Source: Macrostomum lignano
Lineage: Eukaryota
Length of the DNA: 64,000 nt
Direction: 5' to 3'
NCBI GenBank assembly: GCA_002269645.1
Contig: NIVC01001379.1
Span: forward strand, 124,001-188,000
Notes under the pieces: generated by a model
Seen by the model: only the letters and a program-made list of their open reading frames with translations
Databases searched by the model: none
What the model was told of the DNA's origin: nothing
Shown here: piece after piece, positions 1-64,000 of the stretch
Position numbering within the stretch: position 1 is the stretch's first letter
How the letters are laid out: each line of letters starts with the position of its first letter
Made by a program: the position numbers and the translations under genes

Positions 1-365
1 TACACAGAACTTTTGTACAACCCTCGTCACCCTAGTTGCCTGTAAAAAAACTATGCCTCGGCACCATTGCCATATGTCCCTGATCCAAAGTCTGTCTTAC
101 AGTCTGCCTAACTACAGTTGCTTCTAGCATGAGCTTGTCTAGAGCAGAGTAAATAATCTGCCTTCATATCATATGACATTAAATAGCCAGGCTTGACAAA
201 ATTAGTAAGCAACCTCCTTATATGCCTCCTTCTTTTGCGCCTAAGAATAACTTTCTGCTGCTCTGATAGTCATTAAAATAATTCGATTTCTGCTTATGCA
301 GCATCAGTCTTCTGCCTTTAATTTTCCTATTCTGATCCAGCAAGCAAGGACTAATAATAATATAG

Positions 366-2790
366 TCCTGCATCCTTGTGGGCTAGATTAGCAATCCATT
401 CTATTCCTGCATCCTTGTGGGCTAGATTAGCAATCCATTCTGTTCCTGCATCCTTGTGGGCTAGATTAGCAATCCATTCTATTCCTGCATCCTTGTGGGC
501 TAGATTAGCAATCCATTCTATTCCTGCATCCTTGATGGGCTAGATTAGCAATCCATTCTATTCCTGCATCCTTGTGGGCTAGATTAGCAATCCATTCTAT
601 TCCTGCATCCTTGTGAGCTAGATTAGCAATCCATTCTATTCCTGCATCCCTGTGGGCTAGATTAGCAATCCATTCTATTCCTGCATCCCTGTGGGCTAGA
701 TTAGCAATCCATTCTATTCCTGCATCCCTGTGGGCTAGATTAGCAATCCATTCTATTCCTGCATCCTTGTGGGCTAGATTAGCAATCCATTCTATTCCTG
801 CATCCTTGTGAGCTAGATTAGCAATCCATTCTATTCCTGCATCCTGTGGGCTAGATTAGCAATCCATTCTATTCCTGCATCCTTGTGGGCTAGATTAGCA
901 ATCCATTCTATTCCTGCATCCTTGTGAGCTAGATTAGCAATCCATTCTATTCCTGCATCCCTGTGGGCTAGATTAGCAATCCATTCTATTCCTGCATCCT
1001 TGTGGGCTAGATTAGCAATCCATTCTATTCCTGCATCCTTGTGAGCTAGATTAGCAATCCATTCTATTCCTGCATCCCTGTGGGCTAGATTAGCAATCCA
1101 TTCTATTCCTGCATCCTTGTGGGCTAGATTAGCAATCCATTCTATTCCTGCATCCTTGTGAGCTAGATTAGCAATCCATTCTATTCCTGCATCCCTGTGG
1201 GCTAGATTAGCAATCCATTCTATTCCTGCATCCTTGTGGGCTAGATTAGCAATCCATTCTATTCCTGCATCCCTGTGGGCTAGATTAGCAATCCATTCTA
1301 TTCCTGCATCCCTGTGGGCTAGATTAGCAATCCATTCTATTCCTGCATCATTGTGGGCTAGATTAGCAATCCATTCTATTCCTGCATCCCTGTGGGCTAG
1401 ATTAGCAATCCATTCTATTCCTGCATCCTTGTGGGCTAGATTAGCAATCCATTCTATTCCTGCATCCTTGTGAGCTAGATTAGCAATCCATTCTATTCCT
1501 GCATCCTTGTGGGCTAGATTAGCAATCCATTCTATTCCTGCATCCTTGTGGGCTAGATTAGCAATCCATTCTATTCCTGCATCCTTGTGAGCTAGATTAG
1601 CAATCCATTCTATTCCTGCATCCTGTGGGCTAGATTAGCAATCCATTCTATTCCTGCATCCTTGTGGGCTAGATTAGCAATCCATTCTATTCCTGCATCC
1701 TGTGGGCTAGATTAGCAATCCATTCTATTCCTGCATCCTGTGGGCTAGATTAGCAATCCATTCTATTCCTGCATCATTGTGGGCTAGATTAGCAATCCAT
1801 TCTATTCCTGCATCCCTGTGAGCTAGATTAGCAATCCATTCTATTCCTGCATCCTTGTGGGCTAGATTAGCAATCCATTCTATTCCTGCATCCTGTGGGC
1901 TAGATTAGCAATCCATTCTATTCCTGCATCATTGTGAGCTAGATTAGCAATCCATTCTATTCCTGCATCCTTGTGGGCTAGATTAGCAATCCATTCTATT
2001 CCTGCATCCCTGTGGGCTAGATTAGCAATCCATTCTATTCCTGCATCCTTGTGGGCTAGATTAGCAATCCATTCTATTCCTGCATCCCTGTGGGCTAGAT
2101 TAGCAATCCATTCTATTCCTGCATCCCTGTGGGCTAGATTAGCAATCCATTCTATTCCTGCATCCTTGTGGGCTAGATTAGCAATCCATTCTATTCCTGC
2201 ATCCCTGTGGGCTAGATTAGCAATCCATTCTATTCCTGCATCCCTGTGGGCTAGATTAGCAATCCATTCTATTCCTGCATCATTGTGGGCTAGATTAGCA
2301 ATCCATTCTATTCCTGCATCCCTGTGGGCTAGATTAGCAATCCATTCTATTCCTGCATCCTTGTGAGCTAGATTAGCAATCCATTCTATTCCTGCATCCC
2401 TGTGGGCTAGATTAGCAATCCATTCTATTCCTGCATCCTTGTGGGCTAGATTAGCAATCCATTCTATTCCTGCATCCTGTGGGCTAGATTAGCAATCCAT
2501 TCTATTCCTGCATCCCTGTGGGCTAGATTAGCAATCCATTCTATTCCTGCATCATTGTGGGCTAGATTAGCAATCCATTCTATTCCTGCATCTGTGGGCT
2601 AGATTAGCAATCCATTCTATTCCTGCATCCTTGTGGGCTAGATTAGCAATCCATTCTATTCCTGCATCCTTGTGAGCTAGATTAGCAATCCATTCTATTC
2701 CTGCATCCTTGTGGGCTAGATTAGCAATCCATTCTATTCCTGCATCCTTGTGGGCTAGATTAGCAATCCATTCTGTTCCTGCATCCTTAT
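366..2790. repeat. 39-bp minisatellite (CCTGCATCCTTGTGGGCTAGATTAGCAATCCATTCTATT)n
   Basis: About 60 near-identical tandem units. The WARLAIHSIPASL ORFs are a translation artefact of the 39-nt period. Confidence 0.97.
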
Positions 2791-2897
2791 TAGTGTAAAC
2801 AACTGAAGATTGTTAGCTGATATTCTCAAGAGTTTCCGATCGATCACTCTACATCCCAACATGCGTCACTGTTTACCATTCATGCTCTCGAGTCCGC

Positions 2898-10659
<7,762 letters not shown>

Positions 10660-10878
10660 CTTGTACTTTTATCCAACCAGCGTGCTTATATTTTCAATGG
10701 TTCCGGTACATGCCAAGCTTATGCGCATTTTTCGTAATACAAAATACAATTCATGATATTTGACCGCTTGAATGCGTGTGATTGAAACTGTTTTATTCCT
10801 CCGTCCGTATTTTAGCGGGCGTGAATTCGGTCAGCCAATTGCTTATGAGACATTTTTTCTGTTGTTTTTTGGGCACAT

Positions 10879-11600
10879 GCAGATTAGCAATCCATTCTAT
10901 TCCTGCATCCTTGTGGGCTAGATTAGCAATCCATTCTATTCCTGCATCCTTGTGGGCTAGATTAGCAATCCATTCTATTCCTGCATCCTTGTGGGCTAGA
11001 TTAGCAATCCATTCTATTCCTGCATCCTTGTGGGCTAGATTAGCAATCCATTCTATTCCTGCATCCTTGTGGGCTAGATTAGCAATCCATTCTATTCCTG
11101 CATCCTTGTGGGCTAGATTAGCAATCCATTCTATTCCTGCATCCTTGTGGGCTAGATTAGCAATCCATTCTATTCCTGCATCCTTGTGGGCTAGATTAGC
11201 AATCCATTCTATTCCTGCATCCTTGTGGGCTAGATTAGCAATCCATTCTATTCCTGCATCCTTGTGGGCTAGATTAGCAATCCATTCTATTCCTGCATCC
11301 TTGTGGGCTAGATTAGCAATCCATTCTATTCCTGCATCCTTGTGGGCTAGATTAGCAATCCATTCATTCTATTCCTGCATCCTTGTGGGCTAGATTAGCA
11401 ATCCATTCTATTCCTGGATCCTTGTGGGCTAGATTAGCAATCCATTCTATTCCTGCATCCTTGTGGGCTAGATTAGCAATCCATTCTATTCCTGCATCCT
11501 TGTGGGCTAGATTAGCAATCCATTCTATTCCTGCATCCTTGTGGGCTAGATTAGCAATCCATTCTATTCCTGCATCCTTGTGGGCTAGATTAGCAATCCA
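10879..11600. repeat. 39-bp minisatellite, same unit and orientation as 366-2790
   Basis: Identical consensus unit; more homogeneous than the upstream array. Confidence 0.97.
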
Positions 11601-11999
11601 TTAGCATACCAGATTAGCAAGGAGCAAAAGTGCAACACCGTTGGTGAACATATTTTATCTGAATGTTCGGATGCAACATTAAATTAAATGATTCTGTTTA
11701 ATTGTCACAACAGAGGTATGAAAAGGAAAAAAATGGAAACGTGTGGATTTGAATTAGAAAACAGCGAATTTGTTAATGTTTAGCAGTTAAAGCTTATACG
11801 TTTGTAGTTGAATATCGCAGCAAGAAAGCACCGTGAATTGATTACAGAACTGGCTGCAGTTAAATAAACGAATGTACATTAAGTGAATTGGCTAGATTAT
11901 TAATATTATACTAGTACATTGTGTGTCTGGGTTGTTGGGCTGACAAGACTGACAACCTGAACGCCGCACTCAGCAATACCAGACCATACTCAAAGATTT

Positions 12000-12400
12000 T
12001 GGACCCTACTCAGAGTTACTAAAACCTACTCAGAGATACTGGACCCTACTCAGAGTTACTAAAACCTACTCAGAGAGACCCGAGTCTACTCAAAGATACT
12101 AGACCCTAATCAAAGATACTAGACGCTACTCAAATATACTAGACCCTACTCAAAGATACTAGACGCTACTCAAATATACTAGACCCTACTCAAAGATACT
12201 AGACGCTACTCAAAGATACTATAGACGATACTCAGAGATACTAGAACCTACTCAGAGATACTAGGCCCTACTCAGAGTTACTAAAACCTACTCAGAGATA
12301 CTCGAACCTACTCAGAGATACTCGACCCTACTCAGAGATACTAGACCCTACTCAGAGATACTAGACCCTACTCAGAGCTAGACCCAGTAGTACCTACTCG
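12000..12400. repeat. About 20-bp minisatellite (CTAGACCCTACTCAGAGATA)n
   Basis: Tandem units visible directly. Confidence 0.9.
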
Positions 12401-12488
12401 CAAGTACTCAAATCCCAAACGAGTTGCATGTAATAGATTAGCAGTCCTTAATTACGAGTAAAAGACAATAAATAACTGCGCCAGCCAA

Positions 12489-13659
12489 TCAGGAAGCAGC
12501 AGGCTTGGTCTCAGTGAAGCTGGTGTGCCCAGTAGACTTGGCGTGCTGCCTGGCCTCAGCTTCTCCCCTCAGATAGACGCCGCAGTCGCCGCATCGCAGC
12601 TGAAATTTCGACATGTCGGTGAACTGGCCGGCCGACTTGGCCTCCTTGCCGAGCTCCAGAGCTTTGGCGTCCACCGATTCGTCGCTGATTGGAAATCGAG
12701 TTGTCAATCCGCCTGCGCCTTCCAGGGTTTCCATGGCAACAGCGTCGTAGTGAATGCCGTCGTAGATAAGGAAGATTTTATGGACGGCATTCTCGGCCGG
12801 GTAGGAGTCCATGCGGCCTGTCTGGGTGTCGATAACGTTGATTTGAACGCCCAGCCGGCGACACAGGATCGACAGCTCAATGGCGCCGCCCCAGCTGTTT
12901 GGCGACAGAATCCACTGGCAGTAGGCGGGGTTCTCGCGGTCCAGGAAGGCGGCCGTGTAGGTGGCCGGGTCAGCTGACACCTGGTGGGATCGTGGGAGGC
13001 GTTGCGGCGACTTTTAGTGAGTTGTGTGGATTGTGAAGAATCGGTAACAGCATGGGAAGAATCTGTGAATCAGGAAGAATCTGTGAATCAGGAAGAACAT
13101 GTGAATCAGGAAGAATCTGTGAATCAGAAAGAATCTGTGAATCTGAAAAAATATGTGAATAAGGAAGAATCTAAATCAGATTTCAGCACAGCAAGGCCAG
13201 CCTCACCGCTTGCGCAATGGCCTGTCGCATTGGGGCAGCCGAGTCCAGATCAACCGCAGCCCGATTGGACACGCAGAAGTCGATAGCCAGAAACAGGCAA
13301 GAGTTATTAGCCGGGATGGTCTGCACGGAGAGAAACCCGGCTCCGGACTCAACTTGGCTGCTCAGCACCGAGTCCAATTGAGCAGCTTTCTCTCGCTGCC
13401 ACTGAGTGCTCCGTTTAGCTTCGACAATGAGGGCCTCGCCACTGGTGAGGCCGAGGCTGGACAGGGTGCTGGCTGGCTGGCTCAGGTCCAGAGGCTTGGG
13501 CGGGTAGCCGAACTTCACGTGCAACTCGTGATCGCGGCCGATCTTGGCCGCTGAGTAGATTGCTTCGGCTAAGTCGCCGGCCGAACTGCCGGACGTCAGG
13601 CTGTCCAGCGTCACCTGGCCGCCTGTGCTGATGCGACAACGAAGGCGCAGAGCCGCCAT
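12489..13659 (-). CDS. YOD1: OTU1/YOD1 deubiquitinase (UBX-like, OTU and C2H2 zinc finger); exons 13659-13207 and 12980-12489
   Basis: GYPPKPL in the ubiquitin-like domain. Cys box IPANNSCLF, WGGAIELSIL, His box LIYDGIHYDA. C-terminal LRCGDCGVYLRGEAEARQHAKSTGH. Phase-0 GT-AG intron. Confidence 0.93.
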
Positions 13660-13717
13660 TAAGGTGTGGCTCTCGATTGCTGAAACACGGGTGGAAAAGG
13701 TCAAAAGGGGCAGGCAG

Positions 13718-14600
13718 TTCACTGAATGGTCAGATGAGGCAGGCAGTTCACTGAATGGTCAGAGGAGGCTGGCAGTTCACTGAATGGTCAGAGACTGGCA
13801 GTTCACTGAATGGTCAGAGGAGGCTGGCAGTTCACTGAATGGTCAGAGGAGGCTGGCAGTTCACTGAATGGTCAGAGGAGGCTGGCAGTTCACTGAATGG
13901 TCAGAGGAGGCTGGCAGTTCACTGAATGGTCAGAGGAGACTGGAAGTTCACTGAATGGTCAGAGGAGACTGGAAGTTCACTGAATGGTCAGAGGAGGCTG
14001 GCAGTTCACTGAATGGTTAGAGGCTGGCAGTTCACTGAATGTTCAGAGGAGACTGAAAGTTCACTGAATGGTCAGAGGAGACTGAAAGTTCACTGAAGAA
14101 TCAGAGGAGACTGAAAGTTCACTGAATGTTCAGAGGAGACTGAAAGTTCACTGAATGGTCAGAGGAGACTGAAAGTTCACTGAAGGGTCAGAGGAGACTG
14201 AAGTTCATTGAAGGGTCAGAGGAGACTGGAAGTTCACTGAAGGGTCAGAGGAGACTGAAAGTTCACTGAAGGGTCAGAGGAGACTAGAAGTTCACTGAAT
14301 GGTCAGAGGAGACTGGAAGTTCACTGAAGGGTCAGAGGAGACTAGAAGTTCACTGAAGGGTCAGAGGAGACTGGAAGTTCACTGAGTGGTCAGAGGAGAC
14401 TAGAAGTTCACTGAAGGGTCAGAGGAGACTGGAAGTTCACTGAAGGGTCTGAGGAGACTGGAAGTTCACTGAGTGGTCAGAGGAGACTAGAAGTTCACTG
14501 AAGGGTCAGAGGAGACTGGAAGTTCACTGAAGGGTCTGAGGAGACTGGAAGTTCACTGAGTGGTCAGAGGAGACTAGAAGTTCACTGAAGGGTCAGAGGA
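13718..14600. repeat. 29-bp minisatellite (GTTCACTGAATGGTCAGAGGAGGCTGGCA)n between PDCD5 and YOD1
   Basis: Tandem units with gradual sequence drift along the array. Confidence 0.95.
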
Positions 14601-15028
14601 GACTTGTGGCATAAAAGTGAAAAATTTAGCACTCAATTTAACGTTTGGCTTGTATGGTTGTCAAGGAGGCGAGCTGAGTAATGTGAATCCCTTAATAAAA
14701 TATATATTTGAGTTCACTAAGTATCTCATTGATTATAACAAACTCAGGATACGCATTAAGGAGAAACAGGTTCGAATACCTGTTTATCAGGTATTCGAAC
14801 CTGTTAGAGACAGGTGTTAGATGTCCGACTTTAGTCACAGGCATCCCAGAGTCCCTATTTAGTGAGACAAGAAGCAACAGGTAAAAAAGCCCATTTGCTA
14901 TACTACTACTATAAGTAACTTAAGTAGAAAAGCATAGCAAAGTCACGCAAAGCTAGGTAAGTCTGTCCCATATTTAGCCTTAAACTGAATAGCTCGTAAT
15001 TATAATAATTAATAAAGCAATAAATCAA

Positions 15029-16057
15029 TTAATAATCGTCGTCGTCTGAGTCGATGGCAGCCCTGCGCCGGTCGAACTTGACATTCACAGACTTGCTGGA
15101 ACCGGAGCCGCCGGCCGATTCAAGTATCTGCTTCAGCTGCTCCTCGGACACTTTGTCCGCTATTTGGCCAGACCGAGCCATGGCTATTAGACGCTGTTCC
15201 ACCTGAGTAGGCAGTTGTGAGCATTATTTGCTCAATGTTTTGTTAGCATGGATACCTAAAATAACTAGATGTCAGGCACACAAAAATTCGCTTAACTACT
15301 CCTCAGTAGAAAAATTTGCGTTTTTACGATCTGTATGAAAATGATATAGTAAAATTAAAAATCTATTTTTACTTTCTAAAACACAGTTTTTAAAGTTGAA
15401 AAAATCGCCTCTGGCTTTCTGTCTTCTTGCTTTCCGTTCTCTATCTTCAACCTGTTTGAAGCTGCACCCAAATCCAGTGCGTGGGCAAAGCGAGCAACCC
15501 CCCCCCCTTAGCCAGGCCAATAAACAGTTTCGCTTTCCTCTTGCTGGCTTGTGCCCTATACTGCAGCTCTCCCATTGGCTGAGTTATATTGGGCCTGCCC
15601 CCTTAGGCTGAGTTTCGTGCGTCTGATTTCGACCTCTCCTTACTGCTCTCTTATTGGCTGAGCCAGATTCGGTCTGCCCCATAGGTTGTTTCGATCGTAC
15701 GATTTTGACCTCTCTCCTTACTGCTCTCTCATTGGCTGAGCCAGATTAGGCCTGCCCCCTAGGCTGAGTTTCGATCGTCTCATTTTGACTTCTCTTCTTA
15801 CTGCTCTCTCATTGGCTAGGACATCTGTATTCAGTACTCAGTCTGTAGGCAATTTTAATGTGTATTCTCACCAATGCAGCCTTCTCAGGCTTAGTCATAG
15901 CCAAAGTATTCAATCTTGCCCTGGCCGCCTGATCTAGGATTTGGCTCAGCATCACATTCTTCATCTCAGCCCGCTGTTTCTCCTCTTCCTGACGCTGGCG
16001 CTGCTGCTCAGCCTGCTGGGCCAGCTGCTGCTGCTGCTGTTGGGAACTGTTTGATGC
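15029..16057 (-). CDS. PDCD5: Programmed cell death protein 5, 5'-partial: exons 16057-15872 and 15202-15029; first coding exon not located
   Basis: EMKNVMLSQILDQAARARLNTLAMTKPEKAAL/VEQRLIAMARSGQIADKVSEEQLKQIL...VKFDRRRAAIDSDDDDY* matches the PDCD5 family consensus. Absent from the ORF track. Confidence 0.9.
15540..15830. repeat. About 77-bp tandem repeat (3-4 copies) in a PDCD5 intron
   Basis: Recurring CTTACTGCTCTCTCATTGGCTGAGCCAGATT...GCCCCCTAGG. Confidence 0.8.
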
Positions 16058-16788
16058 CTGGAAATTAGCGATATAAAATTTAAGATCATTCTATCATGTT
16101 GATTTTTTAAAACCAATTCCATTGGAACTACAAGAGGCTACTCTGTAGCCCCTGGTTAGTTGCAGTCAGGTCATGGCACAGCATAGTGCAGTACAGCAAG
16201 AAAAGTTAGAGATAATAATTAAAGATTTCAGAATTCCCCAGAATATTTTATATAGTATAACAAGTTTTATTACTGTAATAGTTTGCAACAAGTTGATAAC
16301 ACTTAAAATATGAAGTTATTTAAAAACATCAATTTTAATTTTTAATGGCATATACACATTGTATAAAAGTCAAATAAATTTTTTTAGAAAACATGGTAGT
16401 TTTTTTTCATAGAGTACATTTTTTGTTTGGTACACTTTTTAGAGCTAAGTTTTTGGCTTGACACAATTTTAAGCAGAAAGCTTTTTGTAAATATCTGAGC
16501 AGTTTGTGCAAAAATTCTAATAGGGGTTTTTCTATTTTTAGAACTAGTTCTAAAACTGTGATCCAATTCTAGAATTCAGTTAGAGAAATTTTCTCCATTT
16601 GTTGTCATATTTTTATGGAAACAACAGGAGGAATTTGCAATAACATTTTTAAAATTTCAAAAAGAGTACTGAAAACTCAAAAATATAACCCATATTTTAT
16701 ATAACAATATTTTTATCTTTTGAGAAGTAATATAGGTAGAAGAATTAGAAAAAAATTGATAATTTTCATTTTCCTACTGATCATACGT

Positions 16789-16944
16789 GCGCAACCTTGG
16801 GAATCACCCGGCCGTTTCTATTGGCAACACACACATGTAAGTCGCTATTGGCTGAGAGCAGTCACGTGACTACTTTTCTGTCCAATAGCGACATACATGT
16901 GTGTGTTGCCAATAGAAACGGCCGAGTGAATCCCAAGGTTGCGC
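16789..16944. repeat. 156-bp near-perfect inverted repeat (hairpin/MITE-like) centred on GTCACGTGAC
   Basis: Arms of about 60 bp (GCGCAACCTTGGGAATCACCCGGCCGTTTCTATTGGCAACACACACATG...) with about 3 mismatches. Confidence 0.9.
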
Positions 16945-18748
16945 CCAAACATGCTACTGATTCTGGTTCTGGAATTAGAATTATTCTGGTTCTGGAACTG
17001 ATCCTTGTGAAAAGTTTAATATCTATGGTATATGGTATAGATAGATAGGCTTACTAGACTTTAATTTTTTTAAAGTATACTAACTGTAATTGCCTTGCAA
17101 TATTGTTTATTGATTTGTTCTAACAAAGTGAGTGAGTTAGTTATATTCTATCATAAATATACATCTAGGGTTGTATAATTTATGTACATCTTATTGATAT
17201 TGTTTGCTTGACACTTAGAACTTCCAATGTATATTTTGCTAACTTGGCCAGTTTGGGCCTCACATATTTTTCTTGCTCAGCTTAAATTGCAGCCTTCAGA
17301 CTTTATAGTGGCATTACAAGCAAGCCCACTTCGGCCATCTACTCATGGCTCAATTCATCTCACCTCTACCCCCAGAGCAATTCAATACTAGTGCAGATCA
17401 ACAGAATGCCAGTAAATGCAAGAACACATGGTCCAATCATTTTTGCGACTTTATTGAAGTATCAAGCATCAAAGATGAAACTCTGATGAAACTCTAATAC
17501 AAAAAGATGAAAAAAGATAAAAAGTAAAATTCAGAATGGCATGCCATAGCTAAAATATTTGTGCATCTTGGCTGATTGCTATATTTGAAAATTTAGGCCT
17601 ATTTCAATTCAATAAGGCTAGAGCTAGAGTCATTAGACTATGGTCTATAGTTGCATCATTTTTCTAAATGTAAGTAAATTAATTTCTGAATTAATATAGG
17701 CTTTCTAATGTAAATTTTGAGCTAAAATCTAAATTTCCAGACCTAAAATTTTAGTTAAAATTTGGCATAGTATTGCAATTTTGTTCTGGTATACATGATG
17801 ATACATATCATAGGCCTATGCAATATTTTTTCTGGTATAAACTTGAATTAATGGCATAGAGGCGAGGGTCATTTTTCTGATATACCATGTAACAGGTTTG
17901 GGAGCGTGGCCAAGATGTAATGTATAGAACTATTACCAATTTTGTACCTGACAAGATTAATTTAAGAAATATATTAGGCCTAGCCGCCTAGGCTATATAA
18001 ATCCTGAACATTTAGCCCTAAATAAAGAAGACATGGCATAGGTCCATTAGAGCTAAATTAAGGTAATAAAGCATTATGGCAACTCATAGCACTTAATAGG
18101 TAAGTATTTTTCTTATTTAATAATAGCCCATTTTGGATTTTGACAATTGTGGCGTTTTGATTGTTAGAAATCCTAGAGACCTAGCTAGGCCTTAGAACCA
18201 AAAATGGCCAAGATATTGGTAATTTCTGGTGCAACACAATAGAATAGAAAGTTTTGTATTATTATTATTACATTAAATCATACTAGTACGCCACTGTTGA
18301 GTGTTGACACAGAAAAAGTATTAAATAACAATATAACATGCCGCACTGCACATGCGCAGGTACGTCATTGCAAATTTGTTTCCTATAAATAGTTAGAAGG
18401 CCTAGTTAAAATTGTGAATGCAAAATTATAATAAATATTTATTCTGAGTCGACCTAAGTTTATATAAAAGCTTGTACTTCACTAAAAAAATTCTTTCAAG
18501 ACATATTATAAAACTTACAAGCAGTTATTCTTGCTGATTGACATTCAGTATCAATAGTAAACTAAAAAAACTCGAATCGACGAGGAAGCTTGCTGATTTC
18601 CAGAATTCAGTATTAGCTCATTTTAGCTCTTTGAAGCTCTTTGCTTTATATAAGCACACAAGTACAGACAAAACATAAAAATCCAGATTAGAGCATTAGA
18701 AATAGCTACCGTTGATTGCATCTTTGCGTTAATAAACTCTTCTCAGTT

Positions 18749-19276
18749 ATGGCTTCAATAGGCCTATCGCTACCAAGTCCTGTTCTTCGCATAGTTGAAG
18801 CACTCGGTCTTCAACCATTACCAATGGAAGGAGGATTCTACAAGGAAATGTTCCGAAGTCATAATACTGTGTCTTTCGCTGATTCTATCCATGCTACAAG
18901 CACAAACATCTACTATCTAATAACCAGCTCGCAATTTAGCCGTTGGCACAAGCTGCTTCAGGACGAAACCTGGTCCTATCTTGGAGGCACTTCAACAGCT
19001 ACAATGGATTTGATTTCACCTGATGGAAACCATAGTCAAGTCTTTTTTGGTGAATTGAATCGAGTGGCTCACAATAACAGTGGCACACGGCAGTATACTT
19101 TATGTTTTACTGTGCCTGCAAAAACTTGGTTTACTGTACATTGTGATTCTGCTGCTGAAGACGCCTATGCACTCTTTTCATGTGTTTGTGCACCTGGTTT
19201 TGAGTTCTCAGATGCTGAGTACTCTGACTCAGCTGCTTTGAGTAGAATTTTTCCAATCTGCAGCGATATTCATTAA
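18749..19276 (+). CDS. Intronless DUF985/Cupin_5-family cupin
   Basis: LGLQPLPMEGGFYKEMFRS, STNIYYL, WHKLLQDETWSYLGG, TVPAKTWF and LFSCVCAPGFEFSD match the family pattern. The ATG at 18749 follows a pyrimidine-rich acceptor (CTCTTCTCAG|TT ATG). Confidence 0.85.
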   Translation: MASIGLSLPSPVLRIVEALGLQPLPMEGGFYKEMFRSHNTVSFADSIHATSTNIYYLITSSQFSRWHKLLQDETWSYLGGTSTATMDLISPDGNHSQVFFGELNRVAHNNSGTRQYTLCFTVPAKTWFTVHCDSAAEDAYALFSCVCAPGFEFSDAEYSDSAALSRIFPICSDIH

Positions 19277-20549
19277 TTTTTACTGGACTTTAATGCTGCT
19301 TTCTGGTTTAACTTTTTTACTTAAGTTACAGTTAGCTAGCCTAACTGTTAGAGTTTTGATTTTTAACCATGTTTTTAAAGCTCTGTAAGTAAAGAACAAT
19401 CATCAGCTGAAACATTAAAATAGGCATATTGCTTTTCTTTTACTCCCATTCTCATAATAATTTTTCCATCTTTTATCCTATTTACACAAATTTCATCCAA
19501 TATTTTTAGAATCTCCTGTTTTATAAGGACTTTTTTAATTCTCTATATTCATTAAAGTTCTATCCTAAATAATAGGGCTATAATACATTAGTTCAAATAG
19601 AAAAATCTTAGTCATTGACTTTTAAGATTTTTTAACCCACATCAACTTGAAATGCAAAATGCAAATAATTTGGTTTTATAATTTAACATTGTACTTAATT
19701 TAAATTACTTGTAAATATAAATGTTGCTAAATGTATATAAAGCCAGCAGCAATGTTACCAGCAATGACAATAGAAATATCCTATCAAATCTTATAAACAG
19801 CTTCACATAGTCCATCTAAGACCTTTGAGCTTTAGTCTTAGTCCAATTAGTGCTCCAACTTCTAGTTCCTTCATTGGTTTACGAGTACTAATGTCATATT
19901 GAGTCAATCTGGCACTGAAGTTGTCACATTGAAATAATAGGCCTAGGTTTAACTTGATATAGCTATACCTTATATATACCTGATATAGCCAGCATATCCT
20001 TCTCCAGTAGTTGTATGACTGGGGCTAGATTCAATTGAGCCTCATGGTCCTTTATTGTTGCATGGGGGATCGTCTTTCCAATATTTCAGTTTGCCCTTGT
20101 GTTGCCCTCCCCCCAATATTTTTCTTCGCCAACCATTCTGGTTTTGCTCAGGCAACACACAGACACTCACTTTGCTGCTCTCTCTTCTTGCTTGGTTCTG
20201 CATGCAGCTGTTGGCCGCGGAGTGAATCGCAGCTCTCTAACCCTGATAACTAACTAGAGGTAGCAGTCCATTTGCTTGGAAAGTTGGAATGCTTGATTAG
20301 CTACTAATTGTTAATTATCACTTTATTGAGATTTGCAACTGCTAATAGCAATATTGTTTGACTGCCGCACGTCACATGGCAAGCATCAACATATACGACA
20401 TACATGTACGTAATCACGCGCACCCAGTTTAACCATTTGCGTGTGTATGTTTCCCCAGAACGAAATAAACATCAATTCTCACCTTGGCAAAACTATAGCG
20501 GCGATGCATTAGACGGAGAGCAACAGTTACATTATCGAACAAAACAATT

Positions 20550-20924
20550 GTCGAACTTATCGAACAATTAAACGCCAAAACGTGGACGCTGACAGCTACT
20601 CTAGAGCTACAGCTGGACTCGGTGCACTCAGGGCTGCTCCGTGCGGCCTTTCGAGCTGACGAGAGCGTCCGCGCTGGCCTGCCACGTCCAAGCGATCTAC
20701 TGCGCCGTCGGCGACTCCAGCTCGCAGGCCATCTCATCCGCGCCGAGTCGTACTGCCCACAGTCGGTGCAGGAGGTGCTGCTCCTCACGCTGCAGGCACC
20801 ATACCGGCGAGGTCAAGCGCGAACTCGGCGTTACGTCAACTGTCTGCTGGCTGACGCCGGCGCCCCGGACACTGCCGGTGGCGCGGCCTTTATTCGCGCC
20901 CAAGCCATGAAGCGTGCCCTGTGA
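20550..20924 (+). mobile_element. 5'-truncated 3' fragment of an RTE-like non-LTR retrotransposon ORF2
   Basis: NAKTWTLTATLELQLD...LRRRRLQLAGHLIR...RRGQAR resembles the post-RT tail (ETWTL...RRRLRWxGHxxR) of RTE-clade LINEs. Confidence 0.7.
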
Positions 20925-22344
20925 CGCTGACTTTTGCCATCTTGACAGCGTATTTTGTTGTTGTGTGTTGCAAGGGTCTGTTTAGGCGGGGTCAGGCTCG
21001 ACTCCGTCGAAAAGTCGACTGCCTGCTGTGCGACGCTGGGACGCCCCAGGGACGCTCGGACTTTGTTTGCTCCCAGGCTCTGCAGCGTGCCATCTGACGC
21101 GCCCTGCTCTAACTGTGACCTCTGCTTGCGGGGCCGCGTATTTTGTTGTTGTTGTTACATTATCTTTGCTGCCGATCTTAAGCAATGTGCTTACTGAGCC
21201 AAGTAATACTCAGCAACATCGAAAAAGTCGCCATCACAGAGATTTCGTCTGTGGTTGCCAATTTTGAGAGTGCAGGCAAATCTCTCAATCTTTGCGAGTG
21301 ACGCGACTTAGCTATGCCGCGGCAGACTTAAGTTGAGGAATGAAGTTGAGAGAGCGGTGTGCGAGGGTTTGACGGATTAAAGCTACCTCGATCGGTTTTC
21401 TCATGTCTTTTATTTCAGAATAGTCCAAGAGAAATTGCTCAGTGGCGCGTAGTCGGCGTAGAGTGGCGACATTTCAATGTTGCTGAGTAGCTATACAAGT
21501 ACAATGTACACTTTTGTTATTATACATTCGACAGATAAGCGACATTATTAGGTCCAATACTCAACTGATTGACATTTTAAAGAGCATTTGCACTTCTCCA
21601 AAAACTACATGAAAATGAGATCGAGGTAACCATAATCTCGACGAATGACAGGAGCAAAAGACAGGGGCGCCCACCGGCCCAAGACACGAAGTATATTGGC
21701 ATTCCTTTTTATTTACGACCCTCCAAAATTAAAATTCCTATTATGTAGGCCACTGAATTAACAGTAGAACTACCAAGAGGGAGGGGGGAGGGGGATTTCT
21801 CCCCCCCCCCATGACAACTTTTTTCGAGAAGGCAAATAGCGTGGATGACTTCTGCAAGAGCAGGCTGGGCGACTTGCGCAGGGCGCTCAGCGGAGAGGTG
21901 CAGCTCACTTGAAATGGCGTCTCTTCTACTCTGATTTCTCTTATGAGAGAAAAAAACGGAAAAATCACAAACTTATAGAATCAATATTTTATCATTAATC
22001 AAATCGATGCTTAAGTGTTTAGTTTTTCTTCTGTTTTCACTATATAGCTATGCTTTCTAAAACTGTTATTCTAAACTTTTTGATCCTGGTTTCTTTTTTA
22101 TAACTTGCTTCCGATCTCGAAAATTTGCTGAATTTTAATCAAAAAACAGACAAACGACAAGATTTGCAATTTGTTTAAACGCGACGCAAAGAATCGCGGG
22201 CGTGTATTGAAATAATCAATACAACAGGTAAATTTAAAAAAAGCAGGTTAAAAAAAGCAACAAATAAATCAAATGCAAAAGAGTCGATACGTACACCGGA
22301 CAACATGAGCAAGCAATGGCAAAATTAAAGACAATGTCACGATG

Positions 22345-23390
22345 TTAAAAACGCCGTTTAAACAGACGTGACGATTTCACTTCTTGGCTGTAGCGAGCAA
22401 AGCTGTCTGAAATGATGCAGAATAAAGCATGGAGCTCATTAGAAATCGGATGTCTATGAGAGCCATGCTCGCAGCTGCACTGACTCACCCTGATCGCACT
22501 GACTACCACCCCGGGGAACAATGCCGCAGGCGGTGGCCCAGCACTGGCACTCAGCTGCGCCGGGTAACCTGCCTGCTGCACACATTGCGAATTTGACGCG
22601 AAATTCTGCGCAACACGCGGCTGCGTCAGGCTTGCCGCAGAGCTTTAAAATAAAAATACAGATTACAAATTAGCAGCCATTAACTGATTCAGTCAGCACA
22701 ATAGCAAGAAATCTAGTAGCTACCTTCTCAGACAGCAGATCATCACTGAGCGATACTAACTTGATCGAATCCGCTTGCGCCAGGTACTTTAAACAGGTGG
22801 GCGACAGATAGCGATTGCCTTTAGGTGTTTTTCAAGCAATGCTTTGATTATGAAGACGCAGGTTGATAGTTAGGAAGTTTCTGAACATTTCTTCCTCCAG
22901 GTAAGTACTAAATATTTACTACCTGCCAGTTCAACAATGGTGAGTGGCGCTCATACCGCCTATTAGCCGCAATGACTGGCACAAGCGGGTGCTGGTCCCA
23001 CAGCCGGACACCGCGAATTGACACCCTGCGCAGCCAGCGCATCAGCGGCAGAACCAGCAGCAGCCGGTTGCACAGAGGTGAGCCCGGCTCCACCTGAATG
23101 AAGTCCAAGCACAGACAGGTGCAAAAACTGTCGCTAAACGCCTGGTCCATGAGCCGACAGACGCTAACTAACCGATCATCAGGGTCGCAGCTCCTATTCT
23201 CAAGCTGCTCAACTGCAGTCGCACTGCAGAAGCGTTGCAGCATGTCCAAGCCCAGGTGCTCGGCACGAATGCCAGCGAATCAACTTGGTGCAGATGAGGA
23301 CCGATGAATCTGCAGCAGATGGCGGTCAGGCTCTCGGGCTGGTGCATCGCAGACTGGCTGCAGTGGAAATTTGAATTCCTCTGTAATAAT
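22345..23390 (-). pseudogene. Spliced, frameshifted LRR-like coding exons downstream of the PLK gene (pseudogene or assembly errors)
   Basis: LxxLxLxx-like segments LHQVD(F)AGIR, LRRVSIRGVRL and LTIVELAG/NRYLSPTCL are joined by GT-AG introns near 22920/22820 and 22760/22645. Two apparent -1 shifts occur at homopolymers. Confidence 0.45.
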
Positions 23391-23479
23391 GGCCTCCTTT
23401 GTATGCAATCATAATCAAGAGTGAGGCTACAATATTCTAAGGGAATTAAAGGACACTTAGTAGTCACTGCACAGCCATC

Positions 23480-23925
23480 TGGTATAAACACACCCGTCCA
23501 CTATAAACACACCCGTCCACTATAAACACACCCGTCCACTATAAACACACCCGTCCACTATAAACACACCCGTCCACTTTAAACACATCCATCCACTATA
23601 AACACACACCGTCTACTATAAACACATACGTCTACTATAAACACACCCGTCTACTATAAACACACCCGTCTACTATAAACACACCCGTCCACTATAAACA
23701 CACCCGTCCACTATAAACACACCCGTCCACTATAAACACACACCGTCTACTATAAACACACCCGTCTACTATAAACACACCCGTCTACTATAAACACACC
23801 CGTCCACTATAAACACACCCGTCCACTATAAACACACCCGTCCACTATAAACACACACCGTCTACTATAAACACACCCGTCCACTATAAACACACCCATG
23901 CACTATAAACACACCCGTCTACCTA
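23480..23925. repeat. 19-bp minisatellite (CTATAAACACACCCGTCCA)n
   Basis: Tandem units visible directly. Confidence 0.95.
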
Positions 23926-24340
23926 CAGAAACTATAGGAACTTATAGAAAGTCAAAATGATCAAGCTAGCTTTAGCCACATTTTGTTAAAAAAGAAAAAT
24001 AGCAATCGACCGAACTAAATAATAAAAAAATACACGCAAAAAGTTGTGTATTTTGGTAGCAATAATATTTAAAACATTTTCAAACAAAAAACAAATGGCA
24101 ATAACGTGTTAGAACTAGAAGCAAAATAAATAATAACAAAACTGCAGATACATAAAACAGCAAATGCTTAAAACTTGAGTTTAAATACTAATTCAACCTT
24201 CTTGAAAGAGAGGCGCAAAATACCCTGGACAGCTGAAGTAGCAAGACTTTACGCTCGCACTCTCGACTTGATCCTTCTGCATCGGCTGTCTTCTCTTCTG
24301 GGGTCCGGGCGGATTCGCTGGCCAACTGCAAATCCCCAGA

Positions 24341-24654
24341 TCAGCGAAGCCGCTTCTCCTCCAGCAGCCGTTTCAACAGCGCCCTGGCCAGCTCTTCCGC
24401 GTTGGCCAGCATGCAGCGAAATTTATAGTCGAAGGTGTCTCTCTCGCCGCGGGTGCAGCCGCTGGGCAGCTTCAGCAGCTGACAGAATTTATAGAACTGC
24501 GCCAAAGGTGGCGGCGACCCAGATGGCTTGATGAGGCACACAGATTCTGACTGGGGGCACTGGATCAGTTTGCTGTGGTCAGACAGGTTGTTCACCTGGC
24601 GAGTGGGCGGTTTCGTGGCGTTAGTTAGTTAGTTAGTCAGTTAGTCAGTCAGTC

Positions 24655-24737
<83 letters not shown>

Positions 24738-24766
24738 CAGTTAGTTAGTCAGTTAGTCAGTCAGTC

Positions 24767-24813
<47 letters not shown>

Positions 24814-24818
24814 CAGTC

Positions 24819-24853
<35 letters not shown>

Positions 24854-25322
24854 CAGTCAGTTAGTTAGTCAGTTAGTCAGTTAGTTAGTTAGTCAGTTAG
24901 TTAGTCAGTTAGTCAGTCAGTCAGTCAGTTAGTTAGTCAGTTAGTTAGTCAGTCAGTTAGTTAGTCAGTTAGTCAGTTAGTCAGTTAGTTAGTTAGTCAG
25001 TCAGTCAGTTAGTTAGTTAGTCAGTCAGTTAGTTAGTTAGTCAGTTAGTTAGTCAGTTAGTCAGTCAGTCAGTCAGTTAGTTAGTCAGTTAGTTAGTCAG
25101 TCAGTTAGTCAGTCAGTTAGTTAGTCAGTTAGTCAGTTAGTCAGTTAGTTAGTTAGTCAGTCAGTCAGTTAGTTAGTTAGTCAGTCAGTTAGTTAGTCAG
25201 TTAGTCAGTTAGTTAGTTAGTCAGTCAGTTAGTTAGTTAGTCAGTCAGTCAGTTAGTTAGTTAGTTAGTCAGTTAGTTAGTCAGTTAGTCAGTTAGTTAG
25301 TCAGTTAGTCAGTCAGTCAGTC

Positions 25323-25367
<45 letters not shown>

Positions 25368-25386
25368 CTCAGTTAGTCAGTCAGTC

Positions 25387-25453
<67 letters not shown>

Positions 25454-25482
25454 CAGTTAGTTAGTCAGTTAGTCAGTCAGTC

Positions 25483-25521
<39 letters not shown>

Positions 25522-28500
25522 CAGTCAGTCAGTTAGTTAGTTAGTTAGTTAGTTAGTCAGTCAGTTAGTTAGTCAGTTAGTCAGTTAGTTAGTTAGTCAG
25601 TTAGTTAGTCAGTTAGTCAGTCAGTCAGTCAGTTAGTTAGTCAGTTAGTTAGTTAGTCAGTCAGTTAGTTAGTCAGTTAGTCAGTTAGTCAGTTAGTTAG
25701 TTAGTCAGTCAGTCAGTCAGTTAGTTAGTCAGTCAGTTAGTTAGTCAGTTAGTTAGTTAGTTAGTTAGTCAGTCAGTTAGTTAGTTAGTCAGTCAGTCAG
25801 TCAGTTAGTTAGTCAGTCAGTTAGTTAGTCAGTTAGTCAGTCAGTTAGTCAGTCAGTTAGTTAGTCAGTTAGTCAGTTAGTCAGTTAGTCAATTAGTTAG
25901 TTAGTTAGTTAGTCAGTCAGTCAGTTAGTTAGTTAGTTAGTTAGTTAGTGAGTGAGCTACATATCTATCATCTACCTGCATCCGCCCTGCTACATGTAAA
26001 TCAATCAATCTCGATCAAGGTACCCATCAACTTATCAACCTACTCCCACGACAGCCTACCTGCAGCACGCCGTCGCTCATGCAGAATGCCACGTAGCGTC
26101 GAGTCCGCATCCAGGCCATCACCAGAATCGGCGCTCTGTCCCGCGTCGAATCGCCGACATCCAACAATTCGTTCCGACAGTTTTCTCTTCCGCTGGCGCT
26201 GTCGACTTCGCTGCTTAGAGCGTCAGCAGCGGATGCCAGGTTCTGCTCCAGGTAGCTTCTAAACAGGCCCAGCAATTTGAGTCGCTTGGCTTCGTCCTTG
26301 TCCTCGACTTTTACAGCGCTCCAACTGTACAAGACGTCAGGAGACGAGCAGCGCTGAAGCGCTCGACAGCCGTCGTTGAAGACGGCGCCAACCGAGCCAT
26401 CTGGCAGCTGGTAGCCCAGCCCGATGCCGGCCGTGACGCAGTCAACCCAGCGGCACACCCAGGCTGGCGGGGTCAGCGTCATTGGCTGCAGCTCTGTTGG
26501 GTCAAATATGCCGTCTAGTGGTCTGGCGGGCGGGCCTGGAATGGCGATGCTATGGCGATTGGAGGGCGATGCTATGGCGATTGGAGGGCGATGCTATGGC
26601 GATTGGAGGGCGATGCTATGGGGATTGGAGGGCGATGCTATGGCGATTGGAGGGCGATGCTATAGCGATTGGAAGGCGATGTTATAGCGATTGGAGGGCG
26701 ATGCTATAGCGATTGGAGGGCGATGCTATGGCGATTGGAGGGCGATGCTATGGCGATTGGAGGGCGATGCTATGGGGATTGGAGAGCGATGCTATGGCGA
26801 TTGGAGGGCGATGCTATAGCGATTGAAAGGCGATGCTATGGCGATTGAAAGGCGATGCTATGGCGATTAAAGGGTGATGCTATAGCGATTGGAGCTCGAT
26901 GCTATAGCGATTGAAAGGCGATGCTATGGCGATTGAAAGGCGATGCTATGGCGATTGGAGGGCGATGCTATAGCGATTGAAAGGCGATGCTATGGCGATT
27001 GGAGGGCGATGCTATGGCGATTGGAGGGCGATGCTATAGCGATTGGAGGGCGATGCTATGGCGATTGGAGGGCGATGCTATGGGGATTGGAGGGCGATGC
27101 TATGGCGATTGGAGGGCGATGCTATAGCGATTGGAAGGCGATGTTATAGCGATTGGAGGGCGATGCTATAGCGATTGGAGGGCGATGCTATGGCGATTGG
27201 AGGGCGATGCTATGGCGATTGGAGGGCGATGCTATGGGGATTGGAGGGCGATGCTATGGCGATTGGAGGGCGATGCTATAGCGATTGGAAGGCGATGTTA
27301 TAGCGATTGGAGGGCGATGCTATAGCGATTGGAGGGCGATGCTATGGCGATTGGAGGGCGATGCTATAGCGATTGGAGGGCGATGCTATGGCGATTGGAG
27401 GGCGATGCTATGGGGATTGGAGCTCGATGCTATAGCGATTGAAAGGCGATGCTATGGCGATTGAAAGGCGATGCTATGGCGATTAAAGGGTGATGCTATA
27501 GCGATTGGAGCTCGATGCTATAGCGATTGAAAGGCGATGCTATGGCGATTGAAAGGCGATGCTATGGCGATTGGAGGGCGATGCTATAGCGATTGAAAGG
27601 CGATGCTATGGCGATTGGAGGGCGATGCTATGGCGATTGGAGGGCGATGCTATGGCGATTGGAGGGCGATGCTATAGCGATTGGAAGGCGATGTTATAGC
27701 GATTGGAGGGCGATGCTATAGCGATTGGAGGGCGATTTATAATTATATATTGAGCACATGGTCACTCCTTAGTGAATGGGCCGTTGATAATTGATTACAC
27801 CTGCCTCAATTGGGCCAGATGTGCAACCGATAGCTCAGCCGCAGCTATTTGCGCGGCGCATCTGAAGGCTGCGTACGGCTGTTCCGTCCAAGGACTGGGG
27901 GGTCGCCACACACACCCTAAATTACCCCAGCTAATGCTGGCATCCATTTTACAGCTGGGTGTCCTGCTCAAGGTCACAAATTGTTTCGAGGGGGTCAAGA
28001 ATCGAACCCCTGACCTTTCAATCGTGAGTCCACATGCTTTCAGACAATGAGGATTAAATAAGTTTGAGCTCAAAAGCGTATTAATCATTGTTCCAAAAAC
28101 AAAATGAAAATCAAGATCCCATTCACCAGCCAGTCGCTTGCCCTTCCTCTTCAACGACAGCTCGGCCTCCTCTGCAGCGTCCGCCCCGTCCACCAGGTTC
28201 TGCAGCAGGCGGGACAGGCTCCGACAGCTGGCGATGGACACGTCGAGATCATCGAGGGCGCCGCGACAGCTGCTGGAGAACAGCGGCGGGCTGCTGAATG
28301 CAGAATCGGGCAGGCAGCGCAGCTGGAGCCGTGCGGCGCCCAGGTAGGCGGCCGAGTCGGTGTCCGCCAGGTTGGCAACGTCGGCTGCCGATGGCCGAGC
28401 CGAGGGCGACGCGGACAGCAGGCGGGTGATGAAATTGGCGGCCGCAGGCGGGAAGTGGCGCCGCTGGAGGCTGAGGCGGCCAGCGCGGATGAGGCGGCAG

Positions 28501-30975
28501 GTCTTGATGAAGGAGGGAGAGGGAGAGGGAGATACGAGCCTGTAGATCTGAATACAGAATCCTGAATTTGAGACCATCGATGTGCGACTGGGACATGGAA
28601 TCTGGATCTAAAATATATTTGTAGGACCGTATTGGGATCTGGGATCAGGAATGTAGGATTTGGCATCTGGAATCGGGAATGTAGGATTTGGCATCTGGAA
28701 TCGGGAATGTAGGATTAGGCATCTGGAATCGGGAATGTAGGATTAGGCATCTGGAATCGGGAATATAGGATTAGGCATCTGGAATCGGGTATGTAGGATT
28801 AGGCATCTGGAATCGGGAATGTAGGATTAGGCATCTGGAATCGGGAATGTAGGATTAGGCATCTGGAATCGGGAATGTAGGATTAGGCATCTGGAATCGG
28901 GTATGTAGGATTAGGCATCTGGAATCGGGAATGTAGGATTAGGCATCTGGAATCGGGAATGTAGGATTAGGCATCTGGAATCGGGAATGTAGGATTAGGC
29001 ATCTGGAATCGGGAATGTAGGATTAGGCATCTGGAATCGGGAATGTAGGATTTGGCATCTGGAATCGGGAATGTAGGATTAGGCATCTGGAATCGGGAAT
29101 GCAGGACTAGGCATCTGGAATCGGGAATGCAGGATTAGGCATCTGGAATCGGGAATGCAGAATTAGGCATCTGGAATAAGGAATGCAGAATTAGGCATCT
29201 GGAATCGGGAATGCAGAATTAGGCATCTGGAATAAGGAATGCAGAATTAGGCATCTGGAATCGGGAATGCAGGATTAGGCATCTGGAATCGGGAATGTAC
29301 CTGGTAGGATTAGGCATCTGGAATCGGGAATGTAGGATTAGGCATCTGGAATCGGGAATGTAGGATTAGGCATCTGGAATCGGGAATGTAGGATTAGGCA
29401 TCTGGAATCGGGAATGTAGGATTAGGCATCTGGAATCGGGAATGTAGGATTAGGCATCTGGAATCGGGAATGTAGGATTAGGCATCTCGAATCCAGGATC
29501 GGATAATAATAATAATTCATTCTGAAAGTGTTAGCAAAGAACTGAAATTCTCCACCGCTCACCTCCAACGCATTCGCTCCCTTGAATGGCAAGTCGCCAG
29601 CCAGCATAACGTGCATAATGCAACCAATGGCCCAGATATCCGCGGCGAAGTAGCAGCAGCAGGCGAAGTTCGAACTCCTCGGCGAGCCGATTGCGCCGAG
29701 CAGCTCCGGCGCCATGTAGGCGAGGGTGCCGCAGACGGGCTGCCGGCTGCCGGACTCCTCGGCTGGCCGGCAGGCGAACCCGAAATCGGCGATGCGCAGC
29801 AGCATCCGCTCGGTGAGCACCAGGTTGCTGGGCTTCAGGTCGCGGTGGGCAACGCCGCAACGGCGGTGCAAATGCTGGCAGCCGTCGAATAGTTGGCGAA
29901 GATAGAACTGCGCCTCCGGCTGCGAGACCGCGCCGCGAAGGCTGATCACGTCCTGCGGGGGAGGGAGGAATGGCGATAATGTCAAATCATGTCAAATGAT
30001 GATCATGTCAAATAATGATCATGTCAAATGATGACCCTGTCAAATGATGACCATGTCAAATAATTATTATGTCAAATGATGATCATGTCAAATAATGATT
30101 ATGTCAAATGATGACCCTGTCAAATGATGATCATGTCAAATAATGATCATGTCAAATGATGACCCTGTCAAATGATGATTATGTCAAATAATGATTATGT
30201 CAAATGATGATCATGTCAAATAATGATCATGTCAAATGATGACCCTGTCAAATGATGATTATGTCAAATAATGATTATGTCAAATGATGATCATGTTAAA
30301 TGATGATGATGCCAAATGATGATCATGTCAAATAATGATCATGTCAAATGATGACCATGTCAAATGATGATCATGTTAAATGATGATGATGCCAAATGAT
30401 GATGATGCCAAATGATATTCATGTCAAATGATAATCATGACAAATGATAATCATGTCAAATGATAATCATGCCAAATGATAATCATGACAAATGGTTATC
30501 ATGTCAAATGATTATTATTATTAAATGATGATGATGTCAAATAATGATGATGTCAAATAATGATGTGACAAATGATGATCATGACATATCTGTCAAATAA
30601 TAAATCATACAATGCACCAATCACCTGTAAAGTCTGCCTAGTGCACAGCTCAGTCAGCAGGTAGACACCAACGGAGTCCTCAAACCAGTCAATCAGTTGC
30701 AGCACATGCCGATGCTTAGGCAGACTGGAATGCAGGCGAATCTCTCTGGCCAATCGCTGCTGAGCAGCCGGGCTGTCAATCAGTCGGCATTTTGGCAAAG
30801 CTTTGCAGGCGAGGCACTGCAGTCTGGCAGTTCTAGTTGTAGGCAGAAGTGACAGCACAGCGAAACAGCTTGACGTGGCACCCCGGCCAAGCAGGCAGAG
30901 TCGGCGATATGTGGTGCCATTGCGCTTGTTGGTCAGCTGCAGACTGGGCGTGAACTCTATGGGGGCCAGGAGCAT
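24341..30975 (-). CDS. Divergent Polo-like kinase; exons 30975-30625, 29952-29563, 28547-28127, 26493-26060, 24595-24341
   Basis: Kinase motifs LGRGATSSC, LACK, REIRLHSSL, HRDLKPSN, DFG, CGTLAYMAPE and DIWAIGC. Polo box 1 WVCRWVDC...GLGYQL...VGAVFNDG. Polo box 2 LQVNNLSDHSKLIQCP. Junction phases 0, 0, 1, 0 are all compatible. Confidence 0.9.
24620..25947. repeat. (TTAG/TCAG)n compound microsatellite in PLK intron 4
   Basis: Tandem units visible directly. Confidence 0.97.
26540..27735. repeat. 22-bp minisatellite (GGAGGGCGATGCTATGGCGATT)n in PLK intron 3
   Basis: Tandem units with an internal higher-order block duplication. Confidence 0.96.
28640..29490. repeat. 28-bp minisatellite (GAATGTAGGATTAGGCATCTGGAATCGG)n in PLK intron 2
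   Basis: Tandem units visible directly. Confidence 0.96.
29985..30590. repeat. About 16-bp minisatellite (GATCATGTCAAATGAT)n in PLK intron 1
   Basis: Tandem units visible directly. Confidence 0.93.
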
Positions 30976-33900
30976 ACATTATATAATTATTTTAAATACC
31001 ATTCTTAAAACAATTTTTACTACTTTAGCTGAAAACAATAATTACTACTACATGTAGTAGCATATACAAAAAATTACACATTATTAATAGTAAAAATTTA
31101 CATACTTCCTCATATTTCAATGTAAAATGCCAGTAAAAGTGTATTATTATCAATTTTTATAAGAATATATGTATACTAAAAGAACACAAGTAACAAGAGA
31201 ATGGTAGGTATTTGTATAATATTTATATTTTTTGATAGTACAGTTTTTTCCAGACAATATTATTTTGGGGCAATCCAGCTGAGTCAAGCCTAGAGGCTAT
31301 GTATATGTTTATATTAATATATATATAAACACTGAAGCATCTATGGTTTTGCTCACTAAGCTTAACTAAAAATTCAAGGCTTGTTCTTTTGTACAACATA
31401 TACAGTACTCAAGGAATTAGGACTATTTAGCAGTTCTATCAAGATCAGACAACAATAGACTAGATTATAGACATTTATCAACTTTAATTCCAAAATGAAA
31501 GAGCTTTTAAAGATTTTTAACCTATCCTAGCAAATAATACACACCAAACAAGATAGGAAATTGAAAAGGAAATATCTAGGCTGGGAAAAATTATAGAAAA
31601 GATATATAACTTGATTAGTTTAGATTAGATTAGTTTGTTTCTATTTATATCTATGTCTACAACTAACCTAAGACTTATTACATATTTTTTCTCAAAAGAC
31701 AAAAAGAAGTAATTTTATAGAAAATTTTATAAAGAATTTCTTAGGCCTATTAGTTCTTGGTATTTTCCAGTGTTAGGCACCCTTAATTAAAATCTTAACT
31801 TCCATTAATGGCAAAAAGTAGCATTAAAACAAAAATCTTAATTTTAAAAATCTAAACTCTAAAAATCTTAACTCTAATTTCATTAAGTTAATTGAAAGTT
31901 AACTGATTAATCTGTTAATGTTAAAATTTTAATAATCAACATAGAAAATATAGAAATCATACACTTTTTTCAAAACAGACTTCCATAATGCATTGTCTTT
32001 GCTTTTTTACCTTTATAGCAAAACACAGGTCATCTAAGGGATCTACAAGCAAAAAAGTAATAAATAATAATTTAAAAAGCTTTTATATATAATACTACTA
32101 AAATTAAGCATATGGTAAAATAAGTAACTCATTTATTTGAAACTTGAAAGCTAATTAGATATTAATAAAATACAACTAGGAAGGTTGTTTCAGTAGCATT
32201 AGCAGGCATAGCAGAAAGTTACAAAAGATTGGGAAAGAAGTGAATCAAAATGATCCATGCTTATGTGCAAGCAATAAAGTTCATAATTTGAATTCATTAT
32301 TAAAGTTCATTAATGCAAATTTGTTGCATTAATCTTTAATTGCATTAATTAAACAAAAAAATCTTGATGATAGTCAATTAACATTAATGAAAAATCTTAA
32401 TGCTTATAAATGCTTATTAATAGATTAACATTTATTAATGGACTGGTGCCCAACACTGGTATTTTTAGACATTTAAAAAATCTTTAAAAGCATGCGATGG
32501 CAGTCAATATGTTGTATTTAATATCTTGACAAGATTTGAGACAATATATAAAACTATGATAGACTTCTAAAAGATGTCAAATAATTTTAATCTATCAAAA
32601 ACTTATACAAAATTTAATTTAACTAAGTATGACTAGTAGTGCAAGCTAGGCTTACTGTCTAGCCTACACAAAAGCTATTTTTCATCTTTTATTTATAATT
32701 TTTGATATTAAGCTCATTTATTTAAGGCTAAATTAGATAGAAAACTTTTCCCAAAATGGATATAACTAGAGATTAAAAATGAAGTTTAGAAAAATCACAA
32801 ACTGTTAAACACAAAACACCCCTGGATAGGTTAAATTATAGTGATCTATGTGCTAAAAAATCATAGGTCTAAATGTTAAAAAGAATATAAAATCATATCA
32901 ATGAATGAATTAGGTTTATTAATCAGCACAAAAACTTTTGATGCAACGAAAACTAACAATGTACTTGTAAATCACAAAAAAGTGCTAGTGGTCAAATATT
33001 CAGCATTGTGATATGATGTGGGAATGATGATAACATGCAAATATGCTTTATTCCATGCAATGCAAGGACTTTATATTTAAAGGGCCTGAAATCTTCACTG
33101 GTTCTACAGTGAATAAAATATCTAATAATTTATTTTGAAGAGCCCCTAGCGATTTCTTTATTGCTGCAGTATAATGATACTGACAAGTGACAACTACAGC
33201 TAGGCGACTTAATTCAAATCAGTTGTCAAAGTGGCGCAGCCTGGCGGGAGCGCAAAAGTAGTAGTAGTAAGTTGGCTCAGGCAAGAAGCCTGTTTGGCCA
33301 GTATATTTCTGTGTATTTAAGTTATTTTAGCATTAGTTGTTTAATTACGATTAAGTTCAAAAGGTTAAATTTGTTCAAAAGGTTAAATTTTTACACGAGT
33401 TACGATGCGAGTTACGATATTTGTAAAATTATTAAGGTATTTGAAAGAGCGTTTTTTGTAAAAAGATGTAGTATTTTGCAAGTGCGCAATATTTCAAAGC
33501 GTGAAAAACGAACGAAAAATGAACAAAAACGAACTTCGAAAGAACTTTAACGTTAAACGAATAGCGACGATTTAAATAGCGATGGCAATTCGAGCATGCG
33601 ATGGCAATTCGAAAATCGTTTGATGATGTCGGTTAAAACAAAAGCGTTGAAAAATAGACCTATTAAGACTGATAAAGTAGCTTCTGTAATAATTTTTTCT
33701 CACTTTTAAGCAATCTCGCAACTGTTGGTTAAGAATATAATTTCGCGAAAACTGTTGCAGATTTTTTGCCAATTTTCGCGAGCATGCAGTGGTAAGGGAA
33801 TCAGTCAAACTATGAGAATAGTTTCACTGAGTTTTCACTGAGTTCCTCTGAATAGTTTCACATAGTTTCTCCTAGTTTCTCAAACTATGAGAAACTATGA

Positions 33901-34589
33901 GATTTTTAGTTTGACGGTGCACATGTACAAATTTACGTAAGTATTGTACAAATACAAATTTACAAATTATACAAATTTACGTAGTAGTAGTACATGTACT
34001 ACTACTACGTCTCAAAAAATTTTCCTGTGTATATAGCTACTTAGGAGAGCAAAACATTATTTTTTAGACTTGAAGGGCCAGAAAAATCACATAGAATGGA
34101 AATATAAGGCTAAATAAAGGTGTTTAAGTGCTTTCTCACGTACGAGAACAGCCGCGATAACTGCCTGCATGGCTAAAAAATCATTAAATACTATCAGTTC
34201 ATCTGACTGCATGCAGCTTTGAACTATAGTTTATATCTGATTTTAAGGACCTATAAGTTTTCGAGCTGGCATGGGAACCGCTAAGCTATATGACTGTACT
34301 AAATCGAACAAAAATTGGCAGTTCTTTTTATTGCAGGGCCGGCCATGAACATGTGATCGAACGCTTAGAATAGAATAGAACATTCACAGAATGGGAGTAT
34401 TTGTCTATGTTGCGGATTATAAGGTCGTTTGAATTAAGTCTTACTCACCAGAGGAATTTTTCGAGATTGAGCAAATTCGATTTTTTCATACGGCCTATCA
34501 CATTGTACATGTATAGTCGCTAAAGTGCGCATATTATAAGCTTCTTATATACGAGTTATATGATTCCCAGGATTCGAAAATTCGGCTCT

Positions 34590-34685
34590 AAGTTACTCAA
34601 CGATACTCCCTTGTTACTCACTGATTCACTAAGTTACTCAATGATCTCCAAAGTTACTCAATGATTCCCAGATTTACTCAGTATC
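34590..34685. repeat. Left arm of an inverted 20-bp repeat array (AAGTTACTCAATGATTCCC...)
   Basis: Reverse complement of the array at 41750-42140. Confidence 0.75.
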
Positions 34686-34744
34686 TCAAGAACTGCCTTA
34701 GATGTACTGTAGACGTGTGGTTTTTGTAGGCACCTGCTGCCCAG

Positions 34745-35678
34745 GGGCCCGTGCTATAGAATACTCTTAACTCCTAAATCCTTAAGAGAGTCCTAACTCC
34801 TAGCTCCTAGCTGGCTTTTCTGTGCTATAGAATCAAGAGTAAATTTTAAGAGCTAGGAGGCTCCTTAAGGACGTTAGGAGACTCCTGGGTGAATTTAGGA
34901 GAACTCATTTTAAAGGTCCGTGGCATGCTATAGAATTAGGAGAGGAAGTCTAGGAGCTAGGAGTTGGCTTTTAGGAGTGATTCTAGGAGCGTGTGTCCTA
35001 TAGAATGAGAAAATTTCGCTCCTAACTCTTGACTCCTAAGCCAGAGTTCAAGGGCCAATTTTCACTCTTAGACAAGCTAGGATTATAATGTTTTCGGACA
35101 TCGAATCGGATTCTGATGAGGAAGGAGTCAATGATAGACGCCGTCGACAATTTAAGACAAGAATTACTTTTTTTGAAGAAGATCCAGCCGAGAGTGCTAT
35201 GCATTTTAGACTTAACGAGATCCAGCTTTCAAGCCTAACAGATAGAATTCGACACAGAATCGAACATCTTTGTACCAAACTTTTCACGGCATTCCAATAT
35301 CACGTCTTGCCACATAGCAATCTTCGCATTCTTAGTTATGGTTGTACTAAACGCACCAAAGAGAACCTCTTTGCATGCAGCGACGGCTCTCACAAAAGAT
35401 ATTTTTTAGAAATTTGCATTTTGACTCCTGAGATTCAATCCTTAAGGACCGTAAAGTTAGGATTGTGATATAGCACACAATTCTCTATCATCCTTAAACG
35501 ATGGCGCAACACTCCTTGAACACACCCCCACTCCTAGGCTGCACTCCTTGCGAGAACTCCTAGCTCCTAGCTCCTAACTCCTGAAATCTATAGCACACAA
35601 AATTCAATCACTCCTTGTCAAGAGTACTCTTGAGTCCTAGCTCCTAACTCCTAACTCCTGATTCTATAGCACGGGCCC
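34745..35678 (+). mobile_element. Non-autonomous PIF/Harbinger-type DNA transposon inserted in the 5' LTR
   Basis: Perfect TIR GGGCCCGTGCTATAGAAT and 3-bp TSD CAG (34742-34744; 35679-35681); absent from the 3' LTR. Internal ORF start MFSDIESDSDEE...RQFKTRITFFEED...HFRLNEIQLSSLTDRI resembles a Harbinger transposase N-terminus and has no catalytic core. Confidence 0.85.
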
Positions 35679-35925
35679 CAGTGCTTGCATAATAAGTGAT
35701 TTTAGTCCTGGTGTGCATTTCCGATGTACATCCAATATTCTTGGCTTTCTGTTTTTAATGTACGCAGTCTCAACTGCAGGGTCGCTGCTAAATATATAAA
35801 TCGATCGCACAGAGCCTACAGTGGATTGAGGCTTTATTCGGCTACACACAACACATAGCTTTCTCTCTCTCGGCTTCGCTCTCTACAGTGGCGTCGCAAG
35901 CCGCCTACCGCGTGGTAAACAAATC

Positions 35926-38900
35926 ATGGCAGCCAACTTTCTCTCACTGCCCCCACCTGAGCCATTTTCAGTATCAGCAGACCCACACAACGCGGGCAAG
36001 CGCTGGAGTCAATGGGCAGACCGCTTTGAAGACTTCATCGATGCATCAGGCATCACCAACGAGAAGCAAAAGTGCAAACTACTCAGCTACACAGCAGGCA
36101 AGGAAATCGCCGACATCATCCGCGAGGAGGCCAAGCCTGCAGCGGCCACAGAGGACGGCCAAGTCACCCTCAAGCAGACGCTGGAAGCTTTGAAGACATT
36201 CTTCAACGGAAGAAAGAACATAGTATTCGCCAGATATCAGTTCCGCCTATGCACCCAGGCCACCGGGGAGTCCATCGAGTCCTGGTACGCCAGACTGCGC
36301 ACTGCGGCAGAGCCGAGCGACTTCGAGAAGCTGAAGGACTCGCTCATCAGAGACCAGCTCGTGGCAACCTGCAGCTCTGACAAGCTGCGCAGGCGGCTGC
36401 TTCAGGAGGCGAACATCAGCCTGGAAGAGGCCTTGCGAAAGGCGAGGGCATTCGAGGCTGCTGAGGAACAAGCCACCGAGATGGAGAAGACAGACTCGCA
36501 CGTGGCCAGCGTTGCCAAGGGCGACAAGGTGAGAACAAACAGGTGTGGCCCGGCTCAGACGACCAGCAGGCCCGGCGACCAGCAGCAGCGCACCTGCTAC
36601 CGCTGCGGCGAGAAAGGCCACGCTACCTGCGACGCTGCCAAGGGCAAGATCTGCCACAACTGCGGCAAGCCCAACCACCTCGCTCTTGCCTGCCGTCAGC
36701 CTCGGCAGTCAAACAGCAGCCGGATCCCACAGCAGCAAATCAGCACCAATGCTGTATTCACAGCTGCCGACGGCTCCGTCAACGAGGATGTGTTCGCGCT
36801 GTACAACCGCGACAAATACCCATCCGACGTCTCACTGACTGTGCAGGTGGCAAACCGGCAGCTTCCCATGATGATTGACAGCGGAGCCAGCTGCAGCATC
36901 ATGAGTCTCGGCACCTTCAGAGCGCTCAGCCTGCCAAGCCCACGCCCAACAAGAGCCGAAGTTCGCGCCTACGGGGTACCGACACCTCTCAGGATTGTGG
37001 GTACCGCCGATCTTGACATCCAAGTGGGATCTGCCAGAACAACCGCGACCTTCCACATCATGGACGGCGACGGGCTGACGATACTAGGGCGTCAGCCCGC
37101 ATTCAAGCTAGGAGTGCTGAAGATCCAGCGACCTGAAGCTACCAAGCCGCAAAACATAAACGCCATCGCCGACACCACACCCTCCGAGCAGTGTAGCGAC
37201 CCCCAGCTCAAGGCCATCCTGCAGAGGCACAAAGAAGTCTTCAACGGACGAGCTCAAGGCTTTGGAAGAGCAAGGCATCATTGAGGCAGTCAAAGGTCCT
37301 AGCGCCTGGGTGTCACGCATGGTGGTGGTGCCCAAGGGCGACGGTGGCGTTCGAATCTGCCAGGACCTCCGTGATCTCAACGCTTTCGTCATCCCAGAGA
37401 AGCAGCAAATCCCCACGCTGGACGAAATCACCGAGGAAATAGCAGACGCCAAGCTGTTCAGCGAACTCGATATCCGGAAGGCTTTTTATCAGATCCCAGT
37501 CCACGAGAGCAGCCGTCACCTCTTCACCTTCAGCACGCCCCTCGGACTGATGCGGCTCAAGAGGTTCAGCATGGGGTTCACAAATGCCTCGGAAATCCTT
37601 CAACGAGTCATGCTTGGCATCCTCAGCGGCATCGACGGCGTCCGGTGGGCGCACGACGACGTGGTGGTATACGCCTCCGACCTGAAGCAGCACCATGAGA
37701 GGCTGGACGCCTGCCTTCAGCGCCTCCGAGAGTTCGGGATCACCATCAATCAGGACAAGTGCAGGTTCGCCCGACCGACTGTCGAGTTTCTCGGGATGCG
37801 CCTGACCGCCCGGGGCATGCAACCGGCCACCGAGAAAATTGACGCCATGCAGAACTTCCGAGAGCCCTCCAACGTGGCCGACGCCCGCTCTTTCCTGGCA
37901 AAGTCATCCCAAACTTCGCTGACCTCGCGGCCCCACTCCGGCAGCTAACGAAGAAGGGCCAGGCCTGGGAGTGGACAGAAAAACACAAAGCGGCGTTCAA
38001 CGGCATCAAGAAGGCATTCTCAGACGCGGACACGCTGGCCTTTTTCGACCGCAGGCTGCACACGGAGCTCCTGGTGGACGCATCGCCGATCGGCCTCGGC
38101 GCCATCCTCACGCAGCGGCAGCCAGACGGCAACAGCAGACCCGTCGCCTACGCCAGCAGAGCCCTCTCGCCGGTGGAGCAGCGGTACGCGCAGATCGAGC
38201 GGGAGGCGTTGGCCATCAAATTTGGGTGTCTCAAGTTTGAGCACTATCTGGCTGGCGACCCAGACTTCACCGTGGTGACGGACCACCGACCGCTCGTGCC
38301 GCTTTTCAAGCCTGGCTCCCGTCCGCCACCGCGGATTGAGCGTATGGCACTGCGCATTCAGCATCTCCGCTTCAACCTGCTCTACCGGCCAGGCTCGACC
38401 AACCTGGCTGACCTGCTGAGTCGGCAGCCACTGCCAGAGCGGCGTCGGAATGTCGGTGAAGAGCTCGACGCCGCCTTCATCAACGCCGCGTCGACCGGGG
38501 CCGTGCCGAAGGGCTTCAGTCTCGACCAGGTTCGGGAAGCATCGCTCACCGACAGGGACGTCCAGGCGGCGCTGAACGCGATTCGAACCGGCCGCTGGGA
38601 CATGCGAGCGGCGGCCCAGCGCTCCTTCAAGTCCATCAGCAGCGAACTGTCGGAAAGCGACGGAGTATTACTCCGCGGTGACCTCATCGTCATCCCCGAG
38701 TCGCTGCGCAGGCCGATCCTTCAACTGGCGCACACCGGTCATCTGAGCGCCGACCGCACCCTTAAACGCCTGCAGACGAAGGTGTGGTGGCCTCGGATGC
38801 GCAGCGACTGCGAGCTCTTCGTCCAGTGCTGCACACTGTGCCAGGCTGCGGCCACCGGATTGCGACAGACACCATTGAGGCCGACAGATATTCCGGACGG

Positions 38901-41389
38901 TGCCTGGCTGCTGCTAGGTATGGATTTCTACGGCCCAGTGCAGGGCCAGATGCTCCTGGTCACCACCGACTTGTATTCAAAATACCCAGAAGTCAATTTT
39001 CTCAACTCGACGACGGCGGAGAGCGTGATCCCCCACCTGCGGAGGCTGTTCGGCAGATACGGCGTCCCGATTGAGGTGGTCACCGACAACGGCCCGCCAT
39101 TCAGCTCGGCAGCTTTCCGCAGCTAATTCCTCGCTTCGTACGGCATTCAACACCGCCTCATCTGCCCGCTGCACCCAGAATCCAACGGAGCGACGGAGCG
39201 AGTCAACCGCAGCATCGGGAAAGTGATTCAGACGGCAGTGGCCGAAGGTCGTAACTGGCGGGAGGCTATCGAGGACTGGCTGTTGGCGTTCCGCACGACA
39301 CCACATCGAGCGACCGGCCGCGCACCCGCTGAGCTACTCATGGGCAGGACGATGAACGACGGCATCCCGACCATCAAACCATCACAGCTCATCGACGTTA
39401 ACCATGAAGAGGTGCAGAGCTGGCACAGAAACTATGTCCAAGACATGAAGGCGCGCTTCGATGATCGCAAGGGTGTCAAAGAGCACGGCGTCAGAGTCGG
39501 CAACAAAGTTCTGCGAAAGAAGCAACCACGTAACAAACTGCAGCTGCCGTTGGAGCCACATCCTTGGACAGTCAAGCAGGTCCAGGGAGACACGTGTGTC
39601 CTGCAACGCGGCGAACAGTCCTGCATGCGCCACGTCTCGCAGCTGCGGCCCCTGGTCGGAGACCCTGCCGGCCAACCTGCCGGAGAGCCTGCCGGCCAGC
39701 CTGCCGGCCAGCCTGCCGGCCAGCCTGCCGGCCAACCTGCCGGAGAGCCTGCCGGAGAGCCTGCCGGCCAACCTGCAGGAGAGCCTGCCGGCCAGCCTGC
39801 CGGAGAGCCTGCCGGCCAACCTGCCGGCCAGCCTGCCGGAGAGCCTGCCGGCCAGCCTGCCGGCCAACCTGCAGGAGAGCCTGCCGGCCAGCCTGCCGGA
39901 GAGCCTGCCGGCCAGCCAGGTCCAGGTCCAGGGAGACACGTGTGTCCTGCAACGCGGCGAACAGTCCTGCATGCGCCACGTCTCGCAGCTGCGGCCCCTG
40001 GTCGGAGACCCTGCCGGCCAACCTGCCGGAGAGCCTGCCGGCCAGCCTGCCGGCCAACCTGCCGGAGAGCCTGCCGGAGAGCCTGCCGGCCAACCTGCAG
40101 GAGAGCCTGCCGGCCAGCCTGCCGGAGAGCCTGCCGGCCAACCTGCCGGCCAGCCTGCCGGAGAGCCTGCCGGCCAGCCTGCCGGCCAACCTGCAGGAGA
40201 GCCTGCCGGCCAGCCTGCCGGAGAGCCTGCCGGCCAGCCTGCCGGCCAACCTGCCGGCCAGCCTGCCGGCCAACCTGCCGGAGAGCCTGCCGGCCAACCT
40301 GCAGGAGAGCCTGCCGGCCAGCCTGCCGGAGAGCCTGCCGGCCAGCCTGCCGGCCAGCCTGCCGGCCAGCCTGCCGGCCAACCTGCCGGAGAGCCTGCCG
40401 GCCAACCTGCAGGAGAGCCTGCCGGCCAGCCTGCCGGCCAACCTGCCGGAGAGCCTGCCGGCCAACCTGCAGGAGAGCCTGCCGGCCAACCTGCCGGCCA
40501 GCCTGCCGGCCAACCTGCAGGAGAGCCTGCCGGCCAGCCTGCCGGCCAACCTGCCGGAGAGCCTGCCGGCCAACCTGCAGGAGAGCCTGCCGGCCAGCCT
40601 GCCGGCCAACCTGCCGGAGAGCCTGCCGGCCAGCCTGCAGGAGAGCCTGCCGGCCAGCCTGCCGGCCAACCTGCCGGAGAGCCTGCCGGCCAGCCTGCCG
40701 GAGAGCCTGCCGGCCAACCTGCCGGCCAACATGCCGGAGAGCCTGCCGGCCAACCTGCAGGAGAGCCTGCCGGCCAGCCTGCCGGCCAACCTGCCGGAGA
40801 GCCTGCCGGCCAACCTGCAGGAGAGCCTGCCGGCCAACCTGCCGGCCAGCCTGCCGGCCAACCTGCAGGAGAGCCTGCCGGCCAGCCTGCCGGCCAGCCT
40901 GCCGGAGAGCCTGCCGGCCAACCTGCAGGAGAGCCTGCCGGCCAGCCTGCCGGCCAACCTGCCGGAGAGCCTGCCGGCCAACCTGCAGGAGAGCCTGCCG
41001 GCCAAACTGCCGGCCAGCCTGCCGGCCAACCTGCAGGAGAGCCTGCCGGCCAGCCTGCCGGCCAACCTGCAGGAGAGCCTGCCGGCCAGCCTGCCGGCCA
41101 ACCTGCCGGAGAGCCTGCCGGCCAGCCTGCCGGAGAGCCTGCCGGCCAGCCTGCCGGCCAGCCTGCCGGCCAACCTGCCGGAGAGCCTGCCGGCCAACCT
41201 GCCGGAGAGCCTGCCGGCCAACCTGCAGGAGAGCCTGCCGGCCAACCTGCCGGAGAGCCTGCCGGCCAACCTGCAGGAGAGCCTGCCGGCCAACCTACCG
41301 GTCAGCCCGCCGGTCTATCCAGCGGTAGCATCGCCACGCGAGAACACCAAAGAGCTGCCCGTAACAGAGTGCTCAGCTACAAATTGTGA
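35926..41389 (+). pseudogene. Disrupted gag-pol polyprotein of the Gypsy element
   Basis: Zinc knuckles CYRCGEKGH and CHNCGKPNHLALAC; protease MIDSGAS; RT (RICQDLRDLN, WAHDDVVV); RNase H (VDASPIGLGAIL, YAQIEREALA); integrase HHCC and DFYGP/TDNGPPF/ERVNR. Lesions: deletion and frameshift near 37248 and 37898, in-frame TAA at 39124, and a tail duplication near 39920. Confidence 0.92.
39664..41308 (+). repeat. 12-bp coding minisatellite encoding (PAG[Q/E])n in the integrase C-terminal tail
   Basis: Roughly 130 units of CCTGCCGGCCA(A/G), CCTGCCGGAGAG or CCTGCAGGAGAG, split by a duplicated 90-bp unique segment. Confidence 0.95.
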
Positions 41390-41749
41390 TTGCTTTGGGG
41401 TTTGGGCTGGTAGTAACTGAGTAATTGAGCTCGTTTTTTTATCCCCTGCGATCTCTCTGGTTGGGGAGAATTGTAGGCACCTGCTGCCCAGTGCTTGCAT
41501 AATAAGTGATTTTAGTCCTGGTGTGCATTTCCGATGTACATCCAATATTCTTGGCTTTCTGTTTTTAATGTACGCAGTCTCAACTGCAGGGTCGCTGCTA
41601 AATATATAAATCGATCGCACAGAGCCTACAGTGGATTGAGGCTTTATTTGGCTACACACAACACATAGCTTTCTCTCTCTCGGCTTCGCTCTCTACAGTT
41701 TTGTCACTCATTTTTTTAATATCTTCGGAAACCATACATGTAGATCGAG

Positions 41750-42140
41750 TAACTTGGGAACTCATTGAATAACTTTGGAAATTATTGATCGTAACTTGCG
41801 GAATCATTGAGTAACTTTGTGAATCATTGAGTAACTTTGGGAATCATTGAGTAACTTTAAGAATCATTGAGTAAGTTTGGGAATCATTGAGTAACTTTAA
41901 GACTCACTGAGTAACTTTGGGAATCCTTGTGTAACTTTGGGAATAAAATTGAGTAACTTTAAGAATTATTGAGTAACTTTGGGAATAATTGAGTAACTTT
42001 GGGAATCATTGAGTAACTTTGGAAATCATTGAGTAACTTTGAGAAAAATTGTGTAACTTGCGGAATCATTGAGTAACTTTAAGAATCATTGAGTAACTTT
42101 GGGAAAAATTGTGTAACTTGCGGAATCATTGAGTAACTAA
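41750..42140. repeat. Right arm of the inverted 20-bp repeat array (GAATCATTGAGTAACTTTGG)n
   Basis: About 18 units, inverted relative to 34590-34685. Confidence 0.85.
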
Positions 42141-43029
42141 GGAAATCATAGGAGAATTGAACAAACAAAAAAAATACCACCTGCAGGAAATTTCCGAGTT
42201 CGAATCTGCGTCACTCGGCAAGGATAATTCCGTGAGCTAATTAGCTGATCAAAGGCAGTTGCCAGCAGGCGATGAGCAAGTCAATTATTTAAGACAGCGA
42301 CGACTCAATAAAAAATTCTTCTGAACAACCGAAAAATGCGAATATTGCAGGCATCTCCTGGGAGCAGATTAATCTGGAGGCGTGTGCCGAACAGATAACA
42401 GGGCCAACCCTAATTAGCAATTTATTGGATTGACAGTGGCGGCTCGCTCACGGCAGCTCAAAATTATGACAAAAATTTTAATGAAATTTTAATGACTGAC
42501 AAGTCGCCACGGGATCGCTGGGCGTTGCGTGTCGCTTCATTTTCCTTTGGGCCTGATCGCCATTTTAATCTGGTCGATCTGCTGACGCAAAGCGAGCAGC
42601 AGGTCGTCGCGGGGGTGCCGGTCTCGCCCCATGGCTGTAGGTTGCAGATATCCGGAATTGTCGCCGTGGGACCTCCGCGCTCAGGCAACCCACCGCCCCT
42701 GGGGCCCGGCGCCAGGGACCTCGTGAAAGCTTGAAATTTGGAAACGAAACTCGAGCAGGGATTGACGGGGGTTTTTTGGCATGCAAAAATGATTAAATAC
42801 CCGAAAAATGGTAACTTATTACCTCAGCAATGGTTACAAGTAGCCCCTCCCTGACCCACGCTGTCCCGCTGTAGCATATAAATCAAGCACTGTCATCGGT
42901 GACTCATTTGAGCGTGAATGAATTTAAAAAAGAATGGAAATGCCACACAATTGCAGTCACTTCATCAGGGGCGTCGCCAGGATCATTGAAGGAGCCTTTT
43001 TTCACAGGCGTTTTTTAACTTGGCAATTT

Positions 43030-44060
43030 TTTTATCGCACTGGGCGCCACCTTTTATTTGACTGGGCGCCACTTTTTTATTTGACTGGGCGCCACACTTT
43101 TATTTGACTGGGCGCCACACTTTTAGTTGACTGGGCGCCATTAGAGCTGACTGGGCGCCATTAGAGCTGACTGGGCGCCATTAGAGCTGCCTGGCCGCCA
43201 TTAGAGCTGACTGGGCGCCATTAGAGCTGCCTGGCCGCCATTAGAGCTGACTGGGCGCCATTAGAGCTGCCTGGGCGCCATTAGAGTTGACTGGGCGCCA
43301 GTATAGCTGCCTGGGCGCCAGTATAGCTGACTGGGCGCCATTAGAGCTGCCTGGGCGCCATTAGAGCTGCCTGGGCGCCAGTATAGCTGCCTGGGCGCCA
43401 GTATAGCTGCCTGGGCGCCAGTATAGCTGACTGGGCGCCAGTATAGCTGACTGGGCGCCAGTATAGCTTCCTGGGCGCCAGTATAGCTGACTGGGCGCGT
43501 TAGAGCTGACTAGGCGCCATTAGAGCTGCCTGGCCGCCATTAGAGCTGCCTGGCCGCCATTAGAGCTGCCTGGCCGCCATTAGAGCTGCCTGGGCGCCAT
43601 TAGAGCTGCCTGGGCGCCAGTATAGCTGCCTGGGCGCCAGTATAGCTGCCTGGGCGCCAGTATAGCTGACTGGGCGCCAGTATAGCTGCCTGGGCGCCAG
43701 TATAGCTTCCTGGGCGCCAGTATAGCTGACTGGGCGCATTAGAGCTGACTAGGCGCCATTAGAGCTGCCTGGCCGCCATTAGAGCTGCCTGGCCGCCATT
43801 AGAGCTGACTGGGCGCCATTAGAGCTGCCTGGGCGCCATTAGAGCTGACTGGGCGCCATTAGAGCTGCCTGGGCGCCAGTATAGCTGCCTGGGCGCCAGT
43901 ATAGCTGACTGGGCGCCATTAGAGCTGCCTGGGCGCATTAGAGCTGCCTGGGCGCCATTAGAGCTGCCTGGGCGCCAGTATAGCTGCCTGGGCGCCAGTA
44001 TAGCTGACTGGGCGCCATTAGAGCTGCCTGGGCGCATTAGAGCTGCCTGGGCGCCATTGT
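43030..44060. repeat. 20-bp minisatellite (GACTGGGCGCCATTAGAGCT)n
   Basis: Tandem units visible directly. Confidence 0.95.
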
Positions 44061-44559
44061 TTAGCTTCGTCTCGAGGCGCGAGGTGACCGCGTGGAGTGC
44101 GAGAGGGCCTGTAAGAGGCTCCCCAAGTGTATTCCTCAATACAGCTGTTCCTATCGAGTTAGCAACAATAGCTATGTTTCGCATCATCACTGACGGTAGT
44201 GTTGAGTCTGATCATTTCTTGCTTTTTCTATGCTCGGTTTCTGCAAACTGCGGTATTTTGAATTAAATTAACAAGTCTCACCTGCATATAAGTGAGGGCA
44301 AGCAAGGGGGCATTGCCATTGACTCTGTGGAAGGGTGCTGTTTAGCAACTAAAACCATGGTTTTTTAAGTAAAATTTTTCACGTATTTATATGCTCTACG
44401 AGATTTTGGATAACCAGTTTAGCCACTAAATAATGAGAATACGATGCACAGGTAACATTGAGGAAAGTAGGAAAAATAAGACTTTCTGCTGATCATTGTT
44501 ACATTTGGAGGTTAAACCAGGTGGAAGGGACAACCAGTTTAATGGAGGGAGGCAATTAC

Positions 44560-44820
44560 CAGATAGGGGGGCAAACCACTTGGGGATAAACCAGTTGGGG
44601 GGACACTAGTTGGGGGGGAATCTGTTGGGGGGAATCAGTTGGGGGACAGGTGGAGGGCAAACAAGGTGCAGGTGGGGACAAAGCAGGTGGGGGACAAAGC
44701 AGGTGGGGACAAAGCAGGTGGGTGACAAAGCAGGTGGGTGACAAAGCAGGTGGGGACAAAGCAGGTGGGGACAAAGCAGGTGGGGGACAAAGCAGGTGGG
44801 GACAAAGCAGGTGGAGACAA
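44560..44820. repeat. 15-bp G-rich minisatellite (GTGGGGACAAAGCAG)n
   Basis: Tandem units visible directly. Confidence 0.9.
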
Positions 44821-44980
44821 AACTTCGCAGCGAGGCCAGGTGGCCAATAGCAGCGAACGGTTTGGCGGCTTTCTACAAAAGAGCAGAAAAGCCAGCCCGA
44901 ACTGGTGGAAGCCAATCAAATTCGCCGTCCAGATGCGCAGCCTCAGGGGTCCGTGGCTCGGGCACGGGCGGAGCGGTCTG

Positions 44981-44987
44981 TATAAAT
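44981..44987 (+). promoter_or_regulatory. Putative TATA box of the neuropeptide gene
   Basis: TATAAAT in a GC-rich context about 110 nt upstream of the ATG; AATAAA near 45928 lies downstream of the stop. Confidence 0.5.
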
Positions 44988-45094
44988 GCACCCAACGCTG
45001 GCAGGCAGTTCGGTCGCGTCCCAGCTATCGAAGTCTCCCGCACAGCTCCGATCAGCAATCAAATCCAGTCAAATCAACTCAGAGCTCAACAACA

Positions 45095-45824
45095 ATGCGC
45101 GTCGGAGTCATCGGTCTCGTCCTCTGCGCCGTGCTGGTGCTGATGCAGTGCGCCTTCGCCCAGCAGTTCCACTTTAGCCACGGTAACTGCAGTTCATATA
45201 ATGGCCGTTTGTTACATTAAACTTGCTACAAACTTGCTATCTACAATGAATTGCTACCATTTCAGGAGTTAACGGTAAAACTTCTCAGTAAATTACCTCT
45301 ACATTACTTGTACCAATGTACATACCGGTATACCGATTATTATTTGCTTTGGCAACAAATCACTCGCTTGTATAGTTTGGTTAAGCATGGCAATATTCGC
45401 CTCTGTGCTTTATAACTAACAATCACTAATTCGATTGAGTACATAGCCTACTCAAGTTAGGTGCGACAACTACTTGTACTTAAACGTAACGTCGCAGGTT
45501 GGAAGCCCGGCAAGCGCGGCCTGGCCGAGGAGGGCCACGCTGGCCATCAGATCTTCCGGCTGAAGAAAGGCTACCACTTCTTCCGCCTGAAGAAGGACCA
45601 GGAGTGCGCCATCGGCGAGGAGGCCCGGGCGCTGCTGGCCGATATTGTGGTCAGTTTTTTGCTTCCGTTTAAAAACGCGCATCAATACCAGCAAACCACT
45701 CTACTATAAGTAGAAAAATACGAATATTTGTATTTTTTCTCCGTTTGTACAGAAATCTACCCAGAGCGGCTCGCTGTGCCCGGCAGACAGGCAGGTGATT
45801 GCCGCGTTCGTGCAGAACCTCTGA
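45095..45824 (+). CDS. Corazonin/invertebrate-GnRH-type neuropeptide precursor (103 aa); exons 45095-45182, 45498-45649, 45753-45824
   Basis: Signal peptide MRVGVIGLVLCAVLVLMQCAFA followed directly by QQFHFSHGWKP-GKR, predicted pQQFHFSHGWKP-amide (compare mollusc/annelid QNYHFSNGW.. and QAYHFSHGWFP). Then GHQIFRL-KK and GYHFFRL-KK, then a tail with two Cys. GT-AG introns in phases 1 and 0. Confidence 0.9.
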
Positions 45825-46599
45825 GAACGGCATCGGGACAGCTGATGGCAGCCGGATGACTTGTCAGCATCGGCAACAGCAAAACAACTGCACACTTTTT
45901 ATTGTCTTAACTGTGACTGATATATGGAATAAACAAATATACGAGGCATGCTTGTGAAGATGGAATGATTGAATATTCGCCATCGTTACAGCAATTTGAC
46001 CTCATCTAACAGTGTTGCATGAAACAATTGTAACTGCTTTTTAATTATTCTGGAGTTGAGAAAGTGGAATAACACTGATGGGGAAGAGAGGAGACTGGGG
46101 AGGCAGAGTGCCACTGATGGAGAGAGAGGAGACTGGGGAGGTGGAGTGCCACTGATGGAGAAGAGAGGAGACTGGGGAGGTAGAGTGACACTGATGGGGA
46201 GAGAGGAGACTGGGGAGGCAGAGTGGCACAGGTGGGGAAGAGAAGAGATCAGGGATACTGATGTGGAGGATACGTGTAATGTAAAAAAACTAAGAAAGCA
46301 ATGAGACACGGTAAGACTGCAACAGATATTACAGACGATAAACTTTATGTTAAATTTTTACCATTTGAAATGAGGACTTGCACGCGGCACAAAGGCGTGC
46401 ATCAGCAAAGTATGATTATTATTATTATTATTAACAATATTTTCATAAAATAAAAATGCAACACTTGCATTGCACTGCGCATACAGAGGCATTGTGAACC
46501 AATTTGCGCAGAAATTTTATAAGCAAAAATATCAACAGGGTTTACAGTCTTATGGGCCAATTTATGTCGATGTGCAAAACCCGCCTAACAGGTGGGATA

Positions 46600-46830
46600 A
46601 TAATCCTAAATGAGATCGCACTAGCGTAACGGGTAGGATAATAATCCTCAATGGATAGCCCATATTCTAACAGGTAGGATAATAATCCTCAATGGGATCA
46701 CACTTAATCTAACAGGCGGGATAATAATCCTCAATGGGATCACACTTAATCTAACAGGTAGGATAATAATCCTCAATGGGATCACACTTAATCTAACAGG
46801 CGGGATAATAATCCTCAATGGGATCATATA
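46600..46830. repeat. 42-bp minisatellite (CTAACAGGTAGGATAATAATCCTCAATGGGATCACACTTAAT)n
   Basis: About 5 units. Confidence 0.9.
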
Positions 46831-46973
46831 GTTCTATACAAAGCGGGAAATGATTAAAAGCATAGTGATTGAATATCGGAGCTGCAGTGAAAGGTCCAAC
46901 TGTGCAATGAAGCTGGGTGCATTAGTAGGGGTTGGGATCAAGACAGTGCGATCAGCTGACAGGCAACGCTGTC

Positions 46974-47306
46974 TCAGGGCAGGAAGGCCGGCCTGATGAC
47001 CCACTCGGGGGTGCCGGCAGGAATCGGCCGCTGACTCCGGGTGGCCTCGTCGCGGACGCACTTGCCGAGCTGGGCGCGCTGCTTCACCGTGGCAAAGCGG
47101 CGCATGAACGCCTCGTCAAGGCTCCGCTTGATGTCGCGCACCCGGTCAGACTCCCAGGCCAGACAGCGGACTCGCAGCGTCTCGTCCTCTTCTTCCTCAT
47201 CTGATGAGGTCAGATCGCGGGTGAGCACGATTCGGTAATGCTCAAGATCGTCAGGCGACAGGTTCGGCAGTAGAGTCTCGAAGGCCTTCTGACGGCGGCT
47301 CAGCTT
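46974..47306 (-). CDS. Gene B terminal constant exon (phase-0 acceptor)
   Basis: Pyrimidine tract ...CCTAAATATGCAG|AAG CTG AGC; open to TGA at 46974. Confidence 0.8.
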   Translation of the reverse strand, partial: KLSRRQKAFETLLPNLSPDDLEHYRIVLTRDLTSSDEEEEDETLRVRCLAWESDRVRDIKRSLDEAFMRRFATVKQRAQLGKCVRDEATRSQRPIPAGTPEWVIRPAFLP

Positions 47307-50300
47307 CTGCATATTTAGGTACAGGAAGGTAGAGAAGCGGTATGAACTACTGTAAGTAGCGAAATTGAATTTTACATATTTTCAAAAATTTTACTTCATA
47401 AAATATTTCCAAACAGCTGAAATTGATAAATATTAGGTGTTAAATTGACGGGGCAAAATCCGACAGTGTGGAATCTGGCACAAACTAGGTAGGTCATGGT
47501 GAATGACCACAGAATGATCCTTTTGATAAGCATCAATAAATTCAATGATATTCAATGATATTGCTGACTGAGTAGCAGAGCTCACTCAGAGACATTGGGG
47601 ATTGAGTAGCGGAGCTCACTCATGGACATTGGGGATTGAGTAGCGGAGCTCACTCAGGGACATTGGGGATTGAGTAGCGGAGCTCACTCAGGGACTCACT
47701 CATGGACATTGGGGATTGAGTAGCGGTGCTCACTCAGGGACATTGGGGATTGAGTAGCGGTGCTCACTCAAGGACATTGGGGACTGAGTAGCGGTGCTCA
47801 CTCAGGGACATTGGGGATTGAGTAGCGGAGCTCACTCAGGGACTCACTCAAGGACATTTGGGATTGAGTAGCGGTGCTCAATCAGGGACATTGGGGATTG
47901 AGTACCCAGAGCTCACTCAGGGACATTGAGCATTGAGTAGCTCAGTCACTCAGACTCTCCAACCAGTAGCAAGACTCTCTCACCCGCTTCCATCTGCCAC
48001 TCTTTGCAGCAGACTTTCTACGCACAATAATCCACTTAAGTTCGTAAGCAAAGTATTTTGAAATTTTGCCTGAAAATTGAATTATCAGAATTAATCTATT
48101 TTCAAGCAGAGTATAAAAAGCAAAAAACTTACAATACTATTCAAGCGAGTTTGCCATGTCAGCCCAAAAGAGCTACGTTTAAATTTTTTATATTTAATAA
48201 GACCTGATGGCACAAAAACTTTTTTTATTTAGTAGATCATTTTAAGTTTTAGGACTACTTGCATTAGTACATGTGTATGCAGAAGATGGAAACAGTGTAG
48301 GTACCCAAGGCCCAGTGTCAATGTACATTTGTGGGGCTTGTGCCAGTTCAGTGGGGGAAGGGAGACACTGTACGGTAAGGGAAGGCCCAGTGTCAATGTA
48401 CATTGGTGGGGCTTGTGCCAGTTCAGCGGGGAAGGGAGACACTGTACGGTAAGGGAAGGCCCAGTGTCAATGTACATTGGTGAGGCTTGTGCCAGTTTAG
48501 CGGGGAAGAGAGACAGTGTACGGTAAGGGAAGGCCCAGTGTCAATGTACATTGGTGGGGCTTGTGACAGTTCGGCGCGGGGAGAGACAGTGTACAAAAAG
48601 TCGAGGCCCAGTGTCAATTTACACTTGAAAAAAATCTAGTCAAAAACCGATCTGGAAGGATGCCTTGTGGCTGTTTTAAATTCTCATAATTACCGACTTC
48701 ACTCGATAAGAGCGCCAGGCACGCCTTCGCTTATCCATAACAAATTTTCTCTCCGAGTCAAATGACGTCTTCATCTTGTCGCTGGCAGCTGGGGGAATCG
48801 ATTTGTAATAGATAATAACACAAATAAAATTTACAGTGGGAGACTAAAGCTAGCAAGGGCAGAGATTGACAGAGACAGGCAGCTTAAGACAGGCAACTGA
48901 CCACGCGCAATCGGGCAGACTTTCTGGCTGTCCGCCGGTTGTACAAAATCATATGGGCCAATCGGCTGTGAAAAATTTCCACGTTAGCTAAAATAATTAT
49001 AATAGCAATATAATTGATATACAGATAACTGCAGTAATTAGCGCACAAGCCCACACTGAAAATGCTGCTGCCTTAAAAAACGCTGCAATATGAATTTGAT
49101 AATTCCTATCGTCCAAATTTTGAATAATGCTGTTTTTAGCTTGCAAGTGGGAGATGGCTATAAGCATTGAATATTAATTAAATGGAAATTGTCATTGAAA
49201 CCTTAAAAACCTCCAGGAACTCCATCTCCGCACACACAGTGCACATCGCAGATACTATGCCACTCAGGCATATTCAATACATACTTAGTAAAACAGCTTT
49301 CTACTTTCAGTTCAGTAGCAAAGAAGAATACATAAGCTATTTTATAAGAATAAAGGCCGCTGAAATGACTTTGATAAGTTTAGAAGCCCAAGCTTGCAGG
49401 CGTAAACAATTTGCTAGCTAATTAGTTAAGCAGTAATGTACATTAGCCAGTCCACTGAAATGTACATGGCAGCTTTAGGCTGGAATTCCGAGAAAGGCAA
49501 TAAAAATTGGGCGTAGTGTGTAAAGGGGGCTGTTGGAGGGTTTAAGCTAGGGGGGTAAGAGCCAATAAAAAGAGCCTTGGCTTTAAAAATACCATAAAAT
49601 GCTTCTGTTTAGCTAACTACTGAACTGAAAGTAGTTTATACGAAACGTGCTTTGTGGCCCATCTAGTTATTATCTATCTCACGTAGATCTTTGGTGCACA
49701 CACAGACAAACTGGCAGGCCACACACATCTCCCAACACAGGCACTAACCACGCGGAGTCGGCCAGCTCGTTTAGCAGTTCTCCGATTAGACAATACAATA
49801 TTGCCCAGCCGCCTGTGGAACTGTTCTGTGCTGGCTAAAATATTTCATGAGAAAATATTTATATATACATATATGCTAATGTATATAGATCTGCTTTTAA
49901 AAGCAAATTAGCAGAATGCTGTCACAGTGCTGCCAAAAAAAACGCTGCTGCTTTTTTATTTAAAAAATAATTGCATGGTGGAGTTGTGTTTTAAACTGCC
50001 TCAGAGGCCAGGGACCACTGGAAGGTCAGGTGCTCAGGACTAACCTAGCTGTTCAGTCTCAGGTGTTCAGGACTAACCTAGCTGTTCAGTCTCAGGTGTT
50101 CAGGACTAACCTAGCTGTTCAGTCTCAGGTGTTCAGGACTAACCTAGCTGTTCAGCCTCAGGTGCTCAGGACTAACCTAGCTGTTCAGTCTCAGGTGTTC
50201 AGGACTAACCTAGCTGTTCAGTCTCAGGTGTTCAGGACTAACCTAGCTGTTCAGCCTCAGGTGTTCAGGACTAACCTAGCTGTTCAGCCTCAGGTGCTGA

Positions 50301-53300
50301 GGACTAACCTAGCTGTTCAGTCTCAGGTGTTCAGTCTCAGGTGTTCAGGACTAACCTAGCTGTTCAGTCTCAGGTGTTCAGGACTAACCTAGCTGTTCAG
50401 TCTCAGGTGTTCAGTCTCAGGTGTTCAGGACTAACCTAGCTGTTCAGTCTCAGGTGTTCAGGACTAACCTAGCTGTTCAGTCTCAGGTGTTCAGGACTAA
50501 CCTAGCTGTTCAGTCTCAGGTGTTCAGGACTAACCTAGCTGTTCAGTCTCAGGTGTTCAGGACTAACCTAGCTGTTCAGTCTCAGGTAGGTTTTCAGGAT
50601 TTCTAGAATTAATCAAAACGTCCTACTAAATAACCAGCTTACACTTTTTGTTCTGAACCATTTCTTAGCACTTTTGCGATGCTTCTCAATGGCAATGCGC
50701 TGAGCTGTGAACCAGGCGGAACAAGTCTCTAGTTTAAAAAAGTTATTAAGGTAAAAAAAATTTTTAAAAGACGACGCTAAAAGCAGAGCCTATTCACAAC
50801 CATAGCGTCAAAGAGGTTTCAACAGAAACAAAAAGATTTCACCCCATACTACTACAAGTAGGCAGCTTACATTACGAATTCGACCGGATTTTTTTGCACT
50901 TTTACGATTTCTCTGCACTGTAACGCTCTGCGATTGAAACCACGTGAGTAGCTTGTCCGTCAGCTCTGACGCGTCATTAAAATATTATTCAATAAAGCTA
51001 GTTGAATAAAGATTAGCTAATTCTGAGAAATTATAGATATCGCGTTGTAGAGGCTTGCGTGCAATAGAAAATATTGAAAAAATAAGTTTTTTATTAAAAA
51101 CACCAGGAATTTACTGTTTTCCATCGTTTGGATCGTTTGGCACTGATTCTATGCTTAGCCATGGTGACGCCCTGGGTGACAAAATATCTATTGATTGCGC
51201 CTGACGGATTGCGGCGGGGTGTTGCACCTTTAAAACACTTATTTAACAATATAAACAGCAAATGGCAGCAAACCGCCTGCTGAACAGAAAGATAATAGAG
51301 CGCGTTGAAGAGGCAATTTTCACAACTTACAGCCTTTTGCCTGTTACTCTTGCGCCAAATTAATCTGGAACGCAAACTAGACTGCTGCAGGAAACCGTAT
51401 TCCTTCTGACACGTGGCTGCGTGAGTGCGGAATATTTGTTTCTTAGAATTTATATTTAAATATCGTTTCTTATAACATACTTTAATAAAACAAGCTATGA
51501 TCTCAAAATGGCTCGTTTCACAAACTCTCAAAGCTTTCGCTATTGATTTGATTTTATAAATGTAATTTTAGAAAAAAATCTGTTGTTTCGAAGTTTCCGG
51601 ATATTGTAATCTCTTAATTGTAGATGACTAGCGTCTGTCTAAATGCACATAGGGTTGGGGGTGGGACTAGGCACAGTATTCTGTGGGACTAGCGTCTGTC
51701 TAAATGTACATAGGGTTGGGGTGATGACTAGCGTCTGTCTAAATGTACATAGGGTTGGGGTGATGACTAGCGTCTGTCTAAATGTACATAGGGTTGGGGT
51801 GATGACTAGCGTCTGTTTAAATGTACATAGGGTTGGGGTGATGACTAGCGTCTGTCTAAATGTACATAGGGTTGGGGTGATGACTAGCGTCTGTCTAAAT
51901 GTACATAGGGTTGGGGGTATGACTAGCGTCTGTTAAATGTACATAGGGTTGGGGTGGACTAGCGTCTGTCTAAATGTACATAGGTTGGGGTGATGACTAG
52001 CGTCTGTTAAATGTACATAGGGTTGGGGTATGACTAGCGTCTGTCTAAATGTACATAGGGTTGGGGTGATGACTAGCGTCTGTCTAAATGTACATAGGGT
52101 TGGGGGTAATGACTAGCGTCTGTCTAAATGTACATAGGGTTGGGGGTGGGACTAGCGTCTGTCTAAATGTACATAGGTTTGGGGGTGATGACTAGCGTCT
52201 GTTTAAATGTACATAGGGTTGGGGTGATGACTAGCGTCTGTTAAATGTACATAGGGTTGGGGTGATGACTAGCGTCTGTCTAAATGTACATAGGGTTGGG
52301 GGTAATGACTAGCGTCTGTTTAAATGTACATAGGTTTGGGGGTGAACTCAAAAGACGGTCACGTGATTCTACGATCTGGAAGCCTCAACAAAAGATTTTT
52401 TAAATACACGACTGAATTATTTAATAGCTTTTCCACCTTACTTGCGCACCTTTTCAATCATCTTTGAATTTCTTAAACTGGATTCCCCCAGCATTAAATA
52501 TCGACTTGATTGACTGAGTTTTTAAAACTACCAGGTTAGCTAGTATCTTAAATATAATGAGATTTATAGCATTAGCAGAAGTCTACAAAATCGGAGCACA
52601 TTATACTATTATTATCACTAATATAATACAATTTGTGGGACAATAAATATGACTACAACATTGAAGCCAATGCACAGAGGCCTGGTGAACCCCCCGGTTC
52701 CAGCAACTCGCTTGGCATGCTAAATCAATCGGAGCCGAGACTCACCATTGTTCGCCTGTAAAATTTGGCCACATTCCTACGATTAGACAGAACTGGCTGC
52801 CTATACTGTGAGTAGACGGAGCTTAGCACGGCTGCAAAATAGGCGATTGTGAGTGCCGAGAGATGCTCAGCTGTGCTGCTGCGACTGGGCTTGCGTTGCT
52901 TAATGTCTGATTAGCACTGCGGCTTGGCCCAGTGGGAGGCTGGCCCAGCAACTGAGGATCTGGGAGGCTGGCCCAGCAACTGAGGATCTGGGAGGCTGGC
53001 CCAGCAACTGAGGATCTGGGAGGCTGGCCCAGCAACTGAGGATCTGGGAGGCTGGCCCAGCAACTGACACTCTGGGAGGCTGGCCCAGCAACTGAGGATC
53101 TGGGAGGCTGGCCCAGCAACTGAGGATCTGGGAGGCTGGCCCAGCAACTGAGGATCTGGGAGGCTGGCCCAGCAACTGACACTCTGGGAGGCTGGCCCAG
53201 CAACTGAGGATCTGGGAGGCTGGCCCAGCAACTGACACTCTGGGAGGCTGGCCCAGCAACTGACACTCTGGGAGGCTGGCCCAGCAACCGAGGATCTGGA

Positions 53301-54511
53301 AGGCTGGCCCAGCAACTGAGGATCTGGGAGGCTGGCCCAGCAACTGAAGATCTGGGAGGCTGGCCCAGCAACTGACACTCTGGGAGGCTGGCCCAGCAAC
53401 TGAGGATAAGGGAGGCTGGCCCAGCAACTGAGGATCTGGGAGGCTGGCCCAGCAACTGAGGATATGGGAGGCTGGCCCAGCAACTGAGGATAAGGGAGGC
53501 TGGCCCAGCAACTGAGGATCTGGGAGGCTGGCCCAGCAACTGAGGATCTGGGAGGCTGGCCCAGCAACTGAGGATCTGGGAGGGTGGCCTAGCAACTGAG
53601 GATCTGGGAGGGTGGCCTAGCAACTGAGGATCTGGGAGGCTGGCCCAGCAACTGAGGATCTGGGAGGCTGGCCCAGCAACTGAGGATCTGGGAGGCTGGC
53701 CCAGCAACTGAGGATCTGGGAGGCTGGCCCAGCAACTGAGGATCTGGGAGGGGGCCCATGTACACGTAAGTCTAGTATTCGCTATAAAAGTCTGTCTAAA
53801 TCTGCAGATTTTTAAGAAGTGTTGCAAGCATAACGCAAAACTCAAATCGGAATCCAACAGCAAACATGAGAGCCAACAAGCCTACACCAACTGACGCTAA
53901 ATAGTATAGTTGAAGAAAACGACAAACAAAATGTTAAATTTATAATTTTAGGGAATAATTAATTAGGATAATTAATGCATACAATGGGCCGCACTTCTTG
54001 AACAGCCGGGACGCCAAAGTTCTGGCGCAGTGGGAGTCTGCACACCAATTTTAGAACCAAGTAGTGTATGTAGCTCAATATAAATTGCATTGACTCAATA
54101 AATTTTTACGATTATAAATCTGAGACACCTGGGCAGCGGCAATTATAACTAATTTTAAGCGATTTTTACGGCAGACTTGCAAACACTCGCTGGTTTCTTT
54201 CTTTCTCTGTAAACCTCTGCAACGCTATAGCTTAATAATTCAATTGAATACGGCAGTATAAGTTCATTTAAATAGACATGTAACATACAGGTAAGAAATG
54301 CAGTAAATATTAATTAACTTACTGCGCCAAACTTCAGCGTTTGCTGCAATGCGCGCGACACAGCCTGGGCCTGATCGATTACTTTCTTGGCCACCATCTG
54401 ATTCATCGGGTGCTCGAAGCTGAGCAAATTGGAGTGGCGTTGGGTTGGCTGCCTGTCTGTCTGTGTGTGTCTGTCTGTTCTGTCTGTCTGTCTGTCTGTC
54501 CGTCTGTCTGT

Positions 54512-54582
<71 letters not shown>

Positions 54583-54774
54583 TAGTGTCTGTGTGTCTGT
54601 CTTAGTGTCTGTGTGTATGTCTGTCTTAGTGTCTGTGTGTATGTCTGTCTTAGTGTCTGTGTGTATGTCTGTCTTAGTGTCTCTGCGTGTCTGTCTTAGT
54701 GTCTGTGTGTCTGTCTTAGTGTCTGTGTGTATGTCTGTCTTAGTGTCTGTGTGTATGTCTGTCTTAGTGTCTTG

Positions 54775-54809
<35 letters not shown>

Positions 54810-57247
54810 GTCTGCCTGTCTGTGTGTCTGTCTGTCTGTGTGTCTGTCTGTCTGCCTGTCTATCTGTCTGTCTGTCTGTCTGTGCGGCAGCATGAAGCAA
54901 AGGCACAACTCACGGTTTAGCAAAGTCGAACAGGTGTGGTCCGCTGCCTCGCAAATTCTTATAAGTGTCCTTCAGAAGATTCTGGAATTCCCAAGACATT
55001 CAAAGTAATTATATATAAAAACATTAACTTTTTATTGGGTCACTGGCTCAATCCCATATTTTAAGAAATTTTTTGAACAAGAATTGCATTCTACATTAGC
55101 TACTACGAGGGGCGTACCGAAAGTTTTGAGATACGCCGAAACCACAAATATCTGAAGCAAAATTTCTGTCACAATTTTTTGAAGTAGTTGCCACCAGCTT
55201 GCACGCATTTCCTCATCCGGTGAAACCACTGCGTTCAGGCTCCAGCCCACTGTTCTTCTGGCACTGCTGACACCACCTGCTCGAACTCGAATCTTGCTGC
55301 TTTAGGGCTCTCAAACCGAGTCCCACGCAGTTGGATCTTCACCAAAGGGAAGGGAAAGAAGTCGCAGGGTGCCAGGTCAGGGAATATGCTGGATGCGTCC
55401 AACTGGACTTCATTCTCGGCCAGAAATGCCAATGTTGCAACAGCCATGTGCGCACTGGCATTGTTGTGGTGCAGCAGCAGGCCACGAAGTCCGGTGCGCA
55501 GCCGGCGTCTGCGCCACGCATCGAGCACGAGCGGCAGGCACTGGTTAGTATACCAGTCGGCATTGACTGTCCGCCTGTTTTGGAGCGCTACAGTCGCCAA
55601 TTGGCCGGCCTGGCTGAAGAAAGTCGCCACCATCTGCTTCCCGACGCTGCGGGCCCGCTTAACTTTCGTTGGAGTGGCATCGTCCGGAAGGAGCCAAACT
55701 GCAGAATGCTGCTTGGTTTCCGGGTCGTGCTGGCAGACCCAGGTCTCTTCGCCACTGATGATCTCCCAGCATCACTTTGAAGTCCCAGAATCAAATCTTT
55801 CCAGCATAAACTCGCACCAAAGCACCCTCTCCGCTTTCTGGTCCTCCGTTAGGTTGTGGGCACCCAGCGGGCACACCGCTTGGAGGCTCCCAGCTTGTCG
55901 TGCAGGATGGTCGTAACTGCTGCCGATCCAATGCCGAGAGCCTCTCTGACCTATGCACAGGTCACTCGCCGGTCCTCGTCAATCATTCTTCGGACAGCAG
56001 CGATGTTTTCGTCCGTGACAGCGGAAGCTGGACGTTCCGTCCGAGGCTCGTCATCAAGGCTGCTTCGGCCCCACTTACATTCGCTGTACCACCGAAAAAA
56101 CTATGGCACGTGAAGGGGCTTGATCTCCAAAGACAGCATGTAAAGTTTCAACGCACTGCTCCTACGTGAGACCTTTTCGCTGGTTGTAAACAATCATGAC
56201 TCGAAAGTCGCGATTTGTCACTTCATTGGAGCAAGTACAGTTTGGTAGGGGGTATCGTTTTTAAGGATGTGATTGTGAAAGATTGACAAAAGCGCAAAGG
56301 CTGAAAATTAATACTCAATCATCTTAAAGGTGGTACAGTATGTAAATAAAAATTCGTGCAGTTGTGATTTATGAGTCAGCCGTATCTCAAAACTTTCAGT
56401 ACGCCCCTCGTATAGTTAATAGCTAGCTAGTAGCTAGGCCTTTCCATTTGCTTATTTCCGCTACACTGACTGCTACAAGAGCTCCATGAAATGCTTTCGC
56501 TACGTTCATTAATTAACAAGCCAGGCTGTCTATCTAATAAGGAAGAGAACTGAGAGTTTTCAATAAATTTAATTCATACTACTCAGAAAGTTCATATGGT
56601 AAGTAGGCAGTGCGAATTTTAACTCTTTTTTGGCACTCACCCGAACATCCACGTTGCTGGGGCCGCCAGCAGCGCAAGCGCCGGCGCCGCCGCTGAAGCT
56701 GCTCTCCTCCTCCAGCAGCAGACAGTCGTCGTCTTCGTCGTCCCCGGGAAACGATGAGGCTCCCCCAGCATCGCTAGCAAAGCTGTCAACGTGGCCGAGA
56801 GTCTGCTGATGAAGCTGCTGGTGCTGCTGTTCCAGCTTCACGCCGAGTAGCGGCTCCTTCGGCTCCAATTTGCACGCGCCGCTTTGCCGACGGCGGACTG
56901 GCGCCATCGCCGGCGCCAGCAGCAGCGGCAGCACTGGAGCAACTGGCCGCGGCTGAGTGATGCTGGCGGAGACTCTGCTGCTGCTGTTGCAGCTGCTGCA
57001 GCTGTTCCTGCAGCTCCCGATTGGAGGACTGCACCTGACCAGCGCACGGCTGCATCACATCAACAGCCTGGTGCTGCAGGTTGCAGATGAGGCGCACAGC
57101 GGCCACCAGTTCGTCCAGCGTCATGCTGTCCAGCAGCATGCCGGCATTGAGCAGAGTGGACTCAAACAGGGTCAGCGCGGAGAATGAGGACTGAGCAGCT
57201 GACGGCTGCTGCTGATGATGGATAGGTAGCACGGATGCGGCAGACAT
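46974..57247 (-). CDS. Gene B: C14orf93/DUF4616-like protein with a mutually exclusive cassette array. Constant exons 57247-56641, 54981-54914 and 54419-54323, one cassette, then terminal exon 47306-46974.
   Basis: Spliced product ...[40 protein letters not shown]...AANAEVWR-[cassette][10 protein letters not shown]...LTSSDEEE...[16 protein letters not shown]...RSQRPIP. This follows the FDFS...YF..RR...MSDEE..P..R...L..LD pattern I recall for C14orf93-type domains. Needs 1-nt corrections near 56873 and 54351. Confidence 0.72.
47570..47945. repeat. 34-bp minisatellite in the gene B cassette region
   Basis: (GAGTAGCGGAGCTCACTCAGGGACATTGGGGATT)n. Confidence 0.9.
47984..48069 (-). CDS. Gene B cassette exon B9 (86 nt, phase 1 to 0): (S)[28 protein letters not shown]
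   Basis: TTTTCAG| ... |GTGAGA; open frame; YF followed by a basic tail. Confidence 0.8.
48133..48203 (-). CDS. Gene B cassette exon B8 (71 nt, phase 1 to 0): (S)[23 protein letters not shown]
   Basis: CCATCAG| ... |GTAAGT; open frame; shorter and more divergent than the others. Confidence 0.55.
48300..48620. repeat. About 70-bp tandem repeat in the gene B cassette region
   Basis: Recurring GGCCCAGTGTCAATGTACATTGGTGGGGCTTGTGCCAGTTCAG. Confidence 0.85.
48694..48788 (-). CDS. Gene B cassette exon B7 (95 nt, phase 1 to 0): (T)[31 protein letters not shown]
   Basis: TTCCCCCAG| ... |GTAATT; the only open frame. Confidence 0.75.
48902..48987 (-). CDS. Gene B cassette exon B6 (86 nt, phase 1 to 0): (T)[28 protein letters not shown]
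   Basis: ATTTTAG| ... |GTCAGT; clear paralogue of B5. Confidence 0.82.
49749..49834 (-). CDS. Gene B cassette exon B5 (86 nt, phase 1 to 0): (T)[28 protein letters not shown]
   Basis: ATTTTAG| ... |GTTAGT; paralogue of B6 and B1. Confidence 0.82.
50030..50590. repeat. 33-bp minisatellite (CAGGACTAACCTAGCTGTTCAGTCTCAGGTGTT)n
   Basis: Tandem units visible directly. Confidence 0.95.
50643..50728 (-). CDS. Gene B cassette exon B4 (86 nt, phase 1 to 0): (K)[28 protein letters not shown]
   Basis: TTTTTAAACTAG| ... |GTAAGC; open frame. Confidence 0.82.
50871..50965 (-). CDS. Gene B cassette exon B3 (95 nt, phase 1 to 0): (K)[31 protein letters not shown]
   Basis: GCGTCAG| ... |GTAAGC; open frame; shares RKSAKK with B4. 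Confidence 0.8.
51115..51200 (-). CDS. Gene B cassette exon B2 (86 nt, phase 1 to 0; alternative in-frame acceptor at 51227): (S)[28 protein letters not shown]
   Basis: CCGTCAG| ... |GTAAAT; open frame. Confidence 0.8.
51620..52340. repeat. 39-bp minisatellite (ATGACTAGCGTCTGTCTAAATGTACATAGGGTTGGGGTG)n
   Basis: Tandem units visible directly. Confidence 0.95.
52746..52831 (-). CDS. Gene B cassette exon B1 (86 nt, phase 1 to 0; possible longer in-frame form including ...LTIAYFAA): (T)[28 protein letters not shown]
   Basis: TATTTTGCAG| ... |GTGAGT; shares VLSNRR with B5. Confidence 0.78.
52930..53755. repeat. 28-bp minisatellite (CTGGGAGGCTGGCCCAGCAACTGAGGAT)n
   Basis: Tandem units; source of the spurious 52823-53863 ORFs. 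Confidence 0.95.
54323..54419 (-). CDS. Gene B constant exon immediately upstream of the cassettes (ends in phase 1: TGG CGC A|GTAAGT)
   Basis: [23 protein letters not shown](F)AANAEVWR aligns with gene A YSARANVLAANRVIDKALELSRHKPANVEAWR if TT near 54351 is TTT. Confidence 0.7.
54450..54880. repeat. (TCTG)n compound microsatellite in a gene B intron
   Basis: Tandem units visible directly. Confidence 0.95.
55106..56410 (-). mobile_element. Degenerate mariner (Tc1/mariner) DNA transposon, 1305 bp, in gene B intron 1
   Basis: 30-bp TIRs CGAGGGGCGTAC(C/T)GAAAGTTTTGAGATACG with TA on both sides. Transposase remnants RWVPHNLT, ETW, LLHHNNA and PDLAPCDFF, with stops and frameshifts. Confidence 0.93.
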
Positions 57248-57949
57248 GACTCTGGTTGACAATTGTCTTCAGTGTTGAACAAATGGACAAAGGGCTTGGA
57301 GAGTTAGATATTGCTGGCTGGAAAAATTGCAGCAATAAAGTATTTTTTACATGCCTGACATGTCCGCTTAAACTACTGACTAATGAGTAGCTTGAAGGAG
57401 TATTACTACTCGCATGAGAAATACAAGCGCGGGGTGGGTCCTAAACTGACCAGCAAGGTTTTTATAAGTTATATTATGCAACGATTTTGTAAAAATCGAG
57501 TTCATGTTCTATGCTACTTACTAAGTAGCTTAACTAACTTTCTTTTGTAAGATAGTAAAAGAAAAAAGGAAATAAAAATTAACTATTATATTTTTACAAG
57601 GACAGTAAATTTGTTGTATAAAACAACAAATTAAATGTCAATAGTCATTTGCTTTCAATTAAAACTTAAAGAGATAATATTTATAACAAAATTTACAATA
57701 ATATTAGCAAACTCGTGCAGAATTCGGACACGAAAAAGCACATTGAACTAAATGCAAAGTAAGACAGATTACCACTTGTTGACAACATTACGTAACGAAA
57801 TCAGTTGATGATTAATCACGTAAGGAAATTATGGTTACTAAGTACAGCAGATAGGATAACTTATTGATATGAATGCATTAAAAACTGAGAACTACAAATA
57901 AGAGATTACAGGATAGGACATAAATGAATACGAGTATTAGAATATGGTT

Positions 57950-58265
57950 TAGAGAATGGGGGCCTGGAGGAGAGGAGTTGTGTACACTAGGATAGGTGTT
58001 AAAGAATGGGGGCCCTGGAGGGGAGGAGTGTGTACGCTGGGATAGGGGTTCGAGAATGGGGGCCTGGGGGAGAGGTGTGTACAATAGAATAGGGGTTAAA
58101 GAATGGGGCCTAGAGGAGTATGTACACTGGGATAGGGATTAGAGAATGGGGGCCTGGAGGAGAGGAGTGTGTACATTGGGATAGGGATTAGAGAATGGGG
58201 GCCTGGAGGAGAGGAGTGTGTACATTGGGATAGGGATTAGAGAATGGGGGCCTGGAGGAGAGGAG
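57950..58265. repeat. About 49-bp purine-rich minisatellite
   Basis: (GGGATAGGGATTAGAGAATGGGGGCCTGGAGGAGAGGAGTGTGTACATT)n. Confidence 0.88.
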
Positions 58266-59112
58266 TGTGTACCCCGCCGGGCTGAATTTAGCCGTCTTTT
58301 ATCCGATGCGTTGTCCGGAGTTTAATCCGGCAGGAATAGCAAATTTACATGCAAAAAAACGGACGAAAACCGGACGAAAAGTTTACAAAACGGATGAAAG
58401 TGTTGAAAATATGACGTTTATCCGGTTTGGTATCCGGCTGTGTGTCCGGTTATTGCCCGATAAGTAATCCGGAGGAAGCCGGATGGGAGAGCGGAGCCAA
58501 TTCCGGATGAAAACCGGATGAAATGTATGGATGTTACAGCCGGATAAGAAACCGGAGCCATTTCCGGATCAAATGTATGGATACCTGTATACTGTCGTCG
58601 GATAATAATGGATATTCTAGATGCTTATTACTCAGCCTTAATTTGTGCTCTTTACAGCGGCTTCCAAAGGTTTGGCACAAAAATTGCACTATGTGGCGGC
58701 TATTATAGCTACGGCTCCTGCTCCTATCTATAGCTGCTGCTCCTGCTATGATTCTGCTCGTATCTGTATGAACAAGCGAGGAGCTCTAGAGAAGCTTACT
58801 AGTAGAAAGCTTTCGCAGGGGCGCGTCCAGAGGTTTCAGGATGGGGGCCGATCAGGAGAGGGGAGAGAAGAGAGAGGAAGGATGAAAGAAGAGAGAAGAG
58901 ATGAGATAGGAGAGATGAAAGAGGGGAAAGGAGAGATGAGAGAGCAGAGACAAGAAATGTGACAGTAGAGCTAGAACAGAGGAGAGAGGAGAGGGAAGAG
59001 AAATATGTGAGAGCAAGACATGAGAGACAGTGGGAGACAAGTGAGTGGATGGGAGGAGAAAGGAGAAAAAAGGGGGGAGAATCGAGAGGACAAGAAGCAG
59101 AGGGGAAGGGAG

Positions 59113-59416
59113 NNNNNNNNNNNNNNNNNNNNNNNNNNNNNNNNNNNNNNNNNNNNNNNNNNNNNNNNNNNNNNNNNNNNNNNNNNNNNNNNNNNNNNNN
59201 NNNNNNNNNNNNNNNNNNNNNNNNNNNNNNNNNNNNNNNNNNNNNNNNNNNNNNNNNNNNNNNNNNNNNNNNNNNNNNNNNNNNNNNNNNNNNNNNNNNN
59301 NNNNNNNNNNNNNNNNNNNNNNNNNNNNNNNNNNNNNNNNNNNNNNNNNNNNNNNNNNNNNNNNNNNNNNNNNNNNNNNNNNNNNNNNNNNNNNNNNNNN
59401 NNNNNNNNNNNNNNNN
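59113..59416. other. Assembly gap (304 N)
   Basis: Run of n; it truncates the gene A terminal exon. Confidence 1.
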
Positions 59417-62400
59417 TTGGGCAGACGGATCCAGCTCGTCCTTAATGAGCTCGTAGCTCTTCTGCGCCTGTTCAGCTTCTATAGGCGGACAGTGGAATTG
59501 GCAGGTTGGTTATCCAGGTTAATTGCATAAAGCGGCCGAGTGTGAAGAATGGAGCATCCACTCTCATCATTGCAGAGGAGTGACACACTAATATGAAAAG
59601 TGAAACAGTCACTGCAGAGGAGTGACACACATAATATGGAGAGTGAAACAGTCATTGCAGAGGAGTGACACACTAATATGGAGAGTGAAACAGTCACTGC
59701 AGAGGAGTGACACACAAATATGAAGAGTGAAACAGTCACTGCAGAGGAGTGACATACTAATATGAAGAGTGAAACAGTCACAGCAGAAGAGTGACACACT
59801 AATATGGAGAGTGAAACAGTCACTGCAGAGGAGTGACACACTAATATGAAAAGTGAAACAGTCACTGCAGAGGAGTGACACACTAATATGGAGAGTGAAA
59901 CAGTCACTGCAGAGGAGTGACACACTAATATGGAGAGTGAAACAGTCACTGCAGAGGAGTGACACAATATGAAGAGTGAAACAGTCACTGCAGAGGAGTG
60001 ACATACTAATATGAAGAGTGAAACAGTCACAGCAGAGAGGAGTGACACACTAATATGAAGAGTGAAACAGTCATTGCAGAGGAGTGACACACTAATATGG
60101 AGAGTGAAACAGTCACTGCAGAGGAGTGACACACTAATATGGAGAGTGAAACAGTCACTGCAGAGGAGTGACACACTAATATGAAGAGTGAAACAGTCAC
60201 TGCAGAGGAGTGACACACTAATATGGAGAGTGAAGCAGTCACTGCAGAGGAGTGACACACTAATATGGAGAGTGAAGCAGTCACTGCAGAGGAGTGACAC
60301 ACTAATATGAAGAGTGAAACAGTCATTGCAGAGGAGTGACACACTAATATGGAGAGTGAAACAGTCACTGCAGAGGAGTGACACACTAATATGGAGAGTG
60401 AAACAGTCACCGCAGAGGAGTGACACACTAATATGGAAAGCGAAACACCTACAACTGAGACACAGAGCGAGATCAGGTGGAGATAGTACATGCAGTAAAA
60501 TCGCAGGAGTGGCGCAACGTCTTTGGCAACAACGGCCCACATCTGTTACTAAGGCAACTCAGCCCATTTCGCTGACTCCTGAGGCTAAGATTCGGAAAAT
60601 CGTAGAAAAAAATGCCATTAAATGGCGAGCAGGTGAAAAATCACAGACCATTAATCGCCGTATGAATCGCTGGGTGTCCACATTCTTAACAACATTTCTG
60701 AACGGATACTTGAGATTCTTGGCGTAATAGTAGCGAAAGTACTTCACTGCTAGGGCTAAAAACAAACAAACAAGGATAGATAACCAACGCTAGACGCATT
60801 CGGATTAGAGAATGGCAGGACGGGCTGGTGCAGGCTGGTGGCTTCTATCTGGCCTATCCTAGCTTCTTTTTCTTCTTCAAAAATTCAAAACAGATTTAAC
60901 AAACGCACCAGACTCTGCCGCACGATATTCATTGTGTCAAGCTCGCGTTTGCGCAGCTTATAAGCCGAGCGCAAGTTTTTACTATAGTGGCCGCCGAAAT
61001 AACGCCTGGCTGCGTCTGAACAGTAATTCATTATGTATGATTATTAAGTTATCAATGTTCTAACTGGCTAGGTTCATTTGGATCGTTTGCAGGGCTGTTG
61101 TGCACTGTGCAGACAGCACAATATCTATTCCATTCCCAACTTTTAGCTGATAATTGGTCACGCGTTTGGCTAAAAATTATGAAGCTACGTTATGGTTACG
61201 AGTTATTCAACTATTTGTTTTAACTAAAATTGGCCTTAAAATCGGTGCAGCAAAGTGGCTGCGTATCATCTTGTACGAGTACAGCTACTTACCATTCTTT
61301 CTTTTCTGTGAACACTCACGAACAGTCGCAGTCATTCCCATTAGACACTCGCAATCCTTCCGTGAACAGTCGCAATCATTCCCGTGAACATTCGCAATCA
61401 TTCCCGTGAACAGTCGCAATCCTTCCCGTGAACAGTCGCAATCATTCCCGTGAACACTCGCAATCATTCCGTGAACAGTCGTAATCCTTCCCGTGAACAG
61501 TCGCAGTCATTCCCGTGAACAGTCGTAATCCTTCCCGTGAACAGTCGCAGTCATTCCCGTGAACAGTCGCAGTCATTCCGTGAACAGTCACAGTCATTCC
61601 CGTGAACAGTCGTAATCCTTCCGTGAACAGTCGCAGTCATTCCGTGAACAGTCGCAATCATTCCGTGAGACACTCACAAGTGAGGCTGATACGCGAAAAG
61701 AAGGCCGATGCCGTTTGAGATGCTGGTATTGCCAGTTCTTGAATACTGAGGACTGAGATAGCGATGGCTCTTGGCTGGACAAGCAAATTTAATTTAGCAT
61801 TGAGCTGTGTTGTTGCCTTTCAGAACTAGCAACAGGAAAACCCGAAGCGCTGGTACAAAAGAAGACTACAGGCATCGCAGGGTCTTGTGCGCTTAAATTG
61901 GAATTAGCTCTTTTACGGCATTGCTTACCAGAAACAGGTTGACAGAAGTTTTCATTTTCTCCTTCTGAAAGCCGTACTTCTGAGCCGGTTTCAAGGTGGA
62001 CGTATAATAAATCCGCAGGTATTTGTTGTAAACCGAGTCTGCGCGATAAGACCGCGTGCCAGCCGACGGTGCTTATGATTTCATTAATAATCCCAAAATC
62101 CCCCATTTCCCGAGCTGCACAACAGACTGTTGGGCAATTGGGCACGATTTGAGAGATTATAGCCAAATTTAGCTGATAATATTACAAAACTACTACTGCT
62201 GGCGATTATAATAAAATGCTAATTAGATAGTTGCGTCATACAAGGTTACGTAACAAGTGGCCAATGCATCGGCCATAGTGTTTGTCACAAGCATATTTAT
62301 TGAATTAGTTCACATTGCTAACTAACGGCCCTGCAACGCCCGTATTTTTAGAATATGCAATCAGGTGTACAGGTGTGGGAAATTGTACAACAATAGGCAA

Positions 62401-63277
62401 AATAATTAATATCCCTATGCATAAAAGTATTGTAAAGCAGGAATAAACTAATCGTATAGATACTAGAACCATCAAATAGATTATACGATATGTAGCGTAA
62501 ACAAATTTCTACACTACCAACCTTCTAGAGCAAATTACTTGCAATTATTGAACCCATTAACACTATAGTATGCCATAATATCGTCTACCGATATGTAGTG
62601 TAAACAACTTTCTGCACTACTAGCCTTCTATTGACATAAAGTTGACTACCGATATGTAGCGAATATTGATTTCTACACGACTTTCAATGAAAAAGTGCAG
62701 AATGGAGAAGCAGACTACTCACTGCGCCAGGCCTCAACATTAGCGGGCTTGTGCCTGCTCAGCTCCAGAGCCTTGTCAATAACCCGATTGGCTGCCAGCA
62801 CGTTGGCCCTGGCAGAATAGGGCGCGAGAAGTCGAACACGTTGGTGCCAGTCTCGTCTTTCAACACTCGATAGGCTTTGCGCAGGATGCCTTTCCATTCG
62901 TTTGACAGCTCGCCGCTAGCTGAAGAGTCCGCGCCGCCGCCTGCGCCACCAGCTCCGCGGCCACCGCTGAAGCTGGCCTGCTGATGCTGCTGCTGCTGGT
63001 ACAGCTGCTGGGACTGCGAGTGCTGATCGAAAATCAAATCGGCTTCCATCAGTACGCAATCGTCGTCGGAATCGATAATCTCGGGCTTAATTAAAGTTGA
63101 TGAAGCGGCTGCCGCAGTCGGACCGGTTGTTGCCAAGGCGCTATCTAGCAGCTTTTTACTACTGCTACTATTGCTACTGCTATTACCAACGTTGCCAATA
63201 GTGACAGCTGCCGAGCCCACAGAGGTTCCGGGCAGGTGAGAAGCGACTGACATTGACTGAGTAACCGGCGGTGGACA
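59417..63277 (-). CDS. Gene A: second C14orf93/DUF4616-like paralogue (5'- and 3'-partial). Constant exon 63277-62723 (phase-1 donor), one cassette, then constant exon from 59478 running into the gap.
   Basis: DDDCVLME...SFSGG...EWKGILRKAYRVLKDETGTNVFDFSRP(Y)SARANVLAANRVIDKALELSRHKPANVEAWR A|GTGAGT. Terminal exon TAG|KLNRR(Q)KSYELIKDELDPSAQ is homologous to gene [13 protein letters not shown]. Needs +1 nt near 62821 and 59467. Confidence 0.68.
59570..60440. repeat. 42-bp minisatellite (GAGTGACACACTAATATGGAGAGTGAAACAGTCACTGCAGAG)n
   Basis: Tandem units; source of several spurious ORFs. Confidence 0.95.
60649..60755 (-). CDS. Gene A cassette exon A4 (107 nt, phase 1 to 0): (T)LAVKYFRYYYAKNLKYPFRNVVKNVDTQRFIRRLM
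   Basis: TTTGTTTTTAG| ... |GTCTGT; open frame; KYF motif. Confidence 0.78.
60909..61015 (-). CDS. Gene A cassette exon A3 (107 nt, phase 1 to 0): (N)AARRYFGGHYSKNLRSAYKLRKRELDTMNIVRQSL
   Basis: CTGTTCAG| ... |GTGCGT; open frame; shares YF...Y.KNL with A4. Confidence 0.78.
61320..61670. repeat. About 22-bp minisatellite (TTCCCGTGAACAGTCGCAATCA)n
   Basis: Tandem units visible directly. Confidence 0.92.
61678..61774 (-). CDS. Gene A candidate cassette A2: either 61745-61678 (I)FKNWQYQHLKRHRPSFRVSASL, or 61774-61678 with +1 nt giving ...PQYFKNW...
   Basis: Ends in phase 0 at GTGAGT; acceptor choice is ambiguous. Confidence 0.45.
61929..62038 (-). CDS. Gene A cassette exon A1 (110 nt, phase 1 to 0): (N)SVYNKYLRIYYTSTLKPAQKYGFQKEKMKTSVNLFL
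   Basis: TTATCGCGCAG| ... |GTAAGC; open frame. Confidence 0.72.
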
Positions 63278-64000
63278 CTGGGAATGTAATAGTAGGATCA
63301 TTTTGTGCACAATGAACTCATTGATAGGTAATGTAAGTCACGTCGTAATACACCCCTTAAAGTAATATTCTAAGAAAATCAATTTAAACTTGCAATCTAT
63401 TTTTAGAATGAGTCAGATCTAATTTTAGAATGAGTCATGTGCAAACGGAAATGACTCAGAACCCTATAGAGGACCAGCGTTTATTTGATCAAGGAACCGG
63501 ATTTCAGCAGCTGTCTGCTTAACCCCATATATGGTAGTGCTCAAATATGCATGACCGCTTAATCAAACATGTGACGTAAGAAATTATCCGATCTCTAACC
63601 AGTTTTTGCCCAAAATTTTGCTATAAATTCAAGTGAAAATCCGAATCAAAAATTTTTTGACTCGGAGCGGGCTCAAAGAATACTTCGAAGAAACAAAGAA
63701 GGCCAATATTTGAGGGATGAAATCCTGTCCTATTGATAAGCACTTACCATATTTAGTTCTTTGTTGCTAGCGTTAATAAGTTGATTAATTGAGTTCACGA
63801 GAGCCACATTTGAGAAAGGCCCCTTGTTTCTTAGGATATATTCCTAGAGGATTTATTGTTTTGATTTGAGCTATCCGTTACGTTTCAGACGTAACGAAGA
63901 AGACGCCCTTCAGGAGAACCTAAAATTACAGAAACCCAGAGAATACAATTGTTCATTTGGGCGCACGTTCTACTAGTGTTAATTCCGAGCTCAAGAACAC

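What the first reader, a model, noticed from the sequence alone, without database searches (positions are those of the whole stretch)
45095..45824. Corazonin/GnRH-type precursor that co-encodes two extra ...FRL peptides
SEEN: signal peptide, then QQFHFSHGWKP-GKR (an intron splits the Gly codon, so the ORF track misses it), then ...GHAGHQIFRL-KK and GYHFFRL-KK, then a two-Cys tail. KNOWLEDGE: GnRH/AKH/corazonin precursors normally carry one bioactive peptide directly after the signal peptide, followed by an associated peptide. I recall GYHFFRL-type peptides from planarian prohormones, which needs verifying. INFERENCE: this precursor may link the corazonin family to a flatworm-specific FRL peptide family, with two signals co-released from one gene.
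Basis: partly seen in the sequence, partly recalled or inferred. Interest (0 to 1): 0.72.

Follow-up and report, generated by a model that had tools for sequence, protein, structure and literature searches.

The report
Flatworm corazonin/FRL neuropeptide precursor gene
This is the Macrostomum lignano copy of a flatworm neuropeptide gene described in planarians in 2010 (Smed-grh-1), which encodes a corazonin/GnRH-like peptide plus two "FRL" peptides; the one new detail is a 9-base micro-exon that lengthens the hormone by three residues.

Summary
Window 45095-45824 (+) holds a GT-AG spliced gene encoding a signal peptide, QQFHFSHGWKP-GKR, GLAEEGHAGHQIFRL-KK, GYHFFRL-KK and a two-Cys tail.

The window is Macrostomum lignano contig NIVC01001379.1, gene Mlig008027.g2, annotated only as "hypothetical protein".

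The composite design is not new:
- Its relatives are Stylochoplana and Notocomplana "GnRH-2" and Schmidtea grh-1. All have the same corazonin-type peptide + 2 FRL + Cys-tail layout.
- Collins et al. 2010 grouped grh-1, spp-18 and spp-19 as "FRL-containing". They detected GYHFFRL and KHIGHQIFRL by mass spectrometry.
- FRL-only genes (three M. lignano families, spp-18/19, schistosome npp-28) share both intron positions and phases with this gene, so they are paralogues that lost the corazonin part.
- The Cys tail aligns with the associated peptide of mollusc, annelid and nemertean corazonin-type precursors and is predicted to be a helical hairpin.

The GenBank model of this locus uses it, giving QQFHFSHG-VNG-WKP (14-mer). 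Only one partial model supports the 11-mer junction. A polyclad cDNA carries an insertion at the same site.

Verdict: new member of a known kind, of modest interest.

The parts
44981..44986 (+). TATAAA motif upstream of the gene. It is only a candidate core promoter, because annotated 5' ends scatter between about 44960 and 45023.
   Evidence: The motif is conserved in homeolog L001. Its function was not tested.
45095..45160 (+). Signal peptide coding (MRVGVIGLVLCAVLVLMQCAFA), with predicted cleavage AFA|QQ.
   Evidence: translation. AlphaFold predicts a helix at residues 2-24. The A-x-A rule for cleavage is applied from general knowledge.
45161..45182 (+). 5' half of the corazonin-type peptide (QQFHFSH plus the first base of the Gly codon). 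This is the end of exon 1; the donor is ACG|gtaact.
45266..45274 (+). 9-nt micro-exon GAGTTAACG (tttcag|...|gtaaaa). It inserts V-N-G, giving QQFHFSHGVNGWKP.
   Evidence: One search finds the candidate. Searches show that PAA68647.1, the model of this locus, is the exact 4-exon translation. Models g1 and g4 also read VNG. The micro-exon lies in the longest perfect run of intron 1 against the homeolog.
45498..45517 (+). 3' half of the corazonin-type peptide ((G)WKP), then the amidation Gly and the KR cleavage site. This is the start of exon 2.
45518..45568 (+). FRL peptide 1, GLAEEGHAGHQIFRL, plus the KK site.
   Evidence: It is homologous to KHIGHQIFRL of Smed-SPP-19, which was MS-detected.
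45569..45595 (+). FRL peptide 2, GYHFFRL, plus the KK site. The coding unit is 21/27 nt identical to FRL unit 1.
   Evidence: The identical peptide was MS-confirmed in Schmidtea, as KR.GYHFFRL.KK and KR.GYHFFRL.RK.
45596..45649 (+). First half of the C-terminal two-Cys associated peptide (DQECAIGEEARALLADIV). This is the end of exon 2; the donor is GTG|gtcagt.
45753..45824 (+). Exon 3: the second half of the Cys tail (KSTQSGSLCPADRQVIAAFVQNL) and the TGA stop. It follows a phase-0 intron at 45650-45752.
   Evidence: The intron position is conserved in M. lignano paralogues and in S. mansoni npp-28.
45928..45933 (+). AATAAA polyadenylation signal, 104 nt after the stop codon.
   Evidence: In homeolog L001 the hexamer reads AATAAT.

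Best explanation
The locus is the Macrostomum lignano orthologue (Mlig008027.g2) of planarian Smed-grh-1 and polyclad 'GnRH-2'. It is a neuropeptide prohormone of the lophotrochozoan corazonin type ('invGnRH/CRZ').

Shown:
- The gene structure.
- Its identity with an RNA-seq-based GenBank model.
- Homology to the flatworm family.
- Conserved introns.
- A conserved tail that is predicted to fold.

Inferred mechanism. The preprohormone enters the secretory pathway and the signal peptide is removed after AFA. Prohormone convertase then cuts at KR and at the two KK sites, and carboxypeptidase trims the basic residues. The N-terminal Gln cyclises and the Gly-extended end is amidated. The expected products are:
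1. A corazonin-type peptide. According to the annotated mRNA this is mainly the 14-mer pQQFHFSHGVNGWKP-NH2. If the micro-exon is skipped, it is the canonical 11-mer pQQFHFSHGWKP-NH2.
2. GLAEEGHAGHQIFRL.
3. GYHFFRL.
4. A 41-residue disulfide-bridged helical-hairpin peptide.

All four would be co-packaged and co-released from the same neurons.

Evolution. The Cys tail is the ancestral corazonin-associated peptide. In flatworms the spacer between GKR and the tail became two FRL peptides. Duplicates then lost the corazonin part and became FRL-only prohormones (spp-18/19, npp-28, Mlig013730, Mlig024884, Mlig016149).
For: - Gene model and composition.
- Window equals NIVC01001379.1 and PAA68647.1 is the exact 4-exon translation.
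- The annotation derives from RNA-seq (StringTie/TACO/BLAT).
- Relatives: Stylochoplana GnRH-2 E 2.5e-13; Smed-grh-1 1.7e-11; Mlig013730 3.6e-11; Smed-spp-19 2e-09. The family contains only Platyhelminthes.
- Family alignment with invariant H-F-R-L, C and D columns.
- Collins 2010: grh-1 predicted peptides; the 'FRL-containing' family; GYHFFRL and KHIGHQIFRL MS-detected; cleavage flanks KR|..|KK, KR|..|RK and KK|.. observed; grh-1 expressed in restricted CNS cells.
- Identical intron positions and phases in the window gene, two M. lignano FRL-only paralogues and S. mansoni npp-28.
- The short form matches pQNYHFSNGWYA-NH2 of Lymnaea (MS-verified) at 6 of 11 positions. Capitella has QAYHFSHGWFPGRKR.
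- Tail-to-tail profile alignment with non-flatworm corazonin-type precursors, both Cys aligned, E 3.2e-4.
- AlphaFold: tail pLDDT 93-95 as a helix-loop-helix; peptide region disordered.
- Exons 0-2.8% diverged against about 10% in intron 1 between homeologs.
Against: - No peptide, expression or receptor data exist for M. lignano itself, so processing is inferred from planarians.
- Pfam GnRH, AKH and Corazonin models are below threshold for the 103-aa form (E 0.04 and 0.11) and silent for the 106-aa micro-exon form.
- The micro-exon interrupts the canonical HFSxGW core, so the main product may not behave as a corazonin-receptor ligand.
- The tail homology to non-flatworm precursors has only 39% hhalign probability.
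- The N-terminal flank of GYHFFRL here is KK, whereas the MS-confirmed planarian cases have KR.
Confidence: 0.82

Rival explanations
1. The micro-exon is constitutive. The canonical 11-mer is never made, and the only N-terminal product is the 14-mer QQFHFSHGVNGWKPamide. This 14-mer could be a diverged or decaying corazonin peptide on the same path as the FRL-only paralogues, so that the FRL peptides and the tail are the functional cargo.
For: - Three of four GenBank models, including the one at this locus, contain VNG.
- The only VNG-less model (g6, P0004) is a partial fragment. It could be a mapping artefact, because BLAT cannot place 9 nt.
- Copy g1 has the same 9 nt fused to exon 1. That would be expected if micro-exon-containing RNA-seq reads dominated the Pilon polishing.
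- Paralogues show that the corazonin part is dispensable.
- Pfam hits vanish with the insertion.
Against: - Skipping restores a perfect canonical HFSHGW-KPG-KR core that matches polyclad, annelid and mollusc peptides.
- The pQ start, the amidation Gly and the KR site are all intact.
- Exon 1 and exon 2 are 0-0.7% diverged between homeologs, which indicates constraint.
Confidence: 0.35
2. The FRL stretches are not signalling peptides in M. lignano. They would be part of a structural or sorting 'associated peptide', with the KK sites left uncut.
For: - KK is generally a weaker convertase site than KR (general knowledge).
- The FRL peptides have no amidation signal.
- No M. lignano peptidomics is available.
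Against: - GYHFFRL and KHIGHQIFRL were detected by MS in Schmidtea. Cleavage before and after KK was observed there: KR.GYHFFRL.KK and KK.IIDPMTYGTGFSNL.
- The H-x-x-FRL/G-Y-H-F-F-R-L motif with dibasic flanks is the most conserved part of the family, from Macrostomorpha to Trematoda.
- FRL-only paralogues are retained in several lineages.
- The two units differ at synonymous positions but keep FRLKK.
Confidence: 0.08
3. The locus is a non-functional duplicate or an assembly artefact in the redundant polyploid M. lignano assembly.
For: - The assembly has large duplicated blocks.
- Copy g4 carries a 1-nt deletion in exon 2 that gives a frameshifted tail.
Against: - The window copy has an intact ORF and intact splice sites, and is identical to copy g6.
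- It is nearly identical in exons to the diverged homeolog g1, although the introns differ by about 10%.
- RNA-seq-based models exist.
Confidence: 0.03

Closest known systems
Smed-grh-1 (Schmidtea mediterranea gonadotropin-releasing hormone like-1, ADC84439.1; Collins et al. 2010, PMC2953531)
   Same: The order of parts is the same: signal peptide, Q-x-[YF]-HFS-x-x-W-x-P-G-KR, xxGHQ[IM]FRL-KK, G[YF]H[FY]FRL-KK, then a C...C tail. phmmer E is 1.7e-11. It was already classed as 'FRL-containing' and is expressed in restricted CNS cells.
   Different: - Smed has D instead of G before W.
- Smed has no VNG insertion in the cloned cDNA.
- In Smed the first FRL peptide follows GKR directly (YHTGHQMFRL), whereas M. 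lignano has the longer GLAEEGHAGHQIFRL.
- The Smed gene structure could not be checked here.
Polyclad 'GnRH-2' (Stylochoplana pusilla BCO16381.1; Notocomplana humilis, P0021)
   Same: These are the best hits (E 2.5e-13). They share QNMHFSNGWQPGKR + THDFFRVRR + VYHFFRLRK + Cys tail. The N. humilis cDNA has an insertion, EPEVSAQSS replacing G, at exactly the Gly codon that the M. lignano intron splits. The first and last inserted codons are compatible with a phase-1 cassette (E = G|AR, S = A|GY).
   Different: - The inserted sequence and its length differ (8 extra residues against 3).
- The dibasic sites are RR/RK rather than KK.
- The polyclad data are GenBank deposits plus 'unpublished data' in a review.
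- No polyclad genome was available here to test for a micro-exon.
FRL-only flatworm prohormones: Smed-spp-18, Smed-spp-19, Sma/Sja-npp-28, and M. lignano Mlig013730, Mlig024884, Mlig016149/021558
   Same: - [GA]YHFFRL with dibasic flanks and a C...C...D[RK]xF/L tail.
- The same phase-1 and phase-0 intron positions.
- GYHFFRL is identical to the MS-confirmed planarian peptide.
   Different: These genes lack the corazonin-type peptide. In Mlig013730 a relic remains at the homologous place (…ANPAAAELGAEGH against …WKPGKRGLAEEGH). spp-18 and npp-28 have only the second FRL unit.
Lophotrochozoan corazonin-type ('invGnRH/CRZ') precursors, e.g. Lymnaea pQNYHFSNGWYA-NH2, Platynereis CRZ1, Capitella QAYHFSHGWFP, Lineus, Idiosepius
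   Same: - A single N-terminal peptide follows the signal peptide directly.
- pQ-x-[YF]-HFS-x-GW-x-x, Gly-dibasic amidation and cleavage, and a two-Cys associated peptide.
- The tails align, E 3.2e-4.
   Different: - They have no FRL peptides in the spacer, and no non-flatworm hit was found for the FRL module in 1.84 billion representatives.
- Platynereis crz1 has no intron between the Gly and Trp codons; its genomic TALEN target is contiguous there.
- No micro-exon is known.

Membership tests
Corazonin-type (lophotrochozoan invGnRH/CRZ) neuropeptide precursor | A single copy of the peptide lies directly after the signal peptide and starts with Gln (pyroGlu). | tested here: met
   MRVGVIGLVLCAVLVLMQCAFA|QQFHF.... 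A hydrophobic helix is predicted at residues 2-24. The arrangement is the same in the polyclad, planarian, mollusc, annelid and nemertean precursors.
Corazonin-type (lophotrochozoan invGnRH/CRZ) neuropeptide precursor | Core motif x-[YF]-H-F-S-x-G-W-x-x. | tested here: inconclusive
   The motif is met by the micro-exon-skipped form: QQFHFSHGWKP matches pQNYHFSNGWYA at 6/11 positions. It is interrupted (HFSHG-VNG-W) in the annotated mRNA of this locus.
Corazonin-type (lophotrochozoan invGnRH/CRZ) neuropeptide precursor | A C-terminal Gly followed by a dibasic site (amidation plus cleavage). | tested here: met
   ...WKP-G-KR at 45506-45517.
Corazonin-type (lophotrochozoan invGnRH/CRZ) neuropeptide precursor | An associated peptide with two conserved Cys about 20-25 residues apart. 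| tested here: met
   C66 and C89 are 23 residues apart. hhalign against 5 non-flatworm precursors aligns both Cys, E 3.2e-4, probability 39%. A helical hairpin is predicted with pLDDT 93-95.
Corazonin-type (lophotrochozoan invGnRH/CRZ) neuropeptide precursor | Recognition by curated family models (Pfam GnRH PF00446, AKH PF06377, Corazonin PF17308). | tested here: inconclusive
   Hits are sub-threshold: AKH 14.8 bits (cut-off 22.9) and GnRH 13.4 bits (cut-off 18.5) for the 103-aa form, and none for the 106-aa form. The accepted relative Stylochoplana GnRH-2 is also sub-threshold (AKH 14.7 bits) and Smed-grh-1 has no GnRH/AKH/Corazonin hit at all. These models are therefore too short or too arthropod- and vertebrate-centred to decide.
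Corazonin-type (lophotrochozoan invGnRH/CRZ) neuropeptide precursor | The peptide activates a corazonin-type GPCR. | not testable with these tools
   This needs receptor deorphanisation. Polyclads are reported to have one GnRH-type and three corazonin-type receptors (review, unpublished data).
Flatworm FRL-containing prohormones (grh-1 / spp-18 / spp-19 / npp-28) | A G/A-[YF]-H-[FY]-F-R-L peptide flanked by dibasic sites, not amidated. | tested here: met
   KK-GYHFFRL-KK at 45563-45595. The peptide is identical to the MS-confirmed Smed peptide.
Flatworm FRL-containing prohormones (grh-1 / spp-18 / spp-19 / npp-28) | Significant full-length sequence similarity, including the C...C...D[RK]x[FL] tail. 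| tested here: met
   phmmer E values are 2.5e-13 to 5e-05. A profile search retrieves only flatworm members. H, F, R, L, C and D columns are invariant.
Flatworm FRL-containing prohormones (grh-1 / spp-18 / spp-19 / npp-28) | Shared gene structure. | tested here: met
   A phase-1 intron follows the signal-peptide exon and a phase-0 intron lies 5-8 codons before the second Cys. This holds in the window gene, Mlig013730, Mlig024884 and S. mansoni npp-28.
Flatworm FRL-containing prohormones (grh-1 / spp-18 / spp-19 / npp-28) | Mature FRL peptides are present in tissue. | not testable with these tools
   This has been shown only for Schmidtea. M. lignano peptidomics would be needed.

The most novel reading that the evidence does not exclude
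The phase-1 intron in the Gly codon of the flatworm corazonin-type peptide may be an old, reusable insertion point. M. lignano places a 9-nt micro-exon there (VNG), and the polyclad Notocomplana humilis cDNA carries an unrelated 24-nt insertion at the same codon.

If inclusion is regulated, one gene would make two corazonin-type ligands that differ in the middle of the mature peptide (11-mer and 14-mer). These could select among the several corazonin-type receptors of flatworms, on top of the two co-released FRL peptides. A micro-exon that edits the core of a mature neuropeptide would be an unusual way to diversify a hormone.
Probability: 0.2. Interest if true: 0.6.

Novelty: new member of a known kind. 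Interest (0 to 1): 0.3.

Why it matters
- It gives a functional name to an M. lignano gene family now labelled 'hypothetical protein'. Four related families are involved (Mlig008027, Mlig013730, Mlig024884 and Mlig016149/021558), in a species with transgenesis and RNAi.
- Intron evidence, which I did not find in the papers read, shows that the FRL-only prohormones of planarians and schistosomes (spp-18/19, npp-28) are truncated paralogues of the corazonin-type precursor, and that their Cys tail is the old corazonin-associated peptide. This explains the origin of a flatworm-specific peptide family that includes a schistosome gene.
- The micro-exon means that anyone who synthesises the 'obvious' 11-mer for receptor work in Macrostomum may be testing the minor form, or a form that does not exist.
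- None of this overturns current views. Composite grh-1 was published in 2010.

Tried and rejected
- Searching the exact peptide strings in the paper library found nothing in main texts. The information was in the supplements of Collins 2010.
- The first word-index protein search found only the M. lignano cluster itself. Relatives appeared only with the exhaustive phmmer search.
- Pfam models for GnRH, AKH and Corazonin were too weak to decide membership.
- I considered whether the 9-nt insertion at the end of exon 1 in homeolog g1 shows genuine exonisation. I could not decide, because the assembly was Pilon-polished with RNA-seq reads, which can create exactly such an insertion.
- Homeolog conservation around the micro-exon is only weakly informative: a 47-nt perfect run against runs of 35 and 42 nt elsewhere in intron 1.
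- I rejected using the TATAAA at 44981 as a firm promoter call, because annotated 5' ends start both upstream and downstream of it.
I rebuilt the alignment from database proteins.
- I did not look for M. lignano corazonin/GnRH-type receptors, because no reliable query sequence was at hand.
- No other Macrostomum species or polyclad genome is in the available collections.

Full report
**Observation.** Window 45095-45824 (+) holds a small spliced gene.
- Exon 1 is 45095-45182, with donor ACG|gtaact.
- Exon 2 is 45498-45649, with acceptor cgcag|GT and donor GTG|gtcagt.
- Exon 3 is 45753-45824 and ends in TGA.
- Joining these three exons gives 103 aa: MRVGVIGLVLCAVLVLMQCAFA-QQFHFSHGWKPG-KR-GLAEEGHAGHQIFRL-KK-GYHFFRL-KK-DQECAIGEEARALLADIVKSTQSGSLCPADRQVIAAFVQNL.
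- Exons have 61-66% GC and GC3 of 0.87; introns have 34-37% GC.
- An AATAAA lies 104 nt after the stop codon and a TATAAA lies 114 nt before the ATG.

**Source.** The only close database hit is a cluster of Macrostomum lignano 'hypothetical proteins', Mlig008027 g1, g2, g4 and g6. The window is 100% identical over 6.9 kb to contig NIVC01001379.1 of assembly GCA_002269645.1, which carries copy g2. Copies g6 and g4 are identical in this region, except for a 1-nt deletion in exon 2 of g4. Copy g1 is a diverged homeolog.

- Three of the four GenBank proteins read ...HFSHG-VNG-WKPGKR.
- 'Intron 1' contains a 9-nt micro-exon at 45266-45274, tttcag|GAGTTAACG|gtaaaa. It keeps the frame and encodes exactly these residues.
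- GenBank PAA68647.1, the model of this very locus, equals the 4-exon translation of 106 aa.
- The annotation was built from RNA-seq (STAR/StringTie/TACO) and from BLAT-mapped de novo transcripts. Micro-exon inclusion therefore has transcript support.
- The direct 45182>45498 junction is supported only by one partial model (g6, truncated inside exon 2). BLAT cannot place 9 nt, so that model may be a mapping artefact.
- Homeolog g1 has the same 9 nt fused to the end of exon 1 and also keeps the intronic copy. The assembly was Pilon-polished with RNA-seq reads, so this may be an artefact produced by micro-exon-containing reads. I could not decide this.
- Between homeologs, intron 1 differs by about 10% plus indels, and exons differ by 0-2.8%. 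The micro-exon lies in the longest perfect run of intron 1, 47 nt. This is only weak support.

**Relatives.** An exhaustive phmmer search of 1.84 billion representatives found seven relatives. A profile search added more, all of them flatworms.

With a corazonin-type peptide:
- Stylochoplana pusilla 'GnRH-2': QNMHFSNGWQPGKR, THDFFRVRR, VYHFFRLRK, Cys tail; E 2.5e-13.
- Notocomplana humilis 'GnRH-2'.
- Schmidtea mediterranea grh-1: QSYHFSNDWLPGKR, YHTGHQMFRLKK, GFHYFRLKK, Cys tail; E 1.7e-11.

Without a corazonin-type peptide:
- Smed spp-18 and spp-19.
- Schistosome and other trematode npp-28.
- Three M. lignano families: Mlig013730, Mlig024884 and Mlig016149/021558.

The alignment shows invariant H-F-R-L, the first Cys and a D after the second Cys.

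**Literature.** Collins et al. 2010 (PMC2953531) named grh-1 and predicted its peptides: QSYHFSNDWLPamide, YHTGHQMFRL, GFHYFRL and the Cys peptide. They listed grh-1, spp-18 and spp-19 as the 'FRL-containing' family and matched schistosome npp-28 (AYHFFRL). By mass spectrometry they detected GYHFFRL (KR.GYHFFRL.KK and KR.GYHFFRL.RK) and KHIGHQIFRL/HQIFRL. Cleavage after KK was also seen, as KK.IIDPMTYGTGFSNL. grh-1 is expressed in restricted CNS cells. Corazonin and GnRH precursors are also reported from polyclad larvae and reviewed for marine flatworms.

I found no paper on the Macrostomum gene.

**Family relations tested here.** Exact spliced mapping shows the same architecture in four genes: the window gene, Mlig013730, Mlig024884 and S. 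mansoni npp-28.
- A phase-1 intron lies just after the signal-peptide exon.
- A phase-0 intron lies 5-8 codons before the second Cys.
- In Mlig013730 the split codon lies the same 12 codons upstream of G-H-x-G-H-Q-I-F-R-L as in the window gene. A relic, ANPAAA, replaces WKPGKR.

The FRL-only prohormones are therefore paralogues that lost the corazonin part, which straddles intron 1. Platynereis crz1 has no intron at this point, because its genomic TALEN target is contiguous there. The intron therefore appears to be specific to flatworms.

**Relation to corazonin-type precursors outside flatworms.**
- The short form, pQQFHFSHGWKP-NH2, matches MS-verified Lymnaea pQNYHFSNGWYA-NH2 at 6 of 11 positions. 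It resembles Capitella QAYHFSHGWFP.
- Real precursors from a cephalopod, a gastropod, an annelid and two nemerteans (Thiel et al. 2021, supplement) all carry a two-Cys tail.
- A profile-profile comparison aligns that tail with the flatworm tail, Cys to Cys, at E 3.2e-4 and probability 39%.
- None of them has FRL peptides, and the FRL module has no non-flatworm hit.
- AlphaFold predicts the tail as a confident helix-loop-helix (pLDDT 93-95). The peptide region is predicted to be disordered.
- Pfam GnRH and AKH models score below threshold for the short form and give nothing for the long form.

**Mechanism (inferred).** Processing would run as follows:
1. Signal peptide cleavage after AFA.
2. 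Convertase cleavage at KR and at the two KK sites.
3. Trimming of the basic residues by carboxypeptidase.
4. PyroGlu formation and amidation.

The products would be a corazonin-type peptide, two FRL peptides and a disulfide-bridged 41-mer, all co-released. The corazonin-type peptide is the 14-mer according to the annotated mRNA, and the 11-mer if the micro-exon is skipped. My calculation reproduces the planarian GYHFFRL mass of 938.48.

**The unresolved and more novel point.** N. humilis GnRH-2 reads QNMHFSN-EPEVSAQSS-WQPGKR, where Stylochoplana has QNMHFSNGWQPGKR. The insertion replaces exactly the Gly whose codon is split in M. lignano. Its first codon (E = G|AR) and last codon (S = A|GY) fit a phase-1 cassette. 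This suggests, but does not show, that the intron is old and that cassettes at this site arose in two lineages.

**Verdict.** This is a new, unannotated member of a known flatworm prohormone family, with a micro-exon twist that is worth a quick RNA-seq check.

Noticed in passing
L001 (NIVC01000001.1, copy g1), aligned to window 45182/45183: The diverged homeolog has GAGTTAACG inserted at the very end of exon 1 and also keeps the intronic micro-exon copy. This is either real exonisation by duplication or an artefact of polishing the assembly with RNA-seq reads.
   Followed up: partly
P0021 (Notocomplana humilis GnRH-2), no window coordinates: The polyclad cDNA has EPEVSAQSS in place of the Gly of HFSNGW. 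This is the same codon that the M. lignano intron and micro-exon split. The sister sequence from Stylochoplana lacks the insertion.
   Followed up: partly
L010 (ENA ERZ27263986 k141_806384, 2504 bp), gene at 803-2203: An intronless 466-aa ORF on a 34% GC metagenome contig carries 11 copies of [YFH]S..W..GKR (e.g. IHYSNGWNSGKR, QQMHFSNGWVSGKR). Pfam AKH scores 3.5e-15. This is a multi-copy corazonin/AKH-like precursor from an unknown organism, which is unusual because the corazonin-, GnRH- and AKH-type precursors compared here each carry a single copy.
   Followed up: partly
L004 (NIVC01004786.1, copy g4), aligned to window about 45624: A 1-nt deletion in exon 2 (GAGG-CCGGG) frameshifts the tail, so PAA46590.1 ends ...GRCWPIL. 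This is either an assembly error or a decaying copy.
   Followed up: no
window 43039-44058, 44566-44821, 46073-46248, 46585-46826, 47569-47953: The gene sits between tandem-repeat arrays: a 20-mer x 47, a 15-mer x 10 directly upstream of the promoter region, and 38-, 42- and 34-mers downstream. Related arrays flank the homeologous copy g1. Long bacterial-style ORFs across them (e.g. 44556-44991) are repeat artefacts.
   Followed up: partly
window 35926-39126 (+), and 39223-41420: ORFs with gag (PNMA), zinc-knuckle and aspartyl-protease domains, and with RNase H and integrase domains, indicate an LTR-retrotransposon remnant about 6 kb upstream. They are followed by a low-complexity PT-repeat stretch that is open in several frames.
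   Followed up: partly
L005 (NIVC01000195.1, Mlig013730) intron 1, about 1600-1640: The 73-nt first intron of the FRL-only paralogue consists largely of telomere-like CCCTAA repeats.
   Followed up: no
window 59113-59416: A run of 304 N, which is a scaffold gap.
   Followed up: no

Follow-up and report, generated by a model that had tools for sequence, protein, structure and literature searches.

Large clusters of mutually exclusive exons are, to our knowledge, rare outside arthropod Dscam. In lola and mod(mdg4), whole terminal zinc-finger or FLYWCH exons are swapped by alternative 3' exon choice or by trans-splicing. For exon 6 of Dscam1, the Graveley model involves one docking site and competing selectors (summarised in PMC6071210). 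The upstream location of the docking site is a peculiarity of that cluster, and in the Drosophila annotation surveyed in the same work only Dscam exceeds eight exons (PMC6071210). With its 9-10 exons, the cluster in gene B of the flatworm Macrostomum lignano is larger than any Drosophila cluster surveyed there other than those of Dscam. Gene B contains roughly ten alternative versions of a single small exon, referred to as cassettes and apparently used one at a time, between constant and terminal exons. It was studied in a window of 64 kb, i.e. the whole stretch of DNA analysed. The gene has a predicted docking/selector layout of the Dscam exon 6 type in a flatworm, which is new here.

Gene B and its cassettes

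The constant part of gene B comprises the following features.

56641-57247, minus strand: exon 1, with the ATG at 57247, a conserved N-terminal region and an acidic patch
54914-54981, minus strand: exon 2, ending in phase 2
54323-54419, minus strand: constant exon e3, ending in phase 1 (..AEVWR+A), donor GTAAGT
54001-54039, minus strand: GC-rich intronic island, complementary to the 3' end of e3 and its donor (54348-54315; duplex of -40.7 kcal/mol)
46974-47306, minus strand: terminal exon, starting in phase 0 and containing the stop codon

The models P0002 and P0157 read through exon 1. The phase-1 end of e3 at 54323 is confirmed by the models P0001 and P0002 and by the tandem paralogue gene A, whose constant exon ends likewise (..VEAWR+A / GTGAGT, 62729). 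The GC-rich island is specific to gene B, and a duplex masking the 5' splice site was sought in the paralogues and found to be absent.

Compared with a near-identical copy of the gene, L001, the window shows a 1-nt insertion in exon 1 (about 56880), which shifts the frame, and a 2-nt insertion in e3 (about 54355). The window copy could thus be a pseudogene whose array is being lost at this locus, as the truncation of P0003, the model annotated on this sequence, would also suggest. L001, however, has exon 1 and e3 intact and bears different 1-nt deletions within A-runs of cassettes c2 and c4, which is the indel pattern of long-read assemblies, and gene A presents similar single-base problems at CC runs. 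A pseudogene is therefore very unlikely. The two copies are otherwise identical outside repeats and the indels that separate them are most likely assembly indels. Since the copies differ by homopolymer indels only, their comparison is uninformative on exon-versus-intron conservation.

The cassettes lie between e3 and the terminal exon.

52746-52831, minus strand: c1, 86 nt, with good splice sites, marginal homology and no selector found
51331-51416, minus strand: c10, 86 nt, used alone in P0001, P0156 and P0159
51115-51200, minus strand: c2, 86 nt, used alone in the RNA-seq-derived P0002 and P0003
50871-50965, minus strand: c3, 95 nt
50643-50728, minus strand: c4, 86 nt
49749-49834, minus strand: c5, 86 nt
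48902-48987, minus strand: c6, 86 nt
48694-48788, minus strand: c7, 95 nt, or 86 nt with the donor GTGAAG at 48703
48133-48203, minus strand: candidate c8, 71 nt, or 86 nt with an acceptor at 48218, with neither homology nor selector
47984-48069, minus strand: c9, 86 nt

An earlier reading of the sequence only had proposed nine of these segments, all of which were located as described: each is preceded by AG, followed by GT, 3n+2 long and open in the phase-1 frame, six measuring 86 nt, two 95 nt and one 71 nt. It overlooked c10 and included the doubtful c8. A frame-blind homology scan for additional cassettes found none beyond the ten. Splice borders and an open frame were rejected as evidence, since within the array interval each class of length and phase contains about 250 open AG..GT segments. 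What stands above chance is the peptide homology, the common length of 86 nt and the constraint at the protein level. Against composition-preserving shuffles, homology was significant (p<0.005) for c2, c3, c4, c5, c6, c7, c9 and c10. The proposed relatedness of the peptides consequently holds for c2-c7 and c9, is marginal for c1 (p=0.16) and fails for c8, where homology is absent (p~0.99). The candidate c8 is probably not a real cassette.

Seven cassettes, c10 included, are exactly 86 nt long and encode 29 residues; two others are 95 nt long, one of them optionally 86 nt. All are entered in phase 1 and left in phase 0. The first codon begins with the A left by the constant exon, leading to first residues T, S or K. 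The gene B array is a real cluster of tandem homologous cassettes within a single gene, and probably a mutually exclusive one.

Reading frame and transcript models

A single 3n+2 cassette restores the frame between the phase-1 constant exon and the phase-0 terminal exon, while two cassettes or none lead to a stop codon and to a protein devoid of the C-terminal domain. Transcript-derived models consisting of the constant exon, one cassette and the terminal exon do exist, as anticipated: e3 is joined to c2 and then to the terminal exon in the GenBank models P0002 and P0003, and c10 is used in the UniProt models P0001, P0156 and P0159. In a paralogue, the cassette used differs between P0173 and P0174, which stem from near-identical copies. 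Nevertheless, the claim that exactly one cassette must be used was too strong. The RNA-seq-derived models P0157 and P0158, as well as P0182 from a paralogue, splice the constant exon straight to the terminal exon. As two of the four RNA-seq-derived GenBank models of the near-identical gene B copies skip every cassette, inclusion of a single one is optional and perhaps not what the gene mainly produces. The stop codon of the all-skipped transcripts is located in the last exon, so that exon-junction-dependent decay should not remove them.

The models cover c2, c10 and skipping, and the other seven cassettes are predicted from sequence. The GenBank BOX15 gene models stem from a StringTie/TACO assembly of RNA-seq data (PMC5730564). 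This pipeline retained only the dominant isoforms (isoform-frac 0.75) and filtered out redundancy; rare isoforms would therefore not appear. Neither expression data nor publications were found under these gene ids, and a protein search returned no Logan-derived isoform fragments for gene B.

The narrow range of the public models would be expected if most cassettes were unused relics of tandem exon duplication, with only c2 and c10 spliced in, or with skipping as the default, and the repertoire not expressed. The state of c8, which already resembles a dead or chance segment, and the marginal homology of c1 point in the same direction. However, nine copies keep an open phase-1 frame without stops or indels, their AG/GT borders and a 3n+2 length, seven at exactly 86 nt, despite being old duplicates whose synonymous sites are saturated outside the c5/c6 pair. 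The chance of retaining an open frame of 29 codons is about 0.25 per copy, before counting indels. The c5/c6 pair has a dN/dS of 0.24 for a dS of 1.4. Short selector islands are conserved upstream of cassettes whose other intron sequence has diverged, and rare isoforms would have been left out by the annotation in any case. Unused relics are thus unlikely. We infer that every cassette would be used and that RNA pairing would drive the choice among them.

Putative docking region, selectors and covariation

Docking/selector complementarity had been suggested by the sequence-only reading as a search target; it is present and covaries between paralogues. The docking region lies 83-165 nt downstream of the constant exon and is complementary to conserved elements upstream of seven cassettes, mostly 60-100 nt upstream of them.

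54196-54240, minus strand: docking site 1, 83-127 nt downstream of the e3 donor, core CGTTGCAGAGG
54158-54174, minus strand: docking site 2, CTGCCGTAAAAATCGCT, complementary to elements upstream of c5 and c6
52564-52598, minus strand: orphan selector-like element, pairing with docking site 1 (-32.8 to -33.6 kcal/mol, z -4.2)
51302-51313, minus strand: c2 selector core, CCTCTTCAACGC, 11/12 complementary to docking site 1, 101 nt from the acceptor
51029-51056, minus strand: c3 selector, 63 nt from the acceptor
50802-50836, minus strand: c4 selector, 73 nt from the acceptor, its window (-41.2 kcal/mol) being the best of 6360 on the whole minus strand
49930-49946, minus strand: c5 selector, AGCGTTTTTTTTGGCAG, complementary to docking site 2, ending 95 nt from the acceptor
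49068-49084, minus strand: c6 selector, AGCGTTTTTTAAGGCAG, complementary to docking site 2, 80 nt from the acceptor
48859-48878, minus strand: c7 selector, 70 nt from the acceptor (-34.6 to -37.7 kcal/mol), the second best site on the strand
48090-48127, minus strand: c9 selector-like element, weak and interrupted (CTCTGC, ATAG.TTAAT), 20 nt from the acceptor

RNAduplex, applied to long docking and flanking sequences, yielded extended and loose structures; local complement alignments and scans of 45-50-nt windows were used in its place. Docking site 1 pairs upstream of c2, c3, c4, c7 and c9 and docking site 2 upstream of c5 and c6, i.e. an intronic site complementary to an element beside the exon was found for 7 of the 10 cassettes. 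No selector was found for c1, c10 or c8. When the entire 64-kb strand is scanned with docking site 1, the top three duplexes all form within the array: upstream of c4, upstream of c7 and at the orphan element. The latter is situated 1.15 kb upstream of c10, from which a satellite array separates it. The z-scores range from -3.2 to -5.7 for c3, c4, c7 and the orphan element and are about -2 for c5 and c9; in energy terms, c2, c6 and c9 have weak selectors. For the docking-site-1 core, 14 copies of the complement were counted where 5.4 would be expected, those upstream of c2 and c3 among them. For c5, a longer alignment reaching 65 nt from the acceptor was non-significant (p=0.32). The energy scan was not distinctive for docking site 2, which is AT-rich, but pattern statistics did support this site: its complement has 3 matches against 0.10 expected, and within the window these are confined to the stretches preceding c5 and c6.

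Gene B belongs to a family of at least eight paralogues, five or six of which possess arrays of 2-10 cassettes. The paralogues L002, L006, L007, L008 and gene A have arrays of two to four 3n+2 cassettes of the same length. Gene A is located upstream of gene B in the window.

62311-62343, minus strand: gene A docking site, homologous to that of gene B, core CGTTGCAGGGC, in the intron after the constant exon (donor 62729)
60649-62038, minus strand: gene A cassette array, with 62038-61929 (110 nt), 61015-60909 (107 nt), 60755-60649 (107 nt) and possibly 61769-61678
61109-61087 and 60834-60820, minus strand: gene A selectors, 71 and 64 nt upstream of the acceptors
starting at 59478, minus strand: gene A terminal exon, running into an N gap

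In L008, the docking site is found 80 nt past the constant exon and selectors 60-82 nt upstream of 3 of the 4 cassettes; the docking complement has 4 matches against 0.24 expected, a value reached by 0/200 shuffles. A docking/selector pair was also sought in L006 and L007, with nothing significant. Across genes B, A and L008, 84% of the cells of the covariation table are paired against 34-48% in slid controls, a percentage inflated by construction as rows were picked for within-gene complementarity. Ten pairs changed on both sides, and 0/500 shuffles reached the observed score.

Duplication along with the exons explains part of the resemblance among the gene B selectors, as unit duplication predicts (model in PMC6071210). 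The cluster might then be mutually exclusive through the frame and ordinary splice-site competition, the complementarity being a by-product, an old stem-loop arm copied with each exon and devoid of present role. The several cassettes without detectable selector and the null result for L006 and L007 are in line with this explanation. It does not account for the compensatory changes on both strands, which keep the helix in B, A and L008 while the sequence changes, nor for the docking site and most selectors holding their position relative to the splice sites in four genes. In addition, the frame alone does not remove skipped transcripts, whose stop is in the last exon. We regard a mere by-product as quite unlikely.

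The likely interpretation is that of a mutually exclusive array of nine to ten cassettes, in which docking/selector pairing similar to that of Dscam1 exon 6 would make the choice and swap a helix segment. The docking region would pair with one selector at a time, bringing the acceptor of the chosen cassette beside the donor of the constant exon and looping out the cassettes in between. The reading frame would act as a second filter, double inclusion or no inclusion leading to a stop and to the loss of the C-terminal domain. The productive mRNA would carry exactly one cassette, and one locus would give about nine proteins different only in the helix segment.

The predicted variable helix and comparison with known systems

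The cassette had been proposed to be a helix within a folded region, and AlphaFold2 indeed places it within one long, confident helix, as residues 185-213 of helix 180-228 (pLDDT 88-98). The cassette would be the middle 29 residues of this helix of about 49 residues, which starts the conserved C-terminal domain and is predicted to be basic and amphipathic. The proposed membership of the C14orf93/DUF4616 family was not borne out. No Pfam family reached its threshold in scans of the Macrostomum proteins, the isoform constructs or the homologues. DUF4616 matches none of P0001, P0004-P0007 and P0009, nor any of eight isoform constructs, and a single one of about 92 homologues scanned matches it, at 18.6 bits (E=0.001), below the gathering threshold of 27 bits. 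Like C14orf93 (RTFC), gene B codes for an uncharacterised metazoan protein, and the distant homologue P0135 is co-linear with positions 316-424 of the DUF4616 profile across the FEHP..YF..basic region, but the Macrostomum proteins and about 91 other homologues are without match. We know of no cassette array in C14orf93. The gene B protein falls into a metazoan family that is widely conserved and uncharacterised. The idea of a nucleic-acid-recognition helix is speculation: Pfam searches at E<=10 gave only noise for the eight isoform constructs, and Foldseek found no neighbour in the PDB (best match E=0.064, TM 0.13). As the helix is basic and amphipathic, partner binding, nucleic-acid binding or nuclear targeting can be guessed.

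The array marks one helix of this family as its variable element, which is therefore probably specificity-determining. A flatworm cluster of 9-10 exons with upstream docking, repeated with compensatory changes in paralogues, would show how easily tandem duplication of an exon together with its flanking intron gives rise to the mechanism, and the paralogues would supply a compact natural covariation series. M. lignano is tractable for transgenesis, so that mutations of docking site and selectors are testable in vivo. A broader scenario, which we consider improbable, is that of a flatworm-expanded family in which Dscam-like RNA pairings, evolved independently outside arthropods, would choose one of many basic helices per cell or stochastically, giving dozens of factors that differ in the partners or nucleic acids they recognise. 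If true, this would be an independently evolved diversity generator driven by RNA structure outside arthropods.

As in lola and mod(mdg4), one locus provides many isoforms with a common N-terminal part and a differing putative specificity module; unlike them, gene B exchanges an internal helix segment of 29 residues and has no recognisable nucleic-acid-binding domain. With Drosophila MRP (8 exons), Mhc, 14-3-3zeta and srp and with mammalian ATE1, it shares an origin by tandem duplication, a similar exon length and competing base-pairings, whereas the docking site is downstream of the cluster in most clusters of this type (PMC6071210) and upstream in gene B. The closest resemblance is to Dscam1 exon 6. 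Gene B differs from it by its about 10 exons instead of 48, its occurrence in Platyhelminthes instead of insects, its two adjacent docking sub-sites, its exons without selector found and its all-skipped transcripts, and its pairing is read from the sequence. It varies an intracellular-looking helical domain of another protein family whereas Dscam swaps an Ig domain, and its exons are 3n+2, so that the frame also penalises double inclusion. Both are tandem arrays of homologous, same-phase cassette exons with docking in the intron that directly follows the upstream constant exon, and in both selectors upstream of the variable exons would compete for the docking site, pairings that covariation supports.

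Structure of gene B and its two copies

On the sequence, the cassette array of the minus-strand gene B reads as a genuine mutually exclusive exon cluster, in which nine cassettes have good or moderate support. No earlier description of such a cluster in Platyhelminthes or in this protein family was found in the literature. The frame of the gene is as follows.

57247-56641, minus: gene B exon 1
54981-54914, minus: gene B exon 2, coding for ..FDFAKP
54419-54323, minus: gene B constant exon e3
47306-46974, minus: gene B terminal exon

When this region is read as spliced, its top protein matches are from the free-living flatworm Macrostomum lignano (86-100% identity). The phase-1 end of e3 (..AEVWR + A / GTAAGT), proposed by the sequence-only reading, is correct: the equivalent exon of gene A, the upstream tandem paralogue, ends in ..VEAWR + A / GTGAGT, and in the protein models P0001 and P0002 the e3-end peptide is followed by a cassette.

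Compared with L001, a near-identical second genomic copy of gene B, the window carries two additional bases in e3 and one in exon 1. The window's own frameshifted reading is reproduced by model P0003 (BOX15_Mlig031385g2), which makes Mlig_3_7 the most likely source assembly. A minor rival reading is that the indels mark the window copy as a real pseudogene. Single-base deletions also occur in L001, in A-runs of cassettes c2 and c4, and around every exon no other differences between the copies were found outside tandem repeats. The differences are read here as long-read assembly indels.

Intron 1 of gene B contains a degenerate ORF (55235-56200, minus) that by eye is mariner/Tc1-type transposase-like and had no Pfam match at E<=0.001. 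Elsewhere in the window, an LTR-retrotransposon coding region lies on the plus strand at 35926-39300, with gag including a zinc knuckle, aspartyl protease, reverse transcriptase, RNase H and integrase domains, and continues to about 41400; 3' of these domains lies a long tandem repeat, rich in GC, in which several frames are open (PAGQ/PAGE-type repeats).

Cassette homology, use and predicted helix

Nine segments had been proposed as cassettes (c1 to c9: 52831-52746, 51200-51115, 50965-50871, 50728-50643, 49834-49749, 48987-48902, 48788-48694, 48203-48133 and 48069-47984), and their AG/GT borders, lengths and open frames are all as described. These properties alone are no evidence, since about 250 AG..GT open segments occur per length and phase class in the same interval. 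Against composition-preserving shuffles, c2, c3, c4, c5, c6, c7 and c9 each match another cassette at p<0.005, the homology of c1 is marginal (p=0.16) and that of c8 is no better than in control segments (p~0.99). One cassette had been overlooked:

51416-51331, minus: c10, tenth cassette, 86 nt, 29 residues

It is significantly homologous to the others and is the cassette carried by the UniProt models P0001, P0156 and P0159; a frame-blind homology scan found no cassettes beyond these ten. Between c5 and c6, dS is 1.4 and dN/dS 0.24, and in comparisons among c2, c4 and c9 the synonymous sites have reached saturation, yet amino-acid identity is 10-11/29. From such substitution patterns the cassette duplicates are judged to be old and under constraint.

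Minisatellites, a different one each time, fill almost all of the array's long introns, and gene A introns hold 22-mer, 42-mer and 49-mer arrays.

47569-47953: 34-mer
48307-48623: 74-mer
50026-50587: 33-mer x17
51687-52341: 39-mer x17
52933-53758: 28-mer x29.5
54449-54883: (CTGT)n x109

Transcript structure was taken from the GenBank BOX15 models, a genome-guided RNA-seq assembly made with StringTie and TACO. P0002 and P0003 use the junctions e3-c2 and c2-terminal exon, since only this junction, read in the shifted frame, can yield their C-termini (..GKQS*). P0157 and P0158 join e3 straight to the terminal exon (54323 to 47306) with no cassette, as does P0182 with the equivalent exons of another paralogue; the protein encoded by all three is cut short after the constant exon. 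The proposal that exactly one cassette must be used was therefore too strong, although one is indeed needed for a full-length protein. Two cassettes together bring a stop inside the second cassette or at terminal-exon codon 3, and with none the stop comes 18 codons inside the terminal exon. Because this last stop sits in the last exon, skipped transcripts should escape exon-junction-dependent decay, with which their presence in assemblies is consistent. Such transcripts may be stable and could constitute a regulated 'off' or dominant-negative isoform.

An exhaustive profile search returned 231 relatives at E<=0.001, oyster proteins included, whose common pattern at the cassette position is F[ED]HP.NQ ... 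AC..YF.S.R....R...G....H....RR..R..KL.RR ... SSDE ... RVR.L.WES ... LD. The suggested C14orf93/DUF4616 membership was not borne out: the sole DUF4616 match was a sub-threshold one, from a single distant homologue, no Macrostomum member had a Pfam match, and eight isoform constructs matched no Pfam family. C14orf93 is itself an uncharacterised protein. AlphaFold2, run on an input alignment of 48 sequences, predicted the C-terminal domain with confidence (pLDDT 80-98); a single helix spans residues 180-228 of the model, and the cassette supplies residues 185-213 of it. Foldseek found no solved structural neighbour. The cassette had been called a basic helix for nucleic-acid recognition; the helix is upheld by AlphaFold2, and nothing that was run backs the recognition.

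Cassette arrays in paralogues

P0173 and P0174, which come from near-identical copies of a single paralogue, differ in their cassette, and so do the members of the pairs P0011/P0180 and P0012/P0152. The cassettes of gene A and of the paralogue loci L002-L008 are as follows.

62870-59478, minus: gene A, paralogue in tandem upstream of gene B, with a docking site (intronic, downstream of the constant exon) and a cassette array of its own; three or four 3n+2 cassettes, 107-110 nt
L008: four same-length 3n+2 cassettes, 77 nt
L002: three same-length 3n+2 cassettes
L006, L007: two same-length 3n+2 cassettes each
L003, L004, L005: a single cassette each

Some gene B cassettes have look-alikes in paralogues: c10 is similar to the cassette of P0005, c5 to that of P0006, and c9 to the second one in L002. 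Such sharing of cassette types by several paralogues implies that the diversity is older than some, if not all, of the gene duplication.

In gene A, the terminal exon (KLNRR(Q)KSYELIKDEL..) starts at 59478 and enters an assembly gap, a 304-nt N run at 59113-59416; single-base frame problems occur at CC runs of this gene. L002, L003 and L004 form head-to-tail tandem pairs with upstream same-strand genes of the family, a weaker terminal-exon-peptide match lying 2-4 kb upstream of the queried gene. L006, the locus of the P0174 paralogue, contains two copies of the constant exon's 3' portion (3283-3450 and 3853-3930, 400 nt apart), which may be a duplicated constant-exon end or an alternative exon.

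Proposed docking sites and selectors

The check for docking/selector complementarity proposed with the original reading gave a positive outcome, the complement of docking site 1 recurring upstream of cassettes.

54240-54196, minus: docking site 1, intron after e3, core CGTTGCAGAGG
54174-54158, minus: docking site 2, adjacent to docking site 1

With up to two mismatches, the complement of the docking-site-1 12-mer has 14 occurrences where 5.4 are expected, and those preceding c2 and c3 are among them. Local alignment to the complement gave significant matches 62-73 nt ahead of the acceptors of c3, c4 and c7, and a weaker match upstream of c9. When the docking-site-1 45-mer was scanned by duplex energy against all 6360 minus-strand windows, the three best distinct partners all fell inside the array: the element that precedes c4 gave -41.2 kcal/mol, the one preceding c7 gave -34.6, and an orphan located between c1 and c10 gave -32.8. 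The docking-site-2 complement lies upstream of c5 and c6 only (3 matches vs 0.10 expected, reached in 0/100 shuffles). The search found no selector, i.e. complementary upstream element, for c1, c10 or c8.

The 3' end and donor of e3 (54348-54315, minus) are also complementary to an island of GC-rich intron sequence (54039-54001) that lies 285 nt downstream, the best partner anywhere on the strand. This duplex (-40.7 kcal/mol, z=-6) would sequester the 5' splice site, and the paralogues lack it.

The L008 docking site CGTCGCAAGTT lies 80 nt after the constant exon; three of the four cassettes are preceded by a complement to it, at distances of 82, 76 and 60 nt (4 matches vs 0.24 expected, reached in 0/200 shuffles). 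Gene A has docking site CGTTGCAGGGC, two of its cassettes being preceded by selectors at distances of 71 and 64 nt, and in L002 two selectors converge on a different docking site. A covariation table was built from the three homologous docking sites (genes B, A and L008), each in register with its own selectors. Paired cells amount to 84%, a figure inflated because each selector was picked for complementarity, against 34-48% with the partner strand slid. Both sides had changed in 10 of 19 pairs, and the observed covariation was reached by 0/500 shuffles. The fit of selectors to the docking site of their own gene, the homology of docking sites and the constant splice-site distance of most elements were not selected for. 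Cassette choice is probably governed by competing RNA pairings, and the docking site of gene B lies downstream of the constant exon, the same layout as described for the Dscam exon-6 cluster.

What the first reader, a model, noticed from the sequence alone, without database searches (positions are those of the whole stretch)
59417..63277. A tandem paralogue (gene A) has its own, different cassette array at the same protein position
SEEN: exon 63277-62723 ends ...VEAWR A|GTGAGT in phase 1, the same position and phase as in gene B. A constant exon TAG|KLNRR(Q)KSYEL at 59478 is homologous to the gene B terminal exon. Between them are phase 1-to-0 segments 62038-61929 (110 nt), 61015-60909 (107 nt), 60755-60649 (107 nt) and a candidate at 61774/61745-61678. 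They carry YF/YY motifs but are longer (35-36 aa) than gene B cassettes. INFERENCE: the cassette architecture predates the gene duplication and each copy diversified its repertoire independently, which points to a gene family of variable-helix factors rather than a one-off.
Basis: partly seen in the sequence, partly recalled or inferred. Interest (0 to 1): 0.85.

Follow-up and report, generated by a model that had tools for sequence, protein, structure and literature searches.

The report
Second flatworm gene with swappable exons
A gene of unknown function in the flatworm Macrostomum lignano carries four alternative versions of one exon, only one of which fits into a working message, and the choice looks to be made by an RNA base-pairing switch like that of the insect Dscam gene; its neighbour and several relatives elsewhere in the genome are built the same way.

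Summary
The window is Macrostomum lignano contig NIVC01001379.1. Gene A (minus strand) has a constant exon at 63277-62723 that ends in phase 1. Four homologous cassettes follow: 62038-61929, 61774-61678, 61015-60909 and 60755-60649. The terminal exon starts at 59478 and is cut by the N gap.

A second copy of the locus on another contig is intact. Its cassettes are 110, 98, 107 and 107 nt, all 2 mod 3, and only one-cassette mRNAs keep the frame. Three cassettes are 100% identical between the two copies, against 94% for aligned intron bases. The window copy has three 1-nt deletions, which are probably assembly errors.

A and B are not alleles or a misassembly. The order C-A-B recurs on other contigs. 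The family has at least 15 divergent M. lignano members and uncharacterised relatives in other invertebrates.

New here: a 15-nt intronic element, GGGCGTTGCAGGGCC (62341-62327), is conserved in the same intron of paralogues A, D, E and F, with a variant in B. It is complementary to sequences 50-100 nt upstream of most cassettes, which is the Dscam exon-6 docking/selector layout.

RNA-derived protein models for gene A show only cassette A4. Use of A1-A3, and the pairing mechanism, are inferred.

The parts
62723..63277 (-). Gene A constant exon (CPPPVTQ...ANVEAWR plus the first base of the next codon). It ends in phase 1 and its donor is GTGAGT at 62722. It has a 1-nt deletion relative to the sister copy between 62824 and 62823.
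   Evidence: Translations. 96% amino-acid identity to the L003 copy and to the RNA-derived model P0004. Alignment of the indel.
62486..62691 (-). Three copies of a ~42-nt hairpin-like direct repeat, in the intron between the donor and the docking element.
   Evidence: the repeat finder family D3. The repeats are also present in L003. Their function was not tested.
62327..62341 (-). Putative docking site, GGGCGTTGCAGGGCC (extended 62345-62323).
   Evidence: It is identical in L002 and L003. The same 15-mer, allowing up to 2 mismatches, lies in the equivalent intron of paralogues D, E and F. It is the top-ranked 16-nt window for pairing with cassette-upstream introns in A, D, E and F. It beats all 300 of 300 composition-matched scrambles.
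61929..62038 (-). Cassette A1, 110 nt (NSVYNKYLRIYYTSTLKPAQKYGFQKEKMKTSVNLFL).
   Evidence: An ORF in phase 1->0 with AG/GTAAGC borders. 110/110 identical to L003. Orthologues are D1 and F1, which share the TLKP signature. No selector was found for it.
61868..61884 (-). Putative selector for A2 (GACCCTGCGATGCCTGT), about 92 nt upstream of the A2 acceptor.
   Evidence: RNAduplex with the docking site gives -31.2 kcal/mol, z -5.3, with 0/300 shuffles as good. 17/17 identical in L003.
61678..61774 (-). Cassette A2. It is 97 nt here and 98 nt in the intact copy (TKSHRYLSPQYYKNWQYRHLKRHRPSFRVSASL). A 1-nt deletion lies between 61742 and 61741.
   Evidence: Alignment to L003. A-type cassette HMM score of 40 bits for the L003 version. 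A 98-nt orthologue exists in paralogue F.
61320..61679 (-). Intronic minisatellite with a 22-nt unit, about 16 copies, directly after the A2 donor.
   Evidence: TRF and the repeat finder.
61080..61099 (-). Putative selector for A3 (AACAGCCCTGCAAACGATCC), about 63 nt upstream of the A3 acceptor.
   Evidence: Inverted repeat I2 with the docking site. RNAduplex -25.2 kcal/mol, z -2.4, p 0.023.
60909..61015 (-). Cassette A3, 107 nt (NAARRYFGGHYSKNLRSAYKLRKRELDTMNIVRQSL).
   Evidence: ORF, phase and splice sites. 107/107 identical to L003. Clear orthologue D6 with alignment score 106.
60819..60844 (-). Putative weaker selector for A4 (AAGCCACCAGCCTGCACCAGCCCGTC), about 63 nt upstream of the A4 acceptor.
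   Evidence: RNAduplex -24.4 kcal/mol, z -1.7, p 0.05. With the 15-nt core alone, z is -1.0.
60649..60755 (-). Cassette A4, 107 nt (TLAVKYFRYYYAKNLKYPFRNVVKNVDTQRFIRRLM). This is the only gene A cassette seen in protein models derived from RNA.
   Evidence: ORF, phase and splice sites. 107/107 identical to L003. Present in P0004 (NCBI PAA94809.1) and P0021 (UniRef A0A1I8HIC5) directly after ...VEAWR.
59567..60447 (-). Intronic minisatellite with a 42-nt unit, 21 copies, in the last intron.
   Evidence: TRF.
59417..59478 (-). Start of the gene A terminal exon (KLNRR-QKSYELIKDELDPSAQ). It has a 1-nt deletion near 59465 and is truncated by the N gap.
   Evidence: The L003 copy gives the full 128-codon exon ending ...WESDELRAVKQKLDE...RPPPPDSLTWAKNPAW...*.
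59113..59416 (.). Scaffold gap of 304 N. It hides the remaining ~325 nt of gene A coding sequence, the 3' UTR and more, about 1.9 kb judged from sister contigs.
   Evidence: L001 begins inside the homologous terminal exon, and its positions 1-1669 have no counterpart in the window.
54208..54231 (-). Gene B counterpart of the docking element (GCTATAGCGTTGCAGAGGTTTACA), about 95 nt downstream of the gene B constant-exon donor.
   Evidence: Top-ranked window of 737 in the gene B first variable intron. Significant complementarity upstream of B4, B5, B6 and B9. The motif occurs nowhere else on the sense strand.

Best explanation
Gene A is a real member of a Macrostomum-expanded family of uncharacterised, mostly helical proteins. 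It lies in a tandem of three family genes, C-A-B.

Between its constant exon and its terminal exon it holds four tandemly duplicated, homologous cassettes. Exactly one cassette has to be spliced in to give the full-length protein.

Two things appear to make the cassettes mutually exclusive:
1. Reading frame. Every cassette is 2 mod 3. Messages with 0, 2, 3 or 4 cassettes hit a premature stop before the conserved C-terminal domain.
2. RNA pairing (inferred). A single docking sequence lies in the intron after the constant exon. It can pair with only one of several selector sequences lying 50-100 nt upstream of the cassettes. Pairing loops out the cassettes in between and presents the next one, as at Dscam1 exon 6.

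The cassette encodes most of one long, basic, aromatic-rich helix. This helix covers the family's most conserved central motif (KYF..SL[KR]D...R in other phyla). The isoforms should therefore differ in one binding surface.

Shown: the gene anatomy, the conservation, the frame logic, the family context, and the sequence complementarity with its statistics.

Inferred: actual use of A1-A3, the pairing mechanism, and the biochemical role.
For: Identity and copies
- The window is 100% identical to NIVC01001379.1.
- An intact second copy of C-A-B lies on NIVC01000001.1.
- A partial third copy lies at the end of a further contig, locus L001.
- A paralogous trio lies on NIVC01002989.1.

Cassettes
- All four are ORFs with AG/GT borders in phase 1->0.
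- A1, A3 and A4 show 0 mismatches in 324 nt, against 6.0% in aligned introns; P about 2e-9.
- Orthologues exist in paralogues D and F.

Frame
- Only single-cassette mRNAs reach the C-terminal domain.
- A cassette-skipped, frameshifted model exists for paralogue F (P0009).

RNA-derived models
- The NCBI gene models come from a genome-guided transcriptome (PMC5730564).
- Gene A models contain A4 (P0004, P0021).
- B uses two different cassettes (P0001, P0002).
- E uses two (P0008, P0010).
- D, E and a further paralogue (P0020) join a cassette to KLNRRQK (P0006, P0008, P0020).

Docking and selectors
- The 15-mer is conserved in the same intron of A, D, E and F, and a variant is present in B. It is absent from the single-cassette genes C, B2 and B3, and occurs nowhere else on the sense strand in 139 kb.
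- In an unbiased scan it is the best-pairing window in all five genes. F was a fresh test.
- Per-intron z-scores range from +0.5 to -5.3 (non-first introns +0.25 to -5.3). Most best-pairing sites lie 49-100 nt upstream of acceptors.
- The real docking core beats 300/300 scrambles: -19.4 against -14.2 +/- 0.9 kcal/mol.

Helix
- AF2 models place the cassette in a 56-residue helix, mostly pLDDT above 90.
Against: - For gene A, only cassette A4 appears in the available RNA-derived protein models. No junction evidence for A1-A3, or for any cassette joined to 59478, could be obtained here.
- The P0004 model reads from A4 into the following intron.
- No selector was found for A1, or for D1 and F1. 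The A4 selector is marginal (z -1.0 to -1.7).
- In gene B only about half the cassettes have a convincing selector.
- A reversed-sequence control scored as well as the real docking site. I attribute this to the mirror-symmetric CGTTGC core.
- No formal covariation test was done.
- The window copy has three frameshifting 1-nt deletions and an unclosed gap, so this particular copy could be defective.
- The protein's function is unknown: no Pfam, PDB-sequence or Foldseek match.
Confidence: 0.7

Rival explanations
1. The window copy of gene A is a decaying duplicate (pseudogene). Only the copy on NIVC01000001.1 is functional.
For: The window has three 1-nt deletions relative to the intact copy, in the constant exon, in A2 and in the terminal exon. 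No gene model is annotated for gene A on this contig.
Against: A1, A3 and A4 are 100% identical to the intact copy while introns differ by 6%, so both copies have been under constraint until very recently. Gene B on the same contig also carries an ORF-breaking 2-nt difference. The sister contig L001 carries its own private ones. That pattern is what indel errors in a PacBio/Canu assembly look like. The assembly paper itself compares assemblies by how many mapped transcripts keep intact ORFs (PMC5730564).
Confidence: 0.2
2. A4 is simply the constitutive exon of gene A. A1-A3 are unused relics of exon duplication, or are used only to make unproductive transcripts.
For: Both available protein models for gene A (P0004, P0021) contain A4 and no other cassette. 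A search with all four cassettes found no protein carrying A1, A2 or A3.
Against: Relics would not stay 100% identical across copies whose introns have diverged by 6%, and would not keep ORF, phase and splice sites. A1, A2 and A3 have orthologues kept in paralogues D and F. The strongest selector in the gene belongs to A2. Paralogues B and E show two different cassettes each in RNA-derived models.
Confidence: 0.12
3. Genes A and B are one misassembled locus or two haplotypes of one gene.
For: The assembly is highly redundant: 180 Mb sit in blocks at least 95% identical (PMC5730564). An N gap lies between A and B.
Against: The constant parts of A and B are far too diverged for alleles: gene B's protein (P0001) is about 38% identical to that of gene A's closest paralogue D, and tblastn aligns the A and B constant regions at only 36-45%, and their cassette classes differ. 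The same order C-A-B is found without a gap on NIVC01000001.1. A paralogous trio exists on NIVC01002989.1. L001 carries the end of A followed by B.
Confidence: 0.02
4. The conserved intronic 15-mer and the GCCCTGCAAC-like motifs are protein-binding splicing elements, or leftovers of the duplicated unit. They are not pairing partners.
For: No structure probing or mutagenesis exists. Some cassettes lack a selector. Introns upstream of A1 and A3 share other duplicated motifs, such as ATTATCAGCTAAA, showing that intron sequence was co-duplicated with the exons.
Against: The element upstream of the cassettes is the reverse complement of the single first-intron element, not a copy of it. The single element occurs once per gene, and only in genes with cassette arrays. 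In gene B the docking variant (CAGAGG) is matched by CCTCT-type selectors, while the A-type docking (CAGGGC) is matched by GCCCTG-type selectors.
Confidence: 0.2

Closest known systems
Dscam1 exon 6 cluster of insects (docking site / selector sequences, Graveley model; summarised in PMC6071210)
   Same: An array of tandemly duplicated homologous exons sits between two constant exons. One conserved docking element lies in the intron just downstream of the upstream constant exon. A complementary selector lies upstream of most variable exons. Only one pairing can form at a time.
   Different: There are 4 cassettes here (1 to about 11 across the family) against 48 in Dscam1. The organism is a flatworm, not an arthropod. 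The product is a small, probably intracellular helical protein, not an Ig-domain receptor. The cassettes are 2 mod 3, so the frame also enforces exclusivity. The docking core is shared between paralogous genes. The first cassette lacks a detectable selector. Nothing has been tested experimentally.
14-3-3zeta, Mhc and MRP1 mutually exclusive exon clusters of insects (PMC6071210)
   Same: Small clusters of 3-8 homologous exons, governed by competing RNA pairings.
   Different: In those genes the docking site lies downstream of the cluster. Here it lies upstream, as at Dscam exon 6.
Mutually exclusive splicing enforced by frame and nonsense-mediated decay (reviewed in PMC6071210)
   Same: Including zero or two cassettes shifts the frame and gives premature stops.
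   Different: [quoted passage not shown] In gene A the four-cassette mRNA regains the frame arithmetically but still meets a stop inside the misread cassettes.
Uncharacterised metazoan proteins such as Patiria miniata XP_038047259.1, Branchiostoma floridae XP_035658635.1, Glandiceps talaboti XP_078001082.1 and Lineus longissimus LOC135489509
   Same: They share the central helical module (…N…V…W/Y-S/T..E..A.K.YF.SL[KR]D..R…G….H[KR]), the KL.RR motif, an SS[DE]E acidic patch, the RV[RK].L.WES…K..LD motif and S.RP.P…W.
   Different: They lack the Macrostomum N-terminal FSPLTLFECT... helical domain. Whether they have alternative cassettes is unknown. None has a known function or a Pfam family.

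Membership tests
Tandem-duplicated mutually exclusive exon (MXE) cluster | Two or more adjacent exons that are homologous and of similar length | tested here: met
   Four cassettes of 110, 98, 107 and 107 nt share the motif x[KR]Y[FL]xxxYxxxL[KR].
Tandem-duplicated mutually exclusive exon (MXE) cluster | Same splice phase at both ends, and canonical splice sites | tested here: met
   All cassettes are phase 1->0 with AG...GT borders.
Tandem-duplicated mutually exclusive exon (MXE) cluster | Exactly one of the exons is present in each mature mRNA | tested here: inconclusive
   The frame requires it. RNA-derived models carry one cassette each, but for gene A only A4 is seen. Paralogues B and E show two alternatives each. 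Read-level data were not available.
Docking-site / selector competing RNA structures (Dscam exon 6 type) | A single conserved docking element in the intron next to the cluster | tested here: met
   GGGCGTTGCAGGGCC occurs once per gene, in the first variable intron of A, D, E and F, with a variant in B.
Docking-site / selector competing RNA structures (Dscam exon 6 type) | A selector complementary to the docking site next to every variable exon | tested here: inconclusive
   Found for A2, A3 and (weakly) A4, and for most D, E and F cassettes at 49-100 nt upstream. Not found for A1, D1, F1, E2 or F3, nor for about half of the B cassettes. Overall the real docking beats 300/300 scrambles.
Docking-site / selector competing RNA structures (Dscam exon 6 type) | Compensatory covariation, or mutational proof of pairing | not tested
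   Only an informal observation was made: the B docking CAGAGG goes with CCTCT selectors, and the A-type CAGGGC with GCCCTG selectors. No formal test and no experiment.
Allelic haplotypes or misassembly of one gene | Near-identical sequence, and no independent contig showing both genes in tandem | tested here: not met
   The constant regions of A and B align at only 36-45% amino-acid identity by tblastn. The gap-free contig NIVC01000001.1 carries C, A and B in order.
Pseudogene | Disabling mutations together with neutral divergence of the former exons | tested here: inconclusive
   The window copy has three 1-nt deletions, but its exons are conserved well above the intron level and the sister copy is intact.
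MADF / Myb-SANT-like (Zeste-type) three-helix DNA-binding domain | A significant sequence or fold match to the domain | tested here: not met
   No Pfam hit among 28 members even at E<=10. No PDB sequence hit. Foldseek gives only a weak hit to the Zeste DNA-binding domain: E 6-8, probability 0.10, TM 0.42-0.46 on the target. This remains a lead only.

The most novel reading that the evidence does not exclude
A family-wide, Dscam-like docking/selector system operates in a flatworm. A dozen or more paralogous genes of an uncharacterised pan-metazoan protein family each swap one long basic helix from private arrays of 4 to about 11 mutually exclusive exons, using a docking sequence inherited across the paralogues. 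That helix may be the recognition helix of a divergent Myb/SANT-like three-helix module. Together the family would then produce many dozens of factors with different binding specificities.
Probability: 0.2. Interest if true: 0.9.

Novelty: new member of a known kind. Interest (0 to 1): 0.75.

Why it matters
According to the review read here (PMC6071210), clusters of mutually exclusive exons governed by a docking site and selectors are documented mainly in insect genes; ATE1 in mammals appeared only in the search results. No paper in the held library mentions Macrostomum lignano together with mutually exclusive exons.

If the reading is right, three things follow:
1. The mechanism exists in Platyhelminthes.
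2. It can be inherited by a whole paralogous gene family, with a recognisable shared docking core. That gives a natural series (1, 4, 7, 8 or more, and about 10 cassettes) for studying how such arrays grow. It bears directly on the model in which duplication of an exon plus adjacent intron creates competing RNA structures.
3. It marks out an uncharacterised metazoan protein family, and one specific helix within it, as a site where diversity is selected for.

M. lignano has working transgenesis (PMC5730564), so docking and selector mutants can be tested.

Tried and rejected
- Pfam scans of the constant exons, of 10 distant homologues and of 28 family members: nothing above threshold.
- PDB sequence searches with two profiles: nothing.
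- Foldseek against PDB with a full-length model and a domain model: no hit with E<1.
- A MADF-like consensus written from memory, used to fish PDB entries for a profile comparison: it returned only homeodomains and designed proteins, so I abandoned it.
- Rfam on the whole window: no family.
- A shared 9-mer search in cassette-flanking introns: it did not reveal the selectors, the best result being 4 of 7 introns in gene D. They emerged only from reading the gene D introns and from the duplex scans.
- The third word-indexed homologue search, with a 28-sequence profile: only 11 proteins and no informative names.
- UniRef names of family members (Exo70, Ras-GEF, BEN, MADF, TPR and others) contradict each other within clusters, so I disregarded them.
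- A reversed docking sequence is a poor control because the core CGTTGC reads the same backwards. I replaced it with 300 scrambles.
- The short acceptor for A2 (61745, 68 nt): rejected in favour of 61774.
- Reading A and B as allelic or misassembled: rejected.

Full report
**Source and setting.** A protein assembled from gene B's exons matched only Macrostomum lignano proteins. Looking up two of them returned genomic loci. One, L002, is 100% identical to the window. It is GCA_002269645.1 contig NIVC01001379.1, and L002 position x equals window position 66908-x. This is the Mlig_3_7 assembly, built from PacBio reads with Canu and scaffolded with SSPACE. Its annotation comes from a genome-guided transcriptome. 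The sequenced DV1 line has extra chromosomes, and 180 Mb of the assembly lies in duplicated blocks at least 95% identical (PMC5730564). That background explains the N gap, scattered 1-nt indels and multiple near-identical copies.

**The observation.** All positions below are on the minus strand.
- The exon 63277-62723 translates to CPPPVTQ...IIDSDDDCVLMEADL...NEWKGILRKAYRVLKDETGTNVFDFS / YSARANVLAANRVIDKALELSRHKPANVEAWR. It has an internal frameshift and ends in phase 1 before GTGAGT.
- The terminal exon starts at 59478. It is homologous to gene B's terminal exon at 47306, again needs a 1-nt correction, and runs into the gap 59416-59113.

**A second, intact copy.** The protein P0004 (BOX15_Mlig028318g1) led to locus L003 on contig NIVC01000001.1. 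L003 carries three family genes in the order C, A, B with no gap.
- In L003, gene A has an N-terminal exon (MATVG...ADEHAL), an uninterrupted constant exon, four cassettes and a complete 128-codon terminal exon.
- That terminal exon reads KLNRRQKSYELIKDELDPSAQTKFESVLTRDYTSSDEE...MKVRSLPWESDELRAVKQKLDE...RPPPPDSLTWAKNPAW...*.
- The window differs from L003 by three single-base deletions: between 62824 and 62823, between 61742 and 61741, and near 59465.
- The second deletion settles the uncertain cassette. With the base restored, the acceptor at 61774 gives a 98-nt cassette, TKSHRYLSPQYYKNWQYRHLKRHRPSFRVSASL. It carries the family motif and has a 98-nt orthologue in paralogue F.

**Are the cassettes under selection?** I aligned the two copies outside the minisatellites.
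- Non-exon positions differ at 103 of 1714 aligned bases (6.0%), with a further 65 gap columns.
- A1, A3 and A4 show 0 differences in 324 nt, giving P about 2e-9. A2 shows 1 mismatch plus the indel.
- Synonymous sites are conserved too. This may reflect splicing constraints or gene conversion. I did not resolve which.

**Frame logic.** The cassettes are 110, 98, 107 and 107 nt, all 2 mod 3. I joined the L003 exons in all 16 combinations. Only the four single-cassette mRNAs read through to the conserved C-terminal domain. Messages with 0, 2, 3 or 4 cassettes stop within at most 95 codons of the junction. The skipped form is seen in a real model of paralogue F: P0009 ends ...AWRKAEPSPEKLRGNQ, which is the terminal exon read out of frame.

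**Not alleles, not a misassembly.**
- The constant parts of A and B are far too diverged for alleles: gene B's protein (P0001) is about 38% identical to that of gene A's closest paralogue D, and tblastn aligns the A and B constant regions at only 36-45%.
- Gene C lies just upstream of A on the window's own contig, outside the window.
- L001, the end of a third contig, begins inside the terminal exon of A and continues into B.
- L007 holds a paralogous trio: C-like, F and B-like.
- L004 and L005 hold D and E, each followed by a B-like gene.

**Frameshifts: error or decay?** Gene B on this contig also has an ORF-breaking 2-nt difference from its two sister copies. L001 has its own private breaks in cassettes B4 and B6. 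Private indels in otherwise perfectly conserved exons, in a PacBio assembly, point to consensus errors. I put about 0.2 on genuine decay of the window copy.

**RNA-level support.**
- For gene A, two models (P0004, and UniRef A0A1I8HIC5 = P0021) join ...VEAWR to A4. None shows A1-A3. P0004 continues from A4 into the intron.
- For the paralogues, B uses B3 (P0001) or B4 (P0002/P0003). E uses E5 (P0008) or E7 (P0010, P0040). D7, E5 and a cassette of another paralogue (P0020) are joined to KLNRRQK.
- So alternative use and correct 3' joining are documented in the family, but only inferred for A1-A3.

**Family.**
- An exhaustive profile search found 418 proteins with E<=1e-3.
- The best hits are at least 15 mutually divergent M. 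lignano clusters. All share the same layout: an N-terminal FSPLTLFECT... helical region, an acidic DDDC[VIL]L motif, the central module, one cassette, and then KL.RRQK...TSSDEE...LRVR.L.WES...K..LD...S.RP.P...W.
- More distant members occur in amphioxus, starfish, a bivalve, a hemichordate and a nemertean. All are named 'uncharacterized'.
- In those proteins the segment aligned with the cassette is the most conserved central stretch, A.K.YF.SL[KR]D..R...G....H[KR].
- AlphaFold2 models of paralogue D put the cassette inside a 56-residue helix, with pLDDT mostly above 90. The full-length model has mean pLDDT 68 and the domain model 87. Both rest on shallow alignments of 7-8 sequences.
- There are no Pfam, PDB-sequence or Foldseek matches. 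A weak fold hit to the Zeste Myb/SANT-like domain (probability 0.10) is only a lead.

**Cassette counts.** HMM-guided scans give these lower bounds: C 1, A 4, D 7, E at least 8, F at least 6, B 9-11, and the B-like gene in L004 1. A3 and D6 are clear orthologues. A1 pairs with D1/F1 and A2 with F3. A-type and B-type cassettes do not cross-match.

**The docking/selector lead, the main new result.**
- An inverted repeat in gene A links 62336-62324 to 61099-61087.
- Reading the introns of paralogue D showed the same 15-mer, GGGCGTTGCAGGGCC, in its first variable intron. Approximate reverse complements lie in the introns upstream of its cassettes.
- Allowing up to 2 mismatches, the 15-mer occurs exactly once per gene, on the sense strand, in the first variable intron of A (both copies), D, E and later F.
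- The core CGTTGCAG[AG]G also picks out gene B at window 54231-54208. Its only antisense hit is the D5 selector. About 0.5 hits are expected by chance in 277 kb (139 kb on each of two strands).
- The single-cassette genes C, B2 and B3 lack it.
- An unbiased scan of every 16-nt window of the first variable intron, against the 130 nt upstream of cassettes 2..n, ranks the docking window first in all five genes:

| Gene | z | Windows scanned |
|---|---|---|
| A | -5.7 | 346 |
| D | -2.75 | 392 |
| E | -4.6 | 205 |
| B | -2.5 | 737 |
| F (tested after the motif was defined) | -3.6 | 203 |

- In gene A the best partners are as follows. A1 has none.

| Selector for | Coordinates | Energy (kcal/mol) | z | Distance upstream of acceptor |
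|---|---|---|---|---|
| A2 | 61884-61868 | -31.2 | -5.3 | 92 nt |
| A3 | 61099-61080 | -25.2 | -2.4 | 63 nt |
| A4 | 60844-60819 | -24.4 | -1.7 | 63 nt |

- Across D, E and F the partners lie mostly 49-100 nt upstream of acceptors.
- Over 21 A-type introns, the real 15-mer gives a mean of -19.4 kcal/mol. The 300 scrambles give -14.2 +/- 0.9, with a best value of -17.1. For gene A alone the figures are -23.0 against -15.0 +/- 1.8, and none of 300 scrambles reaches it.
- A reversed-sequence control was uninformative, because CGTTGC is mirror-symmetric.
- This layout, with the docking site after the upstream constant exon and selectors before each variant, is that of Dscam1 exon 6. It is unlike 14-3-3zeta, Mhc or MRP1, where the docking site is downstream of the cluster (PMC6071210).

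**How it most likely works.**
- Shown: four conserved, homologous, frame-compatible cassettes; a frame rule that allows one cassette per productive mRNA; and a conserved intronic element complementary to sequences ahead of most cassettes.
- Inferred: on the pre-mRNA the docking element pairs with one selector. This loops out the intervening cassettes and favours the next acceptor. Mis-spliced products are truncated and probably degraded. The isoforms differ in one long basic, aromatic helix and hence in what they bind.
- Unknown: what that partner is.

**Novelty.** No paper in the held library mentions Macrostomum lignano together with mutually exclusive exons. In the searches made here, the docking/selector literature concerned arthropod genes and mammalian ATE1. 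I file this as a new member of a known kind. The mechanism type is known. The phylum, the protein family and the sharing of a docking core among paralogues are new.

Noticed in passing
window 54208-54231 (minus strand): Gene B has its own version of the docking element (AGCGTTGCAGAGGTT), about 95 nt after its constant-exon donor. Complementary CCTCT...CAACGC-type sequences lie upstream of cassettes B4, B5, B6 and B9, but not convincingly upstream of the others.
   Followed up: partly
window 54323-54412 (minus strand): The last constant exon of gene B reads ...[14 protein letters not shown] in this contig, because of a 2-nt difference (GTCGCGCGCATT here, GT--CCGGCATT in two sister copies). The intact reading is ...[13 protein letters not shown], in phase 1. 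The annotated protein from this contig (P0003) is truncated for this reason.
   Followed up: yes
window 55104-56408 (minus strand), inside a gene B intron: A mariner/Tc1-like transposon remnant. Its terminal inverted repeats are TACGAGGGGCGTACTGAAAGTTTTGAGATACG and its complement. The transposase-like reading frame is broken by stops (7 stops in the stretch 55175-56230).
   Followed up: partly
window 35926-39126 (plus strand): A Ty3/gypsy-type LTR retrotransposon coding region. The ORFs match gag/PNMA with a zinc knuckle and aspartyl protease, then reverse transcriptase, then RNase H and integrase. They are split over at least three frames.
   Followed up: partly
window 62486-62691 (minus strand): Three copies of a ~42-nt element (…GTAGTGTAGAAATTTGTTTACGCTACATATCG…), each able to form a small hairpin, lie between the constant-exon donor and the docking site. 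They are conserved in the sister copy. Their position recalls the stem-loop 'locus control region' described for Dscam exon 6. This was not tested.
   Followed up: no
window 62157-62180 and 61142-61175 (minus strand): The introns upstream of A1 and A3 share ATTATCAGCTAAA and complementary TTGGCTA/TAGCCAA motifs. This suggests that flanking intron sequence was duplicated together with the exon.
   Followed up: no
window 47560-54900, 59567-60447 and 61320-61679: Most of the long introns of genes A and B that I read contain a different minisatellite, with units of 4, 22 and 42 nt and several of about 28-40 nt. Repeat lengths differ between genomic copies.
   Followed up: partly
L002:1-767 (about window 66907-66141, outside the window): A third family gene, C (P0005, 471 aa), lies directly upstream of gene A. 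It has a single 110-nt cassette and no docking motif.
   Followed up: partly
cassettes A1, A3 and A4, window against L003: Synonymous sites are as conserved as non-synonymous ones: 0 changes in 324 nt, where about 6% would be expected. This hints at extra constraint such as splicing signals or RNA structure, or at exon-limited gene conversion.
   Followed up: no
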